The notes: generated by a model from the letters alone, not told the origin. DNA of 64,000 nucleotides from an uncultured Methanosarcinaceae archaeon (GCA_963727895.1 CAVSHT010000013.1:1-64000); one strand, 5' to 3'. Positions 1-64,000 are shown, counted from the first letter of the stretch. Made by a program: numbers and translations.

Positions 1-103
1 TGGAACTACACGTTCTACTCTCAACTTCGCAAAGGCGACTTTCGATGCCCTTAACCAGGTCAACGTTATGAGGTTGCCAGTGTACCGTAAGGAGGAAGCT
101 TGA
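1..103 (+). CDS. rps5p: 30S ribosomal protein S5, 3' end (partial)
   Basis: Frame from nt 2 reads [33 protein letters not shown], the S5 C-terminal motif; lies directly upstream of L30. Confidence 0.9.
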
Positions 104-104
104 G

Positions 105-999
<895 letters not shown>

Positions 1000-1144
1000 G
1001 TAATGTCACATCGACATTACTTATTTTAATTCTTTTGGTAACTTTTTCATATTAGGTGTACACTATAGTTACCAATATCTTACGGTAAAACGTAGTCTAA
1101 CATTTTAAGCATTATAAATAAATTTATTTTACATGGTGTAATCG

Positions 1145-2626
1145 ATGACTCTCAGGGATACGTTAGAACCGTTTTTTGACAAGTTACCTGCAGTAGCAAG
1201 TCCGGAAAAACATGTCCATTTTAAGGATAAGCTTTGGTGGACTCTGGGAGTCCTTGTGCTGTACTTTGCTCTGGCAAATGTGCCGCTTTTTGGGATGTCC
1301 CGGAATTCGATTGACCTTTTTGAATCTTATCGTGCTTTCTTTGCAGGCGCATCTGGATCTCTTCTTCTCCTAGGTATTGGACCTATTGTTACGGCTTCGA
1401 TTGTCCTGCAACTTCTTGTTGGGGCAGATATTATCAAAATGGATCTGTCAGACCCTAAAGATCAGGCATTCTTCCAGGGAGCTCAGAAGTTCCTTGTGTT
1501 TATTATGATCATACTGGAAGCGCTGCCACAACTACTTGGTGGATATATTCAGCCGGACTCAGGGCTTGCTTCTACACTCGGTGTAAGCCCGGGAGTGATT
1601 ACCTTCTTGCTTCTTATCCAGATTTTCGTTGGAGGCGTAGTCATCCTTTTCATGGATGAAGTGGTTTCCAAATGGGGTATCGGGTCAGGAGTTGGGCTTT
1701 TCATTGTTGCGGGAATTTCCGAGCAGATTGTTACAGGCCTCATTAACTGGCAGACTGACTCTTCGTCAGGGCTTCCAGTAGGACTGATTCCGAAATGGAT
1801 TTACATTGCTCAGAATGTTGGAGCAGATTACCTTCTCTCCGGTGAAGGAGTATTGTATATGCTGGTTACTGGAGGGATTCTTGCACTGATAAGTACCATA
1901 ATGATCTTCCTATTTGTGGTATATGTGGAAAGTACGAGGATTGAAATTCCTCTCGCTCACAGTGCAGTTAGAGGGGCAAGAGGCCGTTTTCCTGTTAAAT
2001 TAATATATTCTTCGGTGTTGCCGATGATTCTTGTCAGAGCTCTTCAGGCTAACATCCAGATGATAGGGATCATTCTTTCCAGCAGGGGAATCACTTTCCT
2101 TGGAAAGTTCAGCGGGTCTAGTCCAGTAAATGGAATTATGTATTACCTTGCTCCAATACGCAGCCCTTATGATTGGATTCCATCTCTTGTGAAGCAGTCC
2201 TTCTCAAGTTATGGAGCGGCACCTCCTGCAATGTGGCAGATTGGACTTCACGTCTTCACAGATGCTTTTATGCTTATTGTGGGGGGAATTATCTTCTCTC
2301 TATTCTGGATAGAAACAACGGGCATGGGAGCTAAACCAACAGCTGAGAAGATTTTCAACTCTGGTATGCAGATTCCTGGTTTCAGACGGAATATTAGTAG
2401 TATCGAAAAAGTTACGCAGCGTTATATTCCCAAAGTTACCGTAATAGGTGGAGCTTTCATAGGAGCACTTACCCTGGTTGCTAGCCTTCTTGGTACTCTT
2501 GGAAGTGCAGGAGGTACAGGATTGCTGCTTACTGTGAGTATCGTATATCGGCTGTACGAGGATATCGCATCTGAACAGATGATGGAAATGCACCCGATGA
2601 TCCGTTCTTTCTTCGGGGAGCAGTAA
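1145..2626 (+). CDS. secY: Preprotein translocase subunit SecY
   Basis: LGIGPIVTASIVLQLL, WGIGSGVGLFI, GMQIPGFR, GTGLLLTV; multiple TM segments. Confidence 0.98.
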   Translation: MTLRDTLEPFFDKLPAVASPEKHVHFKDKLWWTLGVLVLYFALANVPLFGMSRNSIDLFESYRAFFAGASGSLLLLGIGPIVTASIVLQLLVGADIIKMDLSDPKDQAFFQGAQKFLVFIMIILEALPQLLGGYIQPDSGLASTLGVSPGVITFLLLIQIFVGGVVILFMDEVVSKWGIGSGVGLFIVAGISEQIVTGLINWQTDSSSGLPVGLIPKWIYIAQNVGADYLLSGEGVLYMLVTGGILALISTIMIFLFVVYVESTRIEIPLAHSAVRGARGRFPVKLIYSSVLPMILVRALQANIQMIGIILSSRGITFLGKFSGSSPVNGIMYYLAPIRSPYDWIPSLVKQSFSSYGAAPPAMWQIGLHVFTDAFMLIVGGIIFSLFWIETTGMGAKPTAEKIFNSGMQIPGFRRNISSIEKVTQRYIPKVTVIGGAFIGALTLVASLLGTLGSAGGTGLLLTVSIVYRLYEDIASEQMMEMHPMIRSFFGEQ

Positions 2627-2701
2627 GTTTGTTTTGACATGAAAAAGTAATCGACTAAATGTTACTTAAACAACTAAAGGATAAAACACAGGGATCTTCG
2701 A

Positions 2702-3349
2702 ATGAATATAATACTCTTTGGGCCTCCAGGTGCCGGAAAAGGTACTCAGGCCAAAAAAATGGTTGATTTCTACGGAATCCCGCAGATCTCTACTGGAGAT
2801 ATCCTGCGGGCTAATGTCAGGGAAGGAACCGAACTTGGGCTTGCAGCCAAGGCATATATGGACAAAGGAGAACTAGTTCCTGATAATGTGCTTATAGGGA
2901 TTATTAAGAACCGTCTGAAAGAACAGGACTGTAATAAGGGTTTTATCCTTGACGGATATCCAAGGACAATACCCCAAGCCGACGCTCTTTCAATTATTCT
3001 TAACGAAATCAATAAGCCCATCGATGTTGTTCTTAACCTCGAGGTGCCTGATGAAGAACTGGTAGAAAGAATAAGCGGTCGCCTTGTGTGCAACTGCGGT
3101 GCAAGCTACCACAGGATCTTAAATCCACCGAAGAAGGAGGATTTCTGCGATATTTGTGGTGGTCATGTTTTCCAGCGTGACGACGACAAAGAAGAAGCTG
3201 TGAAGAATCGACTTAATGTCTATAAAAAGCAGACTGAACCTCTTATTGACTACTATTCAAAGCAGGATATTCTGGTAACTCTTGATGGAACCAAAGATAT
3301 AAATGATGTTTTTGAAGATCTAAAAGCAATTCTTACAAAATTTGCTTAA
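2702..3349 (+). CDS. adk: Adenylate kinase (bacterial-type, Zn lid)
   Basis: GPPGAGKGT P-loop, ISTGDILR, LDGYPRT, Cys-containing lid. Confidence 0.97.
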   Translation: MNIILFGPPGAGKGTQAKKMVDFYGIPQISTGDILRANVREGTELGLAAKAYMDKGELVPDNVLIGIIKNRLKEQDCNKGFILDGYPRTIPQADALSIILNEINKPIDVVLNLEVPDEELVERISGRLVCNCGASYHRILNPPKKEDFCDICGGHVFQRDDDKEEAVKNRLNVYKKQTEPLIDYYSKQDILVTLDGTKDINDVFEDLKAILTKFA

Positions 3350-3526
3350 AATCTTCATTCTTTTTCTTTTTATAAGTTTTTTATCTCTCGATTATTTCTT
3401 TCCCTCTGTGATATTATAATAAAAAGTCTATTTTTCTTTCTCTTCCACTCGATTCAAACAATTAATATTTAAATAATATGCGGGTTTTTATGTCATCAAG
3501 GACTGCGACGGAGAATTTGATTCAAT

Positions 3527-3805
3527 ATGACTGAAAACTCAATCGATGAACTGGTTAACTGGGTTATCAGTGTTGACCGCCGTTTGATTCTTCTGAATTC
3601 TTTGAAAAGACACACTTTTGTCCGGGCTTCAGATATTGCCCATGAATCAAGCCGATCTACACAAAATATTAGTCACGCTTTAAAGGAATTTGAAGACAAA
3701 GGCTTAATTCAATGTCTAACTCCTGAAAAAACCACATGGAAAAAATATGTTCTGACAGATTCAGGAAAAAAAGTTTTGGAAAAGTTGGATGGGATCCATC
3801 TTTAA
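3527..3805 (+). CDS. Winged-helix transcriptional regulator
   Basis: 92 aa; ASDIAHESSRSTQNISHALKEFEDKGLI helix-turn-helix and YVLTDSG wing. Confidence 0.8.
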   Translation: MTENSIDELVNWVISVDRRLILLNSLKRHTFVRASDIAHESSRSTQNISHALKEFEDKGLIQCLTPEKTTWKKYVLTDSGKKVLEKLDGIHL

Positions 3806-3858
3806 CTAACTGAACTCAAAAAATTATATTATTCTGAACTTTCAAGGTCTTAAGTCTT

Positions 3859-4461
3859 TCAGTCCCGCTTTCTTTCTTGCAATGTGCTTGGACATACATT
3901 TTCTTCTTCAAGCGTCAGAACTCTATACCCTAGAACTTTATATCCTTTTACCAGCTTAAGATTTTCTCTGATAACGGATTTTTTAAATTCTGCAAGGTCT
4001 ATTGTGATATTTTCAAGAACGTTTATGTTTTTCTTTTCTGTGAGAACCGCTCCATCGGGGACTACTTTATGTGAAGGAACTTCGATTCCGCGAACAATGG
4101 CTTTGTGGAGAACAAGCGTATCTTCTCCAATATTGCAGTCGAATACTAAGGCTCCGAACCCAACAAAACAGTTTTTTCCAATTTCACAGGGCCCATGTAC
4201 TATGCATCCGTGTGCAAGAGATGTGTTGTTTCCTATTTTCACTTTCGAATTGGAAAGGGAATGAATTACAACATTGTCCTGGACGTTACAATTTCTCTGA
4301 ATAATTATCGAAGAGCCTGGTTTGTCTGCTCTTATTACTGCATTCGGTCCAATAAATACGTTTTCTTCTATAGTTACATTTCCTATTATTAAAGCAGTAT
4401 CAAATATCCAGGCTTTACTACTTATTTTTGGGAATTGTCCATCAGGATTTGGAAGCTGCAT
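3859..4461 (-). CDS. camH: Gamma-class carbonic anhydrase, cytoplasmic CamH-type
   Basis: Hexapeptide repeats, IRAD, NVQDNVVIH, LAHGCIVH (His metal ligands); no signal peptide. Confidence 0.85.
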   Translation of the reverse strand: MQLPNPDGQFPKISSKAWIFDTALIIGNVTIEENVFIGPNAVIRADKPGSSIIIQRNCNVQDNVVIHSLSNSKVKIGNNTSLAHGCIVHGPCEIGKNCFVGFGALVFDCNIGEDTLVLHKAIVRGIEVPSHKVVPDGAVLTEKKNINVLENITIDLAEFKKSVIRENLKLVKGYKVLGYRVLTLEEENVCPSTLQERKRD

Positions 4462-4649
4462 TTTTTAGACTCCTTCTATTTTGTTGTCAAATTTATTTTT
4501 TCATCTTTCCAGGTGGTTATGTATTTTTATGATAAATTATGAGAATATATTTAAAGATATTTTCTTACTTTTTTCTATTCAGAGTTCTTTTTTGATAGGA
4601 CTGCCTAAATTGCGCTTCAGGATCACAGAAAATCTCCGATTTCCTGGGA

Positions 4650-4708
4650 GTTGCGATGTAGTCGCAACAGCACGACTTCCTTTTCGCTTCGCTCAAGAGG
4701 ACTGAATT
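4650..4708. repeat. REP-like dispersed palindromic repeat
   Basis: GTTGCGA-N5-TCGCAAC hairpin plus CCTTTTCGCTTCGCTCAAGAGG; the core recurs at 36466-36489 and, inverted, at 39982-40005. Confidence 0.7.
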
Positions 4709-4797
4709 TAGGGCAAGAAAAGATAATTTTCAATTCGTTCAAAAAAGCTCATTTACCTTAATTCAGTTTTGGATCTTTAGGTTCTTGGCATAACCTA

Positions 4798-4845
4798 AAA
4801 ATGATTTATTGCAAACTTTCAAAACAGCTTGCAATAAATCATTTT
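4798..4845. repeat. 17-bp perfect inverted repeat
   Basis: AAAATGATTTATTGCAA-N14-TTGCAATAAATCATTTT. Confidence 0.75.
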
Positions 4846-5199
4846 CAAAAAAAGCTTGAGTGAAAAAATCTCCCTCAACGGCATGGTCACATAGATTGAT
4901 TTATATATAAAAACGCAGAGCTCCTTAAAATGGGTGATTCCTAAAATTAACCTTTTAGTGATTTCCTGGTACTTTGAAGTTTAAAATTTGAGGAAATTTA
5001 TCTGAAAATTTGTTTCTATGTTATTCCAGGGAATAATCAACTTGAATTTCATCAAATAGTATAACTTATATATACATCAACACTTATTATCCAGAAAAAC
5101 CTGTATAATCGTTTAAAATCGGCTCTTTGATCGAGATGTGTTATCAAGAGTTACAATATCTTAGGCTTGTAAAGCCTCAATTTATAGGAATTCTTCCAC

Positions 5200-5865
5200 T
5201 TGAAGATCTCAGAATCATTATTGAACCTGAATGGTGAGAACAACTTGGTTTCAGAGACATTAAAAAAGCAAATAGACCGATTCCTGCTGGCTCTCGGTTT
5301 TTCCCTTATGATTGGGATTATGGTTCTTGGAAAGGATTTCAGGACTGCTGTCGGGGAAGCTGTAGGGGTTTTAATGAATCCCTTACTTGCTTTAGTTGGA
5401 CAGCAAAATTTCCATCTGATCCTCTTGGTAATGGCTGCTATTACTGCTATTTATTCATCTCTTATCCAGAAGTATACAATTGACTGGGATCTTATGAGAA
5501 ATACCCAGGAAAGGATGAAGGTTTTCCAGAAGGAATTCAGGGAGGCGCAGCTTTCCCAGAATACCTATATGCTGAAAAAACTTGAAGATCAGCGCCAAGA
5601 GATGATGGAAGACCAGATGAAAATGTCCAAGCAGCAATTCAAGCCTATGGCTTACATCAGTATTATCTCCCTTCCTCTATTTTATTGGGCTTATTATTAC
5701 ATCAGCGGGCACGGGAATGCTACTATGGTCTTTCCATTCTGGGGTGAACAGTTGCTGACTTCTCATGCTTTCTTGTATTTCCAAAAATGGTTGTACTGGT
5801 ACTTTATCTGCTCTCTAGGAGTTAGTCAGCTTATCAGAAAGGCACTGAATATCGGTGGGGTCTGA
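5200..5865 (+). CDS. DUF106 / EMC3-TMCO1 (Oxa1-superfamily) membrane protein
   Basis: TM-coiled coil-TM architecture, QQFKPM, WLYWYFICS; conserved position before cmk. Start codon uncertain. Confidence 0.9.
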   Translation: MKISESLLNLNGENNLVSETLKKQIDRFLLALGFSLMIGIMVLGKDFRTAVGEAVGVLMNPLLALVGQQNFHLILLVMAAITAIYSSLIQKYTIDWDLMRNTQERMKVFQKEFREAQLSQNTYMLKKLEDQRQEMMEDQMKMSKQQFKPMAYISIISLPLFYWAYYYISGHGNATMVFPFWGEQLLTSHAFLYFQKWLYWYFICSLGVSQLIRKALNIGGV

Positions 5866-6407
5866 TGAGGATAACAGTTAGTGGGCTTCCTGGAAGTGGA
5901 ACAACAACAATCTCAAGACTTCTTGGGGAATATTATGAGCTCGAACTGATTTCCTCAGGAGAAGTTTTCAGGAAGATAGCAAAGGAGAAGGGTATGAGTC
6001 TGGCAGAATTTGGAACTATGGCCGAAAAAGACCCTTCAATTGATCTAGCTATCGATAAAAATCAGAGAGCCGTTATTCACAGTCATGATAATCTGATCCT
6101 TGAAAGCAGGCTTGCAGGTCATATGGCTAAAGATGTCCCTAATGTTCTTAAAATCTGGATTAAGGCTCCTTTACCTGTTCGAGTAAAGCGTATCTTAAGA
6201 CGGGAAAAATCAGTATCTTTTGAAGAAGAGCTCGAAAAAACAGTTCAGAGAGAAAAATCTGAAGCTCTCCGTTATATAAATTATTACAATATTAATATTG
6301 ATGATCTCTCTATTTATGATATTGTTATTGATTCTGAAAAATGGAATCAATATCAGATCCTTGATATCCTCAGGACTGCTATTGATTCTCTTATGGGACC
6401 AGAGTAA
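5865..6407 (+). CDS. cmk: Cytidylate kinase
   Basis: ITVSGLPGSGTTT, ESRLAG; archaeal Cmk context. Confidence 0.95.
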   Translation: MRITVSGLPGSGTTTISRLLGEYYELELISSGEVFRKIAKEKGMSLAEFGTMAEKDPSIDLAIDKNQRAVIHSHDNLILESRLAGHMAKDVPNVLKIWIKAPLPVRVKRILRREKSVSFEEELEKTVQREKSEALRYINYYNINIDDLSIYDIVIDSEKWNQYQILDILRTAIDSLMGPE

Positions 6408-6530
6408 TTTTTTCAAGAAGCCATCAAAGGCTGATTTTTATAAAATCATAGAGTTTATTTCCTGATCTTGTAATGAATTACTTTCAGATCTTATTATTTA
6501 TACATTCAACTTGGGAGTTTTTGAAAAACT

Positions 6531-7547
6531 ATGTCCTCTGCCGGCAAATTGCCATCTGAAGCTGAAAGAACCCTGGTCCGAAAATCTCGTGCATGGACTA
6601 ATCCTTCTTACGGTTTTTATCCGGAAAAACGTCCTATTCTTGAGTATATTGAGAAAGGAGTTGTAAATATTGATAAACCAAAAGGGCCAACAAGCCATGA
6701 GGTTGCAGCCTGGATAAAGGATATTCTTGGTGTAAATACGGCAGGTCATGCAGGTTCGCTTGATCCCAAGGTTACGGGACTTTTGCCCACCTTAATTGGA
6801 AAGGCTACAAAGGCTGTTCCTGCTCTGCGCCTTTCCGGAAAGGAATATGTCTGCATTCTGAAGCTTCATAAGGAAATGCCTCAAAAACTGGTTCGGAAGG
6901 TCTGTGAGGAATTCACAGGTCCTATCTACCAGATGCCTCCTATCAAATCAGCTGTCAAACGAGTTATCAGAATAAGGACGATTTATTATCTTGAGGTACT
7001 TGAAATTGAAGGCAGTTCGGTGCTCTTTCGCGTAGGCTGCGAAGCCGGAACTTATATCCGGAAACTCTGTCATGATATAGGGCTTGCTCTGGGGTGCGGT
7101 GGACATATGCAGGAACTCAGGAGGACAAAAGCAGGTCCGTTTACCGAGGAAACTCTTGTTACCCTTCAGGATCTGAAAGATGCATATGTATTCTGGAAAG
7201 AGGACGGGGATGAGTCCGAACTCAGGAGGATAATAATGCCAATGGAAACAGCTGTATCCCATCTCCCCAAAATTATCCTGCGGGACAGTGCAGTAGATGC
7301 GGTTTGTTCGGGTGCGGCTCTAGCAGTTCCGGGCGTCACAAGCTTGGATGCAAATCTTAAGAAAGGAGATCTTACGGCATTGTTTACACTTAAGGGTGAA
7401 GTTGTTGCCCTAGCAAAAGCTGAAATAAGTACAGAAGAGCTCCTTAGAGCTTCGACTGGAATTGCAGCGACCTCGCTTCGGGTTATGATGGAAGCTGGGA
7501 CTTATCCGAAAGGATGGACTAAAAAAGAGGATAATGTTAAACTCTAA
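6531..7547 (+). CDS. cbf5: H/ACA RNA-guided pseudouridine synthase Cbf5 (TruB family)
   Basis: DKPKGPTSHEV, GHAGSLDPKVTG (catalytic Asp), GTYIRKLCHD, C-terminal PUA domain. Confidence 0.97.
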   Translation: MSSAGKLPSEAERTLVRKSRAWTNPSYGFYPEKRPILEYIEKGVVNIDKPKGPTSHEVAAWIKDILGVNTAGHAGSLDPKVTGLLPTLIGKATKAVPALRLSGKEYVCILKLHKEMPQKLVRKVCEEFTGPIYQMPPIKSAVKRVIRIRTIYYLEVLEIEGSSVLFRVGCEAGTYIRKLCHDIGLALGCGGHMQELRRTKAGPFTEETLVTLQDLKDAYVFWKEDGDESELRRIIMPMETAVSHLPKIILRDSAVDAVCSGAALAVPGVTSLDANLKKGDLTALFTLKGEVVALAKAEISTEELLRASTGIAATSLRVMMEAGTYPKGWTKKEDNVKL

Positions 7548-7741
7548 CTTTTTACATTCTTTTATGAACTCTATACACTTAGAATAAAGTTTATATATCA
7601 CTATTCCTTATGGTATAAGTCGTGCCATAAACATTGTGACAACCTTTCCAAAGCAACCTTTTTGAGGAAAAGCTTGACCAAGATTAGGCGTATAAGTCAT
7701 GTATAAAATTATGACATAAACAATTCGTATCTACATTTTGT

Positions 7742-7824
7742 GCCGAGGTAGTCTAGTGGTAGGGCGCAAGCCTGGAAAGCTTGTGGGGCTTAGCCCCTCG
7801 GGAGTTCAAATCTCCCCCTCGGCG
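7742..7824 (+). tRNA. tRNA-Ser(GGA)
   Basis: Acceptor GCCGAGG/CCTCGGC, anticodon arm CAAGC-CTGGAAA-GCTTG, long variable arm, T-arm GGGAG-TTCAAAT-CTCCC. Confidence 0.95.
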
Positions 7825-8116
7825 TCAGACTCTTCTTACTTCTAAAATGTTCAAGTTTCTCAGTATTTTCTTTGTATATTTCAATGTTTTTCTTGATCTT
7901 ACCTGTGAAGTTTCCGTTTCTATGTGGCGTTGGATCATATTTAGTAATGAAGCGGGTGCAGATATCCTTATATACTGGGAATTTCATGTAAATGCACTCA
8001 TCAGTATATGCTGTAAAGAAGCTCCTTTAGTGAGCTGCTCCTGACTTTTTCGTATTCCTTAAGGGTATTCGATCAGGGGCTACAGGATGCTGTATGCATT
8101 CCCTAGGAGGGAGTAT

Positions 8117-8576
<460 letters not shown>

Positions 8577-8597
8577 TTTTTCATCAGGTGATTTTAA

Positions 8598-9632
<1,035 letters not shown>

Positions 9633-9692
9633 GGGGATTTTCTAAAATTCTCTTTTTTGAATGAATTTAAATAATAAGGGAAATTAAGGAAT

Positions 9693-10493
9693 ATGACGAT
9701 GGAAGTAGACATTCTGGAGTTATCGGATAGATCTGCAAAATTCGTGCTTTCAAAAGTTAGTACCTCTTTTGCCAACGGCATTCGGCGTGCCATGATCGCA
9801 GATGTACCTACTCTTGCGATCGAATATGTGAACCTCTATGACAACACCTCGGTACTCTATGATGAGCAGCTGGCTCTACGTCTGTCCTTAATCCCACTAG
9901 TAACAGATGTAGAGACTTATGTGCCACAGGCAGAATGCGATGTTTGTGGTGGAGAAGGTTGTCCTGCCTGTGAGGTTTCGTTAACCCTCAGTGCAGAAGG
10001 TCCTTGTACTGTATATTCGCGGGATCTTATCTCTTCTGATCCAAAGATACAACCGGCTGACCTCAATATACCTATTGTTGAGCTGAAAAAAGGACAGAAG
10101 CTTGTGCTTGAAGCTATTGCTCATATGGGTTACGGTAGAGATAGCGTTAAATGGCAAGCAGGGGTTGCCTGCGGCTATAAGAACGTGCCTATTATAACCA
10201 TTGAAAAGTGTGACGCATGTGGGCACTGCGCAGCCGAATGTCCAAAAAGCATCATAAGGATTGAAGAGTCAGGGGCTAAAGTTTCGGAAGAAGATATTCT
10301 CAAGTGTTCTTTCTGCAGGCTTTGTGAACAGGTCTGTGACATTCATGCAATAAACATTGGTTTCAATGAGAATGCTTTTGTATTTACAATGGAGTCCGAT
10401 GGTTCTTATACAGCCAAAGAGCTTGCTCTTAATGCGGCAAATGTAGTAAAAGGTAAATCTGAAGAACTTTTGAGTATTTTGGATCAGTTCTGA
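9693..10493 (+). CDS. rpoD: RNA polymerase subunit D (Rpo3) with ferredoxin-like domain
   Basis: ANGIRRAMIADVPTLAI, LALRLSLIPL; CDACGHCAAECP and CSFCRLCEQVC Fe-S motifs. Confidence 0.96.
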   Translation: MTMEVDILELSDRSAKFVLSKVSTSFANGIRRAMIADVPTLAIEYVNLYDNTSVLYDEQLALRLSLIPLVTDVETYVPQAECDVCGGEGCPACEVSLTLSAEGPCTVYSRDLISSDPKIQPADLNIPIVELKKGQKLVLEAIAHMGYGRDSVKWQAGVACGYKNVPIITIEKCDACGHCAAECPKSIIRIEESGAKVSEEDILKCSFCRLCEQVCDIHAINIGFNENAFVFTMESDGSYTAKELALNAANVVKGKSEELLSILDQF

Positions 10494-10735
10494 ATCAGTT
10501 TGTATTCAGATCCAAATCCTATTTTTTGGGATTAAGGTTTTTTAGTCTTAAATATCTCAATGAATAGATGTTTCTGTGACCCTTTTATCTTACTATAATT
10601 TTTCAAAAACTTGTTTTATACTGTCTTCATGGCTCGAAATGTTTATATATTATCCATGATATGTGAGGAAGTGAAATGCGTAAAGCATACCGAATACGGT
10701 GATGAAATAATACTAACTTAATGATCAAACGAGAT

Positions 10736-10823
10736 GCGAGGGTTGCCCAGCCAGGTCAAAGGCGCTAGGTTGAGGGCCTAGTTTCGTAGGAATTCGTGGG
10801 TTCGAATCCCATCCCTCGCACCA
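10736..10823 (+). tRNA. tRNA-Leu(GAG), copy 1 (CCA encoded)
   Basis: GCGAGGG/CCCTCGC acceptor; anticodon arm CTAGG-TTGAGGG-CCTAG; GTTCGAATC; ends ACCA. Confidence 0.95.
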
Positions 10824-10919
10824 ATTTCTTAATCTGTTAAGTTAAAAAACTTTGACTTTTGTAGATTTTTAAACGGTATTTTATAGAATTTTGGATTATT
10901 TATTTGTAACATCCTTAAT

Positions 10920-11004
10920 GCGAGGGTTGCCCAGCCAGGTCAAAGGCGCCAGGTTGAGGGCCTGGTTTCGTAGGAATTCGTGGGTTCGAATCCCATCCCT
11001 CGCA
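10920..11004 (+). tRNA. tRNA-Leu(GAG), copy 2
   Basis: Same as copy 1 except anticodon stem CCAGG/CCTGG; no encoded CCA. Confidence 0.93.
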
Positions 11005-11364
11005 TCAATGTTTTTTCTTAAAATAATGAAAAATCTCAGGAGTTAATTGAAGTTTTTATTTTTGGTATTCAGATTCTTGACAAAAATCTGAGCTTGCTGT
11101 ATCTATAATCGTTGGTCTTCAGTATTGTTGGTTTTCTTTCCAATATACACAGGGATGTCAACCTGAACCTGCTTTTTTTCCAGCCTAATATTTTGCTTAT
11201 GAGGTACCAGTGCGCTGTATAATTCTGGAAAGTACTACACAAATTTGTGAATTACAGCTGATGTTTTAGCAATATCCTTAAATACGTCTTCAATCTTTAT
11301 TGTTGTCGCAACAACAGTTGCATTCACAACTATTTAACTGTTCATAACTAAGGAGGAGCATCAC

Positions 11365-11823
11365 ATGGACAAGATGCCACTCGGAGCATTAATCTCTATA
11401 ACATATCGCAGTAATTTTGTGAGGATAAACAATCAGATGAAAGAATTTGGTCTTTCAGCAGGCCAGTTTTTCGTACTCATAATGCTTTCGGACGAGCAGG
11501 GTATTACACAGGACACGATTGCCGGAAGACTGCTTATCGATAAGGGAAGTATAGCTCGGGCGGTTAATGTTCTTGAGGATAAAGGTCTGGTCAAACGTAT
11601 CACCGATGAGAATAATCGTCGGGCTGTACGTCTTCATCTTACGGAAACGGGGGAACAGCTCATCCCAGAAGTCGTTAGAATATACAGGGAATGGGAAGAA
11701 GCTGCATTTTCAGGACTCACAGAAGAAGAGAAGGTACAGGCAAAACTACTGCTCCTCAAAATAGCACAGAACAGTTACAAAGCTGCTTATGAAAACGGTG
11801 AAAAAAATGGAAAAAGTTTGTAG
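11365..11823 (+). CDS. MarR-family transcriptional regulator
   Basis: GLSAGQF, ITQDTIA, LEDKGLVKR, NRRAVRLHLTETG. Confidence 0.92.
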   Translation: MDKMPLGALISITYRSNFVRINNQMKEFGLSAGQFFVLIMLSDEQGITQDTIAGRLLIDKGSIARAVNVLEDKGLVKRITDENNRRAVRLHLTETGEQLIPEVVRIYREWEEAAFSGLTEEEKVQAKLLLLKIAQNSYKAAYENGEKNGKSL

Positions 11824-13070
11824 TGAAAGACCTGCAATAAATGGTCAAAAACAAAAATATGAGACTTTAAAACTTATCGTGATATTAAGTGCATCTATGC
11901 TGACTATAATGGGGTCTGCTGCAGTTGCGCCGGCATTGCCGGAGATGCTTGAATATTTTGTTAATGTACCAAATGCAAGTCTACTTGTGTCCATGGTAGT
12001 CACACTACCGGCACTTGGTATCATTATCAGTTCTCCTTTTATCGGTATTCTTGCTGACAGATACAGCAGGAAGAAGATACTAATGGTATCACTTGCCATA
12101 TTTGCGCTTGTAGGTGTAACTGGTGCATTCCTCAATTCACTCTACATAATACTTGCCTTCAGGTTATTACTTGGAGTTGGTATTGCAGGAATGACAATCT
12201 GCACATCGGCACTTCTTGCCGATAACTATACTGGTGCTGAGCTGAAGAAAAAGACCGCACTTCAGGCGGCATGTATGGGTTTTGGAGCTGCGGTACTTCA
12301 ACTAGCAGGCGGCGCCCTTGCAGGAATAAACTGGCATTCTTCTTATTACATATACCTTATTTCACTGCTGATAATTCCAGGAGTCATTCTCTCAATAAAT
12401 GGATCAAAAAGAAGCAGCAATCATGGTCATGGGAAAGTCGGAAATGTCATGGCAAATGAAAAAAGAGACCCCCTCAAGGAGTATAATTCTAATCTATATA
12501 GCCACGTTCACTCTCTTGGTTCTGTTTCTTTCCATACCTACAAAGCTTCCATTCGTCCTGAATGAAAAAGGCATCTCATCAACACTAATGATTGGAGCTC
12601 TGATCTCAATTCCTGGATTATTTGCTACAGCAGGTGGACTGGGGAACATTATAGTATCAAGAAATCTATCAGAGATCCAGACGAACTGCATCTTCTTTTT
12701 CATTCTTGGAATCGGCATCTATATCCTTTCCCTAGCCTCTAATACCTCAATTCTGATCATTGGATTGATGATGGTTGGTCTTGCATTTGGGGTAATAAAC
12801 GCTACCAATATGAGCTGGCTTGGCAGGATCGCTCCGGAACACTCACGTGGCAAGATATTTTCCGGATTTACAACTATACTTTTTGCCGGAGAATTTCTCA
12901 GTCCCATAGTTATTCAACCCCTTCTCAAAATAGGTACACTCTATGATGCTTATGCATTCTTGGGAATTGCTGGAATTGTACTGGGAGTTATCTTTGGTGT
13001 GGCAAGTATCATGAGAATTGTTGAGCCACCAATCATAATTCCTCATCCTATCAAGGTAAAAGCAAAATAA
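11807..13070 (+). CDS. MFS drug-efflux-type transporter (frameshift near 12460)
   Basis: VAPALP, GILADRYSRKK motif A; the second half (HSRGKIFS) continues in another frame after an A-run at about 12458-12463. Confidence 0.85.
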
Positions 13071-13091
13071 TAAGTGAATTAATTCTAACAA

Positions 13092-13156
13092 TAAACTAAA
13101 CTAAACTAAAATAAAATAAAATAAAATAAAATAAAATAAAATAAAATAAAATAAAA
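13092..13156. repeat. Pentanucleotide microsatellite (TAAAC)3(TAAAA)10
   Basis: Read directly downstream of the MFS stop. Confidence 0.9.
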
Positions 13157-13191
13157 TCAAAGACAGGTTTTATTCTTTACCTGTCTTTTTT

Positions 13192-13306
13192 GGTTGTGTA
13201 CGTGAGTTATTGATCAATTCCGAAAAAAGCAAGTACAGCCATCTTATTTAAAGAAAACGTAAAAAGAGTCTTATACATATGTTTTTTAATAACTCACACC
13301 ACTACC
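13192..13306. mobile_element. 115-bp MITE, family A, copy 1
   Basis: TIRs GGTTGTGTACGTGAGTTATT / AATAACTCACACCACTACC; 8-bp TSD TCTTTTTT; inverted homolog at 63203-63317. Confidence 0.8.
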
Positions 13307-13817
13307 TCTTTTTTAATCAAAGATCAATGCATTGTTTATGTTTTAAGATCTAACCTTTTTAAAAATATTTGAAAAGTGAGAAAAATGCCCAAGCTAACTC
13401 ATAAACTTACAAAACTTTTTTATAAATGGAAACACTATTCCTATTTAGTGTACTCTTATAACTTTTTCATAAAACTGGAGCTACTTTTCTCTGTGTTTTG
13501 TGATAATACGCTTTAAACATTAACCGTAATTTGATATTACCCGGTATTTTATGCATTCAATATCATAACTAAACACACGATAAGTATCTGTTTTTTGAAA
13601 AGTGAAAGGTACATGAAATCTTAAAACAAATAGGTTTAATTTTAACTGTTTGTTGCGAAATATTGTAGAAAGATCACTCAATCATATGAAAATATATCTC
13701 CCTAATAAATCGGGGATTTAATCTGGAAGATTATATTTTCATTGCCAATGAGATTATAGCCATAAAAACTAACTTTAAAAATTGTTGTGGTTGAGTGTAT
13801 ACTATGGAGGATATATC

Positions 13818-14192
13818 ATGCAGAAAACTATATTCAAGACAATATGTGTTTTTACACTCGTTTTCTTTGTCATGTCAATGACAGGAGCAGCATGTAGTAA
13901 CAGTTGTAAAACAAAAACAGATGCAAAAAATGATGTTTTTACATGTAGTTGTAAATCTAAATCTTGTTGCTACAACGTGTTGAGTAACGACAAAGGATGC
14001 AACCTTAAAGTTACGTCTACAGGATGCTTTACTACTGCAAAGGGTGGCAAAGTCTGTATGCAGAGTAACGGTAAATTCTGCTACACAAAATCAGCAAGTT
14101 GCAAGAAATCTTGTACTGACAGTTTCAAATACTGTGTAAAAGGTACAAATGGATCCGATTGTGCAACCGTTACAATTAACGCCAGATACTAA
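13818..14192 (+). CDS. Secreted cysteine-rich Ig/cadherin-like domain protein
   Basis: GGAGG RBS; hydrophobic signal peptide; NVLSND, GGKV...NGKFCYT, DSFKY, ATVTI pattern; 15 Cys in 124 aa. Confidence 0.75.
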   Translation: MQKTIFKTICVFTLVFFVMSMTGAACSNSCKTKTDAKNDVFTCSCKSKSCCYNVLSNDKGCNLKVTSTGCFTTAKGGKVCMQSNGKFCYTKSASCKKSCTDSFKYCVKGTNGSDCATVTINARY

Positions 14193-14334
14193 AAATGTCC
14201 TTCAGGTAATTGTTCTGACTGTTGTAATGGAATAATTTAAGGGAAAAGGGAGTGTTAATCTTCCGGGGATCTATTCCCCACATCCCTTACCAATTCCCAT
14301 CTCTTTTTAATTCAGAAATAATTGTTCCGGACAA

Positions 14335-14883
14335 TTAAGGAACCAGATCAATCCAATTAATTGAGCCAGGTTTATATTCTGAAAGTTCTTCTTCATTCCC
14401 GCTTGATATATGATCTATGATCTTCTCTATGTTCTGTCCTGTTTCTTCAATGGTCTTTCCTGTCGTATTTATCTCGAAAACTTTTTTACACCATTCAAAA
14501 GCTTCAACAAGAATAACATCAAGAGCTTCAGCCTCTACATTTTCCCTTATTTTCTCTTCCGAATAGCTACGGACTTTCAGTCTCATTTTTAGTTCAGGAG
14601 GGTATACTCTCAATATGATCACAGTATCTGCAATATAATGGGCAAGATGGCTCTCAAGAATTATCACCTCATTTTCTCTTCCACCAATAATTTCTTCAAG
14701 ATACTGTTTGACGAGTTCCATATCTGCAATAACCGCATCTCTATCTTCATCAACTTCGGTGTAAAGGTGTTCCTCTTTGATCAGGTCGTTAAGGTGGATT
14801 ACTTTCCAGTTTCTTTTCCTTTCAAGAAGATTACTTACTGAGGTTTTTCCAGTTCCTGGCGTGCCGGTTAGTCCTATTAACAT
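14335..14883 (-). CDS. Fap7/AK6-type adenylate kinase / ATPase
   Basis: LTGTPGTGKT, ILESH, KIRENVEAE. Confidence 0.9.
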   Translation of the reverse strand: MLIGLTGTPGTGKTSVSNLLERKRNWKVIHLNDLIKEEHLYTEVDEDRDAVIADMELVKQYLEEIIGGRENEVIILESHLAHYIADTVIILRVYPPELKMRLKVRSYSEEKIRENVEAEALDVILVEAFEWCKKVFEINTTGKTIEETGQNIEKIIDHISSGNEEELSEYKPGSINWIDLVP

Positions 14884-15198
14884 GGGGAAATGAATGAATT
14901 TATATCAATTATACTTAATGCATCCCTAAAAAATGATATTGGAACACTATTAATGATTAAATGATTATCCGTAGGCATGTTATATTTTTTCTCAGCCAGT
15001 AACCAGTATTTTCGTCTTTAAGGCTTTAATGGCTTTCCAAAGGTTTGATACAATAATAAAACGAGAATTATAAAAAAAAGTTTTTAATTATACTTTGAAA
15101 ATTCTAAGGAATCTTTGTTATGCTATTTGCTGGAGTACTTTTAAGCAAATGGTTTTAATAACACTCTTTCCTATACGGTTTGTTGAAGTTTTAACTAT

Positions 15199-15429
15199 TT
15201 ATTCTTTCAAAGTTCCAATAACTGGATAGTCCTTAAACATTTCCGGCCCATGTGGCGCCTCGTCCATTTCCTCAGTAAGGTCTTTCCCTGCATCATGAAG
15301 TCCCTGGTGTGTGCCGTCTTCCCATAGATAACTGTCTGAGACATCATAGATCTGTCCATCATAGGCGACATAAATTTTTCCATTTTTACCGTTGTACTCT
15401 GCAAGTTCTTCAAGTGTATATTTTTTCAT
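15199..15429 (-). CDS. Cytochrome b5-like heme/steroid-binding protein
   Basis: YTLEELAEYNG, IYDVS, HQGLHDAGKDLT, APHG. Confidence 0.9.
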   Translation of the reverse strand: MKKYTLEELAEYNGKNGKIYVAYDGQIYDVSDSYLWEDGTHQGLHDAGKDLTEEMDEAPHGPEMFKDYPVIGTLKE

Positions 15430-15487
15430 TTTCTATATCTCCATCTAGTTCTAGCAATTTGTTTGACTACAATTATTTTCTCTTCAG

Positions 15488-17637
15488 TCATACATTTAAC
15501 ATTCTTAACATCTCATTGACTTCATTAGTAGGGAGCTGGCATTCATAATTTTGGCAGACATATGCAGTAGCTTTTCCCTCTATTGGAACTTGCTCTTTTG
15601 TATATTTTGCCAGACTTGTAATTTCAGGTTCCTCCCCTTCAGGTCTGAAAACCAGCACTTTATTAGGAATGAAGTAAGTCCAGAGTTCCTCTAACATGTG
15701 TCCAGTGTCTAAAGATTCGCGTCTCCCTGCAATTACAACTTGATATACTGGCCCAAAACCAAAGTCAAGCGCTGATAAAAACTGGGTATACCCTGATGGT
15801 ATTTTTCTAATAAGTTTTGAAAACGCACGTTCTATCCTTTGAGCCCGATCTTCCAGTTCTGGATCTGCAGTTATTCTGGAAAGCCTAAGAAGATTTAGCA
15901 TCTCTATAGAGTTTCCTGAAGGTATGGCTGCATCCGTAAATTCTTTTTTTCTGAAAATAAGCGATTCACTATCATCAGCAGTAAAGAAAAGTCCACCCTG
16001 AACAGGGTCCCAGAAATGCTCAAGAAGTTCTCTATTGAGACAAAGGGCTGCTTTAAGATATTTCAGTTTAAATCCTGCCTCGTAAAGCTCGATAAGTCCA
16101 TGAATTAGGAATGCATAGTCCTCGGCAGTTCCGAGAATACCAGATTCGCTATCTCTATATCGGTGAAGCAGTCGTTTATAGGGATCATAAAGTGTCTTGA
16201 GAATGAAATCAGCAGCTTTTTCGGCAGCTTTCAAATACCTTTCTTCGCCAAAGGTCTGGAAACCTTTTGCAAAAGATGCAATCATAAGTCCGTTCCAATC
16301 AGTCAGAATCTTGTCGTCTATTACAGGTTTTTTACGTTTATTCCGAGCTGCCAGAAGTTTTTCTTTAGCTAGTTTTACCTTACTCTCAACTTCTTCGGCT
16401 GGGAGTTCCAATTTCTGCAGCAAGGACTCCTAGGGAACGGGGCATATATAAAATATTAGTCCCTGTTTTTTTACCTCTTATTTCTTCTTCAAAATTACCT
16501 CCTTCTTTGAGATTGAACACTTTTGTAATTAGGTCATACTCTTCAAGGCTAAGAACACTCCTGATTTCTTCTAGAGTCCATAGATAATATTTTCCTTCCT
16601 CTCCTTCGACGTCAGCATCTTCCCCACAATAAAATCCACCTTCCTGAGATGTCAGATCTCTTAGTACATAATCAAGGATTCCCTCTGCTGCTTCTTTATG
16701 TAGTTTCTTTCCTGTAACTTGATAGGTTTCTATGTATGCAGTTGAAATAAGAGCCTGGTCGTATAACATCTTTTCAAAATGAGGAACAATCCACATATTG
16801 TCTGTAGAGTAACGGTGGAAACCCCAATCCAGGTGATCATGGATTCCTCCCCTGTACATATTTTCTAGTGTATGTTCGACCATATGAAGAGCTTCAGGAT
16901 CTCCACTGCGTCTCCAGTATCTGAGCAAAAAGAACATTTTATGTGGAGTAGGAAATTTTGGGGCTCCTTCAAAACCACCATATTCGTTATCAAAAGAAGC
17001 CAGTAATTCTTCATAGGATTCTTCCATTATTGATTCACTTATATCCTCACCTGCTGATTCGGAAATTATATTCTGGATTGTATACGTGATCTTTTCAGCC
17101 GAATTAAGCACTTCTTCTTGCTGTGTTTTCCATATCTCTTCTATTTTAGGCACGAGTTCAAGCATTCCTGTTTGGCTAAAACGGGATTTTTTGGGGATAT
17201 AAGTTCCTGCAAAAAAAGGCTTCATGTTTGGAGTCATAATAATATTAAGTGGCCAGCCACCTCTTCCAAGTATAATCTGACAGACTGTCATGTATATGTT
17301 GTCAATGTCCGGCGTTTCTTCTCGGTCTACTTTTATGCAAACAAAAGCTTTATTCATTAGTTCTGCTACTTTTTCATCCTCAAAAGATTCATGTGCCATT
17401 ACATGACACCAGTGGCAGGTGGAGTAACCAATTGACAGAAAAATAGGCTTATTTTCGTTTTTGGCTTTCTTAAAAGCTTCTTCTCCCCAGGGATACCAGT
17501 CTCACAGGATTATAGGCATGCTGAAGGAGATACGGGCTTTTTTCATTTAGCAGGCGGTTAGATTTTCTGTATTCTTTACCAGTAAAATCCCCCCGCTTTC
17601 GGCTTTGGTAGTCATTGTTGCCTTGCCTGAAGGACAT
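15488..17637 (-). CDS. YyaL/SPATA20-like thioredoxin plus six-hairpin glycosidase-like protein (frameshifts near 17503 and 16412)
   Basis: [19 protein letters not shown] / [54 protein letters not shown], spread over three frames. Confidence 0.88.
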
Positions 17638-18179
17638 ACAGTTGTAATTTTTCCAGTTTTTTACGTTTTCAATTCTCAGTAGTTTCAAATGATACCGAAA
17701 ATAATCTTGCACTAAATTTAAAGTGATGTTTTCTAATTCTCCTTCCCTCTTAAAGCAGTTTCCACGATGATGTGGATTTAACTCGTTAATAGTGTCCAAT
17801 TTAACTCCCCTGTATAGACCTCTCTGAAGATTCATTCTTAATGAATGGCTACCGCTGAGCGGATAAGTTTACCCCACTATAATGCTAATCGTTCTCAAGC
17901 CTCTTGTAAGCTTGCTAACTGAAGAATTAGGTACAGCCAAATTTACCCCACTTTAAATACTCATCTCTTTAATATCAATATATCGGTGTCTCAGGGGATT
18001 ATTTTTCTAAGCTGTTAAATATTTAAACAAATTATTTAAAATGATATAAACTGAAAATTCATCAAAACATTTATTTTTTCTTTTTTAATTTTTCCACTAT
18101 TGGTTAGAAAAACAATTTATTTAGTTGATATCGCAATATTCTCACATTGCATTTTATATCAGACTGTAAATAATATACT

Positions 18180-19205
18180 TCAGGAGAATTCCTGTTTTTT
18201 TATTGATTGAAGCTTCCCAATGTCTTCTAATTTTTCTTCATGATTTCCTATTCCTAGGAAATTCACAACTTTTGAAGCCCTATATGATTGGTCCTGCTTT
18301 TTTTCAGCTTTTCTTGCCTGATACACTCTGATGGAGCGAAGAAGGTCAATTTTTCGAAATTCTGGCCAGTAAGGAGCACAGAAGTAAGCTGCACATTCAC
18401 TTCCATTAGCCTGCCATGGAAGAAAATTTGAAACCCGTTCATCGCCGCCAGTACGAATAACAAGATCTACATTTGGAACAGAAACTCCTGGGGCAGGATA
18501 TAGATGCTTTGAAATAATATTTTCATTTACTTCTTCAATGGATAGTTTTCCGCTGGAAATACAGCTTGCAATGTCACAAACGGCTTGAATGATATCTTGC
18601 CTGCCTCCATAGGCAATGGCAACGTATAGGTGAAACTTCTTGTAATTCTCCGTTGCTTTTTCGGTTTTTTCAATTGACGCTTTCAGAAAAGCAGGTAACT
18701 TTGATCTATCTCCGATAACACTAACTTGCATTTCTCTTTCGTGTGTTCTTGGATCAGAGTAAATTTCTAGGAATTTTTCGTTGATAAGATTGAATAGACC
18801 GTCAACTTCCTCTTCGGAACGATGGAAATTTTCCGTAGAAAAAGCATATAGAGTAAGCTGTTTTACTCCTACTTCATAGCACCATTCAATTACTTTTTCT
18901 GTAACTTCTGCTCCCATCGCATGCCCGAAACTTTTAGCTTTTCCCATTTGCCCTGCATACCTGCGGTTTCCGTCCATAATCACAGCTATATGTTGTGGAA
19001 TTTCTGAATTCATAATCTCTATTTTGAGCCTTCGCTCATATTCAAGGTAAAAAATACTGAAAATTCGGGTTTTCAAAAGGCTAAGCCCGGCTAAAAAGAT
19101 TCCCCTTTTTCGAGGTATAATTTTTAAGTTTTTTATGCTTTTTCCTCCTGAAAATATACAATGTGAGAAATATTTGTGTAGATTCTTTTTTATGGAACCT
19201 AACAC
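18180..19205 (-). CDS. uppS: cis-prenyltransferase (UppS family)
   Basis: [39 protein letters not shown]; true start probably downstream of 19205. Confidence 0.93.
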
Positions 19206-19662
19206 CTGGCTTGTTCAAGATCTTTATATTTCTTTTGCTTAATAATCCTATTTGTCTAACAAAATTTACTTTTGTACTATTGTCTAATTTTATACCTAAC
19301 TCATTTGTATTTTTCCGAGTGTATATTGTCTGTTTGATCTATTGAAGGCTATTAGAAACAAGTAAAGGTTTTAATTTTCTGAAATGTTATCTGAAGCGTC
19401 TTTCATGCTTAGTCCTTTTATAGAACATATTATCAGCTATACAATTTATTATCATATTAATGCCTTATTGACTATGTGGACTTTAAAGAACTGAAGCGAC
19501 ATTTAAGAGCTCAGACATGTAGTTTTTCTTATTTATGAAAATCTCTAAGCGATTAGATTATGTTTAGCAGATAATTTATAAAAATAATATTTTTATTATA
19601 ATATTTACACATCTTTTTAACTTTGTATGTAAAGTTTATTAGCTATCTTCTCTATCTATTTA

Positions 19663-20460
19663 TTGGGAACAAGGGGATTACTAGTGTTAGGTTATCATAA
19701 TTTAGATTTCACTCTTATTAAATTTATACAACTTTGTTCTTCAATGAAAGAAAAATATAATTTCATTACTATGAACGAGTACGTGACTGCTGGTGGTAAT
19801 CTTCCTAAACGTTTTATATTAATGCGCCACGACATCGATAGATCTGCAAAGAATGCACTTAAAATCGCAAGTATAGAAGAGAAATTTGGTATACGGGCTA
19901 CATATTACTTCAGAACCACTAAGAAAACTTTTGTTCCTGAAATTATCCAAAAAATTGAAAAAATGGGACATGAGATCGGATATCATTATGAGTCTTTGAG
20001 CAAAACAAATGGAGATGTTGGAAAAGCAATCAGATTATTTGAGAGCGATGTAAATAAATTTCGAAGTATCTGTAATCTCAAAACTATTTGTATGCATGGT
20101 GCTGTACTGTCTAGGCACGACAGTAGAGACCTATGGAAGTATTATGATTTCAAGGATTTTGGACTTACTGGAGAAGCTTATTTATCTGCCGGAAAAAACC
20201 TCAATTATTTTACTGACACAGGTGGAATGTGGAACTCTAAACATAATTTACGAGATTTTATCCCAGGTAAGACTGAATATATCTCTGTTGAAACAACTGA
20301 TGATCTTATTAAGTTGATTGAAAGTAACAACATAAATAATTTTTATATCACTTTACATCCGAACAGATGGAAATCAAACACTTTTAATTGGAGTCTATGG
20401 TGGTTACAGGAACATGTAATGAATTCTGGAAAAAAAGTCCTGAGAGCGGTGAGAAAGTGA
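19663..20460 (+). CDS. Polysaccharide deacetylase-like (NodB fold) protein
   Basis: LMRHDID, GIRATYYF, GHEIGYH, terminal LHP; start uncertain. Confidence 0.7.
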   Translation: MGTRGLLVLGYHNLDFTLIKFIQLCSSMKEKYNFITMNEYVTAGGNLPKRFILMRHDIDRSAKNALKIASIEEKFGIRATYYFRTTKKTFVPEIIQKIEKMGHEIGYHYESLSKTNGDVGKAIRLFESDVNKFRSICNLKTICMHGAVLSRHDSRDLWKYYDFKDFGLTGEAYLSAGKNLNYFTDTGGMWNSKHNLRDFIPGKTEYISVETTDDLIKLIESNNINNFYITLHPNRWKSNTFNWSLWWLQEHVMNSGKKVLRAVRK

Positions 20461-21478
20461 AGGATGTTGTAACAAGCATCAAGGAAGACGAATGGAAAAC
20501 ATTTTTGGACAATTTTAATACTGCAAGTATTTACCATACTCCTCAATGGAAAAAATTTTTGGAAAGCACATTTGACTATGAACCTAAATATCTCTTTGCA
20601 AAAGATGAATGTGGAAATCTAACTGGATTATTACCTTTATTTTATGTTAAAAGTAAATTAACATCTAATATATTGTGTTCTGTACCGTTTTCTCATTTAT
20701 GTGGTTACATAGGTTCTGAAGATTCGAGAGATTTCCTTATTGGTGAATTAGTAAATGAGTATTCAAAGTTACATGCCTCCTACTTTGAGATTAGAGATTT
20801 GGTAGATTCATTACCACATAAAAATTTGTATTCTACATACATATTAGAGTTATCCTCAAATGTTAACGAGACATGGAATTAATTAGATAAAGAAAGCGTC
20901 AGGAGAGCAATCACAAAATCAAAAAAAATGCAAGTAGAAGTTAATTCTACTAAAGATGTAGATGATCTCAAAAGTTTTTATGAACTCAATTGCATTAATA
21001 AAAAGAACAGTGGAGTACCCTGCCATCCATGGAAATTCTTCAAAAATATTTTTACATTTCTAAATGGCAACGTAGCTCTCTACACTGTAATCTATAATGA
21101 TCTGATTATTGCTGGCGGTATTTTTTTGTATTTTTATGAAAGGGTTATTTACGGATATGGTGCTTCTCATCCTGATTCTCTTAACTTTTATCCCAATAAT
21201 GCATTCATCTGGAAAAGTATCGAGGATGCATGTGTAAATGGATATAAATATTTTGATTTTGGCCGTGTGTCCTACGATAACAAAGGGTTGATAAATTTCA
21301 AAAAAAGAGGGGGGACAATTGAAAAAAATTATGTTATAGCTATTATCCGCAAACTCCCGAGACTTTGGCTGGTAATCGAGAAACTCTTATATATAAATTG
21401 GCCACGAGCACGATTCAGAAAATGCCACCTCTAATCTACAAGAAGTTCAGTGATAATGTTTTTGAACTTTTTGGGTGA
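20457..21478 (+). pseudogene. FemAB-like GNAT acyl/aminoacyl transferase, interrupted
   Basis: IYHTPQW, LTGLLPL, SVPF, VRRAI, FDFGR, GLINFK; in-frame TAA at 20880-20882 and A-run frameshift near 21325. Confidence 0.7.
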
Positions 21479-21482
21479 AACT

Positions 21483-21586
21483 ATGAAAATTGTTGTCAGT
21501 GTAAATCATCCTGGTCATGTTCATGGTCATGTTCATTTATTCAAAAATTTTATCTGGACTATGCAGAAAAAAGGACATGAAATATT
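21483..21586 (+). pseudogene. DUF354-like glycosyltransferase N-terminal stub, truncated by IS1
   Basis: MKIVVSVNHPGHVHGHVHLFKNFIWTMQKKGHEI resembles the HPxHVHxFK DUF354 start; 12-bp duplication GGTCATGTTCAT; ends at the IS left end. Confidence 0.65.
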
Positions 21587-22326
21587 GGCATTGATAATTA
21601 ACTATCGCTATATATTATTAGAAAGTATATTTCTTCATTAACTGCCCCAGATGCAATAGTTCCAGTCACAAAAAGAACGGTATAGTTGGCGGGCGTCAAC
21701 GGTACAAATGCTCTGATTGTGGCTATAACTATACAGTAGAGCTAAAATCAACTGCTTTTTCCGCTTCTGTAAAAAGACAGGATTTACAACTCTATCTTGA
21801 AGGATTGGGCTTTCGCTCAATAGGAAGAGTTTTAGGGGTAAGTCATGTTTCTGTCCAAAAATGGATAAAGAAATTTGGTCAGGAGTTAGAGGACCTAAAA
21901 AGTGAAAATGAGATATCTATTGTTGAAATGGATGAGATGCACACTTACATCGGTAACAACAAAAATATTGCTGGATCTGGATTGCTGTTGATAGAGTTGG
22001 GAAAAAGTTCATCAACTGCTCTTTTGGTAGCAGAGGAACGGGAACTGGAAAATTACTCTGGGAAAAAGTGAAGAAAAAAGAGATTGGAGAAGTGATGACA
22101 GATCACTGGAGAGCATATGCAGAATTTCTTCCAGAAAAAATCCATACTCAATCAAAAGCAGAAACATTTACAGTTGAGGGATATAACAGCATATTGAGGC
22201 ACTTTTTGGCAAGGTTGAGAAGAAAGACAAAGTGTTATACGAAGAGTCTTGAAATGCTAAAGTACTCGGTTATTCTATTGATGAAATACAGAAATAAAGA
22301 ACTGGATATATTTAAGTAACAATGCT
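21587..22326 (+). mobile_element. IS1-family element (740 bp), inactivated copy
   Basis: Ends GGCATTGAT.../...AACAATGCT; InsA CPRC..CSDC zinc ribbon with ATG changed to ATT; InsB VMTDHW; near-identical to 55605-56344. Confidence 0.92.
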
Positions 22327-22648
22327 ATATTTTGCATTAATAATTAAAATTAATCTCTATATGGCCTTGTATAGGAATAGTCTACATCTAAATTCATTCA
22401 CTGTTGAAGTAAAATACTAACCTCATGTGAAAAATTCTCTTTATTTTTGTGTGAAGAACGGTGTTTTGCCTCATTATATTTTGGATACTTACAGACTTTA
22501 ATTTTCTATTATTTGTTTTAAGGTACGCCCAGAACATCACTAAACTGAACTCAAAGCCTGTAGTTATCTTACTTTTATCATTATTTCAACAAAACAGATC
22601 TCAAAGATTGAAACTTTTCACCTAAAAACATATAGCAATAAAAGTGGC

Positions 22649-22951
22649 TCAGTAGTTTTCAAGCACAGAGCCAACAATATTTTTATAGTTTTCTTTCAGG
22701 GAATATACGTTGTGATCACCGGTAACATTTATGCTTAGAATTCCTAGTCTTGTGTTCATAAGCCCGACCATAGCCGACACTCCCCGGTAGCTTACCTCAA
22801 AATTTCCTTTATCCAGGTAATCGTAAACTTCACCGGTGGTGAACTTGTCTCCGGTCAGGAAGAGATTGAGCACAACTTTGCGTATCCCGTTTTCATCCCT
22901 GCCGAGATACTTAATCAATCTCGCTCTTACCCTTTCTTCCGCAGTTTGCAG
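22649..22951 (-). CDS. DUF2551-like winged-helix protein (possible CTG start)
   Basis: Frame open to CTG CAA ACT GCG GAA at 22951 with a GAGGTG RBS 7 nt upstream; SYRGVSAMVGLMNTRLGIL. Confidence 0.75.
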   Translation of the reverse strand: MQTAEERVRARLIKYLGRDENGIRKVVLNLFLTGDKFTTGEVYDYLDKGNFEVSYRGVSAMVGLMNTRLGILSINVTGDHNVYSLKENYKNIVGSVLENY

Positions 22952-23489
22952 TTTCGGACACCTCAGTTAATGATAATTAAAGTATATTGATGCAGCATTA
23001 TTTACTCACTATTCTTCTACATTATGAAAGTGTGCGACCTTCTAGTAAAGGCGCTAAGAAACGAATACCCTATATCCTTATCGTTTATATATTTTAGGAT
23101 TGCTTTTCTGAAGTATTTATATAATGTACAGATTTTTCCCTAATAAAGGAGTTTTCAGTACACTGTTTATAGTGGAAAATAATCCAAGTTATTCCGAAAT
23201 TAAAACTTTCTTATTCAATGTTTGGACAAATGAGAAGATTATAAAGCACATTGAAAATGTGAAAATTATTTGTACGAAATTTGACCAATGGGTTTGAGTA
23301 CAAACAAAAGGTAGTCACATAGGAGCTGCAACTACAAGACTTTTTATATCCAAGTAACTATAGTTTTGTCCTATCAATTTAAGTAAGGAAGAATTTTTTG
23401 ATTTTGTCTTTCGATTTCTCCTTATCCTAACCATAACTTAAAAAACATGAAGTTTATATACAAAACTATAGTAAGTTTAAGTAGATTGT

Positions 23490-24176
23490 ATGTATAGCGA
23501 GAGTTTAATATTGTCTTCTCCTATTTCCCTTGCATCTATTCCTTACTTGTGGCAACAGAGTGATGTTCTTATTTTACTTGTTAACTTGGATGATTATGTG
23601 ACATTCAATACAAGCTATCTTAACAAGACAGAAATGGAATATCTTGAAAGATTAAAGACTGGTTATTTTAAGAAAAGATATATTGTCTCAAGAACGGTAT
23701 TAAAACACATTTTATATTATATTATTAGAGTGGAACCTGTCTCAGAAATTTCAACATATAAGGATGAATATGGGAGATTATGTATACACAATCATTCGGA
23801 TCTGCACATTTGTATCTCATATACCCAAAACACTGTAGTCCTTGCAATATCAAATATCGAGATTGGTATTGATATTGAACTTGGGAAAACACTAATTCTT
23901 AAAAGTAATTTAAGAAAGTTGGGCTCAAAATTTTCATTCACAGATGAATCCATAAATGAAGCTGATCTTTTAAAAATATGGACATTAAAAGAAGCTTATT
24001 CCAAGTTTTCAAACAAGAGCATGTATTTTATTTTTTGTCAAATATTGGACCTAAATGGTGTCAAATATTTAACATATTTTATAGATAATAAATATGTGTT
24101 ATCTATTATCACTTACTCAGGCTCTCATATTGTCAGTATAAATCACCTTCAGAAAATTGACTGCAACTGGATATAA
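23490..24176 (+). CDS. Sfp-type 4'-phosphopantetheinyl transferase
   Basis: Signature IGIDIE and WTLKEAYSK motifs, plus DEYGRL and ISYT. Confidence 0.85.
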   Translation: MYSESLILSSPISLASIPYLWQQSDVLILLVNLDDYVTFNTSYLNKTEMEYLERLKTGYFKKRYIVSRTVLKHILYYIIRVEPVSEISTYKDEYGRLCIHNHSDLHICISYTQNTVVLAISNIEIGIDIELGKTLILKSNLRKLGSKFSFTDESINEADLLKIWTLKEAYSKFSNKSMYFIFCQILDLNGVKYLTYFIDNKYVLSIITYSGSHIVSINHLQKIDCNWI

Positions 24177-24438
24177 ATTTTCAGAAACACTGAAAGCTCC
24201 GAACCCCTTACCCTTTTCTTTTTCTTCTTGAAGTGACCTATTATATCATTTAATGCATCAAGCACAAATACATTCTAATAATATTTTCGTTCGTATATAT
24301 TTTATTTCTCTTTAATATCCTCAAATTATTTATATAGTTGTATTGCGTAAATTATCAGTGGGGATCATGTAAAGTATGGACGTATTATTGTGTTATTCAC
24401 AATCATTGATTTGTTAAACGAAATAAAGGGGAGTACAT

Positions 24439-24684
24439 ATGGAACAAATAAAGAGTGATATAATCGATTACTTGAAGTCTAATTCTTTTATGGACAACAA
24501 CAGCAGTTTGAAAGATAGTGATTCTCTAACTCAAAACGGTATTATAGACTCTATTGGTTTGCTTGAACTTATGGACTATATATGTGATAAATATTCGATA
24601 GAGATTCCTGAAGATATGCTAACACCTGAAAATTTTGATTCTTTGCAAGGAATTACTAATATGATAAACAAGCTGGCGAAGTGA
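24439..24684 (+). CDS. Acyl/aminoacyl carrier protein (DltC-like)
   Basis: 81 aa, acidic; GIIDSIG phosphopantetheine Ser; ENFDS; GGGGAG RBS. Confidence 0.92.
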   Translation: MEQIKSDIIDYLKSNSFMDNNSSLKDSDSLTQNGIIDSIGLLELMDYICDKYSIEIPEDMLTPENFDSLQGITNMINKLAK

Positions 24685-24690
24685 AAAGGA

Positions 24691-26169
24691 ATGAGAATTG
24701 ATGCGTATATCACTGAGTACGCCAAAAAAACTCCTCAAAGCATTGCCTTGGAAGAGGGAAAATGTTCAATTTCCTATAGCTGTCTTGATAACGATATAAA
24801 TTCCATTGCTTCGTCTTTGATGGATTTTAATCGTTGCCGGTTTGCAATACTGGCAGAGTCAGGCATGCAGTATATAAAAATGCTCATGGCGGTATATCGA
24901 TCTGCTAACATCGCAGTCCCTCTGCCAATAGAATTTCCTAAGTTCAGTCTTGAAAAAATCCTTGATGCTGCCCATGTCAACAATATCATCGCAACCGATA
25001 TTCAGTACTCAAGATTTGGAGAGGACTTTTTTGAGCGTTTTGGAACTGTGATAGTTATCTCCGGCAAGACTTCAGGAGAGGTTTTACGCAAGAATATTGA
25101 AACTAATACTAATAATCCTGAATTACGGCTGGTACTTTACACTTCAGGCACGACAGGCAGTCCAAAAGGGGTCATGTTAAGTGATAGAAGTCTGGTAGCA
25201 AATTCAGAGTCAATAATAAAGGTGCTCAGGCTAACTCCCAAAGATAAAGGAGCACTTGTGATCTCCCCACATCATGCTTTTGGGAATTCCATTATTAATT
25301 CTCATCTTATAGCTGGGAGCTCATTAAGGATTGGAAATATGAATTTCATGGATCCAGTTTTCAATCTTATAGAGTCAGAAGTATCCATATTTTATGGGGT
25401 ACCCAGTACTTACCGAATACTCCTTCGATATCCTGATAGATTCGGAAGAGTTTTTGCTAGCGTGAGAACTGCTGCATCAGCAGGTGGAGGAATGGATAAG
25501 TCGATTGTAAAAGAGATAACAGAGTTAGCTCCGTCTATGGAAATTCTACCTATGTATGGGCAGACTGAAGCAACTGCAAGGCTTGCCTATCTGCCGGCAG
25601 AAGACATAGGTGAGTTTGTAGACACTATAGGAAAAGCGATTCCAGGAGTTATATTGGATGTCTTTGATTCTAATCACAGATCTGTAGGTCCAAATATAAC
25701 GGGTGAACTGGTGGCTTCGGGAGATAATATTATGCTTGGGTATCTCGATGACGAAATTGCAACTGAAAAAAAAATTGTAAATGGGTGGCTGCATACAGGT
25801 GATCTTGCACAAAAATTGTCGAATGGATATATCAGACTGCTTGGACGCAAAGATGACCTAATCAAAATTGGTGACCATCGTATTAACCCAAGAGAAATTG
25901 AGAGAAGTATAGAAGAAAATAACGAAGTTTCTAAGGTTTTTGTTGTACCTGTATACCATGAACTTATGGGTACTGCAATTAGCCTTATGGTCATACCTGA
26001 AGCGGGAACAAAAATTGAAGAATTGTTTGCTTTCTGCCGAAAAAGCTTTCCAGCCTACCTATTTCCAAGAGAAATATTACTCATTGATCATCTTCCATTG
26101 AGCGAGAATGGGAAAATATCCAATCGATCCATAATAGAGGAGTACCAACATGTCAAAGCTAGTATGTAA
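24691..26169 (+). CDS. Class I adenylate-forming (ANL) ligase
   Basis: YTSGTTGSPKG, YGQTE, WLHTGD, GRKDDLIK, PLSENGKI. Confidence 0.93.
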   Translation: MRIDAYITEYAKKTPQSIALEEGKCSISYSCLDNDINSIASSLMDFNRCRFAILAESGMQYIKMLMAVYRSANIAVPLPIEFPKFSLEKILDAAHVNNIIATDIQYSRFGEDFFERFGTVIVISGKTSGEVLRKNIETNTNNPELRLVLYTSGTTGSPKGVMLSDRSLVANSESIIKVLRLTPKDKGALVISPHHAFGNSIINSHLIAGSSLRIGNMNFMDPVFNLIESEVSIFYGVPSTYRILLRYPDRFGRVFASVRTAASAGGGMDKSIVKEITELAPSMEILPMYGQTEATARLAYLPAEDIGEFVDTIGKAIPGVILDVFDSNHRSVGPNITGELVASGDNIMLGYLDDEIATEKKIVNGWLHTGDLAQKLSNGYIRLLGRKDDLIKIGDHRINPREIERSIEENNEVSKVFVVPVYHELMGTAISLMVIPEAGTKIEELFAFCRKSFPAYLFPREILLIDHLPLSENGKISNRSIIEEYQHVKASM

Positions 26170-27187
26170 AAAGTGCATTCTGGATTCGGAGATTCCAGGC
26201 ATACAAATCAATGAGGACACGGGACTCTGTCATTTTTGTGAGACATATAAGCCCCTTACTTCACAGGAAAAGAATGAGTATCTGATAAAAATTGAAAAAC
26301 TTTTTGATGAATACTGTGGAAAAGGCAAATACGATGCAATTTATGCACTTTCAGGTGGTAAAGATTCTTCGTATACGCTCTACAAGCTCAAAAAAGATTA
26401 TCCTTTCCTTAAGATGCTCGCTGTGCAGTTTGATAATGGGTTTACTTCTGAAAACGCAATAAAGAATGCAAAAAAAATGTGTAAGATCACAGGTTGTGAT
26501 TACTTCCAGCTGACAATGGAAAAAGAAGTTCTATACGATACTTTTAGAAAAGCTGCAGATTCATACGATGCGTTTCCAAAGTTTGCTAAATATAGAGCCA
26601 GTGATATATGCAATGTTTGCATCACTATCATCAAACAGAAATTGATAGAACAGGCTATTCTTCAAAAAGCTCCTTTTATTATATTTGCCTTTACAGCTGG
26701 GCAGTCTCCTAATCCTATAATTAACTTATCTGTCAATTTTATTCAGTGGTCCAGAAATTTATTTGAGAAACAGCTTCAAAAAATAGGTATTGACGATAAA
26801 GATGAAGTCTTTCTCTTGAAAAAAGAGGTTCTTGAAAGCATAAGTGAGAATGTTCCAAGTATTCTGCATCCCCTGTGTCTATGGGAATATAGTGAGGATA
26901 AAGTGCTTGAGACCTTGCTGGATATAGGGTGGGAACTTCCAGGAATTAGTGATAGCAATTCAACTAACTGTACACTGAACTCTTTTGCCTGTTACAATCA
27001 TCTGGAAAAGTACGGGTTTCATCCCTATGCTTTTGACATAGCAGGGCTTGTTCGAGCTGGGGAAATGACAAAAGAGGAAGGACTTGAGAAAGTTAACCAG
27101 GAACTATCAAAGCCATTGATAGAAGAAGCTAAAAGAAAACTCAAGTTGGATATGAAAAGCTCACAAAAAATATCCATTAAAGTTTGA
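26150..27187 (+). CDS. N-type ATP pyrophosphatase (WbpG/PseA-like amide/amidine-forming enzyme)
   Basis: N-terminal CKKC..CHFC, PP-loop ALSGGKDSS, FDNGF, CNVC, STNC, RAGEMTKEEGL; overlaps the ligase by 20 nt. Confidence 0.8.
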   Translation: MSKLVCKKCILDSEIPGIQINEDTGLCHFCETYKPLTSQEKNEYLIKIEKLFDEYCGKGKYDAIYALSGGKDSSYTLYKLKKDYPFLKMLAVQFDNGFTSENAIKNAKKMCKITGCDYFQLTMEKEVLYDTFRKAADSYDAFPKFAKYRASDICNVCITIIKQKLIEQAILQKAPFIIFAFTAGQSPNPIINLSVNFIQWSRNLFEKQLQKIGIDDKDEVFLLKKEVLESISENVPSILHPLCLWEYSEDKVLETLLDIGWELPGISDSNSTNCTLNSFACYNHLEKYGFHPYAFDIAGLVRAGEMTKEEGLEKVNQELSKPLIEEAKRKLKLDMKSSQKISIKV

Positions 27188-27238
27188 TTTTGAGATACTG
27201 CCTAAATAGAACAATTTGATTATATTGGGAGTGATATT

Positions 27239-28231
27239 ATGCAGATTGTAGAAGAACTGAGAGTAAATATATTGGAAGAACTCACTAGAGATATTGATAA
27301 AGTCTCTTTAAAACTCAGATATTTTATTAGAGATCAGGTAAAGGGTTATAAGAAAAAAGGCGTGGTTATAGGGGTTTCAGGAGGTATTGACTCGGCTGTG
27401 ATACTTACCCTCTGTGTACAGGAACTCGGAAAAGAAAATGTATATGCACTCCTTCTTCCTGAAGATGAATCTGCCCCATCCAGCAAAATTCTGGGAGCGG
27501 AAATCTGTGAAAATCTGGGTGTATCGTATGAAGAGGTACCTATCTCTCCTATCTTAAGAGCTCTTAATATCTATGATAAGAAAGAACAGATTATAAAGAG
27601 AGCCTGCCCTGAATATGATGCCAGAATTCATAAAACGTCGCTGGTGCTGCCTGATTTTCTTAGCCAGGGACTTCTAAATGTTCCATATATTCGTCTGGTC
27701 AAAAATGGTGAAACTATTGGGAAGTACAGGTTGAAGGCAACTGATTACCTTGAATTAATAGGATTGCAGGGTTTCAAGCAAAGATCCAGAATGGTTGTCC
27801 AATATATGTATGCCGAATCGATGAATTACGTAGTTTGCGGCACTACCAACAAGACTGAACTGGTTCTTGGTCAATTTGTAAAATATGGAGATGGAGGTGT
27901 AGATTTAGAACCTCTTGCAGACTGTTATAAGACTCAGGTTTATGCTTTAGGGAAATATTTGGGTGTCAATGAAGAAATTATTAAACGCCCTCCAAGTGCT
28001 GATACATGGAGCCATTATACAACTGATGAGGAATTCTACTGGCGCATGCCAATTCAGATAATGGATCAACTGCTTTATTCTCAGGAACATCATTTGCCTT
28101 TAGATGTGGTTGAAAAGAACACTGGATTGTCCAGAAATCAGATAGAAAAAGCTCAGAACCACATCAATAAAATAAAAGACACCACAGAATATGTGCGAGC
28201 CGCGCCGCCGATTTGCTATATTAACAGATAA
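27239..28231 (+). CDS. nadE: NAD+ synthetase-like amidoligase (divergent NadE)
   Basis: GVSGGIDSA, GTTNKTE, KYGDG, KTQVYAL, PPSAD; central insertion, and FKQRSRM in place of the usual KARxRM. Confidence 0.8.
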   Translation: MQIVEELRVNILEELTRDIDKVSLKLRYFIRDQVKGYKKKGVVIGVSGGIDSAVILTLCVQELGKENVYALLLPEDESAPSSKILGAEICENLGVSYEEVPISPILRALNIYDKKEQIIKRACPEYDARIHKTSLVLPDFLSQGLLNVPYIRLVKNGETIGKYRLKATDYLELIGLQGFKQRSRMVVQYMYAESMNYVVCGTTNKTELVLGQFVKYGDGGVDLEPLADCYKTQVYALGKYLGVNEEIIKRPPSADTWSHYTTDEEFYWRMPIQIMDQLLYSQEHHLPLDVVEKNTGLSRNQIEKAQNHINKIKDTTEYVRAAPPICYINR

Positions 28232-28419
28232 CTTGTAAAAAAGCCTGTCTTAAAGGTTATACTGGCTAAAATACGATTAAAAATGAGAAATTTCATGTTT
28301 GCCTCCAGCAAATATTCATCTGTAAACTATCAACTATAAACTGCTAGAACCTTTCTGACAGGAGTCTTTTCATATAAATTTCATTGTGAAAACTGAAACT
28401 CACTCAATATTTTTAAAAT

Positions 28420-29559
28420 ATGGATATGAATACCAAGGTCTCAATTGTTGAATGTCAGGATTATTCTGATGCCAAAAAAGCGGTAAAAGAAGCATTGAAC
28501 CTGATAGGTGGGCTTGAGAAGATTATGGCTCCTGGCAACCGTGTGCTTCTCAAACCCAATGTGCTTGCTATTAGACCGCCAGAAGATGCTGTTACTACTC
28601 ATCCGGCAGTAGTAGCTGCTATGTGCGAATTGGTTTTAGAAGCTGGAGGTATCCCAGTTATAGGAGATGGTTCTGGCATTGTAAAACCCGGCTCTACTAC
28701 AACTTCACAGGCGTTTAAAGCGTCTGGTATTGAGAAGGTTGCTTCTGATCATGGGGTTGAGCTTCTCAATTTTGAGACTTCAGGCTTTGTTGAGGTTGAT
28801 GTTCCGGGCACAAAACAGTTTTCTCATTTACATATCTCAAAAGCTGTGCTTGAAGCAGATGTAATAATCTCGCTTCCCAAGCTCAAGACTCATGAGCTCA
28901 CGCTTTATACAGGGGCAGTCAAAAATTTCTTCGGGACCACTCCTCAGAAAACCCGAAAACAAGCTCATTTTTTAGAAGACCGTACTCGTTTTGGGGAGGC
29001 GGTTATCGATATATATTCTGCCGTAAAACCTCAGCTTGCAGTTATGGATGGTATAGTTGGAATGGAGGGAAATGGTCCTTCTAATGGTACATCTATTTTT
29101 GCAGGTGTGATTATGGCTAGTTATGACTGTGTGGCACTGGATATTGTAGCCTCTAAGCTTATAGGAATCGATCCTTTGAAGGTGCCTACAAATAGAGTTG
29201 CACTTGCAAGAGGATTCGGAACAGAACATCCTGAGATTGTGGGGACACCCATGGAAAAGGTAAAGGTCAAATTCAAAAACCCGGAAGGTGGAAGCACTGC
29301 TTATATCCCAGCTTTTCTTATGAGAATTCTTCGAAGGCAATTAGCTGTAAAACCAATTATCAACACTTCAAACTGTGCATTTTGCAAGGCATGTGTTTCA
29401 AACTGTTCGGTACACGCCATTGAAGAGGTAGGCAAGTCACTCAAAATTAACGAGGAAAAATGCATTCAATGTTATTGCTGCCGCGAGCTTTGTCCTAAAG
29501 GTGCGGTAGAATTGAAAAAATCGTTGTTTTTAAAGCTTGTTACTCGAATTAAAAGTTAA
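28420..29559 (+). CDS. DUF362 domain plus 2x[4Fe-4S] ferredoxin protein
   Basis: LLKPN, TTHP, PKLKTH, GAVKN, GMEGNGP; CAFCKACVSNC and CIQCYCCRELCP. Confidence 0.88.
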   Translation: MDMNTKVSIVECQDYSDAKKAVKEALNLIGGLEKIMAPGNRVLLKPNVLAIRPPEDAVTTHPAVVAAMCELVLEAGGIPVIGDGSGIVKPGSTTTSQAFKASGIEKVASDHGVELLNFETSGFVEVDVPGTKQFSHLHISKAVLEADVIISLPKLKTHELTLYTGAVKNFFGTTPQKTRKQAHFLEDRTRFGEAVIDIYSAVKPQLAVMDGIVGMEGNGPSNGTSIFAGVIMASYDCVALDIVASKLIGIDPLKVPTNRVALARGFGTEHPEIVGTPMEKVKVKFKNPEGGSTAYIPAFLMRILRRQLAVKPIINTSNCAFCKACVSNCSVHAIEEVGKSLKINEEKCIQCYCCRELCPKGAVELKKSLFLKLVTRIKS

Positions 29560-29715
29560 AAGAATAAGCCTTAGATTCATCTCAGCAGACTGAATATTTG
29601 TGTTCAACAGATTCTTAATATTAGAATTAATCCTTAGAATTAATCCGCATAATATGTAAAATATATTTATTCTTAAAAGAACAATAGAAAATGAGTATAA
29701 AATAACTTTATAGAA

Positions 29716-30264
29716 ATGGGGGGCATTGGTATGACTACTTTAGTTTCTAATAGAGATCAAGTAGCTTATCGTGAAATCACGAGTTATTACCACAGTAATA
29801 AAATCCTGTTTGGTATCAAATATTTTAAGAATTGGGTTCTTGAACGACTTGCCTCAATTGCTCCTGTTCCTTCCTGGAGGGCGAAATTGCACAGGATGCG
29901 AGGTGTAAACATTGGGAAGAATGTATATGTTGGCTATGACGTGGTTTTTGATAGGATTCACCCTGAATTAATTACAGTAGGAGATTATTCTGAAATCGGG
30001 GATCGGTGTATACTATCGGCGCATTCTAGAGGAAGTCTGACTACAAGACAGGCGTATCCAAGAACCATGGCTCCAATAAAAATCGGACGTGGAGTTTGTG
30101 TAAATCCGGGGTGTATAATCACGCAAGGGGTCGAAATTGGAGATAATTCGATAATAGGTATTGGGTCCGTAGTTAACCGTGATATTTCTCCCAATAGTCT
30201 TGCTCTTGGTTATCCTGCAAAAGTAGTCAAAAAACTTGAAGGTGTAGGGGAACTTAAAACTTGA
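29716..30264 (+). CDS. Left-handed beta-helix acyltransferase (maltose O-acetyltransferase-like)
   Basis: GVNIGKNVYVG, ITVGDYSEIG, ILSAH, IGDNSIIGIGSVV, GYPAKVVK. Confidence 0.88.
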   Translation: MGGIGMTTLVSNRDQVAYREITSYYHSNKILFGIKYFKNWVLERLASIAPVPSWRAKLHRMRGVNIGKNVYVGYDVVFDRIHPELITVGDYSEIGDRCILSAHSRGSLTTRQAYPRTMAPIKIGRGVCVNPGCIITQGVEIGDNSIIGIGSVVNRDISPNSLALGYPAKVVKKLEGVGELKT

Positions 30265-30283
30265 TTTTAACACCTTCATAGCT

Positions 30284-30868
30284 TTATTTTTCAGTTTTGT
30301 ATTTCAGTTCAAAACCGTATTTACTCAGGGCAAAGAGTGCCATTATTATTACCAAGAATATGAAAAAGACTGATATAAAAGATGTTATCAGGTAATGAAA
30401 GAGCCCAGTTTCCCGAAAACTTACATCCATCATTGAAAATAGACTGATTTTTTTCTCGTATATAGGATAAAGGTACTCACAGCCGCCTTCACTGATGTCA
30501 TCCAGCAGTAAGTGTGAAGTGAAGGCAACCTCTGCAAGAATTCCAAGATACATTGCCTTGTCAAGTTTTCTATACAACGCATATCCTATAATTATTCCGA
30601 ACAGGACTGCAGGAATACTGAATATGAGCGAATGTGTTGGAATCGGTCCAATCCAGCAATGTTCCATAGTACCTTTTACGAGGAAGCTGTGAACAACCAC
30701 AATATCCGGAAATAACGAACATATGCTACCTACAAACAGCAACAATAGTAAATGTTTTGAGTCTTTAAGAGAAAATTCTCCTCTAAAAAAAGATCTGGTA
30801 GTAGCGTAGACTGCTCCTGCACAGATACAGAATACGAAAAATAACACATCAACAACTGGATAGGGCAT
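30284..30868 (-). CDS. Membrane-bound metal-dependent hydrolase (YdjM-like)
   Basis: SLFPD, THSL, SHLLLD motifs; hydrophobic. Confidence 0.8.
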   Translation of the reverse strand: MPYPVVDVLFFVFCICAGAVYATTRSFFRGEFSLKDSKHLLLLLFVGSICSLFPDIVVVHSFLVKGTMEHCWIGPIPTHSLIFSIPAVLFGIIIGYALYRKLDKAMYLGILAEVAFTSHLLLDDISEGGCEYLYPIYEKKISLFSMMDVSFRETGLFHYLITSFISVFFIFLVIIMALFALSKYGFELKYKTEK

Positions 30869-31071
30869 AAGGAAACACTTTATAGCTTTTTAATGTAAAA
30901 ACTTTTAAAGTTAGTATAAATTGTTTCTTTACATACATAAAATTTTTTAAGTTTCTCTGGTTGGGAATTATTCTCCATAAAAAAGATTTTGTGGAAAATA
31001 ATTTACTTCAAAGGCGCTTCAAGAATTCAGAATAATTTTTTCCTTGCCCACTTAATTAACTAGAGACTGCC

Positions 31072-32190
31072 TTAAAGAGGAATTAGCTCAACAATCATTC
31101 CATCTTCAAATGGGTATCTCTCAATAATTAGAAGTTTTGACCTAGAAAGTTCCAGTTCTCCCTTAATGTCTTCCTTTAACTCTTCAAGTATCCACCATGC
31201 TATCTCGATTTTTCCTTCTTTTACTTCAAATAATTCTGAGGGAATTTCCATATTCTGAAGAGTTTTTTCTACAAGTTTCTGGTCTCCTTCTTCAATAACT
31301 CCATATACCAGAGTGCCATCGTCTGTAATTTCATCAAACTCTCTTGCTGTGTTTTTTGCAATACGCTGAAATCTTTTGCGTAGTTGGATGGCATCTTTAT
31401 ATGTTGAAGAGCAAAAATGGGTTTTTTTACACGTTGGGGCGGCAATTTTAGCAGATTTACATGATCCGGCAGCTGCACTGGATGTATCTGACTCGAGGTA
31501 AAAGCCATTTTTCAGGAGAGCTTCAGAATTATTATCAGAAAATTCCAGTTCATTTAAGTTAAGAAAAACTCCCATTTCTTCTGCAAAAGCTGCTACTTTT
31601 TCTAATTCTTCAAGGGCAGGGATCTCGATTCCGACTTCAATTCCAAGCTCCTTTGCATTTTTCAGGGCATCTGCATATTGACTGGTTTTAAGATCTTCCC
31701 AGCATTCCTGAGGAGGATGTAAACGGATTTCATCAAGGCCTGCATCTGCGAGCTTTTCAAGGACCTGCCTGCTGGGAGCCAGTGAAGTATACAGATGAAT
31801 ATGGTGTTTTTTTCCAAAAGAATCCTTAAGCAGTTGAATATAATGTAGGACTCGTTCTATTTTCAGTAAGGGCTCTCCTCCTGTTATTCCTGTTCCGAGA
31901 GCATTCATAAGCTCTGCTTCTTTTATTACATCTTTATCGTTTCCCACAGATCTCTCATTAGCAAAAACAAGGTCTTTTCCTCGTCTTTCCTCTGAAAGCG
32001 GGCAGTAAAAACAGTTTTTTGGACAGAGACCTATTACAAAGAGTACCATTTTAGCGCCTTCCTGGCAGAGTCTACACCCTGTAGAAAGATAACTGTAAAA
32101 AGAGCCAGTTTCATCTTCAGTGAACTTTTCCATACCTGAATCTGCATATTCTTTTTTTATATATAAGGCTTGTTTTTGGTTTTCATACAT
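31072..32190 (-). CDS. Radical SAM protein (conserved archaeal family)
   Basis: CPKNCFYC, ITGGEP, LDEIRLHP; start possibly the later Met (MEKF). Confidence 0.9.
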   Translation of the reverse strand: MYENQKQALYIKKEYADSGMEKFTEDETGSFYSYLSTGCRLCQEGAKMVLFVIGLCPKNCFYCPLSEERRGKDLVFANERSVGNDKDVIKEAELMNALGTGITGGEPLLKIERVLHYIQLLKDSFGKKHHIHLYTSLAPSRQVLEKLADAGLDEIRLHPPQECWEDLKTSQYADALKNAKELGIEVGIEIPALEELEKVAAFAEEMGVFLNLNELEFSDNNSEALLKNGFYLESDTSSAAAGSCKSAKIAAPTCKKTHFCSSTYKDAIQLRKRFQRIAKNTAREFDEITDDGTLVYGVIEEGDQKLVEKTLQNMEIPSELFEVKEGKIEIAWWILEELKEDIKGELELSRSKLLIIERYPFEDGMIVELIPL

Positions 32191-32266
32191 GAGTCTGGAG
32201 ATGTCTTTATAAGAATAAGGCTTTTCTCAGAAACTGATATATTCATAAGGTGCTAAAAGTTCAAGG

Positions 32267-32454
32267 ATGTCTGAAAAAAATGGATACGTAGTGGTTTTCG
32301 GCTGTAAAAGGTGCGGAAAATGTAAAGATATGTGTGTCCTGTGGGCGCAATTTATGAAGAAAACGAGCTTTCAAAGATCGATCAAGATAAGTGCACCCGT
32401 TGTATGAAATGCATAGACGTATGTACAAACAAGGTCATCATCTATACGGAATAA
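32267..32454 (+). CDS. Small 2x[4Fe-4S] ferredoxin (2-nt GT insertion near 32335)
   Basis: MSEKNGYVVVFGCKRCGKCKDMC then, shifted, PVGAIYEE...CTRCMKCIDVC...TE*; absent from the ORF track. Confidence 0.8.
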
Positions 32455-32491
32455 GATGTTTTAACATAGAACAAATTCTGCTTTATAGGAG

Positions 32492-33253
32492 GTGATTCCT
32501 GTTAGCATAGAAGAAATTCCATTTGAGATGAATAAGATTACTGTTTATGGAAAAATTATAGACATTACAATCCCGATTTCTTCTTTTACAAAGATTTTTC
32601 CCGGCGATCCGATTCCTGTAATTGAAAAGGTATGTACTCTTGAAAAAAAAGGCTGTGTTGTATCAAAATTAAGTTTTGGAAGTCATACCGGCACTCATAT
32701 TGATGCTCCTTCTCATGTCCTGAAAAACGGCGTGACCGTTGATAAACTGGAACTCAAAAACCTTATGGGCACGGCTGTTGTACTAGATTTTTCTTCACTA
32801 TCCGGTAAACTAACAGCTGATATTCTCGAAAACGCTTTCCGAAATATAATAGCTCCTGAAGATACCTCGGTTCTTCTTTTAAAGACCGAAGCTTTTTCCC
32901 GGAAACCGGAAAGAAAAGGTGAAAGTAGTTATTCAGTCTACGATTCAAGTTTTCATAATATGGAATCCGGAATGGAAGAATTATACTCTCCTCCATACCT
33001 TGAAGAAAGTGGAGCAGCCTGGATTGTCAAAAAAGGGTTCAAAACTGTTGGAATTGATAACTTTTCAGTGGATAACTTTTATTCTGAAACTCTACCTGCT
33101 CATCATATCCTTCTTTCAGGTAATGTGAACATAGTAGAGTATCTCGAACTTAGTTCCATAAAAGCTGGAATTTATTTCTTCATATGCCTTCCCTTAAAAA
33201 TTGATAACTGTGACGGCGCACCTGCAAGAGCCTTATTAATTTCTTACTCTTAA
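32492..33253 (+). CDS. Cyclase / kynurenine formamidase family protein
   Basis: HTGTHIDAPSH, VGID, DGAPARA. Confidence 0.9.
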   Translation: MIPVSIEEIPFEMNKITVYGKIIDITIPISSFTKIFPGDPIPVIEKVCTLEKKGCVVSKLSFGSHTGTHIDAPSHVLKNGVTVDKLELKNLMGTAVVLDFSSLSGKLTADILENAFRNIIAPEDTSVLLLKTEAFSRKPERKGESSYSVYDSSFHNMESGMEELYSPPYLEESGAAWIVKKGFKTVGIDNFSVDNFYSETLPAHHILLSGNVNIVEYLELSSIKAGIYFFICLPLKIDNCDGAPARALLISYS

Positions 33254-33580
33254 TTTTTTGATTTCCTATTTTTATCCCGGATTCTTCAATTCTTAGCCTG
33301 AATTTTAATTTATGCATTTTCATAATAGGGTTCGTTGTATTTCATTTAGGGCTACGTTGAATTATCAATATATCTCAAGTAGCTTGAAATCTACATAATA
33401 AATAAAAGAAAATCTTAAAGGATAAAACAGATTAAAATATAAACAATAGAGGAGACAATGAATATATCCAGAGATAAAATACAGAATATCAACAGACAAT
33501 GAATATGTCTAGAAATAAAATACAAAATATCAAGATAAAATGAAAAATAAAAGGAGGGCTTAGGATAGAAGAAGAGTGTA

Positions 33581-34014
33581 ATGAAAATCTGCTTTGCATA
33601 CCTTTTACGGAAGAGCAGTTTGTGGAAATAAAAAAGTATGCAGACATTAGTGGCATGGGAGTTGAAGAATTTATAAAAAGCGTTTGTCTGACTCACTGTC
33701 TTCAGCAAATGGAATGTCTTTACGGGCAGAAGGCAGAGATGCCTGAGACTATGGGAAGCACTGCAAAACTGGAGAGTGGAATAAATATAGAGCCACGGAA
33801 AGTTGAGGTTAAAGGTCAAAAGCCAGGCTCAACCTCAAAAGATCTGCTTGATGGGCCGCTGGTTCTGGACCAGCAATGTATTATGGACTTATTTGCAATC
33901 AAAAGAGAGTTCGGCAACATTTCGAATAATAAGATTATCACTATAGCCCTGAAACTGGGTCTGAACCAGCTCAGTGTAGCTCTTGGTCTTCTTAAAAGTA
34001 AATTGAAAGAATAA
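33581..34014 (+). CDS. Hypothetical protein (probable frameshift near 33605)
   Basis: ATG 33581 after GGAGG/AGAG; the main frame TEEQFVEIKKYAD... begins after a T-run. Confidence 0.5.
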
Positions 34015-34113
34015 AATGCATGGGAAAAAGAAAAAGGATTTTATGAACGATTCTTTCCAGAAAACTTTCTGCGGCTGCATTTTATTAAAATTTATCTCTA
34101 GTAATTGTTACTG

Positions 34114-34689
34114 TTAAGCTTTGCTGTCAGGGTTTTCAAGTTTGCCCTTATACCATTCCAAAAAATTGTCGATGGCTCTGCGCCGATGGGAAACTTTATT
34201 TTTCTCTATATCTCCCAGTTCCCCAAAGGTCGAGCCTTGGTACTCGAAAAGAGGGTCATATCCAAAACCACCTGTGCCTCTTTCTTCATGAGCTATTTTT
34301 CCTTCCACTACTCCGGGGAAAACCAGAGGCTCTTTTCCGGGTTCACAATACCCAATAACAGTTTTAAAATACGCTGCCCTGTCAGTTTCTCCTTCCATAA
34401 GCTTAAGCACTTTCAAGTTTCCGAGTTTGTCCTCTATAAAGCGAGAATAAGGGCCTGGAAAGCCGTTTAAAGCTTTTATGAATATCCCTGAATCATCCAC
34501 CATTACAGGCATGTTCAGTTTATTTGCAACATGCTGAGCCCCATACGCTGCAATGGGTTCAAGCTCGGTCTCTTGAAGTTCGGGGTATCCATCATTGTTT
34601 TGTATTACTTTAATTCCAAATGTATTGAGAATATCTCTTACTTCGGCAAATTTACCTTTGTTTCCTGTAACAAACACGATCTTATGCAT
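34114..34689 (-). CDS. rdgB: Non-canonical purine NTP pyrophosphatase (RdgB/HAM1)
   Basis: VTGNKGK, DDSG, GFPGPYS, GFGYDP, KNKVSHR. Confidence 0.96.
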   Translation of the reverse strand: MHKIVFVTGNKGKFAEVRDILNTFGIKVIQNNDGYPELQETELEPIAAYGAQHVANKLNMPVMVDDSGIFIKALNGFPGPYSRFIEDKLGNLKVLKLMEGETDRAAYFKTVIGYCEPGKEPLVFPGVVEGKIAHEERGTGGFGYDPLFEYQGSTFGELGDIEKNKVSHRRRAIDNFLEWYKGKLENPDSKA

Positions 34690-36319
34690 AACGAGCCCTC
34701 TTTTTTATCTCTTCAACGCGTTTGAGTACATCCTCTGAATCTATAAAAGTTCTCTGGTATCCTTTTTTGAAAGCTTCGACAAGAGCCTGATGGTTGCGAT
34801 GTGTACTCTCAAAAGTCTGGAAAAGCACATGGACATCTACTCCTCTAGCTTCAAGCCCTTTATCAAAATATGCAAGTCCGAAATCCAGGAGATAAAGCCT
34901 TTCGTCTGCGAGCAGAATATTTGAAGTTGTCAGGTCTCCATGTATTATACCGGCACTGTGGAGTTTCCCTACAAGTTCTCCTACTTTCTCGGAAAGCTCA
35001 GGAGTGATCAGGTATTTTATGGGAACACCGTCTATGTACTGCATCTTGAGCTTGAAATCTTCAACGTCATAGATAATAGGTGTAGAAACCCCATTGCGTC
35101 GGGCTTCAGACATCAGGCGGGCTTCTGTTCGGTTTCTCTCTACCCTGATCCTTTCATCAATCTCTTTATGCCTGTAGGTTTTCGGGACTCTTTCCTTAAT
35201 CAGCACTTTCTTTCCTTCAGACCCGTCTTCCAGGTAGACAACAGCTTCGGCTCCGTTATTCAGTGTTTCCCCAATCTTGAGTGAAGTTCCAGGGGCAATT
35301 TCAGGTACTTTTTTCATCTCTTCTTCCTTGATCCAGGTCACGTTTACGTCATCACTCCGATAACTCGGGTTTACGCGAGATTCTTCAATGGAAAGAGTGT
35401 TTCCTGACTTATACATCAGAAGCCCTGTGTATGCAATCATTGTCCCGTTATCACCCATGAAGCGTTTTTCGGGCACATAGAACTTCGCTCCCCTGGCTTC
35501 GCACATGTCATTTAACATTTCTCGGAGCCTTGTATTTGCCCCCACTCCTCCTGCCAGCAAGACTTCTTTTTTTCCGGTGTGAGCAAGAGCTCGTTCTGCA
35601 ACTTCAACAACCATTGCAAAAGCTGTTTCTTGATAAGAATAGCAGACATCTTCAAGAGAAGCTTTTTTCAGGGCTTCACTGGCTGCTGTGGAAAGACCGG
35701 AAAAGGAAAGGTCCATGCCTTTTATCACATAAGGGAGATGGATATATTTCTTTGCGTTTTTTGCATAGGCTTCAATCTTTGGTCCCCCAGGATGAGGCAA
35801 TCCAGCACCCCGCGCAAACTTATCAAGGGCATTTCCAAGCCCTATATCCAGTGTTTCTCCAAAGACTCTATAACGTCTTCCCATATAGGAAATTACCTGA
35901 GAATTAGCCCCACTTACGTAAAGAACAACAGGATCCTTTGCTGGCGTTCTCCATATTCCAATTTCGATATGAGCAATACAATGGTTAACTCCTATTAGCG
36001 GAACGCCAAGAGATATTGAAAGCATTCTTGCTGCCGTTGCAATTGTTCTCAAGCATGGCCCAAGTCCTGGCCCCTGGGAAAAAGCTATTCCATTAATATC
36101 TGAAGGCTCAACTTCTTTTTCTTTTGCTTCTGTAAGAAGCCTTTTTATAACGCTGGCTGCGTATTTTGCATGGTGTTGAGCTGCTTCCCTGGGATGGATT
36201 CCTCCTTTCTCGGGTTTGTAAGTTTCTGTGACCTCGACAATAATCTCGGTTTCAGTCACAATTGCGGCACTCAGATTCCAGGCAGTGCCCTCAATTCCAA
36301 GGATGAACGTGTTTTTCAA
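34682..36319 (-). CDS. kae1: Bifunctional Kae1-Bud32 (KEOPS t6A synthase / kinase)
   Basis: GIEGTA, GGIHPREA, NHCIAHIE, DNG; kinase HGDLTTSN and LDFGL. Confidence 0.97.
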   Translation of the reverse strand: MKNTFILGIEGTAWNLSAAIVTETEIIVEVTETYKPEKGGIHPREAAQHHAKYAASVIKRLLTEAKEKEVEPSDINGIAFSQGPGLGPCLRTIATAARMLSISLGVPLIGVNHCIAHIEIGIWRTPAKDPVVLYVSGANSQVISYMGRRYRVFGETLDIGLGNALDKFARGAGLPHPGGPKIEAYAKNAKKYIHLPYVIKGMDLSFSGLSTAASEALKKASLEDVCYSYQETAFAMVVEVAERALAHTGKKEVLLAGGVGANTRLREMLNDMCEARGAKFYVPEKRFMGDNGTMIAYTGLLMYKSGNTLSIEESRVNPSYRSDDVNVTWIKEEEMKKVPEIAPGTSLKIGETLNNGAEAVVYLEDGSEGKKVLIKERVPKTYRHKEIDERIRVERNRTEARLMSEARRNGVSTPIIYDVEDFKLKMQYIDGVPIKYLITPELSEKVGELVGKLHSAGIIHGDLTTSNILLADERLYLLDFGLAYFDKGLEARGVDVHVLFQTFESTHRNHQALVEAFKKGYQRTFIDSEDVLKRVEEIKKRARYA

Positions 36320-36395
36320 AGCTTACGGTCTCCTTCCAGTACTTTTTGCTGTCACTGCCTTCGATAATACCTGAGAGAACTTATATACGTTTGCA

Positions 36396-36546
36396 TCACC
36401 CGAGTTCCGTCTCGTGAGTACGCGGTCCGTTTCGCTCGCCCGAGTTTCGCTTCGGGAGCACGAAGCCCTTTTCGCTGCGCTCAAGAGGGGTAAATATAAC
36501 TAAGAGATTCATTTCGTTCACTTTGTTCGCTCAAGCAGACTAATTT
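36396..36546. repeat. REP-like palindromic array (left copy)
   Basis: TCACCCGAGTTCCGTCTCG..GCCCTTTTCGCTGCGCTCAAGAGGG..TCGCTCAAGCAGACTAATTT. Confidence 0.75.
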
Positions 36547-36585
36547 ACAGGACATTAATTCCGTGTATTTCTTTGTTTTCAGAAA

Positions 36586-39551
36586 TTAAAAATTTCTTAG
36601 CTTTTGCATGTTTTCTTCCATGGGTTCGGGAGAGAACAGGCTTCTCTCAAGATTTTCCCCAAATTCTTCAAGTATGGATTCAGGAATATCGAGATCAGGG
36701 TATGGAGGCGTCAGAGGTTCAAGTTCTTCTTCGTGTAACCCGTCTTGCCTGAATCCGGGAAGGATCAGGATAAAAAATAAAAACAAGATAAAAATTGTGT
36801 ATTCTGTGCCGTAAATCTGCCATGAAATATTCCCTGTAAGAGAAAAAAGGTAATTTATATAAGATGCGGGGATGGAGATAACTGGAAGGGATAAAGCTGC
36901 CGGATGGGAAAGCAGAAGACTAAATATAAATAAGGAAATGAGTCCAAAACTCATTTTTTTGAGCAGGCTGTGTGTCTTTGTATCAAGCCACCATTCCCAC
37001 CAGGAAGGTCTAAGAGGACCTGTATGAATGGTTTTCAAGAGCACAATTGCAGGTTTTTTAACTTCGGCTGAGACTTCCAGTTTCAGGCATTCATCAAGTC
37101 TATCCACAGCCTTTTGGAAGTAACGAGCTCGACAGTAAAAAAGTCCCAGATAATAAAGTGCATAAGCTTTTAGTTCATTATCTTCAGATTTTTTCCACAT
37201 AGCTGATTTTTCAAGCTTTTCTGCAGCGGCAAGGAGCATGTATCTGAAACGTGAATTCTTTTCTTCAAGAGAAACTTCTGCATACATATACCTTGAATAT
37301 GCATCGCATAGCAGCAGTTCTAGATTTCCTGTATCCAGGGAAAGAGCTCTCCTGAAGGATTCAAGGGCTTCTTCATATGCTTGCTCTTCAAGTTCTACTC
37401 GACCTTTCAGGTTTCTTGAAAATGCATTTTCAGGGGCTTCTGAAATAGAAGTTTCAAGCTCTTTTAATGCTCCTTTGCTGTTTCCAAGCCTAAAATACAC
37501 CTCTGCAAGTCCGTTTCTTGCGTGGAAATTTTTAGGATTTGTATCGATTGCTTTTTTGTAGGCATCAAGAGCTCTTTCGAAATCTTTTAGCTTGAAATAT
37601 ACAAAACCCAGCAGACAGGCCGGCAAATCCGAGTTTATATCGTCTACTGCTAACTTTTCGAGGATTACAATGGCTTTCTCAAACTCTCCAAGCTTTATGA
37701 GAGCAAAAGCTTTCATGAGTGAAACCTGAGTATCTTGATGGTCAAGGATAAGAATCTGATCAAGAGCTTTCAGGGCTTCTTCCCATTCTCCGTAATGTGC
37801 AAAAACAAGGCATTTTCCAGACCATGCAATTTTTTCATATTCAGAAATGTTAATGGCGCTTTCGAAAGCTTCTAAAGCATTATGATATCTACCAAGAGAA
37901 TCCAGAGCAAAGCCCTTAGCAACTCTGATAATTCCTGGCATGGGATCTTTTTTAACAGAATTCAAAATTCCAGATTCTCTGTTTTTTTCACTTTTTATGA
38001 GATTTTCTGTATTTGAAATTGAATTTATAGCCTCTTCTGCATCCTCAAAAGTTTTCAAAGCTTCTTCATATCTTTTCAGGCAGATGAGAGTAATTCCTTT
38101 GAAAATCTGTGGAAAAGAATTTTTAGATTCTTTCTTAATGGCATTATCAAAAGCTTTAAGAGCTTCTTCATAATCTCCAAGCTCAGCAAAAGCAAATCCC
38201 CTATATTTCCAGTTACTCTCTTTTATTTCTCCTTCAGAAGCTCCGCTTGAAAGGTCCAGGTATTTTTTAAAAGCTGTTTGGAGTTGGATTTCAAGAGCCT
38301 CTTCAAAGTATCTTCCTTGATGTTTAAGTCGAGAAAGAGCAACTCCCTTGTTAAAGCGCGCAGGTAGGCTTTCATAGTCAAGTTCTAGAAGAGTTTCATA
38401 TGCCTCAAGAGCTTCTTTGTATTTTCCAAGTTTACAGAGCGAGTTTCCCTTTCCATTCCATGCAAAAAGGTTTTCAGAGTCAAGCTTTAGAGCTTCTTCA
38501 AAATTATGAAGAGCTCTGGAATAGTCTTCTAGCTTATAATATACCTCTCCAAGTCCGCTTAGAAGGCGGCTATTTTCAGCTCCAGAAGAAAGGGATTTTT
38601 CATAAGCCTGCAGAGCTTCATAAGGTTTATCGAGAGCCAGAAAACTGCTGCCTATTCCTTCCCATCCCTCTGGATTCAAAGGATCAACTTCAAGGCTTTT
38701 CCTGAAAGCATTAATGGATTCCTGATATCTCCCAAGTGCCAGCAAAGCTTTTCCTTTTCCAATTGTCGCCTCTATTAGAGAGCTATCCATTTCAAGTACG
38801 CTTTCGAATAAGTCAAGAGCTTCTTGAGGTCTGTCCAATTCTCCTAAGAGCCTGCCTCTTTCAATTTTATTTTTTGTGTTTTTTGGCTCAATAATAAGAC
38901 TTTTTTCAAAAGCTGAAAGAGCTTCCTCTTTCCTTCCCATGCCTTCAAGAATTCTTCCCTGGGTTTCCCAGGCAGCGGCAGATGCAGGTTCGAGCTCCAG
39001 AGCCTTTTCGCAGGTTCTAGTTTCAGGGTTTTTCCATAAGCTTCAAGTGCTTCTTCATTTCTTCCAAGCACGGATAGGGTTATTCCTCTATGGTACCAGA
39101 CTGTCCGGTTTTCTGGATTAAACTCGGAAGTTTTGGTAAAGGCTTCAAGTGCCTCTTCATCTCGGGAAAGTTGTTTTAAAGTAATTCCGCTGTAGTATAG
39201 GGCACCTATATGCTTATCGTCTCTTGCAAGTACCTCTTTAAAAGCTTCAAGTGCCTGTTCAGGTAGGTTCAGGTATCCAAGGGTAAGCCCCTTGAGATAA
39301 TAACTAGATATATTCTCTGGATCAAAATCAAGAGTCTTATCAAAAGCCTGAAGGGCTTCTTCCGGCAAGTCTAGGTAACGAAATATGTTTCCCTTATATT
39401 GCCATGCAATAATATCTTCAGGGTTTATCTCAAGTACAGAATCAAAAGCCTCAAGTGCCTTTTCAAAGTTCTTCTCTGCTCCTATCTGGTTTTTCAGGTT
39501 TAAAAGAGCAAGAGCTTTACTATACCAGGCTCTAGCATAAAGAGAATTCAT
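36586..39551 (-). pseudogene. Large TPR-repeat protein with C-terminal membrane segments, frameshifted near 39010
   Basis: Many EALxAFxxAL TPR units in two frames; PSWWEWW followed by hydrophobic helices at the C-terminus. Confidence 0.75.
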
Positions 39552-39929
39552 AAGCCATCAAAGATCTTTCAGTAAAATTTGGTCAATTTAAAATCTGTTT
39601 ACTTATATACAATGTCTATTATAAATATTGGTGCCGAAGATAGTTACTGAACTTAATTTTTACTGAACTTAATTTCTAGTAATTTACAGCTTCCTTAAAC
39701 TTATTCTCGGATATTTATAGTAAATATTATTTCTTCCATAGGCTGAATTTTGAAAATTAGCTTTGTTGATATTTCGGTACAGATAATGTGAAACATTTAA
39801 GAACTGAATATTTCAAAATCTTTTAACTCAAAGAAACAGCGAGTGATATGAACTATAAGGCACTCATTCGAAAATTAGACTTTCATCCGAGATTGGACTG
39901 ATGGAAAATACAAAAAATTTCTGTCCCTT

Positions 39930-40035
39930 AAATTGGTCTGTTTGAGCGAGCGAAATTAAATCCTTGAGTTCTATGAATTAGCCCTCTTGAGCGAAGCGAA
40001 AAGGGCTCCGTCCTCCCGAGACGGGACTCGGGTGA
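39930..40035. repeat. REP-like palindromic array (right copy, inverted)
   Basis: Reverse complement reads TCACCCGAGTCCCGTCTCGGGAGGACGGAGCCCTTTTCGCTTCGCTCAAGAGGG..TCGCTCAAACAGACCAATTT. Confidence 0.75.
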
Positions 40036-40115
40036 CGGAACCCAGGAGTGAAAGGAACCGCAGGAATATCCTGCTGTTCGGATCGAAAAAAAGTTATATC
40101 AATTATTAAAGTGAA

Positions 40116-40265
40116 TTACTTCTTGAATTCAGTATAGCCGCACTTTCCACAGGCGAGGCGGTTTTTGTGATCGGCAAGGAAAGTACCTGGTCCGCATCTG
40201 GGACAGAACTGTTTAATTCTGGTTACGGAGTCTCCCTGGACTTTATAGTAATCTTTTACTGCCAT
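40116..40265 (-). CDS. rps27ae: 30S ribosomal protein S27ae
   Basis: [49 protein letters not shown] (49 aa, below the track cutoff). Confidence 0.95.
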
Positions 40266-40280
40266 GTTTATGCACCTCGT

Positions 40281-40586
40281 TTAAGCCTCTTCTTCCTCAG
40301 TTTCCATTCCTGGGGCAGCGTTTCTCTTCAGAACGTACTCCAGTTCTACTTCCTTCATACGGTCATCATTTTCATAGAGTTTGGCATAGCCCTTACCTTC
40401 TTGCATTCCGTACTCGGTTTTGATTTTCTGAACTACCAGCAGTTCAAGAGGGGCATTCAACATTGCAGCAAGTTTGTCTCTAACATCTTTTCTGGAAGGA
40501 GTCGAACCTTCATATTTCACAATGAAATCCAGTTCCCTTCTATTTAAAAGTGCATTATTCTTATCTTTAAGAATTCTTATGTCCAT
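40281..40586 (-). CDS. rps24e: 30S ribosomal protein S24e
   Basis: [18 protein letters not shown]. Confidence 0.96.
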
Positions 40587-41154
40587 CTAAAATTCTCCGT
40601 ATCTTATCTAATTCATAATTCTGATTTTTGCTGATGAGTTTCTCAAAGAGAGTTCTTATTTCCTCTTTTTTTTCCTCAGTAACCCTTACAAAAACTACTC
40701 CCTCGTCAGGCTGTCCATACAGGACCACAGAACCTAAAGGAGCTAGAAGAATTACAGGAAGAGTTGCCAAATCCTCTTCTCCCCTTACAAAGATCCTGAT
40801 GGTTTTTTCGGAAGCAAAAGCTTCACAAAGGGTTTTAATTAACTCATCGGTAATAATTCCTGCAGGATTGTCCACAGACAATTCGTCGTAACCTTTGTCC
40901 ATATTCCGGGATGACACATTACTGGAAACCGGTTTCCTTTTAGTGCGGTTGTCCACTATACATATATCCGGAATGATTCCAACCTCAAGCAGGTGGAAGG
41001 TAGTAACATCCCCTACGGATATAAGTTTTGTGGGGCTTCCAAGCTCTACTGCAAACTTCTCTATAGTATCTCTACCCTTTCCTCTATAAAGAGTACCCAG
41101 GGGTTTCTTCATAAGTGGACGAAGTTCTCTTGGAAGCTCAATATGAACACTCAA
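40567..41154 (-). CDS. GTP-dependent dephospho-CoA kinase (DUF359)
   Basis: SVGDVTT, DNRTKR, NPAG, GEEDLA, YGQPDEG. Confidence 0.9.
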
Positions 41155-41340
41155 TCAGCGCACCTTCAAAGCAAATTTATCCGGAATGTCAACCCCAAGC
41201 TTTTTTGCTATTTCTGAACGTTCAGGGTCTAGGATAATTACAAGCCCACTCCATTCCTCTGCAAGATCTGAAGTCCCGCAAATCGGACAGTTAGGCCCTT
41301 CAAGAACTCTCATACAGTGTCGACATACTTTATCTACCAT
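41155..41340 (-). CDS. spt4: Transcription elongation factor Spt4 (RpoE2)
   Basis: CRHC..CPIC, WSGLVIILDPERSEIAK. Confidence 0.95.
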   Translation of the reverse strand: MVDKVCRHCMRVLEGPNCPICGTSDLAEEWSGLVIILDPERSEIAKKLGVDIPDKFALKVR

Positions 41341-41357
41341 ACAAATCCTCTTCTTTC

Positions 41358-41942
41358 TCAGACAGCTTCTTCAGGACTAGCTTCATGAGGTTGCTTTTTT
41401 TTGCGGGATTCTTCTATCCATTGAAGTTTTCCAAGAGCTGTTTGACGCATTGTAAGTCCTATCTTACTTTCTTTTGGCTCCCGTTCATTGATACTTACTG
41501 CGACAACCCTGGATCTTACATGGTCACCTTCAGCAATGGCTTTATTTCCATTCTTTGTCACAAGCCTTGCATTTTTGGCATCGTATGATATGAAATCATC
41601 AGTTATCTGGCTGACGTGAAGTAATCCATCCATAGGTCCTATTCCTACAAAAACTCCGAAGCCTACAGTCTCAATAACTTCACCTTCAATAATCTCCTGA
41701 AGCTCAGGGACAAACATTATTGCTTCGAATGTTACATCATAATAGACTGCCCCGTCTCCTACGAGGATGTGCCCTTCCCCTATTTCGATGATCTTGCAAA
41801 TAGCAACAAGGGACCCAAGTTTTTTGTCAACTTGTCCCTCAAGTTTTTCTCTTAACGCGTTTTTAACAGTAGACATCACTTCTTCCCCTAAAAGGGTGGG
41901 AGGGATACGAACTGTATCAACGAGTTTCATCATTTTATACAT
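41358..41942 (-). CDS. rpoE1: RNA polymerase subunit E' (Rpo7)
   Basis: VRIPP, GDGAVY, GPMDGLLHVSQI, IGLTMRQ. Confidence 0.97.
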   Translation of the reverse strand: MYKMMKLVDTVRIPPTLLGEEVMSTVKNALREKLEGQVDKKLGSLVAICKIIEIGEGHILVGDGAVYYDVTFEAIMFVPELQEIIEGEVIETVGFGVFVGIGPMDGLLHVSQITDDFISYDAKNARLVTKNGNKAIAEGDHVRSRVVAVSINEREPKESKIGLTMRQTALGKLQWIEESRKKKQPHEASPEEAV

Positions 41943-42001
41943 CTACTAATCACCCGTAAACACGATTAATTCAATGCTGCCCAGCAAAATAATGGGCTTT
42001 T

Positions 42002-42370
42002 TCAGACAAAGTCAAGTTTGTTTTTCTGGCGTAGGGATATTGTCTGGATCCCTTTTTCTGCAAGCCTGCGCTTCAACCCTATATCATTTGTAAGGACAGC
42101 TGCTCCAATTTCCATTGCCAGCCTGAGAATTACATCGTCTGCAGGTCCTATAACATCAGTTATACGTACACACTTATCCATCATGGACCTGGCGACCTTT
42201 GCAGCAGTTCTGTCCGAACCTCTTTCACGCTTTATGAGTTTTTCTATTTCGAATATTACAGCTTCAGGCACAAAAAATTCGTTAAATCCCAGCCTTTTTA
42301 ATTCCTCGAAAATATCTACTCCAAACTGAACCGGTATCATGAATCCATTAGTATCAATTATAACTTTCAA
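42002..42370 (-). CDS. PIN-domain protein (Fcf1-like)
   Basis: IIDTN, ADD, LTND; conserved position after eIF2-gamma. Confidence 0.9.
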
Positions 42371-43593
42371 CTCTTAATTACTCCTACTCCAATGAGCCGC
42401 CAACGAGAATCAATTCTCCTACTTATAGCAACCCTTGATCCTACAGTTGCGCTAATCGGACGTTTAAGGGCTACCTGAGCTTCGTTTTTTCTGGCACTTG
42501 TGACCACTCCTACTGTGGTTGCAGTCCCTATATTAAGCATAAGAGGTTCACTGGTTTTGATTTCATTGATTTTTTCTTCCCTTGTAACTCCCACTACCCT
42601 CTCGAGAAGATGAAGTTCCATAACGAACTGATGTCTGGTTTCAGGAAGGGTACCGGGCGCACCTGCAATTTGTCCTGTTAAAGAGTCACCTTTTGTCAGT
42701 GTAGGATCAAGATAAGTTCCAACAGCCAGAAGGCCTCCAGGAGTTGCTTCTTCTACTTTTGTCGCTCCTGCAAAGATAGATGAAACTGTTGTTATAATTG
42801 GAATCCATCTTGTAGTGCCTTCGGTTGTAACCTTGATTCCAGGCCTTATTTCCAGTTCATCTCCAGGATGAAGGACTCCTTCAGTCAGGGTACCTCCTAT
42901 AACTCCTCCACGAATCTCTTCTATTGAAGCTCCTGGCTTATTAATGTCAAAAGAACGTGCAATTAACATGCTGGCAGGCTTATCTACCTTGTGGACTGGA
43001 GTTGGAATCATGGTTTCTAAAGCATCGATAAGTATATCGATGTTAATATTCTGCTGAGCTGAGATCGGAATTATAGGTGCATTTTCTGCGACCGTGCCTT
43101 TAACAAACTCTTTTATCTGGTGATAATTCTCTATAATGCGCTCTTTAGGTACAAGATCTATCTTATTTTGTACTATTACAATATTCTTTATCCCTATAAT
43201 ATCCAGGGCCATGAGATGTTCTTTTGTCTGAGGCTGTGGGCAGTCTTCGTTTGCAGCAATTACCAGCACTGCACCGTCCATAATTGCAGCGCCTGAAAGC
43301 ATAGTTGCCATCAAAGTTTCATGTCCCGGAGCATCCACAAAGGATACTGTCCTGTATTCTTCAGTTTTTTCTCCACAATTCGGGCAGGTTTTTTCTACAG
43401 TATAACATTGGGGAGCAGGGCATTTAGGGCACTTCATGAACATGGAGTCTGCATACCCCAACCTTATTGAAATCCCTCTTTTTACTTCCTCACTATGTGT
43501 ATCTGTCCACACACCTGACAAAGCTTTGACAAGTGTAGTTTTTCCATGGTCGACATGGCCTACCATGCCGATATTAACACAAGGCTGACTCAA
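42367..43593 (-). CDS. eif2g: Translation initiation factor 2 gamma subunit
   Basis: [27 protein letters not shown] start at 43593 after a GGAGG RBS. Confidence 0.97.
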
Positions 43594-43940
43594 GTTGTAA
43601 TTTCCTCCAGTAAAGTGAAATGATCTTATATAAGACAGGTCTTTATCAGAAAGCTGAACCACAAAAATTTTGAAATATTTTTTCCAGTGGATCCGCAGAT
43701 TTCAACTCTGAGCTTATCTGATATCTAATTTGAAATCTAATTTATAATTAAAGTGAGATTATACAAGCCGAAATTCTTTCCCGACCCATTACATATCCCA
43801 AATCTCCACACAGGAAGTCATGGCAAGATCTGTTATTACATTTTTTCATTGTTAATTTAACTTGCATATTTAATCTATACTTTAAAGTTTACGATATCCT
43901 GTATATTCATATCTACTAATGCCGGAAAGCCTTAATAAAT

Positions 43941-45104
43941 TTATGTGACGATTTCATCAAGCTTTTCCATCTCAAGAGCACGTCTGATCTCAAAGGCCAA
44001 CCTTCTTCCAGTACTCATTGGTCTTCTCCAAAGCGAATTCCCATATGAATGCCCTACTGACATATGCACATTGGTGCCGCCGCCGACTCTCGGAGCCACG
44101 TCATAGATATATAAGTTAAGATCCTTATCCACACAGGTTTGCAGGCAGAAAGGTCCTATAATTCCCGGAGCATAATACTCTTGGGTAGCTTTTACATATT
44201 TTTCTCCCATTGCAAACACTTTTTCAAGAAGGGATTCACGTAGAGTTGCGGAGTTATGTCCACAAACCGTGTATTCAGGAGTTAGCTGGCTTTCGGCCAG
44301 ATTTATTTGCTGGGAAGCAGGAAGCCTTACATGTCCATCAAGGCTGGTTTCAAAGCGCCAGTCAATTCCAAGAAGTTCCAGTTTACTCATTTTCGGTTCG
44401 ATTGGGGAGTAAAACATATCAAGGTTAAACACAGGACCTATTATATAACGTTCTATCCTTGCATTTTCAAGAGCTTCCTGTGTGATAACTCCCTGTTTTA
44501 TAAGAGCTTCGGATTTTTCCAGATATTCTTTGTAGCTTGAAGCAGTAAAGAATCCCCTTTCAAGTTTTTTTACTGCATGTGGGAGTTTAACCATAACAAG
44601 CTCATTGATATCTTTTGGAGACTCTATTTTCTCCGGGAAAGGAAGTCCTGCTTTTTCCAAAATCCAGTAATAACTTTGCTGCTCACTGCGTTCCTCACTT
44701 CTGAGAAGGTTTCTGCTTCCTACCATAGGCACTCTGAAGTTTTCTTCGATCTCACCTATACTACAGTAGGAAGTAAAGGAACGATTAGGGATAAAAAGCA
44801 CATTTTCATCAACCAGTTTCTGCTGGTTTTCAGGCAGGAGAATTTCGTTATACTTTTTGAAAACAACAGTCTCATCAACAATGCCTCTCTTTACGTTTCC
44901 ATAAGGATCTCTCTGAGCTCTGAAGTATTCACTGTATGTTTTATCTCTGCCAGCCTGGCAGACAGCAAAAGTCTTGAATTTCTCTTCAATTGCCCCATCG
45001 CAGATGTCAAGGCCTGAGTGAGAGGCTATAGTTCCAATTTTTATCTTATCAGCATGTGCATAATAGCCTTCCACAATTTCTTTAATCTCTTTCCTGTCAA
45101 TCAT
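43941..45104 (-). CDS. purP: PurP-family formate-dependent AICAR formyltransferase (ATP-grasp)
   Basis: ASHS, PNRSF, ERGFF, GPFCLQ, APRVGGGTN. Confidence 0.85.
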   Translation of the reverse strand: MIDRKEIKEIVEGYYAHADKIKIGTIASHSGLDICDGAIEEKFKTFAVCQAGRDKTYSEYFRAQRDPYGNVKRGIVDETVVFKKYNEILLPENQQKLVDENVLFIPNRSFTSYCSIGEIEENFRVPMVGSRNLLRSEERSEQQSYYWILEKAGLPFPEKIESPKDINELVMVKLPHAVKKLERGFFTASSYKEYLEKSEALIKQGVITQEALENARIERYIIGPVFNLDMFYSPIEPKMSKLELLGIDWRFETSLDGHVRLPASQQINLAESQLTPEYTVCGHNSATLRESLLEKVFAMGEKYVKATQEYYAPGIIGPFCLQTCVDKDLNLYIYDVAPRVGGGTNVHMSVGHSYGNSLWRRPMSTGRRLAFEIRRALEMEKLDEIVT

Positions 45105-45385
45105 ATCTGATATTCCTTGCTTTGAAGATAATACATTTCAATAACATGATAATAAGTATGTTTTTTCAAACCTGCTACTAGAAGAAGATCATTCAAAGTA
45201 CAGGTATGTGGTTATTTACAATATGTTATAAACTAGAATTCCTGATAGGTTTTCCCCATTAACGACTTTACCTATTAAAACCCTTTCTTATCTCATTTAT
45301 ATAATGAGAGTCATGCCAGAAAAAATGTCTGAATTTTTTCCGGTGTTTTTAGATTTTTGAGTTTTCCTTCAGGTTTAAATATTTT

Positions 45386-46120
45386 TTAAATTAAACTCAA
45401 AAGAAAAGGTGTAATATATGTCTCAATAATGGCTGCAATCAGGAGAATAGGAAGGATCCAGTGAAAATAAAACGTTAGTCCCTCTTTAAATTCTTGTTTG
45501 ATATGGGTAGATTTACCTATAAGCGCAGAAAATACCTGGTGTCCTAGTCGAAGTCCTATACTTGAAGCCAAGAAGACCATAGGTAGTTCCAGTATTCCAT
45601 GAGGAAGAAGGCCAAGAATAATGAAGAGCAGACCTTTTTGTTGGGCTACAAGATAAGCTATTACTCCAACAACGTATCCATTAAAGGCTATAAATAGTAC
45701 TGGAAGAATCCCTAGAGCTAGTCCTAGAACCAGAAAGAGAAGACTTACAAAGGAATTATTAAGAAATATAGCAAGCATCATGTAAAAATGGTTCATTGCT
45801 AGAATTGACTCAAAACGGGAACTGAGACTTTCCCTGAGGGTTTCAGCCATCGAAGGGAGATGTGCAGCTGAAATATAACCTGTAACTAATGATCCAAAAA
45901 ATACAAAGGTTATGAAAAGCAAATACGGCGATAAAACGCGTACATATTCTTTAAACTCTTTTTTTGGATTTTTTTCATATTCCCAGGCTTCAGAATCGCT
46001 TTTATTAAGGGAGAATTCCTCCATTACAGCATATCCATTATTTTCTGTCTCCCCTGTAGAAGTTTTTTCTTGTGATACTGTTTTTCTTTCTTCTAAATCA
46101 TAGTCTTTCTCTGTTTCCAT
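45386..46120 (-). CDS. SpoIIM / DUF95 family membrane protein
   Basis: IFLNN, NG, LLPHGILEL, AAIIETYITP. Confidence 0.88.
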   Translation of the reverse strand: METEKDYDLEERKTVSQEKTSTGETENNGYAVMEEFSLNKSDSEAWEYEKNPKKEFKEYVRVLSPYLLFITFVFFGSLVTGYISAAHLPSMAETLRESLSSRFESILAMNHFYMMLAIFLNNSFVSLLFLVLGLALGILPVLFIAFNGYVVGVIAYLVAQQKGLLFIILGLLPHGILELPMVFLASSIGLRLGHQVFSALIGKSTHIKQEFKEGLTFYFHWILPILLIAAIIETYITPFLLSLI

Positions 46121-46218
46121 ACCTTATCCCCACAAATAGTTCTCTTTTTATTAAAGTTCGATCAAAATGTGCAAGCTTGCAAATTAGACAAATATACAAG
46201 CTATTAAATACCTTTATC

Positions 46219-47076
46219 TTATATTCCCAACGTCATACGTATCGTATTCCTTGTTGCAGGAGAGAGCCCGAGGATCAAAATGACCATTTTGATTAACATT
46301 TTCAAATTCAAGGAACTTTCGTCATCTTCAAACTGGGTGTCAAGCATGTAAAGAACCCCTATGAAGATAATAAGCTTTAATGGATACATAACCAGTGCGG
46401 TTCCAGTAAGGTTGATAAGATAGGTGGGCACAACATGCTTTTCAAAGTACCCAAGTTTATCTACTCCTATATATGTTGAAGAAGCATCCATCAGATGAGC
46501 CATAAGAATAGAAAGATTCAGGGGATCAGTGAATATACTGGATTTTAAATGACGGGCAATCAGATAAAAGATAAAAGTCAGCCCTGTTCCTGTTACAATT
46601 ACGAATATAGGTACAAATGGGGACACTACTTTTTGGAAATGCAGCAGGATGCCAAGGTTTATAAAAAACCATATCATTCCAAAGCCTGCAAAGGCGAAAT
46701 GGAAATTCTTTACCATCCCTGCTTTCTGCAGTTTTATGGAAATCCATAGACAACCTACGGTTATCACAAAAACCAGAAAGTAGATATTTGGAGTTATAAG
46801 AAGATAACTGGCTGGTGGATGAAGTATATCAACGGGCGAATCTTCAATTACGCGCAGAGAAGATCCTGCAAGCACAAAAGGGAGGACAGATACAATAAAG
46901 CGAGGGTTAATTTTTACTTTAAGTTTTTCTAGCAACTTGAGAACCCCAAATATGCAAATTCCCAGTATCACTGCCCAGGTAAAAGTATTTACGGGATTAT
47001 ACCCTTCATCACCTCTTATGGGGTCAAGATAATAGGTATTAATAAATTGTGATATTGTATCCATTGAAAAACTCAT
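46219..47076 (-). CDS. DUF63 family membrane protein
   Basis: GYNPVNT, LRVIED, LITP, AHLMDA, YFEKHV, LGLSPA. Confidence 0.85.
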   Translation of the reverse strand: MSFSMDTISQFINTYYLDPIRGDEGYNPVNTFTWAVILGICIFGVLKLLEKLKVKINPRFIVSVLPFVLAGSSLRVIEDSPVDILHPPASYLLITPNIYFLVFVITVGCLWISIKLQKAGMVKNFHFAFAGFGMIWFFINLGILLHFQKVVSPFVPIFVIVTGTGLTFIFYLIARHLKSSIFTDPLNLSILMAHLMDASSTYIGVDKLGYFEKHVVPTYLINLTGTALVMYPLKLIIFIGVLYMLDTQFEDDESSLNLKMLIKMVILILGLSPATRNTIRMTLGI

Positions 47077-47267
47077 CTTATCACTCGTTCAAAATGGTAA
47101 TGTCCTAATATCATTAATACTTACTAAATATACAACGAACTTGGTCTTTTAATCAATGAGGTAAATCATTCTTATCCGGCGCGCGATGTTCGTTCTAATG
47201 GTAGATATTTCTTTCCGAGAAGTTCTATCCCAATAAGGATTAGTAATATTATAAATATTAATCTCCA

Positions 47268-47346
<79 letters not shown>

Positions 47347-47714
47347 ATTGTCTGTAAACTCTTAATATTGTATTTATAGATACTTTACTAATAAAGTATG
47401 AAATCTACAAAGGCACAACAAATATATGAAAAATCTGTGGTGACATAAACACAGATAAACTGTATGTTCATATAAATGATCTTAAATAGGTTCTGAATAA
47501 CAGGATTATAAATTGTTGTATCTTACTTAAGATATACTTAAAATATGTTCTATACTGAATTTATAAATATTCAGTTATTGAGTTAAGTTAGCAATTTAAT
47601 TATGTACCTAATATGCTGTAGTCTGCTAATAATCTAAAACTTGTGACTTGGTACATGTAGTCGGATTTATAAGAGCCAATTTACTATCTATCTTGATTGA
47701 ATAATGATGCAGGT

Positions 47715-48785
47715 ATGAAATTGACCATTAACAAAAACAGCGCAAAATGGATGCAACTTCCTAGAGATGTGCTTCTTGGACATGGAGTGCTTGAGGAACT
47801 TGGAGATGTTTGTAGGGATCTGAAGCTCAAAGGAAATGCGCTGATAGTAACCGGAAATACTACAAGGAATATTGCAGGCAAGAGGGTCAGTAACCTGCTT
47901 GAAAGTGCGGGAAGTAATACGGAAACGGTCCTAACATGCAAAGCTACTATGGAAGAGGTCGAAAAGGTTATAGAAAAATCCCTTGAAATAGAAGCGAATT
48001 TTCTATTGGGAGTTGGAAGCGGCAGGTCTATTGACCTGGCAAAACTTGCTTCAACCAAACTTGAACTTCCTTTTATTAGCGTGCCAACTGCAGCTTCTCA
48101 TGATGGAATTGCATCGTCTCGCGCTTCAATTGTGGATAATGGAAGAAGTAAGTCTGCACAGGCTCAGGCTCCGATTGCCGTTATTGCAGACACAGAGATT
48201 ATTTCAGCAGCTCCTTTCCGTTTTCTTGCAGCTGGCTGTGGAGACATAGTTGCCAATTACACGGCAGTACTGGACTGGGAATTTGCAAGCAGACTCAAGA
48301 ATGAATATTTTGGGGCATATGCTGCAGCTATCTCCCGCATGGCTGCGAGGGTTATTATAGATTGTGCAGATTCGATCAAGCCTGATCATGAAACTTCGGC
48401 AAGGCTTGTGGTAAAGGCTCTTGTATCAAACGGAGTTGCGATGAGTATCGCAGGTTCTTCGAGACCTGCTTCAGGCTCGGAACATATGTTCAGTCATGCT
48501 CTTGACAGGATAGCTCCAAACCCTGCACTTCACGGAGAACAGTGTGGAGTTGGCACAATTATGATGATGTATCTTCACGGGGGCAACTGGCAGGAAATTA
48601 GGAATGCATTAAAGAAGATAGGAGCTCCCGTAACCGCCAAAGAACTTGGTATAGAAGATAAGTATATAATTGAAGCACTGCTACAAGCACACAGTATTCG
48701 CCCGGAGCGTTATACCATTCTTGGTAGCGGCCTTACTCCTTCTGCTGCTGAAAGAGTCGCAAGAATCACAAAGGTCATAAGTTGA
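47715..48785 (+). CDS. egsA: Glycerol-1-phosphate dehydrogenase
   Basis: [33 protein letters not shown]. Confidence 0.96.
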
Positions 48786-49083
48786 AAAGTTGTTTGTATT
48801 TAGACTAAAATTAAGATTCAGTGTCTGTTCAAGAAGCTTGAGTGTAACGCTAGGATTCTATTCATAAATCCTGCAGTTCAGTTAATAGGAATTAGGTTTT
48901 ATTTGATGCTGCTTAATTTCTAACTGTGCAATCACTTAATTTCCAATGAACCTAATTACTTAATTTCCAATTTGATTATTATTCAAACTTGATTGATCTC
49001 GAATTTCAAGCCACCTCGAGATAAATTCCAGATATATGAGAAACTGGGTATAGGCCCAAAAATAATTAAATGGAAGAGTTATT

Positions 49084-49533
49084 ATGACAGAGAGCGATAC
49101 TAAAATAACACTTATCGGATCACGGCTTGCAAGGGAAGGGTTGGAGTTCATATTTAAAGGTGAGATGCCTGAATGCAAAAAATGCCGGCTGAAAAACACC
49201 TGTCTTAACCTTGAACCCGGACGCAGGTATAGAGTCGAGAGAATAAGGAGCAAAGATATCCACGAATGTTTCTTACATGATAGTGGTGTACTTGCTGTCG
49301 ATGTGAGTAAGGCTCCTATTCTGACAACAATAGAATCAAGAAAAGCCATAGACGGGGCAAAGGTTATGTATGAACCTCCAAAATGCGGCAAAAGAGAATG
49401 CGAGGTCTACGAGATCTGTCACCCTGAAGGGCTTTTGAAAGGTGATAAATGCAAAATTGTACAGGTTCTCGAAAGTCTTGATTCCAGATGCGAATCCAAT
49501 TATTCACTGAAAAAGGTGAAATTATCCTGGTGA
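49084..49533 (+). CDS. UPF0179 family protein
   Basis: ITLIG, CKKCRLKNTCLNL, HECFLH; follows egsA. Confidence 0.85.
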   Translation: MTESDTKITLIGSRLAREGLEFIFKGEMPECKKCRLKNTCLNLEPGRRYRVERIRSKDIHECFLHDSGVLAVDVSKAPILTTIESRKAIDGAKVMYEPPKCGKRECEVYEICHPEGLLKGDKCKIVQVLESLDSRCESNYSLKKVKLSW

Positions 49534-49607
49534 ATGTAAACGAACACATTTTAGTAATAGGAAGATTGATTATCAATTAATAATAAAGGTTATAAGCGGT
49601 GTTATAA

Positions 49608-50243
49608 GTGCCTGAACAGGAAATGAACCAGGTCCCCCCCTATGAATTTTATACCCCAAAGCGCTGGGAAAACTGGCTAGGAAGGGCAAGAGAGAGCGGT
49701 TTTCAGATCAAAGAGTCAGAAGAGGAATCTGAAAAGGAAAGTGCCATATTCGTAAATATGGTTGATGACATCATTCTTGCCTGCCTGAAAGTAACTGCAC
49801 GCTTTGATAAGGGTATGTTATCCAGAGAAAAAGCTCTGGAGATCCTGGCTGAGATTCGGGATATTGTGCTTGCTGAGGTCGAGCCAATTTCCGAAGATAT
49901 TGATCTTATGATCGATTCTGTCCAGACTTCCCTTATGGGGGCCCTTGTCGCCTTTGAATCCTATATTCTCGGTGACTATGATGAAGAAGCTGATATTGTA
50001 GAGCTTGCAAAATCAGCTATTGAGGCTGAGTCCTCGGATGATCTTGAGCTTGCTCTTGATTATACTGCACAATGTGGTGCACTTGTACTGAAAGGAAAAA
50101 GCTTGCCTGAAGATCTGATGGCTGATCTTCCCTACGGTATTGTCGCAGAATGGCTTGACGGAATCGACTCCATCTCGGCTGCAATGGTAGGAAGTGACAG
50201 TTACAAAGAATTTGATGAAGGCGATGACGAGGATAGCGCTTGA
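49608..50243 (+). CDS. DUF2150-like acidic protein
   Basis: FYTPKRWENW, DSVQTSL, EWLDGIDSI. Confidence 0.75.
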   Translation: MPEQEMNQVPPYEFYTPKRWENWLGRARESGFQIKESEEESEKESAIFVNMVDDIILACLKVTARFDKGMLSREKALEILAEIRDIVLAEVEPISEDIDLMIDSVQTSLMGALVAFESYILGDYDEEADIVELAKSAIEAESSDDLELALDYTAQCGALVLKGKSLPEDLMADLPYGIVAEWLDGIDSISAAMVGSDSYKEFDEGDDEDSA

Positions 50244-50726
50244 GAAATTTCCATGTAAGCAAAGGTTTCCCTTTCCTTTTTTCAGGAAGGAGGAAGTCCT
50301 TTGAATTCTTATATGAAATTAACTTTTTAATAAATAGAACTTAACACCTTAAGTGTTAAATCAAGTACAATAAACATTACCTTTAACTCTACAACTTAGG
50401 CAATTAAAAGTTTAGCACTATTTTTTTGTTTCAGCCGAATAATTTCGAAACAAACTTAAGTTTGTATGTAGTTTTGATCAAATAAGTCTAGATTTAGTAT
50501 CAGAAAGTAGGTAGTTTTTTAGTTTTAGTTTCTTAATAATCATCTAAACTAAGTATTCTATTAGAAAACTGAATCTTAGTTCAAAAATGAATTATAGATT
50601 AAACATCATTGAAATGAGTTTTTATATAAAAAAGTTAATATAAAATTGTTCATTTTACTCAGGTTTTAACAGAATCTTTTTTATTCAAGGTTTATTAAAC
50701 TCGTTTTCGTTCCAAAGTTCTAGGCA

Positions 50727-51914
50727 TCAACTGACTTTTCCTACTATAGATTCATGTTTTTCAATTGCTTTTTTGTATACTTCTAGAGTTTTTTCAGCTA
50801 TTATTTTCCAGTTATACCGCTTTTTAAGAAGATCGTAACCTTTTTCTCCCATTCTGTTATGATCAAGCCCTTCAAGAACGTAATTGAGTCCCCAGGCTAT
50901 AGAAGATGGATCTTTATAAGCAATAACGCCTGTCCTAAAATTTTCCACAAGAGCAACTGCATCGCTCGCAACTACAGGCTTTTTTGCATCCCAGGCTTCA
51001 AGCACCACAATTCCAAAGGGTTCGTTCCGGCTGGGCACACATACAAGATCGCAGGCGTTAAACCAGTCTATCACAGTATCATCCGGGGCATAACCAAGAA
51101 AGTTGCATGAGTTCCCTATTCCTAGTCTGTGAGCCTGATTCTCACACTTAGAACGCATCTCCCCCTCACCTATAAGCACAAACTGAGCATTTCTCCTTTT
51201 CAGGACTTTCGCTGCAGCTTCCACCAGTAAGTCAGGTCCTTTCTGATAAGACATTCTCCCTGTAAAAAGCACCACTGGAAGACATGGATGAATCCCATAG
51301 TGCTTTTTCACATTTCCAGGATCTATATGTCTTTTTATTTTTCCCACGTTTATGCCGTTAGGGATTTCCCATAGCTTGTAGTCAGGAATTTTGTAGATAT
51401 GCTTTATTTCTTCTTTTAATATTGTCGAGGTTATGATAATATCCGAAGATTCATAGCCTCCGAGCCACTCTCTATGTGAAATTTCCTTTGCCTCCCACCA
51501 ATCTCCATGACGGTTTCCATTACGCCCCCATTCACTACTGTGGAAAGTTAGTACAAAAGGCAATCCAAACTGGGCTTTTATTCTGCAAAGAACATTTACA
51601 GGGTGCCAGTCATGGCCATGTAGAACGTCAAATTCGCCTGCGCTTTCTCTCATTTCAAGGAACCGGCAATACATCGCATCACACATCCGGTTCATCTGTT
51701 CTATAATTCCCCCATTTTGATCACAGGCAATCTTATGATAATGGACCCCGTTTATTATTTCATTTTTATCTTCGTGGTCTCGTGTAAACAGGTGAACTTC
51801 ATGTCCCTCTGCTGCAAGAGCGTCAGAGAGTTCAGATACATGGGGTGCAATCCCTCCTACACGTATCGAATATAAACTTTCCCAGGTAAACATTCCTATT
51901 CTGATCTTTTTCAT
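50727..51914 (-). CDS. GT4 glycosyltransferase (glycogen synthase-like)
   Basis: VGGIAPHV, HGHDWH, QKGPD, PSRNEPFGIVVLEA. Confidence 0.9.
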   Translation of the reverse strand: MKKIRIGMFTWESLYSIRVGGIAPHVSELSDALAAEGHEVHLFTRDHEDKNEIINGVHYHKIACDQNGGIIEQMNRMCDAMYCRFLEMRESAGEFDVLHGHDWHPVNVLCRIKAQFGLPFVLTFHSSEWGRNGNRHGDWWEAKEISHREWLGGYESSDIIITSTILKEEIKHIYKIPDYKLWEIPNGINVGKIKRHIDPGNVKKHYGIHPCLPVVLFTGRMSYQKGPDLLVEAAAKVLKRRNAQFVLIGEGEMRSKCENQAHRLGIGNSCNFLGYAPDDTVIDWFNACDLVCVPSRNEPFGIVVLEAWDAKKPVVASDAVALVENFRTGVIAYKDPSSIAWGLNYVLEGLDHNRMGEKGYDLLKKRYNWKIIAEKTLEVYKKAIEKHESIVGKVS

Positions 51915-52314
51915 AGGCTCACATATCCCTTTTGTTAAATGGGAGTTAAGGGAATAATTAAGAATTTACAGGCTCCCCTTTGCCTTATATTCTTATATCC
52001 TTTGTTTGCTAAATTCAGTTAATATCAAATTAGTGTTAATTACAATATATTGAACTTAGTTCTTCTCAATTAATTCTACGTCTTTTAATTTTTCAATTGA
52101 CTACAATAGATAAAAGGAACATACTTCAATCTCAATAATATGAATATGTTTTTCGCATTAAGAACACAGTTCTCTACTTCCTTACTTCATTCTTTTTTAA
52201 TTGTAGATAAACATATCTGTAACTCTTTCTTAATATTTTTGACTATATATTCTAAGAGTTTTTTCACTTTTTTATTTTAATTAGAACTTTTCAGCTTCTC
52301 TTTTATTAAATACC

Positions 52315-53319
52315 TTATTCTTCGGGCTTAAGGTCTCCCCGCAAATAAGAAGCTGCCCTTTCAGGAGAAACCGTATTGATATAAGTTCCTGTATTCAATT
52401 CAAAACCCGCATTAATGGAAATTCTCGGGATCAAACGAATGTTCAGGTGATATTCAGGATTTTCTGAGAGCTGGTAAAACATATAATTAAAGGATGGATT
52501 TCCAAGAATTCTTCCATATCTTTTGAGAAGTTCTTTCAAAATTTTCCCTAGAGCAAAAAGCATGTCATCACCGCATTCTCTAAGATAACTGATGTGTTTT
52601 TTAGGAAGAATCCATACTTCAAATGGTTCCATTGAGAAATAAGGAGTAAAGGCTATCCATTCTTTGTTTTCAAGTATCAGACGAGGGGATACTTTTTCGA
52701 TATCAAATATCGCACAGTAGGGGCATTTTTCTTTTTTTCGGATAACCTTCAATTCTCTTTCTAGAATGGAAGGACAAAACGGTAAGGCAAGAAGCTGGCT
52801 GTGAGAGTGGTTAATTGAAGCCCCTGCTTTTTTCCCTGTATTTTTGAATAAGGAAACATAACGTATCTGTTCACGTTTAGTATAGCTGCATGTTCGGTCT
52901 CTATAGACTTGCATTAGTTGTGAGATTTCATCATCGGAAAAATCCTCAAGTTTTCTCCCATGCAGAGGCGACTCTACAATAACCTCATGAAAACCATATC
53001 CGGGCTCTACTTGAAGGTCATTTTTCTGCTGCTTTAGTAATTCTGGAGAAGGCGAAAGGGCAGGATAAAGATTTGGAAAGCAGCGGAAATTCCAGTTGCG
53101 TACCCTTTTCTTAGGATTATCGGAATAGATTTTCTCATCTTTATACACTGCAGTCGCAAGAGGAGTATTTTCTTCAGCTCCCCCACAGAAAAAGCAACTT
53201 TCATAATCATTTTTCCTGATGTTTTCATCTGTATCTACAAAATCCGATGGCCTTTTAGATCTTTCTTCAGCAATTATACAGTATTCGGATAGAAAATAAT
53301 GCTTTCTTATTTCTGACAT
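52315..53319 (-). CDS. galT: GalT-family hexose-1-phosphate nucleotidyltransferase
   Basis: RSKRP, CFFC, NLYP, HEVIVE, AGASINHSHSQ. Confidence 0.88.
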   Translation of the reverse strand: MSEIRKHYFLSEYCIIAEERSKRPSDFVDTDENIRKNDYESCFFCGGAEENTPLATAVYKDEKIYSDNPKKRVRNWNFRCFPNLYPALSPSPELLKQQKNDLQVEPGYGFHEVIVESPLHGRKLEDFSDDEISQLMQVYRDRTCSYTKREQIRYVSLFKNTGKKAGASINHSHSQLLALPFCPSILERELKVIRKKEKCPYCAIFDIEKVSPRLILENKEWIAFTPYFSMEPFEVWILPKKHISYLRECGDDMLFALGKILKELLKRYGRILGNPSFNYMFYQLSENPEYHLNIRLIPRISINAGFELNTGTYINTVSPERAASYLRGDLKPEE

Positions 53320-53371
53320 TTCAGGAAAACCTCATCATATCTTTATTCGTTTTTCCTGATATTAATTCTCT

Positions 53372-55210
53372 TTATTCCCTGCCAGCATCATTTTTCTTCT
53401 TGCAGAAGCGAGCTCCGCTTATTAGTTCATAATATTGTTCAGTAGGAGCTTTCCAATCCATATCTTTTGCAAGGAGAAAAGCTTCCCTACAGAGGAGCTT
53501 GTATTTTACCCTGTCTTCTATAAAATTCCGTGTAAAATAGCTGACTGCCAGGGCGTAATCAAGGACGGTTTCGTAATAAGAAAGATTGATATTGTCTACC
53601 ACTATCACTCCACCAAGAACTTCTTTGAGGGATTCGATCGTCTTTATCGCATCACTGAAGCCACAGACCCGGCTGACCACACTTGGAGTCCCTTCTTTTC
53701 CGGCTTCAAGCCCTGTTAGCAGAAAAGGATCGTAACGTGAAGGAAAGATGCCTGCACAACAGCCTGCCATAAATTCTTCAACTTCCATACCCAGCCCTCC
53801 ATCAGAGATTGAGAGTATCTGAGGATATAAAAGTGCTGCAACTGAACGTTTTCCCCTTACCATTTCCGAAAAATCCAATCCTTTCTCTTCAATCATCTGC
53901 TGGATCTTTAGTTCATTTCCTACAAGCACTTCTTTTGGCAAGTTAACAGGAAATCCTGATGGGATGTTTGTTTTGGGACCTTCTGCCGTAACAAGGAAAC
54001 AAATTACTCTAATGTCCTCCTGCATATGTCCTTCGAGAATGTTATTCTTTATTATATGCTCAAGAGCAACAAGAGAATCAAGAAGATCTGGATATCCTTT
54101 ATTCTCTACTTCCAGACGGGAAATTGTGAAAATTGGGATTATCGTTTCAGGCTCTATCCTTTCCCCTCCATGGTACTTGTACAGGTTTTCGGAAAGGAAT
54201 TTCCTTATTTTTTCAAGGGAGATTTCTTTCAGGGTCCAGTCTATTTTATCGGACTCTATAGTTATTCCATTTCGGATTACAATTCCATTAACTCCGTAAA
54301 AGAGCCTTGCTTCCTGTCGTGTTGACTCCCCGACTGCAGTAACTGTATCAGCATATGAAGCAAGGGCTTCAAGAGCAGCTAGGTTTTCAGGTACTCCTGA
54401 AGGCCATATGCTGTCATTGTTTCTTCTTTTCTGGATCGAGTTGTATCCTGCAGTCCTTCCGGGAAGAGTTGCATGCAGGGTTGCAACCGTATTTACCGGA
54501 ATTCCTAATTTTTTAAGTCTGGTTGGTGCATAAAATACCCCAAATTCATGGCAGTGCAGAGAGACTTTGTGGCAGGGGATAAAACCTTCTGTTAAAGTTG
54601 TGTAGGATGTTTTGGTGTTTCTCGAAGTTGAGTTTATAAGGAGCCGAACAAGCTCGGAGATTGCATAAGAAAGACAAAGGTAATGGGTATATTCTGGTCC
54701 ATTTGACATACTCTCATATTTAAGGGAATCCAGTTCAAGGTGGTTGTAGGCTTCAGCCTTGATTCTACCTTCAAGAGTCATCTCTTTTCCCATATACATC
54801 GTCCGTATTTTTCCAAAATCTGATGTTTGAAACTGCAAATAACTTATTTTCATTTTTCCTATCAGTTTGCTTCCTGTAAATACCTTGATACCTGATTTTT
54901 CAAGGGCTTCGAGACTTTTCTTGAGTTCTTCGCCAGGATTGAGAGGTTCAAATTCTTCCATATGCGTAATCCTGTTCAATCCCCTGTTCCAATCCGCACC
55001 TATATGAGCATAATAAGGGCCCACGACAAGTATCTCTGTGCCTTCCTTTTTATCCAATTTACCGGAATCAAATAGAACAGCAAGGGTTTGTGCTTCTTCA
55101 TGAATGACATTCCAGATCCCGCCCATTTTGTTTGATTTCGGACCTGCTTCTTCTCCGGCAATTACGATAAAGTGTTTTTCCAAATCCTGATCCTCCCAGC
55201 TTTTTTCCAT
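53372..55210 (-). CDS. GT3-like (eukaryote-type) glycogen synthase homolog
   Basis: NKMGGI, HCHEF, TLHATLPGR, RLEVENKG, GIFPSRYDPF. Confidence 0.72.
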   Translation of the reverse strand: MEKSWEDQDLEKHFIVIAGEEAGPKSNKMGGIWNVIHEEAQTLAVLFDSGKLDKKEGTEILVVGPYYAHIGADWNRGLNRITHMEEFEPLNPGEELKKSLEALEKSGIKVFTGSKLIGKMKISYLQFQTSDFGKIRTMYMGKEMTLEGRIKAEAYNHLELDSLKYESMSNGPEYTHYLCLSYAISELVRLLINSTSRNTKTSYTTLTEGFIPCHKVSLHCHEFGVFYAPTRLKKLGIPVNTVATLHATLPGRTAGYNSIQKRRNNDSIWPSGVPENLAALEALASYADTVTAVGESTRQEARLFYGVNGIVIRNGITIESDKIDWTLKEISLEKIRKFLSENLYKYHGGERIEPETIIPIFTISRLEVENKGYPDLLDSLVALEHIIKNNILEGHMQEDIRVICFLVTAEGPKTNIPSGFPVNLPKEVLVGNELKIQQMIEEKGLDFSEMVRGKRSVAALLYPQILSISDGGLGMEVEEFMAGCCAGIFPSRYDPFLLTGLEAGKEGTPSVVSRVCGFSDAIKTIESLKEVLGGVIVVDNINLSYYETVLDYALAVSYFTRNFIEDRVKYKLLCREAFLLAKDMDWKAPTEQYYELISGARFCKKKNDAGRE

Positions 55211-55337
55211 CTAGTTATATTTATATTTCAATTAGCTTGTATATATTAATCTATCAATTGAAAAATAAACTTGCAAAGGATAAAGCTGCATGAAAAATAA
55301 TTTAAATTTAGGCATTCAGTATCTGAAATTACTGTAT

Positions 55338-55467
55338 GAGCCTATCCCAAAAGCTACTTTATTCTTAATTGTTGGGAATTTTCGGAATTGTTTTCACAAT
55401 CAAAAGCTTGGTTGAATATATGAAATTGAATGCCTAATATGCAAATTTTGAGTTTTAGGATAGGCTT
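55338..55467. mobile_element. 130-bp MITE, family B, copy 1
   Basis: TIRs GAGCCTATCCCAAAA / TTTTAGGATAGGCTT; TAT on both flanks; inverted homolog at 62542-62669. Confidence 0.8.
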
Positions 55468-55604
55468 TATGAAAAAAGGAAAAAGTCTGAAAGCTACTGT
55501 CTATTTCTGATCTATTAAATATAATTGCAGTCTTGTCTATTCAGGAATTTTTTGTTTGGGAGTTGGAGTCTCTGGACTAATCTGAGGAATATCATAAAAT
55601 TTTG

Positions 55605-56344
55605 GGCATTGTTACCTAACTATATCTAGTTCTTTATTTCTTTATTTCATCAATAGAATAACCGAGTACTTTAGCATTTCAAGACTCTTCGTATAACACT
55701 TTGTCTTTCTTCTCAATCTTGCCAAAAAGTGCCTCAATATGCTGTTATATCCTTCAACAGTATACGTTTCTGCTTTGGATTGAGTATGGATCTTTTCTGG
55801 AAGAAACTCTGCATATGCTCTACAGTGATCTGTCATCACTTCTCCGATCTCTTTTTTCTTCAATTTTTCCCAGAGTAATTTTCCAGTTTCCGTTCCTCTG
55901 CTGCCAAAAGAGCAGTTGATGAACTTTTTCCCAACTCTATCAACAGCAATCCAGATCCAGCAATATTTTTTTTGTTACCGATGTAAGTGTGCATTTCATC
56001 CATTTCAACAATAGATATCTCATTTTCACTTTTTAGGTTCTCTAACTCCTGACCAAATTTCTTGATCCATTTTTGGACAGAGACGTGACTTACCCCTAAA
56101 ACTCTTCCTATTGAGCGAAAGCCCAATCCTTCAAGATAGAGTTGTAAAGCCTGTCTTTTAACAGAGGCGGAAAAAGCAGTTGATTTTAGCTCTACTGTAT
56201 AGTTATATCCACAATCATGGCATTTGTAACGTTGACGCCCGCCAACTATACCATTCTTTTTGTGACTGGAACTATTACATTTTGGGCAGTTCATGAAGAA
56301 ATATACTTTCTAATAGTATATAACTATGTTTAAGTATCAATGCC
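55605..56344 (-). mobile_element. IS1-family element (740 bp) with insA/insB and an A8 slippery site
   Basis: TIRs GGCATTG.../...CAATGCC; perfect 8-bp TSD AAATTTTG; InsA at 55860-56294; late TAA in insB. Confidence 0.95.
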
Positions 56345-56466
56345 AAATTTTGTTATTTTACAAGCATTCCGTTATTTTTTACTATCTTTGTAGTATTTTG
56401 AAACAATTCGGTAGCATCTGATATACAACATCTTTATTCACTATATTTAAAAATAAATCTAATTGT

Positions 56467-57294
56467 TCAAATCATTGTCTGATAGTAACCTTTTTTCTCT
56501 ATGACTTCAACAGGGATCGAAAACAGATTAGATAGGTTAGCATCAGTTAGAACTTCCTGTTTTTTTCCGTCCATGAAGATTTTCCCGTCTTTTATAAGGA
56601 TTACACGATTAATTTTGGGAATTATATCTTCAAGGGAATGAGTTACCAGAATAATACTTTTTCCAGAGTCTGCAATTTTCTGTAGCATTTCACGGAAGCT
56701 GTGAAGAGCTTTAATATCAAGGCTATTTGTAGGCTCATCCAGAACAAGGGCTTCCGGGTCGTGCACAAGGGCTCTTCCTATAAGTACCCTTCTTGCTTCT
56801 CCTGAGGATAGCTCGGATATCATCCTGTCTGCGAGGTGGAAAATTTCCAAAAATTTGAGAACTTCTCTTGCTCTCGCTTCCATTTCAGGAGTGACTTTAT
56901 GGTTATAGTAAATTCCTATACTGCTAAAAAACCCTGAGAGCACAACATCCAACACATTTATTTTACGGAAGTAGGTTTGTTGAAGATCTCCAGAAACTAT
57001 GCCTAACAATTTCCTGAGCTCAAAGACGTTCCAGATTCCTTTACCCATGATGTTTAGAACAAGTCCATCTACTGCTGCAAGGGGGTAATATTCTTTTGTA
57101 AATGTCTTGATAAGGGATGATTTTCCCGAACCATTAGGCCCGATAATTGCAACATGCTCTCCCTGCTCAATAGACAGAGATATTGAATCAAGGATTTTTC
57201 TTTCACCCCTGACAACGGTCACATTTTTCATTTCCAGCAAGGATATAGAATTAGCCTTTTCTGGAACGTTTATATTTTGAATCATTTTTATCAT
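56467..57294 (-). CDS. ABC transporter ATP-binding protein (ModF-like)
   Basis: GPNGSGKS, LSSGE, LVLDEP, VTH. Confidence 0.92.
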   Translation of the reverse strand: MIKMIQNINVPEKANSISLLEMKNVTVVRGERKILDSISLSIEQGEHVAIIGPNGSGKSSLIKTFTKEYYPLAAVDGLVLNIMGKGIWNVFELRKLLGIVSGDLQQTYFRKINVLDVVLSGFFSSIGIYYNHKVTPEMEARAREVLKFLEIFHLADRMISELSSGEARRVLIGRALVHDPEALVLDEPTNSLDIKALHSFREMLQKIADSGKSIILVTHSLEDIIPKINRVILIKDGKIFMDGKKQEVLTDANLSNLFSIPVEVIEKKGYYQTMI

Positions 57295-57895
57295 CTATTT
57301 TAAATTCTGAAATAAAAATCTCACAAATGCCTGAATTTTAGATTCTATTTATTGTTAGCAAACCAATTTATAGTTATATATAAATATTTACATCAACTCA
57401 TTTGGAAATATGTGATCAGGATTATTAGCATAGGCAAAATCATAGTACAATCAAATATAAATATTGCTAAAAAGGCATGAATAAGTAACTCGAGTGTAAC
57501 AAATTGCTGGATTACAACCTGAATAATGATCATATAATATTAACCAGAAGCAATAACCTTGAATCAAAGCTATATTTAACTCCATTGAAATATTTCAAAA
57601 CTGTTTTTATAAACTGGGTCAAGAATTTCAGAGGTTTATAAATATCTGGTCTTAAATATCTCTCTAAATTGTTTAAACCAGAATCTTAGATTTATTTCAA
57701 CTATTTTTGCCAATTTTTGCGATTCTTAATATTTTTAAGTTTTTCAGATTAAAATTATTTCCTAAACTTCTTATCAAGTGCCTTTTTCAAAAATATTAAA
57801 CTCTATTTTAGTTTCTTGTGTTTGTTTCTTGCGTTTATATAATCTTATAACCTAGTTTTGCTTCTACAGAAAAATGGAGTATTTTTGGGGGTTTT

Positions 57896-58255
57896 TTGTT
57901 GGAAGTTTACAATACTCGGGGTTCGTTCAGTTCTTATCTCTATGAGGTACGTTTTATCATTCTTTTCTATGTAATCGGAGATTGGGCTTCCACTGTTTAT
58001 GCTCTACCTCAAGGGACTGAATATAATCCGGTTCCTGCCATGATTCTTGAAAATTATGGTATTTATCATCTTTTACTTGTCAAATTAGGGTTTATTCTAA
58101 TGCTTTTTTATGCAGCGCCATTGATAAAAACTTCAGTGTCCAGGTGGATTTTTACAAAGCGTATTATAGAATTCGTGGGCATCTTTGTAACCATAAATAA
58201 TCTTATGGTTATATGGTCTGGAATCAGTTTAATACAGGCTATAGGGCTTATCTGA
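57896..58255 (+). CDS. Small membrane protein (DUF5658-like)
   Basis: GDWAST..EYNP motif, three hydrophobic helices, terminal NN. Confidence 0.65.
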   Translation: MLEVYNTRGSFSSYLYEVRFIILFYVIGDWASTVYALPQGTEYNPVPAMILENYGIYHLLLVKLGFILMLFYAAPLIKTSVSRWIFTKRIIEFVGIFVTINNLMVIWSGISLIQAIGLI

Positions 58256-58382
58256 CTTAATCAGGCTAATTTACTGCATTATTCCTTCCTTTTTAATAGG
58301 TTTACTTGAATTCTTTTTCAAATTTATGTCTCTTTTTTCCTCTAATATATGTTCTTTTTCCTCTCTTCTTGATGTCTTTCTG

Positions 58383-58922
58383 TTACCTTGTTTTCGCATA
58401 CAGGAAACAATCGTAATAATCTTCTCCGATACGATGTACTTTTTTCAGGATCCCTTCTTTTTCGTACTTACATTTCTGGGCCACTCGTTCGCTTGCAGGG
58501 TTTCGAGTATCCATAAGGATGATAAGTCTCTGTAAATCCAGTTTCTCAAATCCAACTTTCTCAAGCTGTTTTACAGCTTCGGTTGCAATTCCTTTTTCCT
58601 GATAATCTCTGTCAATAAAATACCCGATTTCTCCTACCCAAGGTCTATGCTGATCTATTTTGATTCCACAGGCTCCTATAAGTCTTCCATAATAAAGGAC
58701 GGAATAATTGTACTCAAAGTTAGCTTTTCTTTTAGCTTCATTTAATTGCAGAAAATACTTTTCTTCTTCAAGCGTTTTTATCGGAAATTCGATAAACTCA
58801 AGGTTTGTATGTGTTATTATCTCAAGGAAACGTTCGGCATCAAAAAGTTCTTGAGGACGAATTTTTACTTCGGACATAAACAGAGATTGAATTTCCATCC
58901 TAAAAAACATTTTCTGGTTCAT
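58383..58922 (-). CDS. RimJ/RimL-type GNAT acetyltransferase
   Basis: GEIGY, KGIATEA, NPASERVAQK; start may be the later MSEV. Confidence 0.88.
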   Translation of the reverse strand: MNQKMFFRMEIQSLFMSEVKIRPQELFDAERFLEIITHTNLEFIEFPIKTLEEEKYFLQLNEAKRKANFEYNYSVLYYGRLIGACGIKIDQHRPWVGEIGYFIDRDYQEKGIATEAVKQLEKVGFEKLDLQRLIILMDTRNPASERVAQKCKYEKEGILKKVHRIGEDYYDCFLYAKTR

Positions 58923-59005
58923 CTTTTATTCTCAGAAGAGTACTTGTAAATAAATTTGGTTAATAAAAATAAAATATAAGTATAACTCTCATTTAATAGA
59001 GAACT

Positions 59006-59713
59006 GTGGAACACAATATTATGTCTAGAATCCGAGCAGATCTAATTCTGAATCTGGATGAGAACACAAAAGTAAGTTGTTCTCGTTTTTTTAAAGAAGA
59101 AATACTCTGCTATGGGGTAAAATCTGTATTTGTAAAAAAAATCGCAAAAAATTATTTTAATGAAATTAAGTCCAAAAATAAAAAAGAGATCTTTTCCCTG
59201 TGCGAAGAGCTTTTTCAATCTGATTACTGTGAAGAAGCTTATATTGCAGCTGAATGGGTCTCTCAGGTAAAAAATTATTATTCTGAGGATGATTTCTTTA
59301 CCTTTGAACGGTGGATTGATAATTACATCAACAATTGGGCAAAGTGTGACACTCTATGTAATCACGCAGTGGGTTCTTTTATAGAAAAATTTCCTGAATA
59401 TGTGGAAAATCTCAAGGTTTGGGCCTTGTCGGAAAACAGATGGTTAAGGCGATCTGCTGCAGTAACTCTTATTCTACCCGCCCGAAAAGGTGATTTCTTA
59501 TATAATGTTTTCGAAATCTCCGATATTCTGCTCAAAGACAAGGAGGATCTGGTTCAGAAAGGTTATGGCTGGATGCTTAAAGAAGCAAGCAAACTACATT
59601 GTCAGGAAGTCTTCAATTATATTATGAGTAATAAAAATGACATGTCTCGAACAGCTTTCAGGTATGCAATCGAGAAAATGCCAGAAGAACTGAGAGCTAA
59701 AGCTATGAAATAA
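59006..59713 (+). CDS. AlkD-like DNA alkylation repair protein
   Basis: NWAKCD, NRWLRR, VQKGYGWMLKE, RYAIEK. Confidence 0.88.
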   Translation: MEHNIMSRIRADLILNLDENTKVSCSRFFKEEILCYGVKSVFVKKIAKNYFNEIKSKNKKEIFSLCEELFQSDYCEEAYIAAEWVSQVKNYYSEDDFFTFERWIDNYINNWAKCDTLCNHAVGSFIEKFPEYVENLKVWALSENRWLRRSAAVTLILPARKGDFLYNVFEISDILLKDKEDLVQKGYGWMLKEASKLHCQEVFNYIMSNKNDMSRTAFRYAIEKMPEELRAKAMK

Positions 59714-60715
59714 TAACGGGAAAACTTACGCTAAGTAATGTAAGTGACTGAAATGAAATGAGTAATGTGTATCAGGGTACTTGTTTCAAATTAATGGAAT
59801 TTGTTATTTCTGAAATTCTTACAGTAACTAATAACTTAAAAAGTAAATTCTATAAAAGTAGAGAACTGAACTCAAAAAATGTCACAAAAATTTGTGAATG
59901 TAGGGAGTAAGGAACTTTTCCGGTACAGTACCCCCATACTGTATCTTTGATCCTTACCCCCAAGTGTTCCCCCTTTTATTCCTGTATTTTTCCTGCAATC
60001 AAATTCTGCAGGAACTTTCATACAACTTTTGTCTACGTTACAGTTAAAAGGATCTATTCACAAGTATTTTGTTCTATTTACTCACCTATGGTACGAATTT
60101 AACATTTATGATGCTTTTAATAATAACGTTCTCCTCTTATTAATATTCTATGTCTTTTTGTAAAATTGTATTATTAAAAATAGTCTAACCGTATAATAAA
60201 GCCGGAAAATAAGAAATTCTCATTTCATTACTTTATCAAAATATATCTACTTTACTTATATAGATGGCTAAATATCTATTAAACAGAACATTTAAATTAC
60301 AAATGATAAGACCCATCTCTAAATATTGGACCCTTTTTTAAACCTCTAAAATTCAATTTCTGTTTTTTCTGTTACTTTTAGCTGTTATCATAATTTATTC
60401 AGGTTAACGAATATTATGTTTGACAGTGAATATAATCTCTGATAGCGAATATAATACCTGATAATGGGTATATATCTGATAGTATGTATCTCTAATAGGG
60501 ATATAATGTCTATTAGTGAATATATTTTAATATAGTAATCTTTAAACTATTATTCTCTGCTAAGGTTAAAATCATTTAAACAAGAAATTAAATAATTAAT
60601 GTATAAGTATTATCCAATTAATATATTTTAGACTCATGGCTAAGATTTTTTAAAATAAATCAATGATTAAAATAGGTTTAGGGTAAATCAAAGAGTAAAA
60701 TTATAAGGTACATGT

Positions 60716-60871
60716 ATGTTGAGAGAAATAATTGACTCAATTTGGATTAGCGTTGTTTATACTATAGCAGTTTTGGCAATTGCTGTAGTTTATATGACCA
60801 ACTGCAAGAATGCAGGTAGACTAAACGATCTAATTTCTTCATTTGCTTACAGATTGGTGGATGACTTTTAA
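60716..60871 (+). CDS. Putative 51-aa single-pass membrane protein
   Basis: MLREIIDSIWISVVYTIAVLAIAVVYMTNCKNAGRLNDLISSFAYRLVDDF*; AAGGT upstream. Confidence 0.4.
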   Translation: MLREIIDSIWISVVYTIAVLAIAVVYMTNCKNAGRLNDLISSFAYRLVDDF

Positions 60872-61045
60872 GTGTGGTAAATTAAATTTTTCAATTAGAT
60901 AAGATTTCATTACCACTTTTGGATAAGCTCGATATAAATTTTTACGTTGATGAAGTTGTTAGCAAAATTCACTAACTATGAAATCTATAAATAAAAAACA
61001 GTTATTAAAAAATGATGGATAAAGGTGCTTTATCTAAACGAGCTT

Positions 61046-61444
61046 TTATTCTGTAGTTACTCCGTCGAATTCCGCTTCATTGGCTTCGGCTTCTTCTTTT
61101 GTTGCACGTACAATTCCTTCTTTGTGGTGCGCTGGCGAATATATTGTATAAAGTTTTAGATCCTCTGTTTTCGAAGTGTTAATGACATTGTGCTGTGCGC
61201 CGGCTGGTACAACAACTGCAACTCCGTCACTGAGTTCGTATTCGTTTCTATCTATTATACATTTCCCCTGACCCTGTTCAAAACGGAAAAATTGATCATT
61301 TTCTTCGTGTACTTCCATTCCAATTTCTTCCCCAGGTCTGAGGCTCATAAGTACTAGTTGGCTATGCTTTGCAGTATAGAGTACCTTGCGGAAATTACTG
61401 TTTTCTAGAGTTTCCTCTTCTATATTTGTAGAAAATCCTTTCAT
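61046..61444 (-). CDS. Cupin domain protein
   Basis: NFRKVLYT, IGMEVH, DQFF, VPAGAQHNV, YSP; ATG at 61444. Confidence 0.9.
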   Translation of the reverse strand: MKGFSTNIEEETLENSNFRKVLYTAKHSQLVLMSLRPGEEIGMEVHEENDQFFRFEQGQGKCIIDRNEYELSDGVAVVVPAGAQHNVINTSKTEDLKLYTIYSPAHHKEGIVRATKEEAEANEAEFDGVTTE

Positions 61445-62541
61445 ACATTTTGGTTTGTGGTTAATCCTATATAATATTATTCGCAAAAAAACTATTCTAA
61501 TAATATTTTAATATTTAATATTTTAATTATTATTTATAAATATTTTATCTAATTTATTCATATATACTTCAAAATATATTTTTTCAAAACAATGTCCTTA
61601 ATTAATGATTTCTCCTAGAAATTTAATAACAAAATTTAATTGTATTAAATGGAGCCTAAATAAAGTACTTCTACAATGGTATCTAAAAACTCGTCATTTT
61701 CCTATTTAATTTATAAAGTTTTATTCTGTTTATAGAGCTTAATGACTTTATTTTTAATTTTGTCTTTTCATCTTTTAAGTATGGATGCAAAGATATCGAC
61801 GTAACTAAAAAGAACTGGATTCTTCTAAAAAAAGAGGTTAATTAAGAGAATATATACAAGCTGAAAAAATTGATTACTTTTTTAAGTTGTATTTGATACT
61901 CTGATGCGGCGACTTATTATAGGTAAGGAAAACATATCGCAAACAGTAGAATGTGTTGGATTCACAAAAATTGACCTTTAACTAGAGATAAATGAGATGA
62001 TGTTTAGGTTTTCTTGAAAATAATTCACAGCAAAAACTATAGTTACCTCATAAAAATAAAAAATGAATTATTGCCCGAAAAATTAAAATATTCGTGAACA
62101 GGATAAATTAATAAGTAGACTTAAATAATTTCCTCCCGAATATCTCCTGCTGGTTTTTCGGGTATTATAATTAATTTAAAACTTAAAATATTGAAACGTA
62201 TCGAAAATGTTAAAAAGGATGTTACATTATCGTGCTTTTAATAACATATAAAGGTAAAAGGAGCAAATAAGACGTCACCACTCGAAATACAAACCTCAGT
62301 ATGTATATTGTTGCTTTTGTCAATATGTTTCACAATTTTGTGCTGCAGCTGTAAACTTTACGCCTTGAGGTGTTCAAAACATAGTAAAGTGTAAGAATAA
62401 GATATGATTTTTATAGCTGGGCAAAATTAACTTTACTCTTTTTAATTATTTATTTTTTATTTTTTGTTATTTCTTGAGTCTTTGTGCCTCCAATTTATTT
62501 ATGTCACTCCTAAATTTTCTAAGTAAATTTTTGTTTCTTAT

Positions 62542-62669
62542 GAGTCTATCCTAAAACTCAAAATTTGCTTCTCAGACATTCAATTTCATATATTCAACCA
62601 AGCTCATGATTGTGAAAACAGTTCCGGAAATTCTCCACAATTAAATAAAGTGGCTTTTGGGATAGGCTT
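62542..62669. mobile_element. 128-bp MITE, family B, copy 2
   Basis: TIRs GAGTCTATCCTAAAA / TTTTGGGATAGGCTT; TAT flanks; reverse complement of 55338-55467. Confidence 0.8.
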
Positions 62670-62878
62670 TATAATAAACATGAGATATCAGGTTAAAGTT
62701 ACCATTAAGTTATTTTATGATACTACTTCAAATATCGATCTATTAAACAGATTTATGTATAGAAAGAGGTTGAAGGTGAACTAAAAAGAACTTGATATGT
62801 AAATAAGATATGAAAGAGACTAAAACTAGTTGAGCAAGAATTAATAATGCAGGAATTGAATTTTTTTTAAATATATTT

Positions 62879-63052
62879 TTATTTATTGTCGTTTAAAACT
62901 ATTCCCCTTATTTCTAATAATTCAGATAATCTATTCAAAGCATATTTTTTTTCATTTATCGTAATTTGTAACTTATTAACCTCGGCTTCTAACTGCGCGA
63001 TTTCTATTTTTAGCTGTAGTACTTGCTCTTTAAGAAGGTCATTACTTTGCAT
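62879..63052 (-). CDS. Putative 57-aa leucine-zipper/coiled-coil protein
   Basis: MQSNDLLKEQVLQLKIEIAQLEAEVNKLQITINEKKYALNRLSELLEIRGIVLNDNK*; heptad Leu spacing. Confidence 0.5.
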   Translation of the reverse strand: MQSNDLLKEQVLQLKIEIAQLEAEVNKLQITINEKKYALNRLSELLEIRGIVLNDNK

Positions 63053-63202
63053 TATATCCGTCCAATGACTATGTATTAACCCCTTAACTCAATTATATTA
63101 CTTATGTATAAATCAATGCGTCTTTACTTTTTAGAATTTACCTTACTGTACTTATACCACCATTATCTGTTTCTCTGTTATATACTTACGGCATCAAATT
63201 TC

Positions 63203-63317
63203 GGTAATGGGCATGAGTTATTGAAAATCGTAAGCATAAGAATCTCTCTACATTTTCCTCAAATACGGAAGATGTACTTGCTTTTTCGGAATTGATCAAT
63301 AACTCACGGACACGACC
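63203..63317. mobile_element. 115-bp MITE, family A, copy 2
   Basis: TIRs GGTAATGGGCATGAGTTATT / AATAACTCACGGACACGACC; flanks CAAATTTC / AAAATTTC; inverted homolog of 13192-13306. Confidence 0.8.
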
Positions 63318-63497
63318 AAAATTTCTATCATTAAGAAATCGCGGATAGGATCCGCTAAAACAGGAATTAGAGCTTCTAAATTAGGGCAGATATTTCTCTA
63401 AATAGTTAAAAAGGGTTTTCCTGATAGGGGAAGAGAGCTTCTCCTAAACAGGAATTAAAATAGAAATTCTCCTGGCTTCTAAAAGACTTGATAGTAT

Positions 63498-64000
63498 TTA
63501 ATCAGCCTCATAATGACCAAGACCACTTAATCGGCTGACTGCCGGACCTGTTAAAACGGATGTGAGCAGCGCCATAATAATCAAAGCCACAAATACGTGG
63601 TCGTCGATAAGTCCAGCATCCTTTGCGACGGTAGCAAGTATCATCTCCATAGCACCCCTTGCGTTCATGGCAACACCTATGACGGCAGACTGCCTCAGTG
63701 GCAGTTTGCTGATCATCAAACCAAGTGTTACACCGAGTATCTTTCCTATACACGCAATAATCAAAACTTCAAGCACCAGGATCAAATCAAAAGATGTCAC
63801 GAAATCTGCTCGCAACCCTATTGAAACAAAATAGAGAGGGGCAAAAAAATGCATGACAAACTGATGGATCATTTCATGCGCATCATCACGCTTTTCCAGA
63901 CCTTGAGAAAATGCTAGGCCCACTAAGAAAGCGCCAAACACAGCGTGTATTCCAATCGCTTCGGCACAAGCTGCGGCTAATAGAATAAGGACTGTTGTTA
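63498..64000 (-). CDS. Cation:proton antiporter (CPA2), C-terminal part; runs off the window
   Basis: GIHAVFGAFLVG, FAPLYFVSIG, GKILG, MNARGAME. Confidence 0.9.
   Translation of the reverse strand, partial: TTVLILLAAACAEAIGIHAVFGAFLVGLAFSQGLEKRDDAHEMIHQFVMHFFAPLYFVSIGLRADFVTSFDLILVLEVLIIACIGKILGVTLGLMISKLPLRQSAVIGVAMNARGAMEMILATVAKDAGLIDDHVFVALIIMALLTSVLTGPAVSRLSGLGHYEAD

Follow-up and report, generated by a model that had tools for sequence, protein, structure and literature searches.

In Methanosarcina and related methanogens, a conserved gene set seems to assemble an unusual acyl group, which may contain sulfur, on a small carrier protein; the group most likely serves to decorate a cell-surface sugar polymer. 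The set was analysed in a window of 64,000 nt (the whole stretch of DNA under study), in which an ORF check places seven ORFs, all on the + strand, at positions 23490-30264 (Table 1). Its conserved core consists of the carrier protein (ACP), an ANL ligase, a PP-loop enzyme and a NadE-like paralog. In the reading that we favour, to which we give a probability of about 45%, this is a thiotemplate system: a non-amino carboxylic acid would be loaded on the carrier, and the tethered acyl group would be amidated, undergo an oxygen exchange (probably for sulfur), and then be passed to a surface glycan.

Table 1. Cassette genes and neighbouring features of the window.
Feature	Coordinates	Strand	Description
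Polysaccharide-deacetylase-like gene, accessory module	19663-20460	+	weak Polysacc_deac_1 match
FemAB-type transferase gene, broken, accessory module	20388-20882 + 20928-21434	+	TIGR03019
IS1-family transposase remnant, two ORFs	21805..22319	+	DDE_Tnp_IS1 40.5 bits
Sfp-type PPTase	23490..24176	+	228 aa; ACPS match and motifs
Standalone carrier protein (ACP/PCP-like)	24439..24684	+	81 aa; PP-binding match; predicted Ser38 site
ANL adenylate-forming ligase, presumed carrier loader	24691..26169	+	492 aa; AMP-binding
PP-loop ATP pyrophosphatase, NASAT-like family	26150..27187	+	345 aa; TIGR03573, Cys triad
NadE-like N-type ATP pyrophosphatase paralog (NF002048/PRK00876 subfamily)	27239..28231	+	330 aa
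DUF362 fused to 2x[4Fe-4S] ferredoxin domain; accessory	28420..29559	+	379 aa
Left-handed beta-helix (hexapeptide) acyltransferase, sugar O/N-acetyltransferase type; accessory	29716..30264	+	182 aa
YdjM-family membrane protein, convergent neighbour	30284..30868	-	YdjM 44.5 bits

Gene layout and transcription

The earlier note had described seven co-oriented genes with characteristic motifs, a 6-nt gap and an overlap, all of which were confirmed in the translations and coordinates. The 6 nt separate the stop of the ACP gene from the start of the ANL gene, and the ANL and PP-loop genes share 20 nt; this spacing and overlap suggest that the cassette genes may be translationally coupled. RNA-library contigs from three studies, which may include DNA and are no proof of one single transcript, tile positions 24439-28960 and bridge the ACP/ANL, ANL/PP-loop, PP-loop/NadE and NadE/DUF362 junctions. 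The synteny of the cassette in 8/8 genus genomes compared supports co-conservation, and the bridged junctions would suit co-transcription.

As also reported there, ketosynthase, condensation and thioesterase genes are missing: none of these domains, and likewise no AT, KR or DH domain, was found among the 76 window ORFs scanned (75 distinct). Genome-wide, in an assembly that is 84% complete, the search returned no thioesterase, a single marginal KS-like match (27 bits) and, on another contig, one weak condensation/AATase-like gene of sporadic distribution. A type II fatty-acid or polyketide synthase was ruled out, the ACP having no neighbouring KS, AT, KR or DH in the window ORFs scanned.

Conservation and genomic context

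Homologous loci, which had been thought possible in other Methanosarcina, occur there and well beyond: orthologs were found in Methanosarcina, Methanolobus, Methanococcoides and Methanomethylovorans, and Methanomicrobiales have them with 46-52% identity. The ANL ligase is 73-86% identical in 23/24 genus genomes, 3 of these orthologs being contig-end fragments, and the PPTase is the least conserved member of the block (44-63% identity in the genus loci). Among the 49 loci in which the PP-loop gene has 6.5 kb or more of flank on each side, this gene is adjoined by the ACP and ANL genes in 49/49; a NadE-like gene accompanies it in 45 and a PPTase gene in 38. Because related genomes are not independent, such counts make the support look stronger than it is. 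The PPTase is found in 0/5 loci of the most distant group, which is made up of one Pacearchaeota locus and four bacterial loci. Synteny in all 8 genus genomes compared and a core that is found again in other families and domains put the arrangement far beyond what chance would give.

The DUF362-ferredoxin and hexapeptide genes, counted as cluster members in the earlier note, are peripheral to the cassette rather than core, with presence in 29/49 and 34/49 loci, respectively. DUF362 is absent from Methanococcoides-type, Methanomicrobiales and bacterial loci; it is grouped with LarA/DUF2088 in Pfam clan CL0471 (PMC11770544). The hexapeptide protein, whose best matches are weak ones to polysaccharide acetyltransferases of the WcaF, EpsC and HpsU type, is a candidate transfer enzyme, and unrelated hexapeptide genes flank the cassette in five other loci (L100, L107, L111, L114, L115).

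Upstream of the cassette in the window lies a module of deacetylase-like and FemAB-type genes, the latter interrupted by an in-frame TAA at 20880-20882; its two halves score 64.9 and 50.7 bits to TIGR03019 (XrtA/PEP-CTERM FemAB). Methanolobus-type loci likewise have deacetylase and FemAB genes beside the cassette, and no such module was found at the 8 genus loci compared. The IS1 remnant sits between module and cassette and has no transposase match in the 8 syntenic genus loci. On the other side, a YdjM-family gene adjoins the cassette in 20/23 Methanosarcina-type loci and in the Methanococcoides loci L070 and L083.

Cassette relatives in bacteria and distant archaea are located in polysaccharide loci and have exosortase, glycosyltransferase, Wzy, Wzx, deacetylase, FemAB and sugar-amine genes around them (L100, L106, L107, L112, L114, L115). 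This context lends support to the cell-surface glycan suggested earlier as the target, and a surface glycan as acceptor has, in our estimate, slightly better than even odds. The glycan argument comes mainly from these distant relatives, because no glycosyltransferase adjoins the cassette in Methanosarcina (window ORFs scanned and 8 genus loci).

Probable carrier-loading unit

The Pfam and TIGRFAM searches by which the gene assignments were to be checked recognize the ANL ligase (AMP-binding, 169 bits; AMP-binding_C, 42.6 bits), the NadE-like protein (PF02540, 189 bits), the DUF362 protein (209 bits, plus Fer4 families) and the hexapeptide protein (Hexapep, 39 bits). The remaining two assignments come in just under the Pfam cutoffs, the PPTase with 22.4 bits to ACPS (PF01648) against 25 and the ACP with 20.3 bits to PP-binding (PF00550) against 20.8, with motifs that are kept in the orthologs. 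Sfp-type PPTases are defined by (V/I)G(I/V)D…W(S/T)xKEAxxK: the translation contains IGIDIE and WTLKEA, the GxDxE and WxxxEAxxK motifs are kept in 11/11 orthologs, and there are weak matches to AusB and HetI. In the ACP, the GIIDS motif contains the predicted phosphopantetheine attachment site, Ser38; Asp37-Ser38 is unchanged in 21/21 orthologs, the best NCBIfam matches are AmcB and OlsHI-type ACPs, and the bacterial orthologs of L106 and L111 exceed the PP-binding cutoff (30.5 and 28.8 bits).

Since PF01648 matches nothing but the PPTase in the assembly and the ACP profile nothing but this ACP in the genome, the PPTase is presumed to be dedicated to the adjoining carrier. PPTase, carrier and ANL ligase very probably form a carrier-based loading unit; their co-conservation and the single matches agree with the earlier description of a self-contained unit that is not part of fatty-acid synthesis.

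The ANL ligase has the core motifs YTSGTTGSPKG, YGQTE, WLHTGD and NGK, including the catalytic Lys, which place it in the ANL superfamily. In amino-acid-activating A-domains the alpha-amino group is bound by an Asp, Asp235 in PheA. Such a domain was rejected here: the ligase scores 178 bits to TIGR01733 against a cutoff of 317, an acidic residue is absent from its conserved A4 stretch PHHAFGNS, and the Asp of LgrA aligns with its Phe or Gly. Because the acidic residue expected for alpha-amino acids is missing, the amino-acid substrate that had been entertained is unlikely; the substrate is more probably a carboxylic acid that lacks an alpha-amino group, perhaps a hydroxy or dicarboxylic acid.

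The two ATP pyrophosphatases

The NadE-like protein scores 476 bits to NF002048 (cutoff 313), and its PF02540 match is in two pieces (72 and 116 bits) split by an insertion of roughly 60 aa. A canonical NadE with one continuous match of 294 bits is encoded elsewhere in the same genome, and others (288-302 bits) elsewhere in four relative genomes; with this and the split match, a housekeeping NAD+ synthetase was rejected for the cassette gene. We propose that the enzyme catalyzes ammonia-dependent amidation of a carboxylate; its substrate could also be a uronic acid or a nicotinate-type compound instead of the tethered acyl group. An AsnB-type amidotransferase adjoins the cassette in 4/6 bacterial loci scanned. 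A third NadE-like paralog lies on contig C14, with a YdjM-like gene adjoining.

The PP-loop enzyme carries the motif S68-G-G-K-D72-S73 (SGGKDS), which has the CtaC-type form SGGxDS; among 113 relatives S68 is kept in 107, G69 in 113, G70 in 109, D72 in 107 and S73 in 111. At the N-terminus, C6, C9, C27 and C30 form a Zn ribbon that, with G25, is kept in 105-111 of the 113 and matches the Zn tetracysteine motif of NASAT, CxxC…[GN]xCxxC (PMC10607449). An extra CxxC…C triad (C154, C157, C274) is invariant in 113/113 relatives and, in a separate count, in 46/46. The triad columns lack Cys in 12/13 bona fide WbuX (proteins above the TIGR03573 cutoff); the triad alone is no proof of sulfur chemistry, because it is retained by L131, a protein above that cutoff, and by several representatives that fall close to the WbuX clade. 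TIGR03573 (WbuX/NASAT) is the only NCBIfam model that covers nearly the full length of the enzyme, at 108.4 bits against a cutoff of 203.2, which 0/19 family representatives reach (best 198.1 bits). With an AF2 model of the enzyme (pLDDT 94.9), the best fold match was the NASAT structure 8wex (TM 0.69), followed by the [4Fe-4S] sulfurtransferases NcsA, TtuA, YcfA and LarE (TM 0.33-0.40).

Gene fusions connect this family to carrier loading. ANL-PP-loop fusions occur in P0126, P0139 and a genomic 826-aa ORF at L107, and among NRPS-embedded relatives eight have the order C-A(core)-[PP-loop]-A(sub)-PCP and one A-[PP-loop]-A(sub)-PCP. In the tree the enzyme groups with two ANL fusions in a clade of 9 tips (support 1.0); its nearest relatives include fusions of this type, the NRPS-embedded ones being more distant. 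We consider it probable that the PP-loop enzyme works on or with the carrier/ANL system, and propose a putative [4Fe-4S] enzyme that tailors the carrier-bound acyl group. The earlier view of two amide-forming ATP pyrophosphatases is not supported in that form: only the NadE-like enzyme fits carboxylate amidation. The PP-loop enzyme is NASAT-like, belongs to a Cys-triad family and is carrier-linked by fusion, and it likely does not form an amide bond but exchanges an amide or carboxyl oxygen for S (as CtaC does) or for NH (as WbuX does). Sulfur insertion has, in our judgement, an even chance. The substrate of the PP-loop step is conjectural, because the minimal cassette has one ligase and no obvious route to an internal amide.

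Proposed pathway and alternative readings

In the thiotemplate pathway that we propose, the Sfp-type PPTase would convert the apo-carrier into the holo-carrier at Ser38, and the ANL ligase would adenylate a carboxylic acid without an alpha-amino group and thioesterify it to the carrier. The NadE-like enzyme, for which the AsnB-type enzymes may stand in at bacterial loci, would then convert a free carboxylate and ammonia to an amide. The NASAT-like PP-loop enzyme, with a [4Fe-4S] cluster held by C154, C157 and C274, would adenylate the tethered acyl group at its amide (or carboxyl) oxygen and exchange this oxygen for sulfide-derived sulfur in the manner of CtaC, giving a thioamide (or thioacid). 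Finally, a hexapeptide-type or FemAB-type acyltransferase might transfer the finished group to a sugar amine or hydroxyl, from which, where a deacetylase is present, an N-acetyl group would have been removed beforehand.

The fold match to 8wex, the near-full-length TIGR03573 match (108 bits), the Zn tetracysteine motif, the polysaccharide context of the relatives and the ammonia-using partner (NadE-like or AsnB) nearly always close by would also suit a divergent NASAT (WbuX/PseA-like) that makes an amidine from an amide and ammonia, its substrate being the acyl group on the carrier or, alternatively, an N-acetyl sugar itself; a separate acyl decoration would then come from ACP and ANL ligase, and the NadE-like enzyme or AsnB would amidate a uronic acid of the same glycan. 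We regard this as unlikely: the enzyme and all 19 family representatives stay below the curated cutoff, the enzyme far below it, the invariant triad is missing from nearly all bona fide WbuX, and fusion to or embedding among ANL, A-domains and PCP would be unexpected for a nucleotide-sugar enzyme. The description of TIGR03573 also leads one to expect HisH/HisF-like ammonia-delivery partners, and none turned up in the scan of the window ORFs.

Improbable to a similar degree is a product that is released as a thioamide or thioacid metabolite, for example a metal-binding compound, instead of becoming a glycan substituent, by a minimal non-canonical thiotemplate pathway resembling that of closthioamide. 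The NRPS-embedded relatives, the Methanosarcina loci without an adjoining glycosyltransferase and the YdjM-family membrane protein as conserved neighbour (some members of this family are hydrolases) are in its favour, as is the report that, of 100 cases of CtaC homologs, about 75% have genes for thiotemplate natural products next to them (PMC6772006); but the conserved block has no condensation, thioesterase, ATP-grasp, papain-like ligase or exporter gene, the relatives with the most informative context sit within polysaccharide loci, and sugar-type hexapeptide transferase, FemAB and deacetylase genes recur beside the cassette. Mere adjacency of an ordinary NAD synthetase, a tRNA- or cofactor-modifying PP-loop enzyme and an ACP/ANL remnant of transferred bacterial lipid metabolism would explain why some public records label the PP-loop protein 'tRNA(Ile)-lysidine synthase TilS/MesJ', why it has weak QueC and tRNA_Me_trans matches, and why NF002048 bears the name NAD(+) synthase. 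This is very improbable given the canonical NadE elsewhere in every genome checked, the core co-occurrence in 49/49 loci across domains along with gene fusions, the start/stop overlap and 6-nt spacing, and the lack of KS or other FAS genes nearby.

Comparison with known systems

The XrtA/PEP-CTERM exopolysaccharide gene set, for which the literature searched gave no functional characterisation, includes a TIGR03098 ligase, a TIGR03108 amidotransferase, a TIGR03019 FemAB protein and a TIGR03006 deacetylase. Models of this set are among the best matches of the window ANL, FemAB and deacetylase-like genes, and two of the polysaccharide loci that hold bacterial cassette relatives include an exosortase gene (L114, L115). 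However, all scores are under the curated cutoffs, the window ligase is a distinct subtype without the SFDYG motif of exosortase-type ligases, and no exosortase was found in the window or the archaeal loci scanned. With DltA/DltC the cassette shares a minimal ANL enzyme and small carrier that hand an acyl group to a cell-envelope polymer (teichoic acid D-alanylation); DltA, in contrast, activates an alpha-amino acid with an Asp that the cassette ligase lacks, no DltB or DltD homologs were seen, and the cassette adds two tailoring ATP pyrophosphatases.

TtuA, NcsA, YcfA and Fe-S LarE have the same combination of PP-loop and CxxC…C and exchange O to S via an adenylated intermediate, but they act on tRNA, a nucleotide or a cofactor precursor instead of carrier-bound acyl groups, their accessory domains differ, and their structural overlap is low. 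NASAT (WbuX, WbpG, PseA; 8wex; PMC10607449) is closer in fold, PP-loop, Zn ribbon, polysaccharide-locus context and amide-carbonyl chemistry, and differs from the PP-loop enzyme in the score (108 versus 203 bits), the extra Cys triad, the fusion or coupling to ANL/carrier and the HisH/HisF-type partners, of which none were seen here.

CtaC, the thioamide synthetase of closthioamide, accepts only a PCP-tethered substrate and uses sulfide as donor; its ATP-site residues D77 and S78 are essential, and C154, C157 and C284 are its Fe-S ligands (PMC6772006). These correspond to D72, S73, C154, C157 and C274 of the PP-loop enzyme, a likeness of motif, spacing and context that makes homology to CtaC possible; the exact residue numbering of CtaC is shared by 0/270 proteins compared (120 + 150). 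Unlike the closthioamide pathway, the cassette lacks ATP-grasp, papain-like and transglutaminase-like ligases as well as a second carrier, which would leave no poly-amide chain to thioamidate, and it has a NadE-like/AsnB partner, a polysaccharide-synthesis context and archaeal hosts. Like that pathway in Ruminiclostridium cellulolyticum (PMC6772006, PMC7183216), it combines a stand-alone carrier, a stand-alone ANL-type loader and an anaerobic host with a PP-loop (AANH) enzyme whose relatives are found beside or inside thiotemplate enzymes.

Gene content and transcription of the cassette

The seven co-oriented genes that the earlier note placed at 23490-30264 were recovered at the same coordinates in our ORF listing, with the start of the ANL ligase gene 6 nt past the stop of the carrier protein (ACP) gene and an overlap of 20 nt between the ligase and PP-loop genes. 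The window, which is archaeal, also holds ribosomal-protein, SecY, RpoD and eIF2-gamma genes; two tandem tRNA-Leu(GAG) genes, ~95 nt apart, lie directly downstream of the RpoD-like gene. The results of the family scan are listed in the table below. The sub-cutoff calls for the PPTase and the ACP gain support from motifs conserved among orthologs: Asp37-Ser38 of the ACP is kept in 21 of 21, and both PPTase motifs in 11 of 11. The top match of the PP-loop protein, the N-acetyl sugar amidotransferase family WbuX (NASAT), lies far below its cutoff.

Features discussed in the text (positions without a contig name are those of the window; the last column counts loci in which the PP-loop gene is flanked on either side by at least 6.5 kb)
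Feature	Location	Family match or remark	Presence in 49 loci
PPTase	23490-24176	22.4 bits (Pfam cutoff 25)	38; most distant group 0/5
ACP	24439-24684	20.3 bits (cutoff 20.8)	49
ANL ligase	24691-26169	AMP-binding, 169 bits	49
PP-loop protein	26150-27187	TIGR03573, 108 bits (cutoff 203)	
NadE-like protein	27239-28231	NF002048, 476 bits (cutoff 313)	45; most distant group 1/5
DUF362 + ferredoxin domain	28420-29559	209 bits	29
Hexapeptide transferase	29716-30264	39 bits	34
tRNA-Leu(GAG) pair	10736-11006		
MFS transporter gene	11789-13070	two overlapping or adjacent ORFs	
DUF255/thioredoxin-domain gene	16386-17835	two overlapping or adjacent ORFs	
FemAB-type gene	20388-21434	in-frame TAA at 20880-20882	
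63-aa ORF	21450-21641	after FemAB-type gene; no family match	
IS1 remnant	21805-22319	two ORFs, following the 63-aa ORF	
DUF2551 gene	22649-22918 (-)	divergent from PPTase gene	
Condensation/AATase-like gene	own genome, C4:145964-147418 (L118:5965-7422)	485 aa	
Third NadE-like gene	own genome, C14:22966-23814 (L035:9985-10845)	31% identical to the cassette's	
Second NASAT-like paralog	G014:C1:1317241 region (L116:1215-2345)	376 aa	
Second NASAT-like paralog, own copy	own genome, C9:277295-277741	TGA within match	
Triad-bearing WbuX protein (L131)	G344:C1:30751-31743	247 bits	

In the assembly, which is 84% complete, the PPTase is the sole PF01648 match and the ACP the sole match to an ACP family profile. 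This profile was used in place of PF00550, which gave zero matches in the genome and missed the ACP of the cassette itself because the latter is divergent. No ketosynthase, condensation or thioesterase domain was found among the window ORFs scanned, in agreement with what the earlier note had read from the sequence. The one condensation/alcohol-acetyltransferase-like gene elsewhere in the genome is a weak match that stands alone, its neighbours being a cytidylyltransferase-like gene and a regulator of the MerR type. It was rejected as an off-cluster partner, being present in 5 of 35 genomes of the genus (our own included) vs 33 of 35 for the cassette. A complex prediction for the PP-loop protein with the ACP scored 0.12 against a mark of 0.32, and counts neither way.

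Contigs from the RNA libraries of three studies tile positions 24439-28960; they match the window at 90-99% identity and therefore come from related strains. Single contigs span the ACP/ANL, ANL/PP-loop, PP-loop/NadE and NadE/DUF362 junctions, and the longest (2341 nt) covers 26595-28914. Positions 24093-24323 are not covered by any contig, nor is the greater part of the PPTase and hexapeptide genes, which is not readable as non-expression. RNA libraries can contain DNA, and a contig over two genes is not proof of one transcript; with this proviso, the contigs are compatible with a transcription unit from ACP to DUF362.

Conservation and core of the cassette

The suggestion that homologous loci occur in other Methanosarcina is borne out: the order PPTase-ACP-ANL-PP-loop-NadE-(DUF362)-hexapeptide-YdjM(-)-radical SAM(-)-cyclase is kept in all eight loci fetched from the genus, with DUF362 not found in one of them (L012). 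Of the 24 other genomes in the genus, 23 have a ligase ortholog at 73-86% identity (in three cases a contig-end fragment), the exception being G002, in which none was found; among the 16 genomes that belong to the order's other families, no ligase relative is closer than 29%. For the PP-loop protein, 32 of the 34 genus members examined have an ortholog with at least 65% identity, and such orthologs are also present in four further genera (12/13 genomes of g20, 5/6 of g23, 10/11 of g26 and 6/34 of g14), and the holders include Methanolobus, Methanococcoides and Methanomethylovorans. One of three genomes of g25 has a single 68%-identical contig-end fragment, g13 has a relative only at 29%, and zero matches were obtained in 9 of 16 genera, among them g18 (0/11) and g22 (0/11). 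Beyond the family, relatives are found at 46-52% identity in Methanomicrobiales and at 35-39% in a Pacearchaeota MAG, Thermodesulfatator, Desulfobacterales, Sporobacter, Pirellulales, Pedobacter and other bacterial MAGs. The 120 protein-database matches listed are all close Methanosarcina orthologs. Some genomes of the genus (G145, with three copies, G107, G006, G143 and G160) carry the PP-loop ortholog in 2-3 copies at 76-81% identity, and several of these matches contain stop codons.

Co-conservation, which the earlier note had made a point on which its proposal depended, was evaluated in the 49 loci with sufficient flanks, and both ACP and ANL genes lie by the PP-loop gene in every one. From these counts it can be seen that the core consists of ACP-ANL-PP-loop(-NadE-like), and that DUF362 and the hexapeptide gene are accessory; because related genomes are not independent, the counts describe a pattern and are not a statistical test.

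A housekeeping role for the NadE-like protein was considered and rejected, as a canonical NadE is encoded outside the cassette in all five genomes checked (our own and four complete relatives). The canonical enzymes give one continuous PF02540 match of 288-302 bits, and the protein of the cassette a match in two pieces around an insertion of ~60 residues; it is an accessory paralog, belonging to a widespread, uncharacterised family of ~320-334 aa. A third NadE-like gene, on C14, was rejected as a sign of a second cassette, given its low identity and the lack of ACP, ANL and PP-loop genes nearby. It adjoins a YdjM-like gene, a neighbour also of the NadE-like gene in the cassette, and a UbiA prenyltransferase gene apparently interrupted by a transposase region.

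The PP-loop enzyme and its relatives

Two known systems offer themselves as models for the PP-loop protein. NASAT (WbuX) is defined by a PP-loop and a Zn-binding tetracysteine motif (PMC10607449). Both features are present in the window protein, and the best fold match of its AF2 model (pLDDT 94.9, high confidence) is the Legionella NASAT 8wex, with TM 0.69; next come the [4Fe-4S] sulfurtransferases NcsA, TtuA, YcfA and Fe-S LarE, with TM 0.33-0.40. The second model is CtaC, the thioamide synthetase of closthioamide and a PP-loop (AANH) enzyme with a [4Fe-4S] cluster, which installs thioamides solely on substrates tethered to the carrier CtaE, with ATP and sulfide, and whose activity needs D77 and S78 of the ATP site and the cluster ligands C154, C157 and C284 (PMC6772006). 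About 75% of 100 CtaC homologs, mostly from anaerobes, adjoin thiotemplate genes (PMC6772006).

The counterparts of these residues in the window protein are D72, S73, C154, C157 and C274. The third Cys follows the CxxC pair at a spacing of 117 residues, vs 127 in CtaC and ~89 in TtuA, and is thus placed much more as in CtaC; the exact residue numbering of CtaC recurs in none of a set of 270 proteins. In an alignment of 113 sequences (the window protein, 101 representatives of 300-385 aa and 11 domain slices, with 38 shorter or longer representatives excluded) the three cysteines are kept in all 113, the N-terminal Cys pairs in 105-111, and the PP-loop motif is conserved. As a comparison set we used 13 WbuX proteins from the same phylum, all past the curated cutoff (247-392 bits). 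Every one carries the Zn ribbon as well as the PP-loop, and 12 lack Cys in all three triad columns; the triad is present in the window protein, in 10 family representatives and in a sub-threshold paralog from Methanosarcina (186.6 bits). All 19 family representatives scored fall short of the WbuX cutoff. On these alignments the extra Cys triad is apparently not a NASAT feature. The remaining WbuX protein, L131, is above the cutoff yet keeps the CxxC…C triad that the other 12 do not, and may represent an intermediate between the two branches. The sub-threshold paralog is a second NASAT-like protein of Methanosarcina genomes, with a copy also in the window's own genome.

When 1.84 billion representatives were searched, 68 relatives had E < 1e-30. 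Among the best 150, which were inspected for fusions, two are ANL-PP-loop fusions (P0126 and P0139), eight have the architecture C-A(core)-[PP-loop]-A(sub)-PCP, with the PP-loop domain between A-core and A-sub/PCP, and one is A-[PP-loop]-A(sub)-PCP; an 826-aa ANL-PP-loop fusion is also encoded in the Pacearchaeota locus L107. Another of the best 150, P0181, carries an N-terminal PilZ (c-di-GMP-binding) domain, which hints at control by c-di-GMP, a common regulator of exopolysaccharide synthesis. In a FastTree phylogeny of 135 sequences and 338 columns, rooted approximately on a poorly supported clade holding WbuX (support 0.46), the window protein falls in a 9-tip clade together with two ANL fusions (support 1.0). 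This is enclosed by a 75-tip clade (support 1.0) with all six proteins from bacterial polysaccharide loci; the NRPS-embedded domains form a clade of their own (support 1.0), and a 111-tip clade (support 0.98) excludes the Methanosarcina paralog and WbuX. Taken together, motif, spacing and carrier-protein association support the reading that the window enzyme would work like CtaC.

The ligase and its presumed substrate

All ANL core motifs are present in the window ligase. In HMMER alignments the Asp of the FDxS motif of two LgrA A-domains, which we take to be the residue that binds the alpha-amino group (Asp235 of PheA), aligns with Phe or Gly of the window protein, and the conserved stretch PHHAFGNS has no acidic residue. 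The substrate is thus likely to be a non-amino carboxylic acid; the best characterised structural relatives include oxalate-, malonate- and feruloyl-CoA ligases and A-domains, but none is so near that it identifies the acid. Two types of ligase occur in the distant loci, that of the window (L100, L106, L107, L109 and L111) and an exosortase-A-associated type with SFDYG (L112, L114 and L115), for which the two proteins scored, from L114 and L115, give 477-482 bits with TIGR03098.

Genomic context

Bacterial cassettes lie in polysaccharide loci. AsnB is found in four of the six bacterial loci tabulated here, and in all archaeal loci the NadE-like gene replaces it.

Gene content of distant loci
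Locus	Source	Genes
L114	Pirellulales	Hexapep, ACP, two FemAB/GNAT genes, AsnB, ANL, class-III aminotransferase, PP-loop, exosortase, chain-length kinase
L115	Deltaproteobacteria	PP-loop, ANL, exosortase with DUF3485, Hexapep, GDSL, polysaccharide deacetylase, FemAB-type GNAT, GT4, GT2
L112	unclassified bacterium	ACP, ANL, methyltransferase, AsnB, PP-loop, Wzy_C, LPG_synthase_TM
L111	Sporobacter	Hexapep, ACP, PP-loop, ANL, AsnB
L109	Desulfobacterales	AsnB, ACP, ANL, PP-loop, ADH
L106	Thermodesulfatator	MarR, ACP, ANL, PP-loop, UDP-glucose/GDP-mannose dehydrogenase, ManC, APS kinase, FemAB-like
L100	archaeal, Methanomicrobiales-level identity	MocA oxidoreductase, DegT aminotransferase, Hexapep, GT2, radical SAM, NadE-like, ACP, PP-loop, PPTase, ANL, Wzx-type flippase, GT4
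L107	distant archaeal (Pacearchaeota)	SDR, sulfotransferase, GT28, Hexapep, NadE-like, ANL-PP-loop fusion

The fixed neighbours in Methanosarcina are a cis-prenyltransferase, DUF2551, a YdjM-family membrane protein, a radical-SAM gene and a cyclase, and no adjoining glycosyltransferase was seen in the window or the eight genus loci. The DUF2551 gene is 97-99% identical in these eight loci, vs 44-91% for the genes of the cassette. Upstream of the cassette in the window are deacetylase-like and FemAB-type genes, whose top NCBIfam matches include XrtA/PEP-CTERM types. With its interrupted FemAB-type gene and IS1 remnant, this accessory module looks decayed. The possibility that the deacetylase/FemAB/IS1 stretch is an insert of this genome only is partly rejected: it is absent from the eight genus loci, but in Methanolobus-type loci a deacetylase lies beside the cassette in 7 of 19 and FemAB in 5-6 of 19. 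The disrupted genes in the window (MFS, DUF255 and FemAB) could be real pseudogenes or assembly frameshifts.

A possible pathway and its significance

These observations of gene content, motifs, co-conservation, fusions, context and RNA-library cover can be interpreted in terms of a pathway whose steps we infer. Ser38 of the carrier would be primed by the PPTase and loaded by the ligase with a non-amino carboxylic acid, and a free carboxylate would be converted to a carboxamide by the NadE-like enzyme (AsnB in bacteria). The Fe-S PP-loop enzyme would then adenylate an oxygen, of an amide or a carboxyl, in the tethered group and replace it with sulfur, giving a thioamide or thioacid; alternatively, it might exchange the oxygen for NH, giving an amidine. 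An attractive idea is that the two ATP pyrophosphatases would act in sequence at one carbon of a half-tethered dicarboxylate (COOH -> CONH2 -> CSNH2). A hexapeptide-type or FemAB-type transferase might finally transfer the acyl moiety onto a sugar in a glycan of the envelope, and in genomes having a deacetylase this would free an amine. We would put at roughly one in five the probability of the full proposal, in which Methanosarcinaceae and some Methanomicrobiales possess a dedicated carrier pathway, the sole one in these genomes, that would make a thioamide or thioacid acyl group by means of the Fe-S PP-loop enzyme and the NadE-like protein, as an amidase in reverse, and place it on an envelope glycan.

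If the thioamide/thioacid glycan reading is true, archaea would gain their first demonstrated functional thiotemplate pathway, and polysaccharides of any kind their first substituent of the thioamide or thioacid type. As bacteria carry the same cassette in polysaccharide loci, some of which include an exosortase, the chemistry would then be widespread in anaerobes. Archaea are generally described as being without ACP-based chemistry (PMC3533463, PMC4609331); the PPTase-carrier-ligase system reported here is conserved in several Methanosarcinaceae genera and some Methanomicrobiales, with RNA-library cover in environmental samples. In the open-access literature searched we found no described carrier-protein cassette of this kind in Methanosarcina or other methanogens, no account of the cassette among papers on the exosortase ACP/ligase set, and no description of PP-loop (AANH) domains embedded in A-domains, of which the supplement of PMC6772006 may list homologs. 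Precedents exist for the type of chemistry and for the thiotemplate logic, but not for the host range in archaea, the partnership with a NadE-like protein or the polysaccharide setting. The cassette links two separate fields, CtaC-type Fe-S PP-loop thioamidation and the ACP/ligase/amidotransferase genes, as yet uncharacterised, that lie in exopolysaccharide loci of bacteria, and one testable hypothesis serves both, with a function directly testable in genetically tractable Methanosarcina. Whether the product were a glycan substituent that bears sulfur or a metal-binding thioamide that is released, it would matter for the biology of the methanogen envelope, for trace-metal handling and for the mining of natural products from anaerobes.

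Comparison with known systems

Compared with CtaC and closthioamide, the enzyme logic appears alike, whereas pathway and context differ. With NASAT/WbuX the fold and the Zn ribbon are common, but the window protein is below the cutoff and the triad is not shared. The minimal carrier logic is the same as in DltA/DltC. Among the closest known systems is the uncharacterised set of ACP, ligase, amidotransferase, FemAB and deacetylase genes in XrtA/PEP-CTERM loci.
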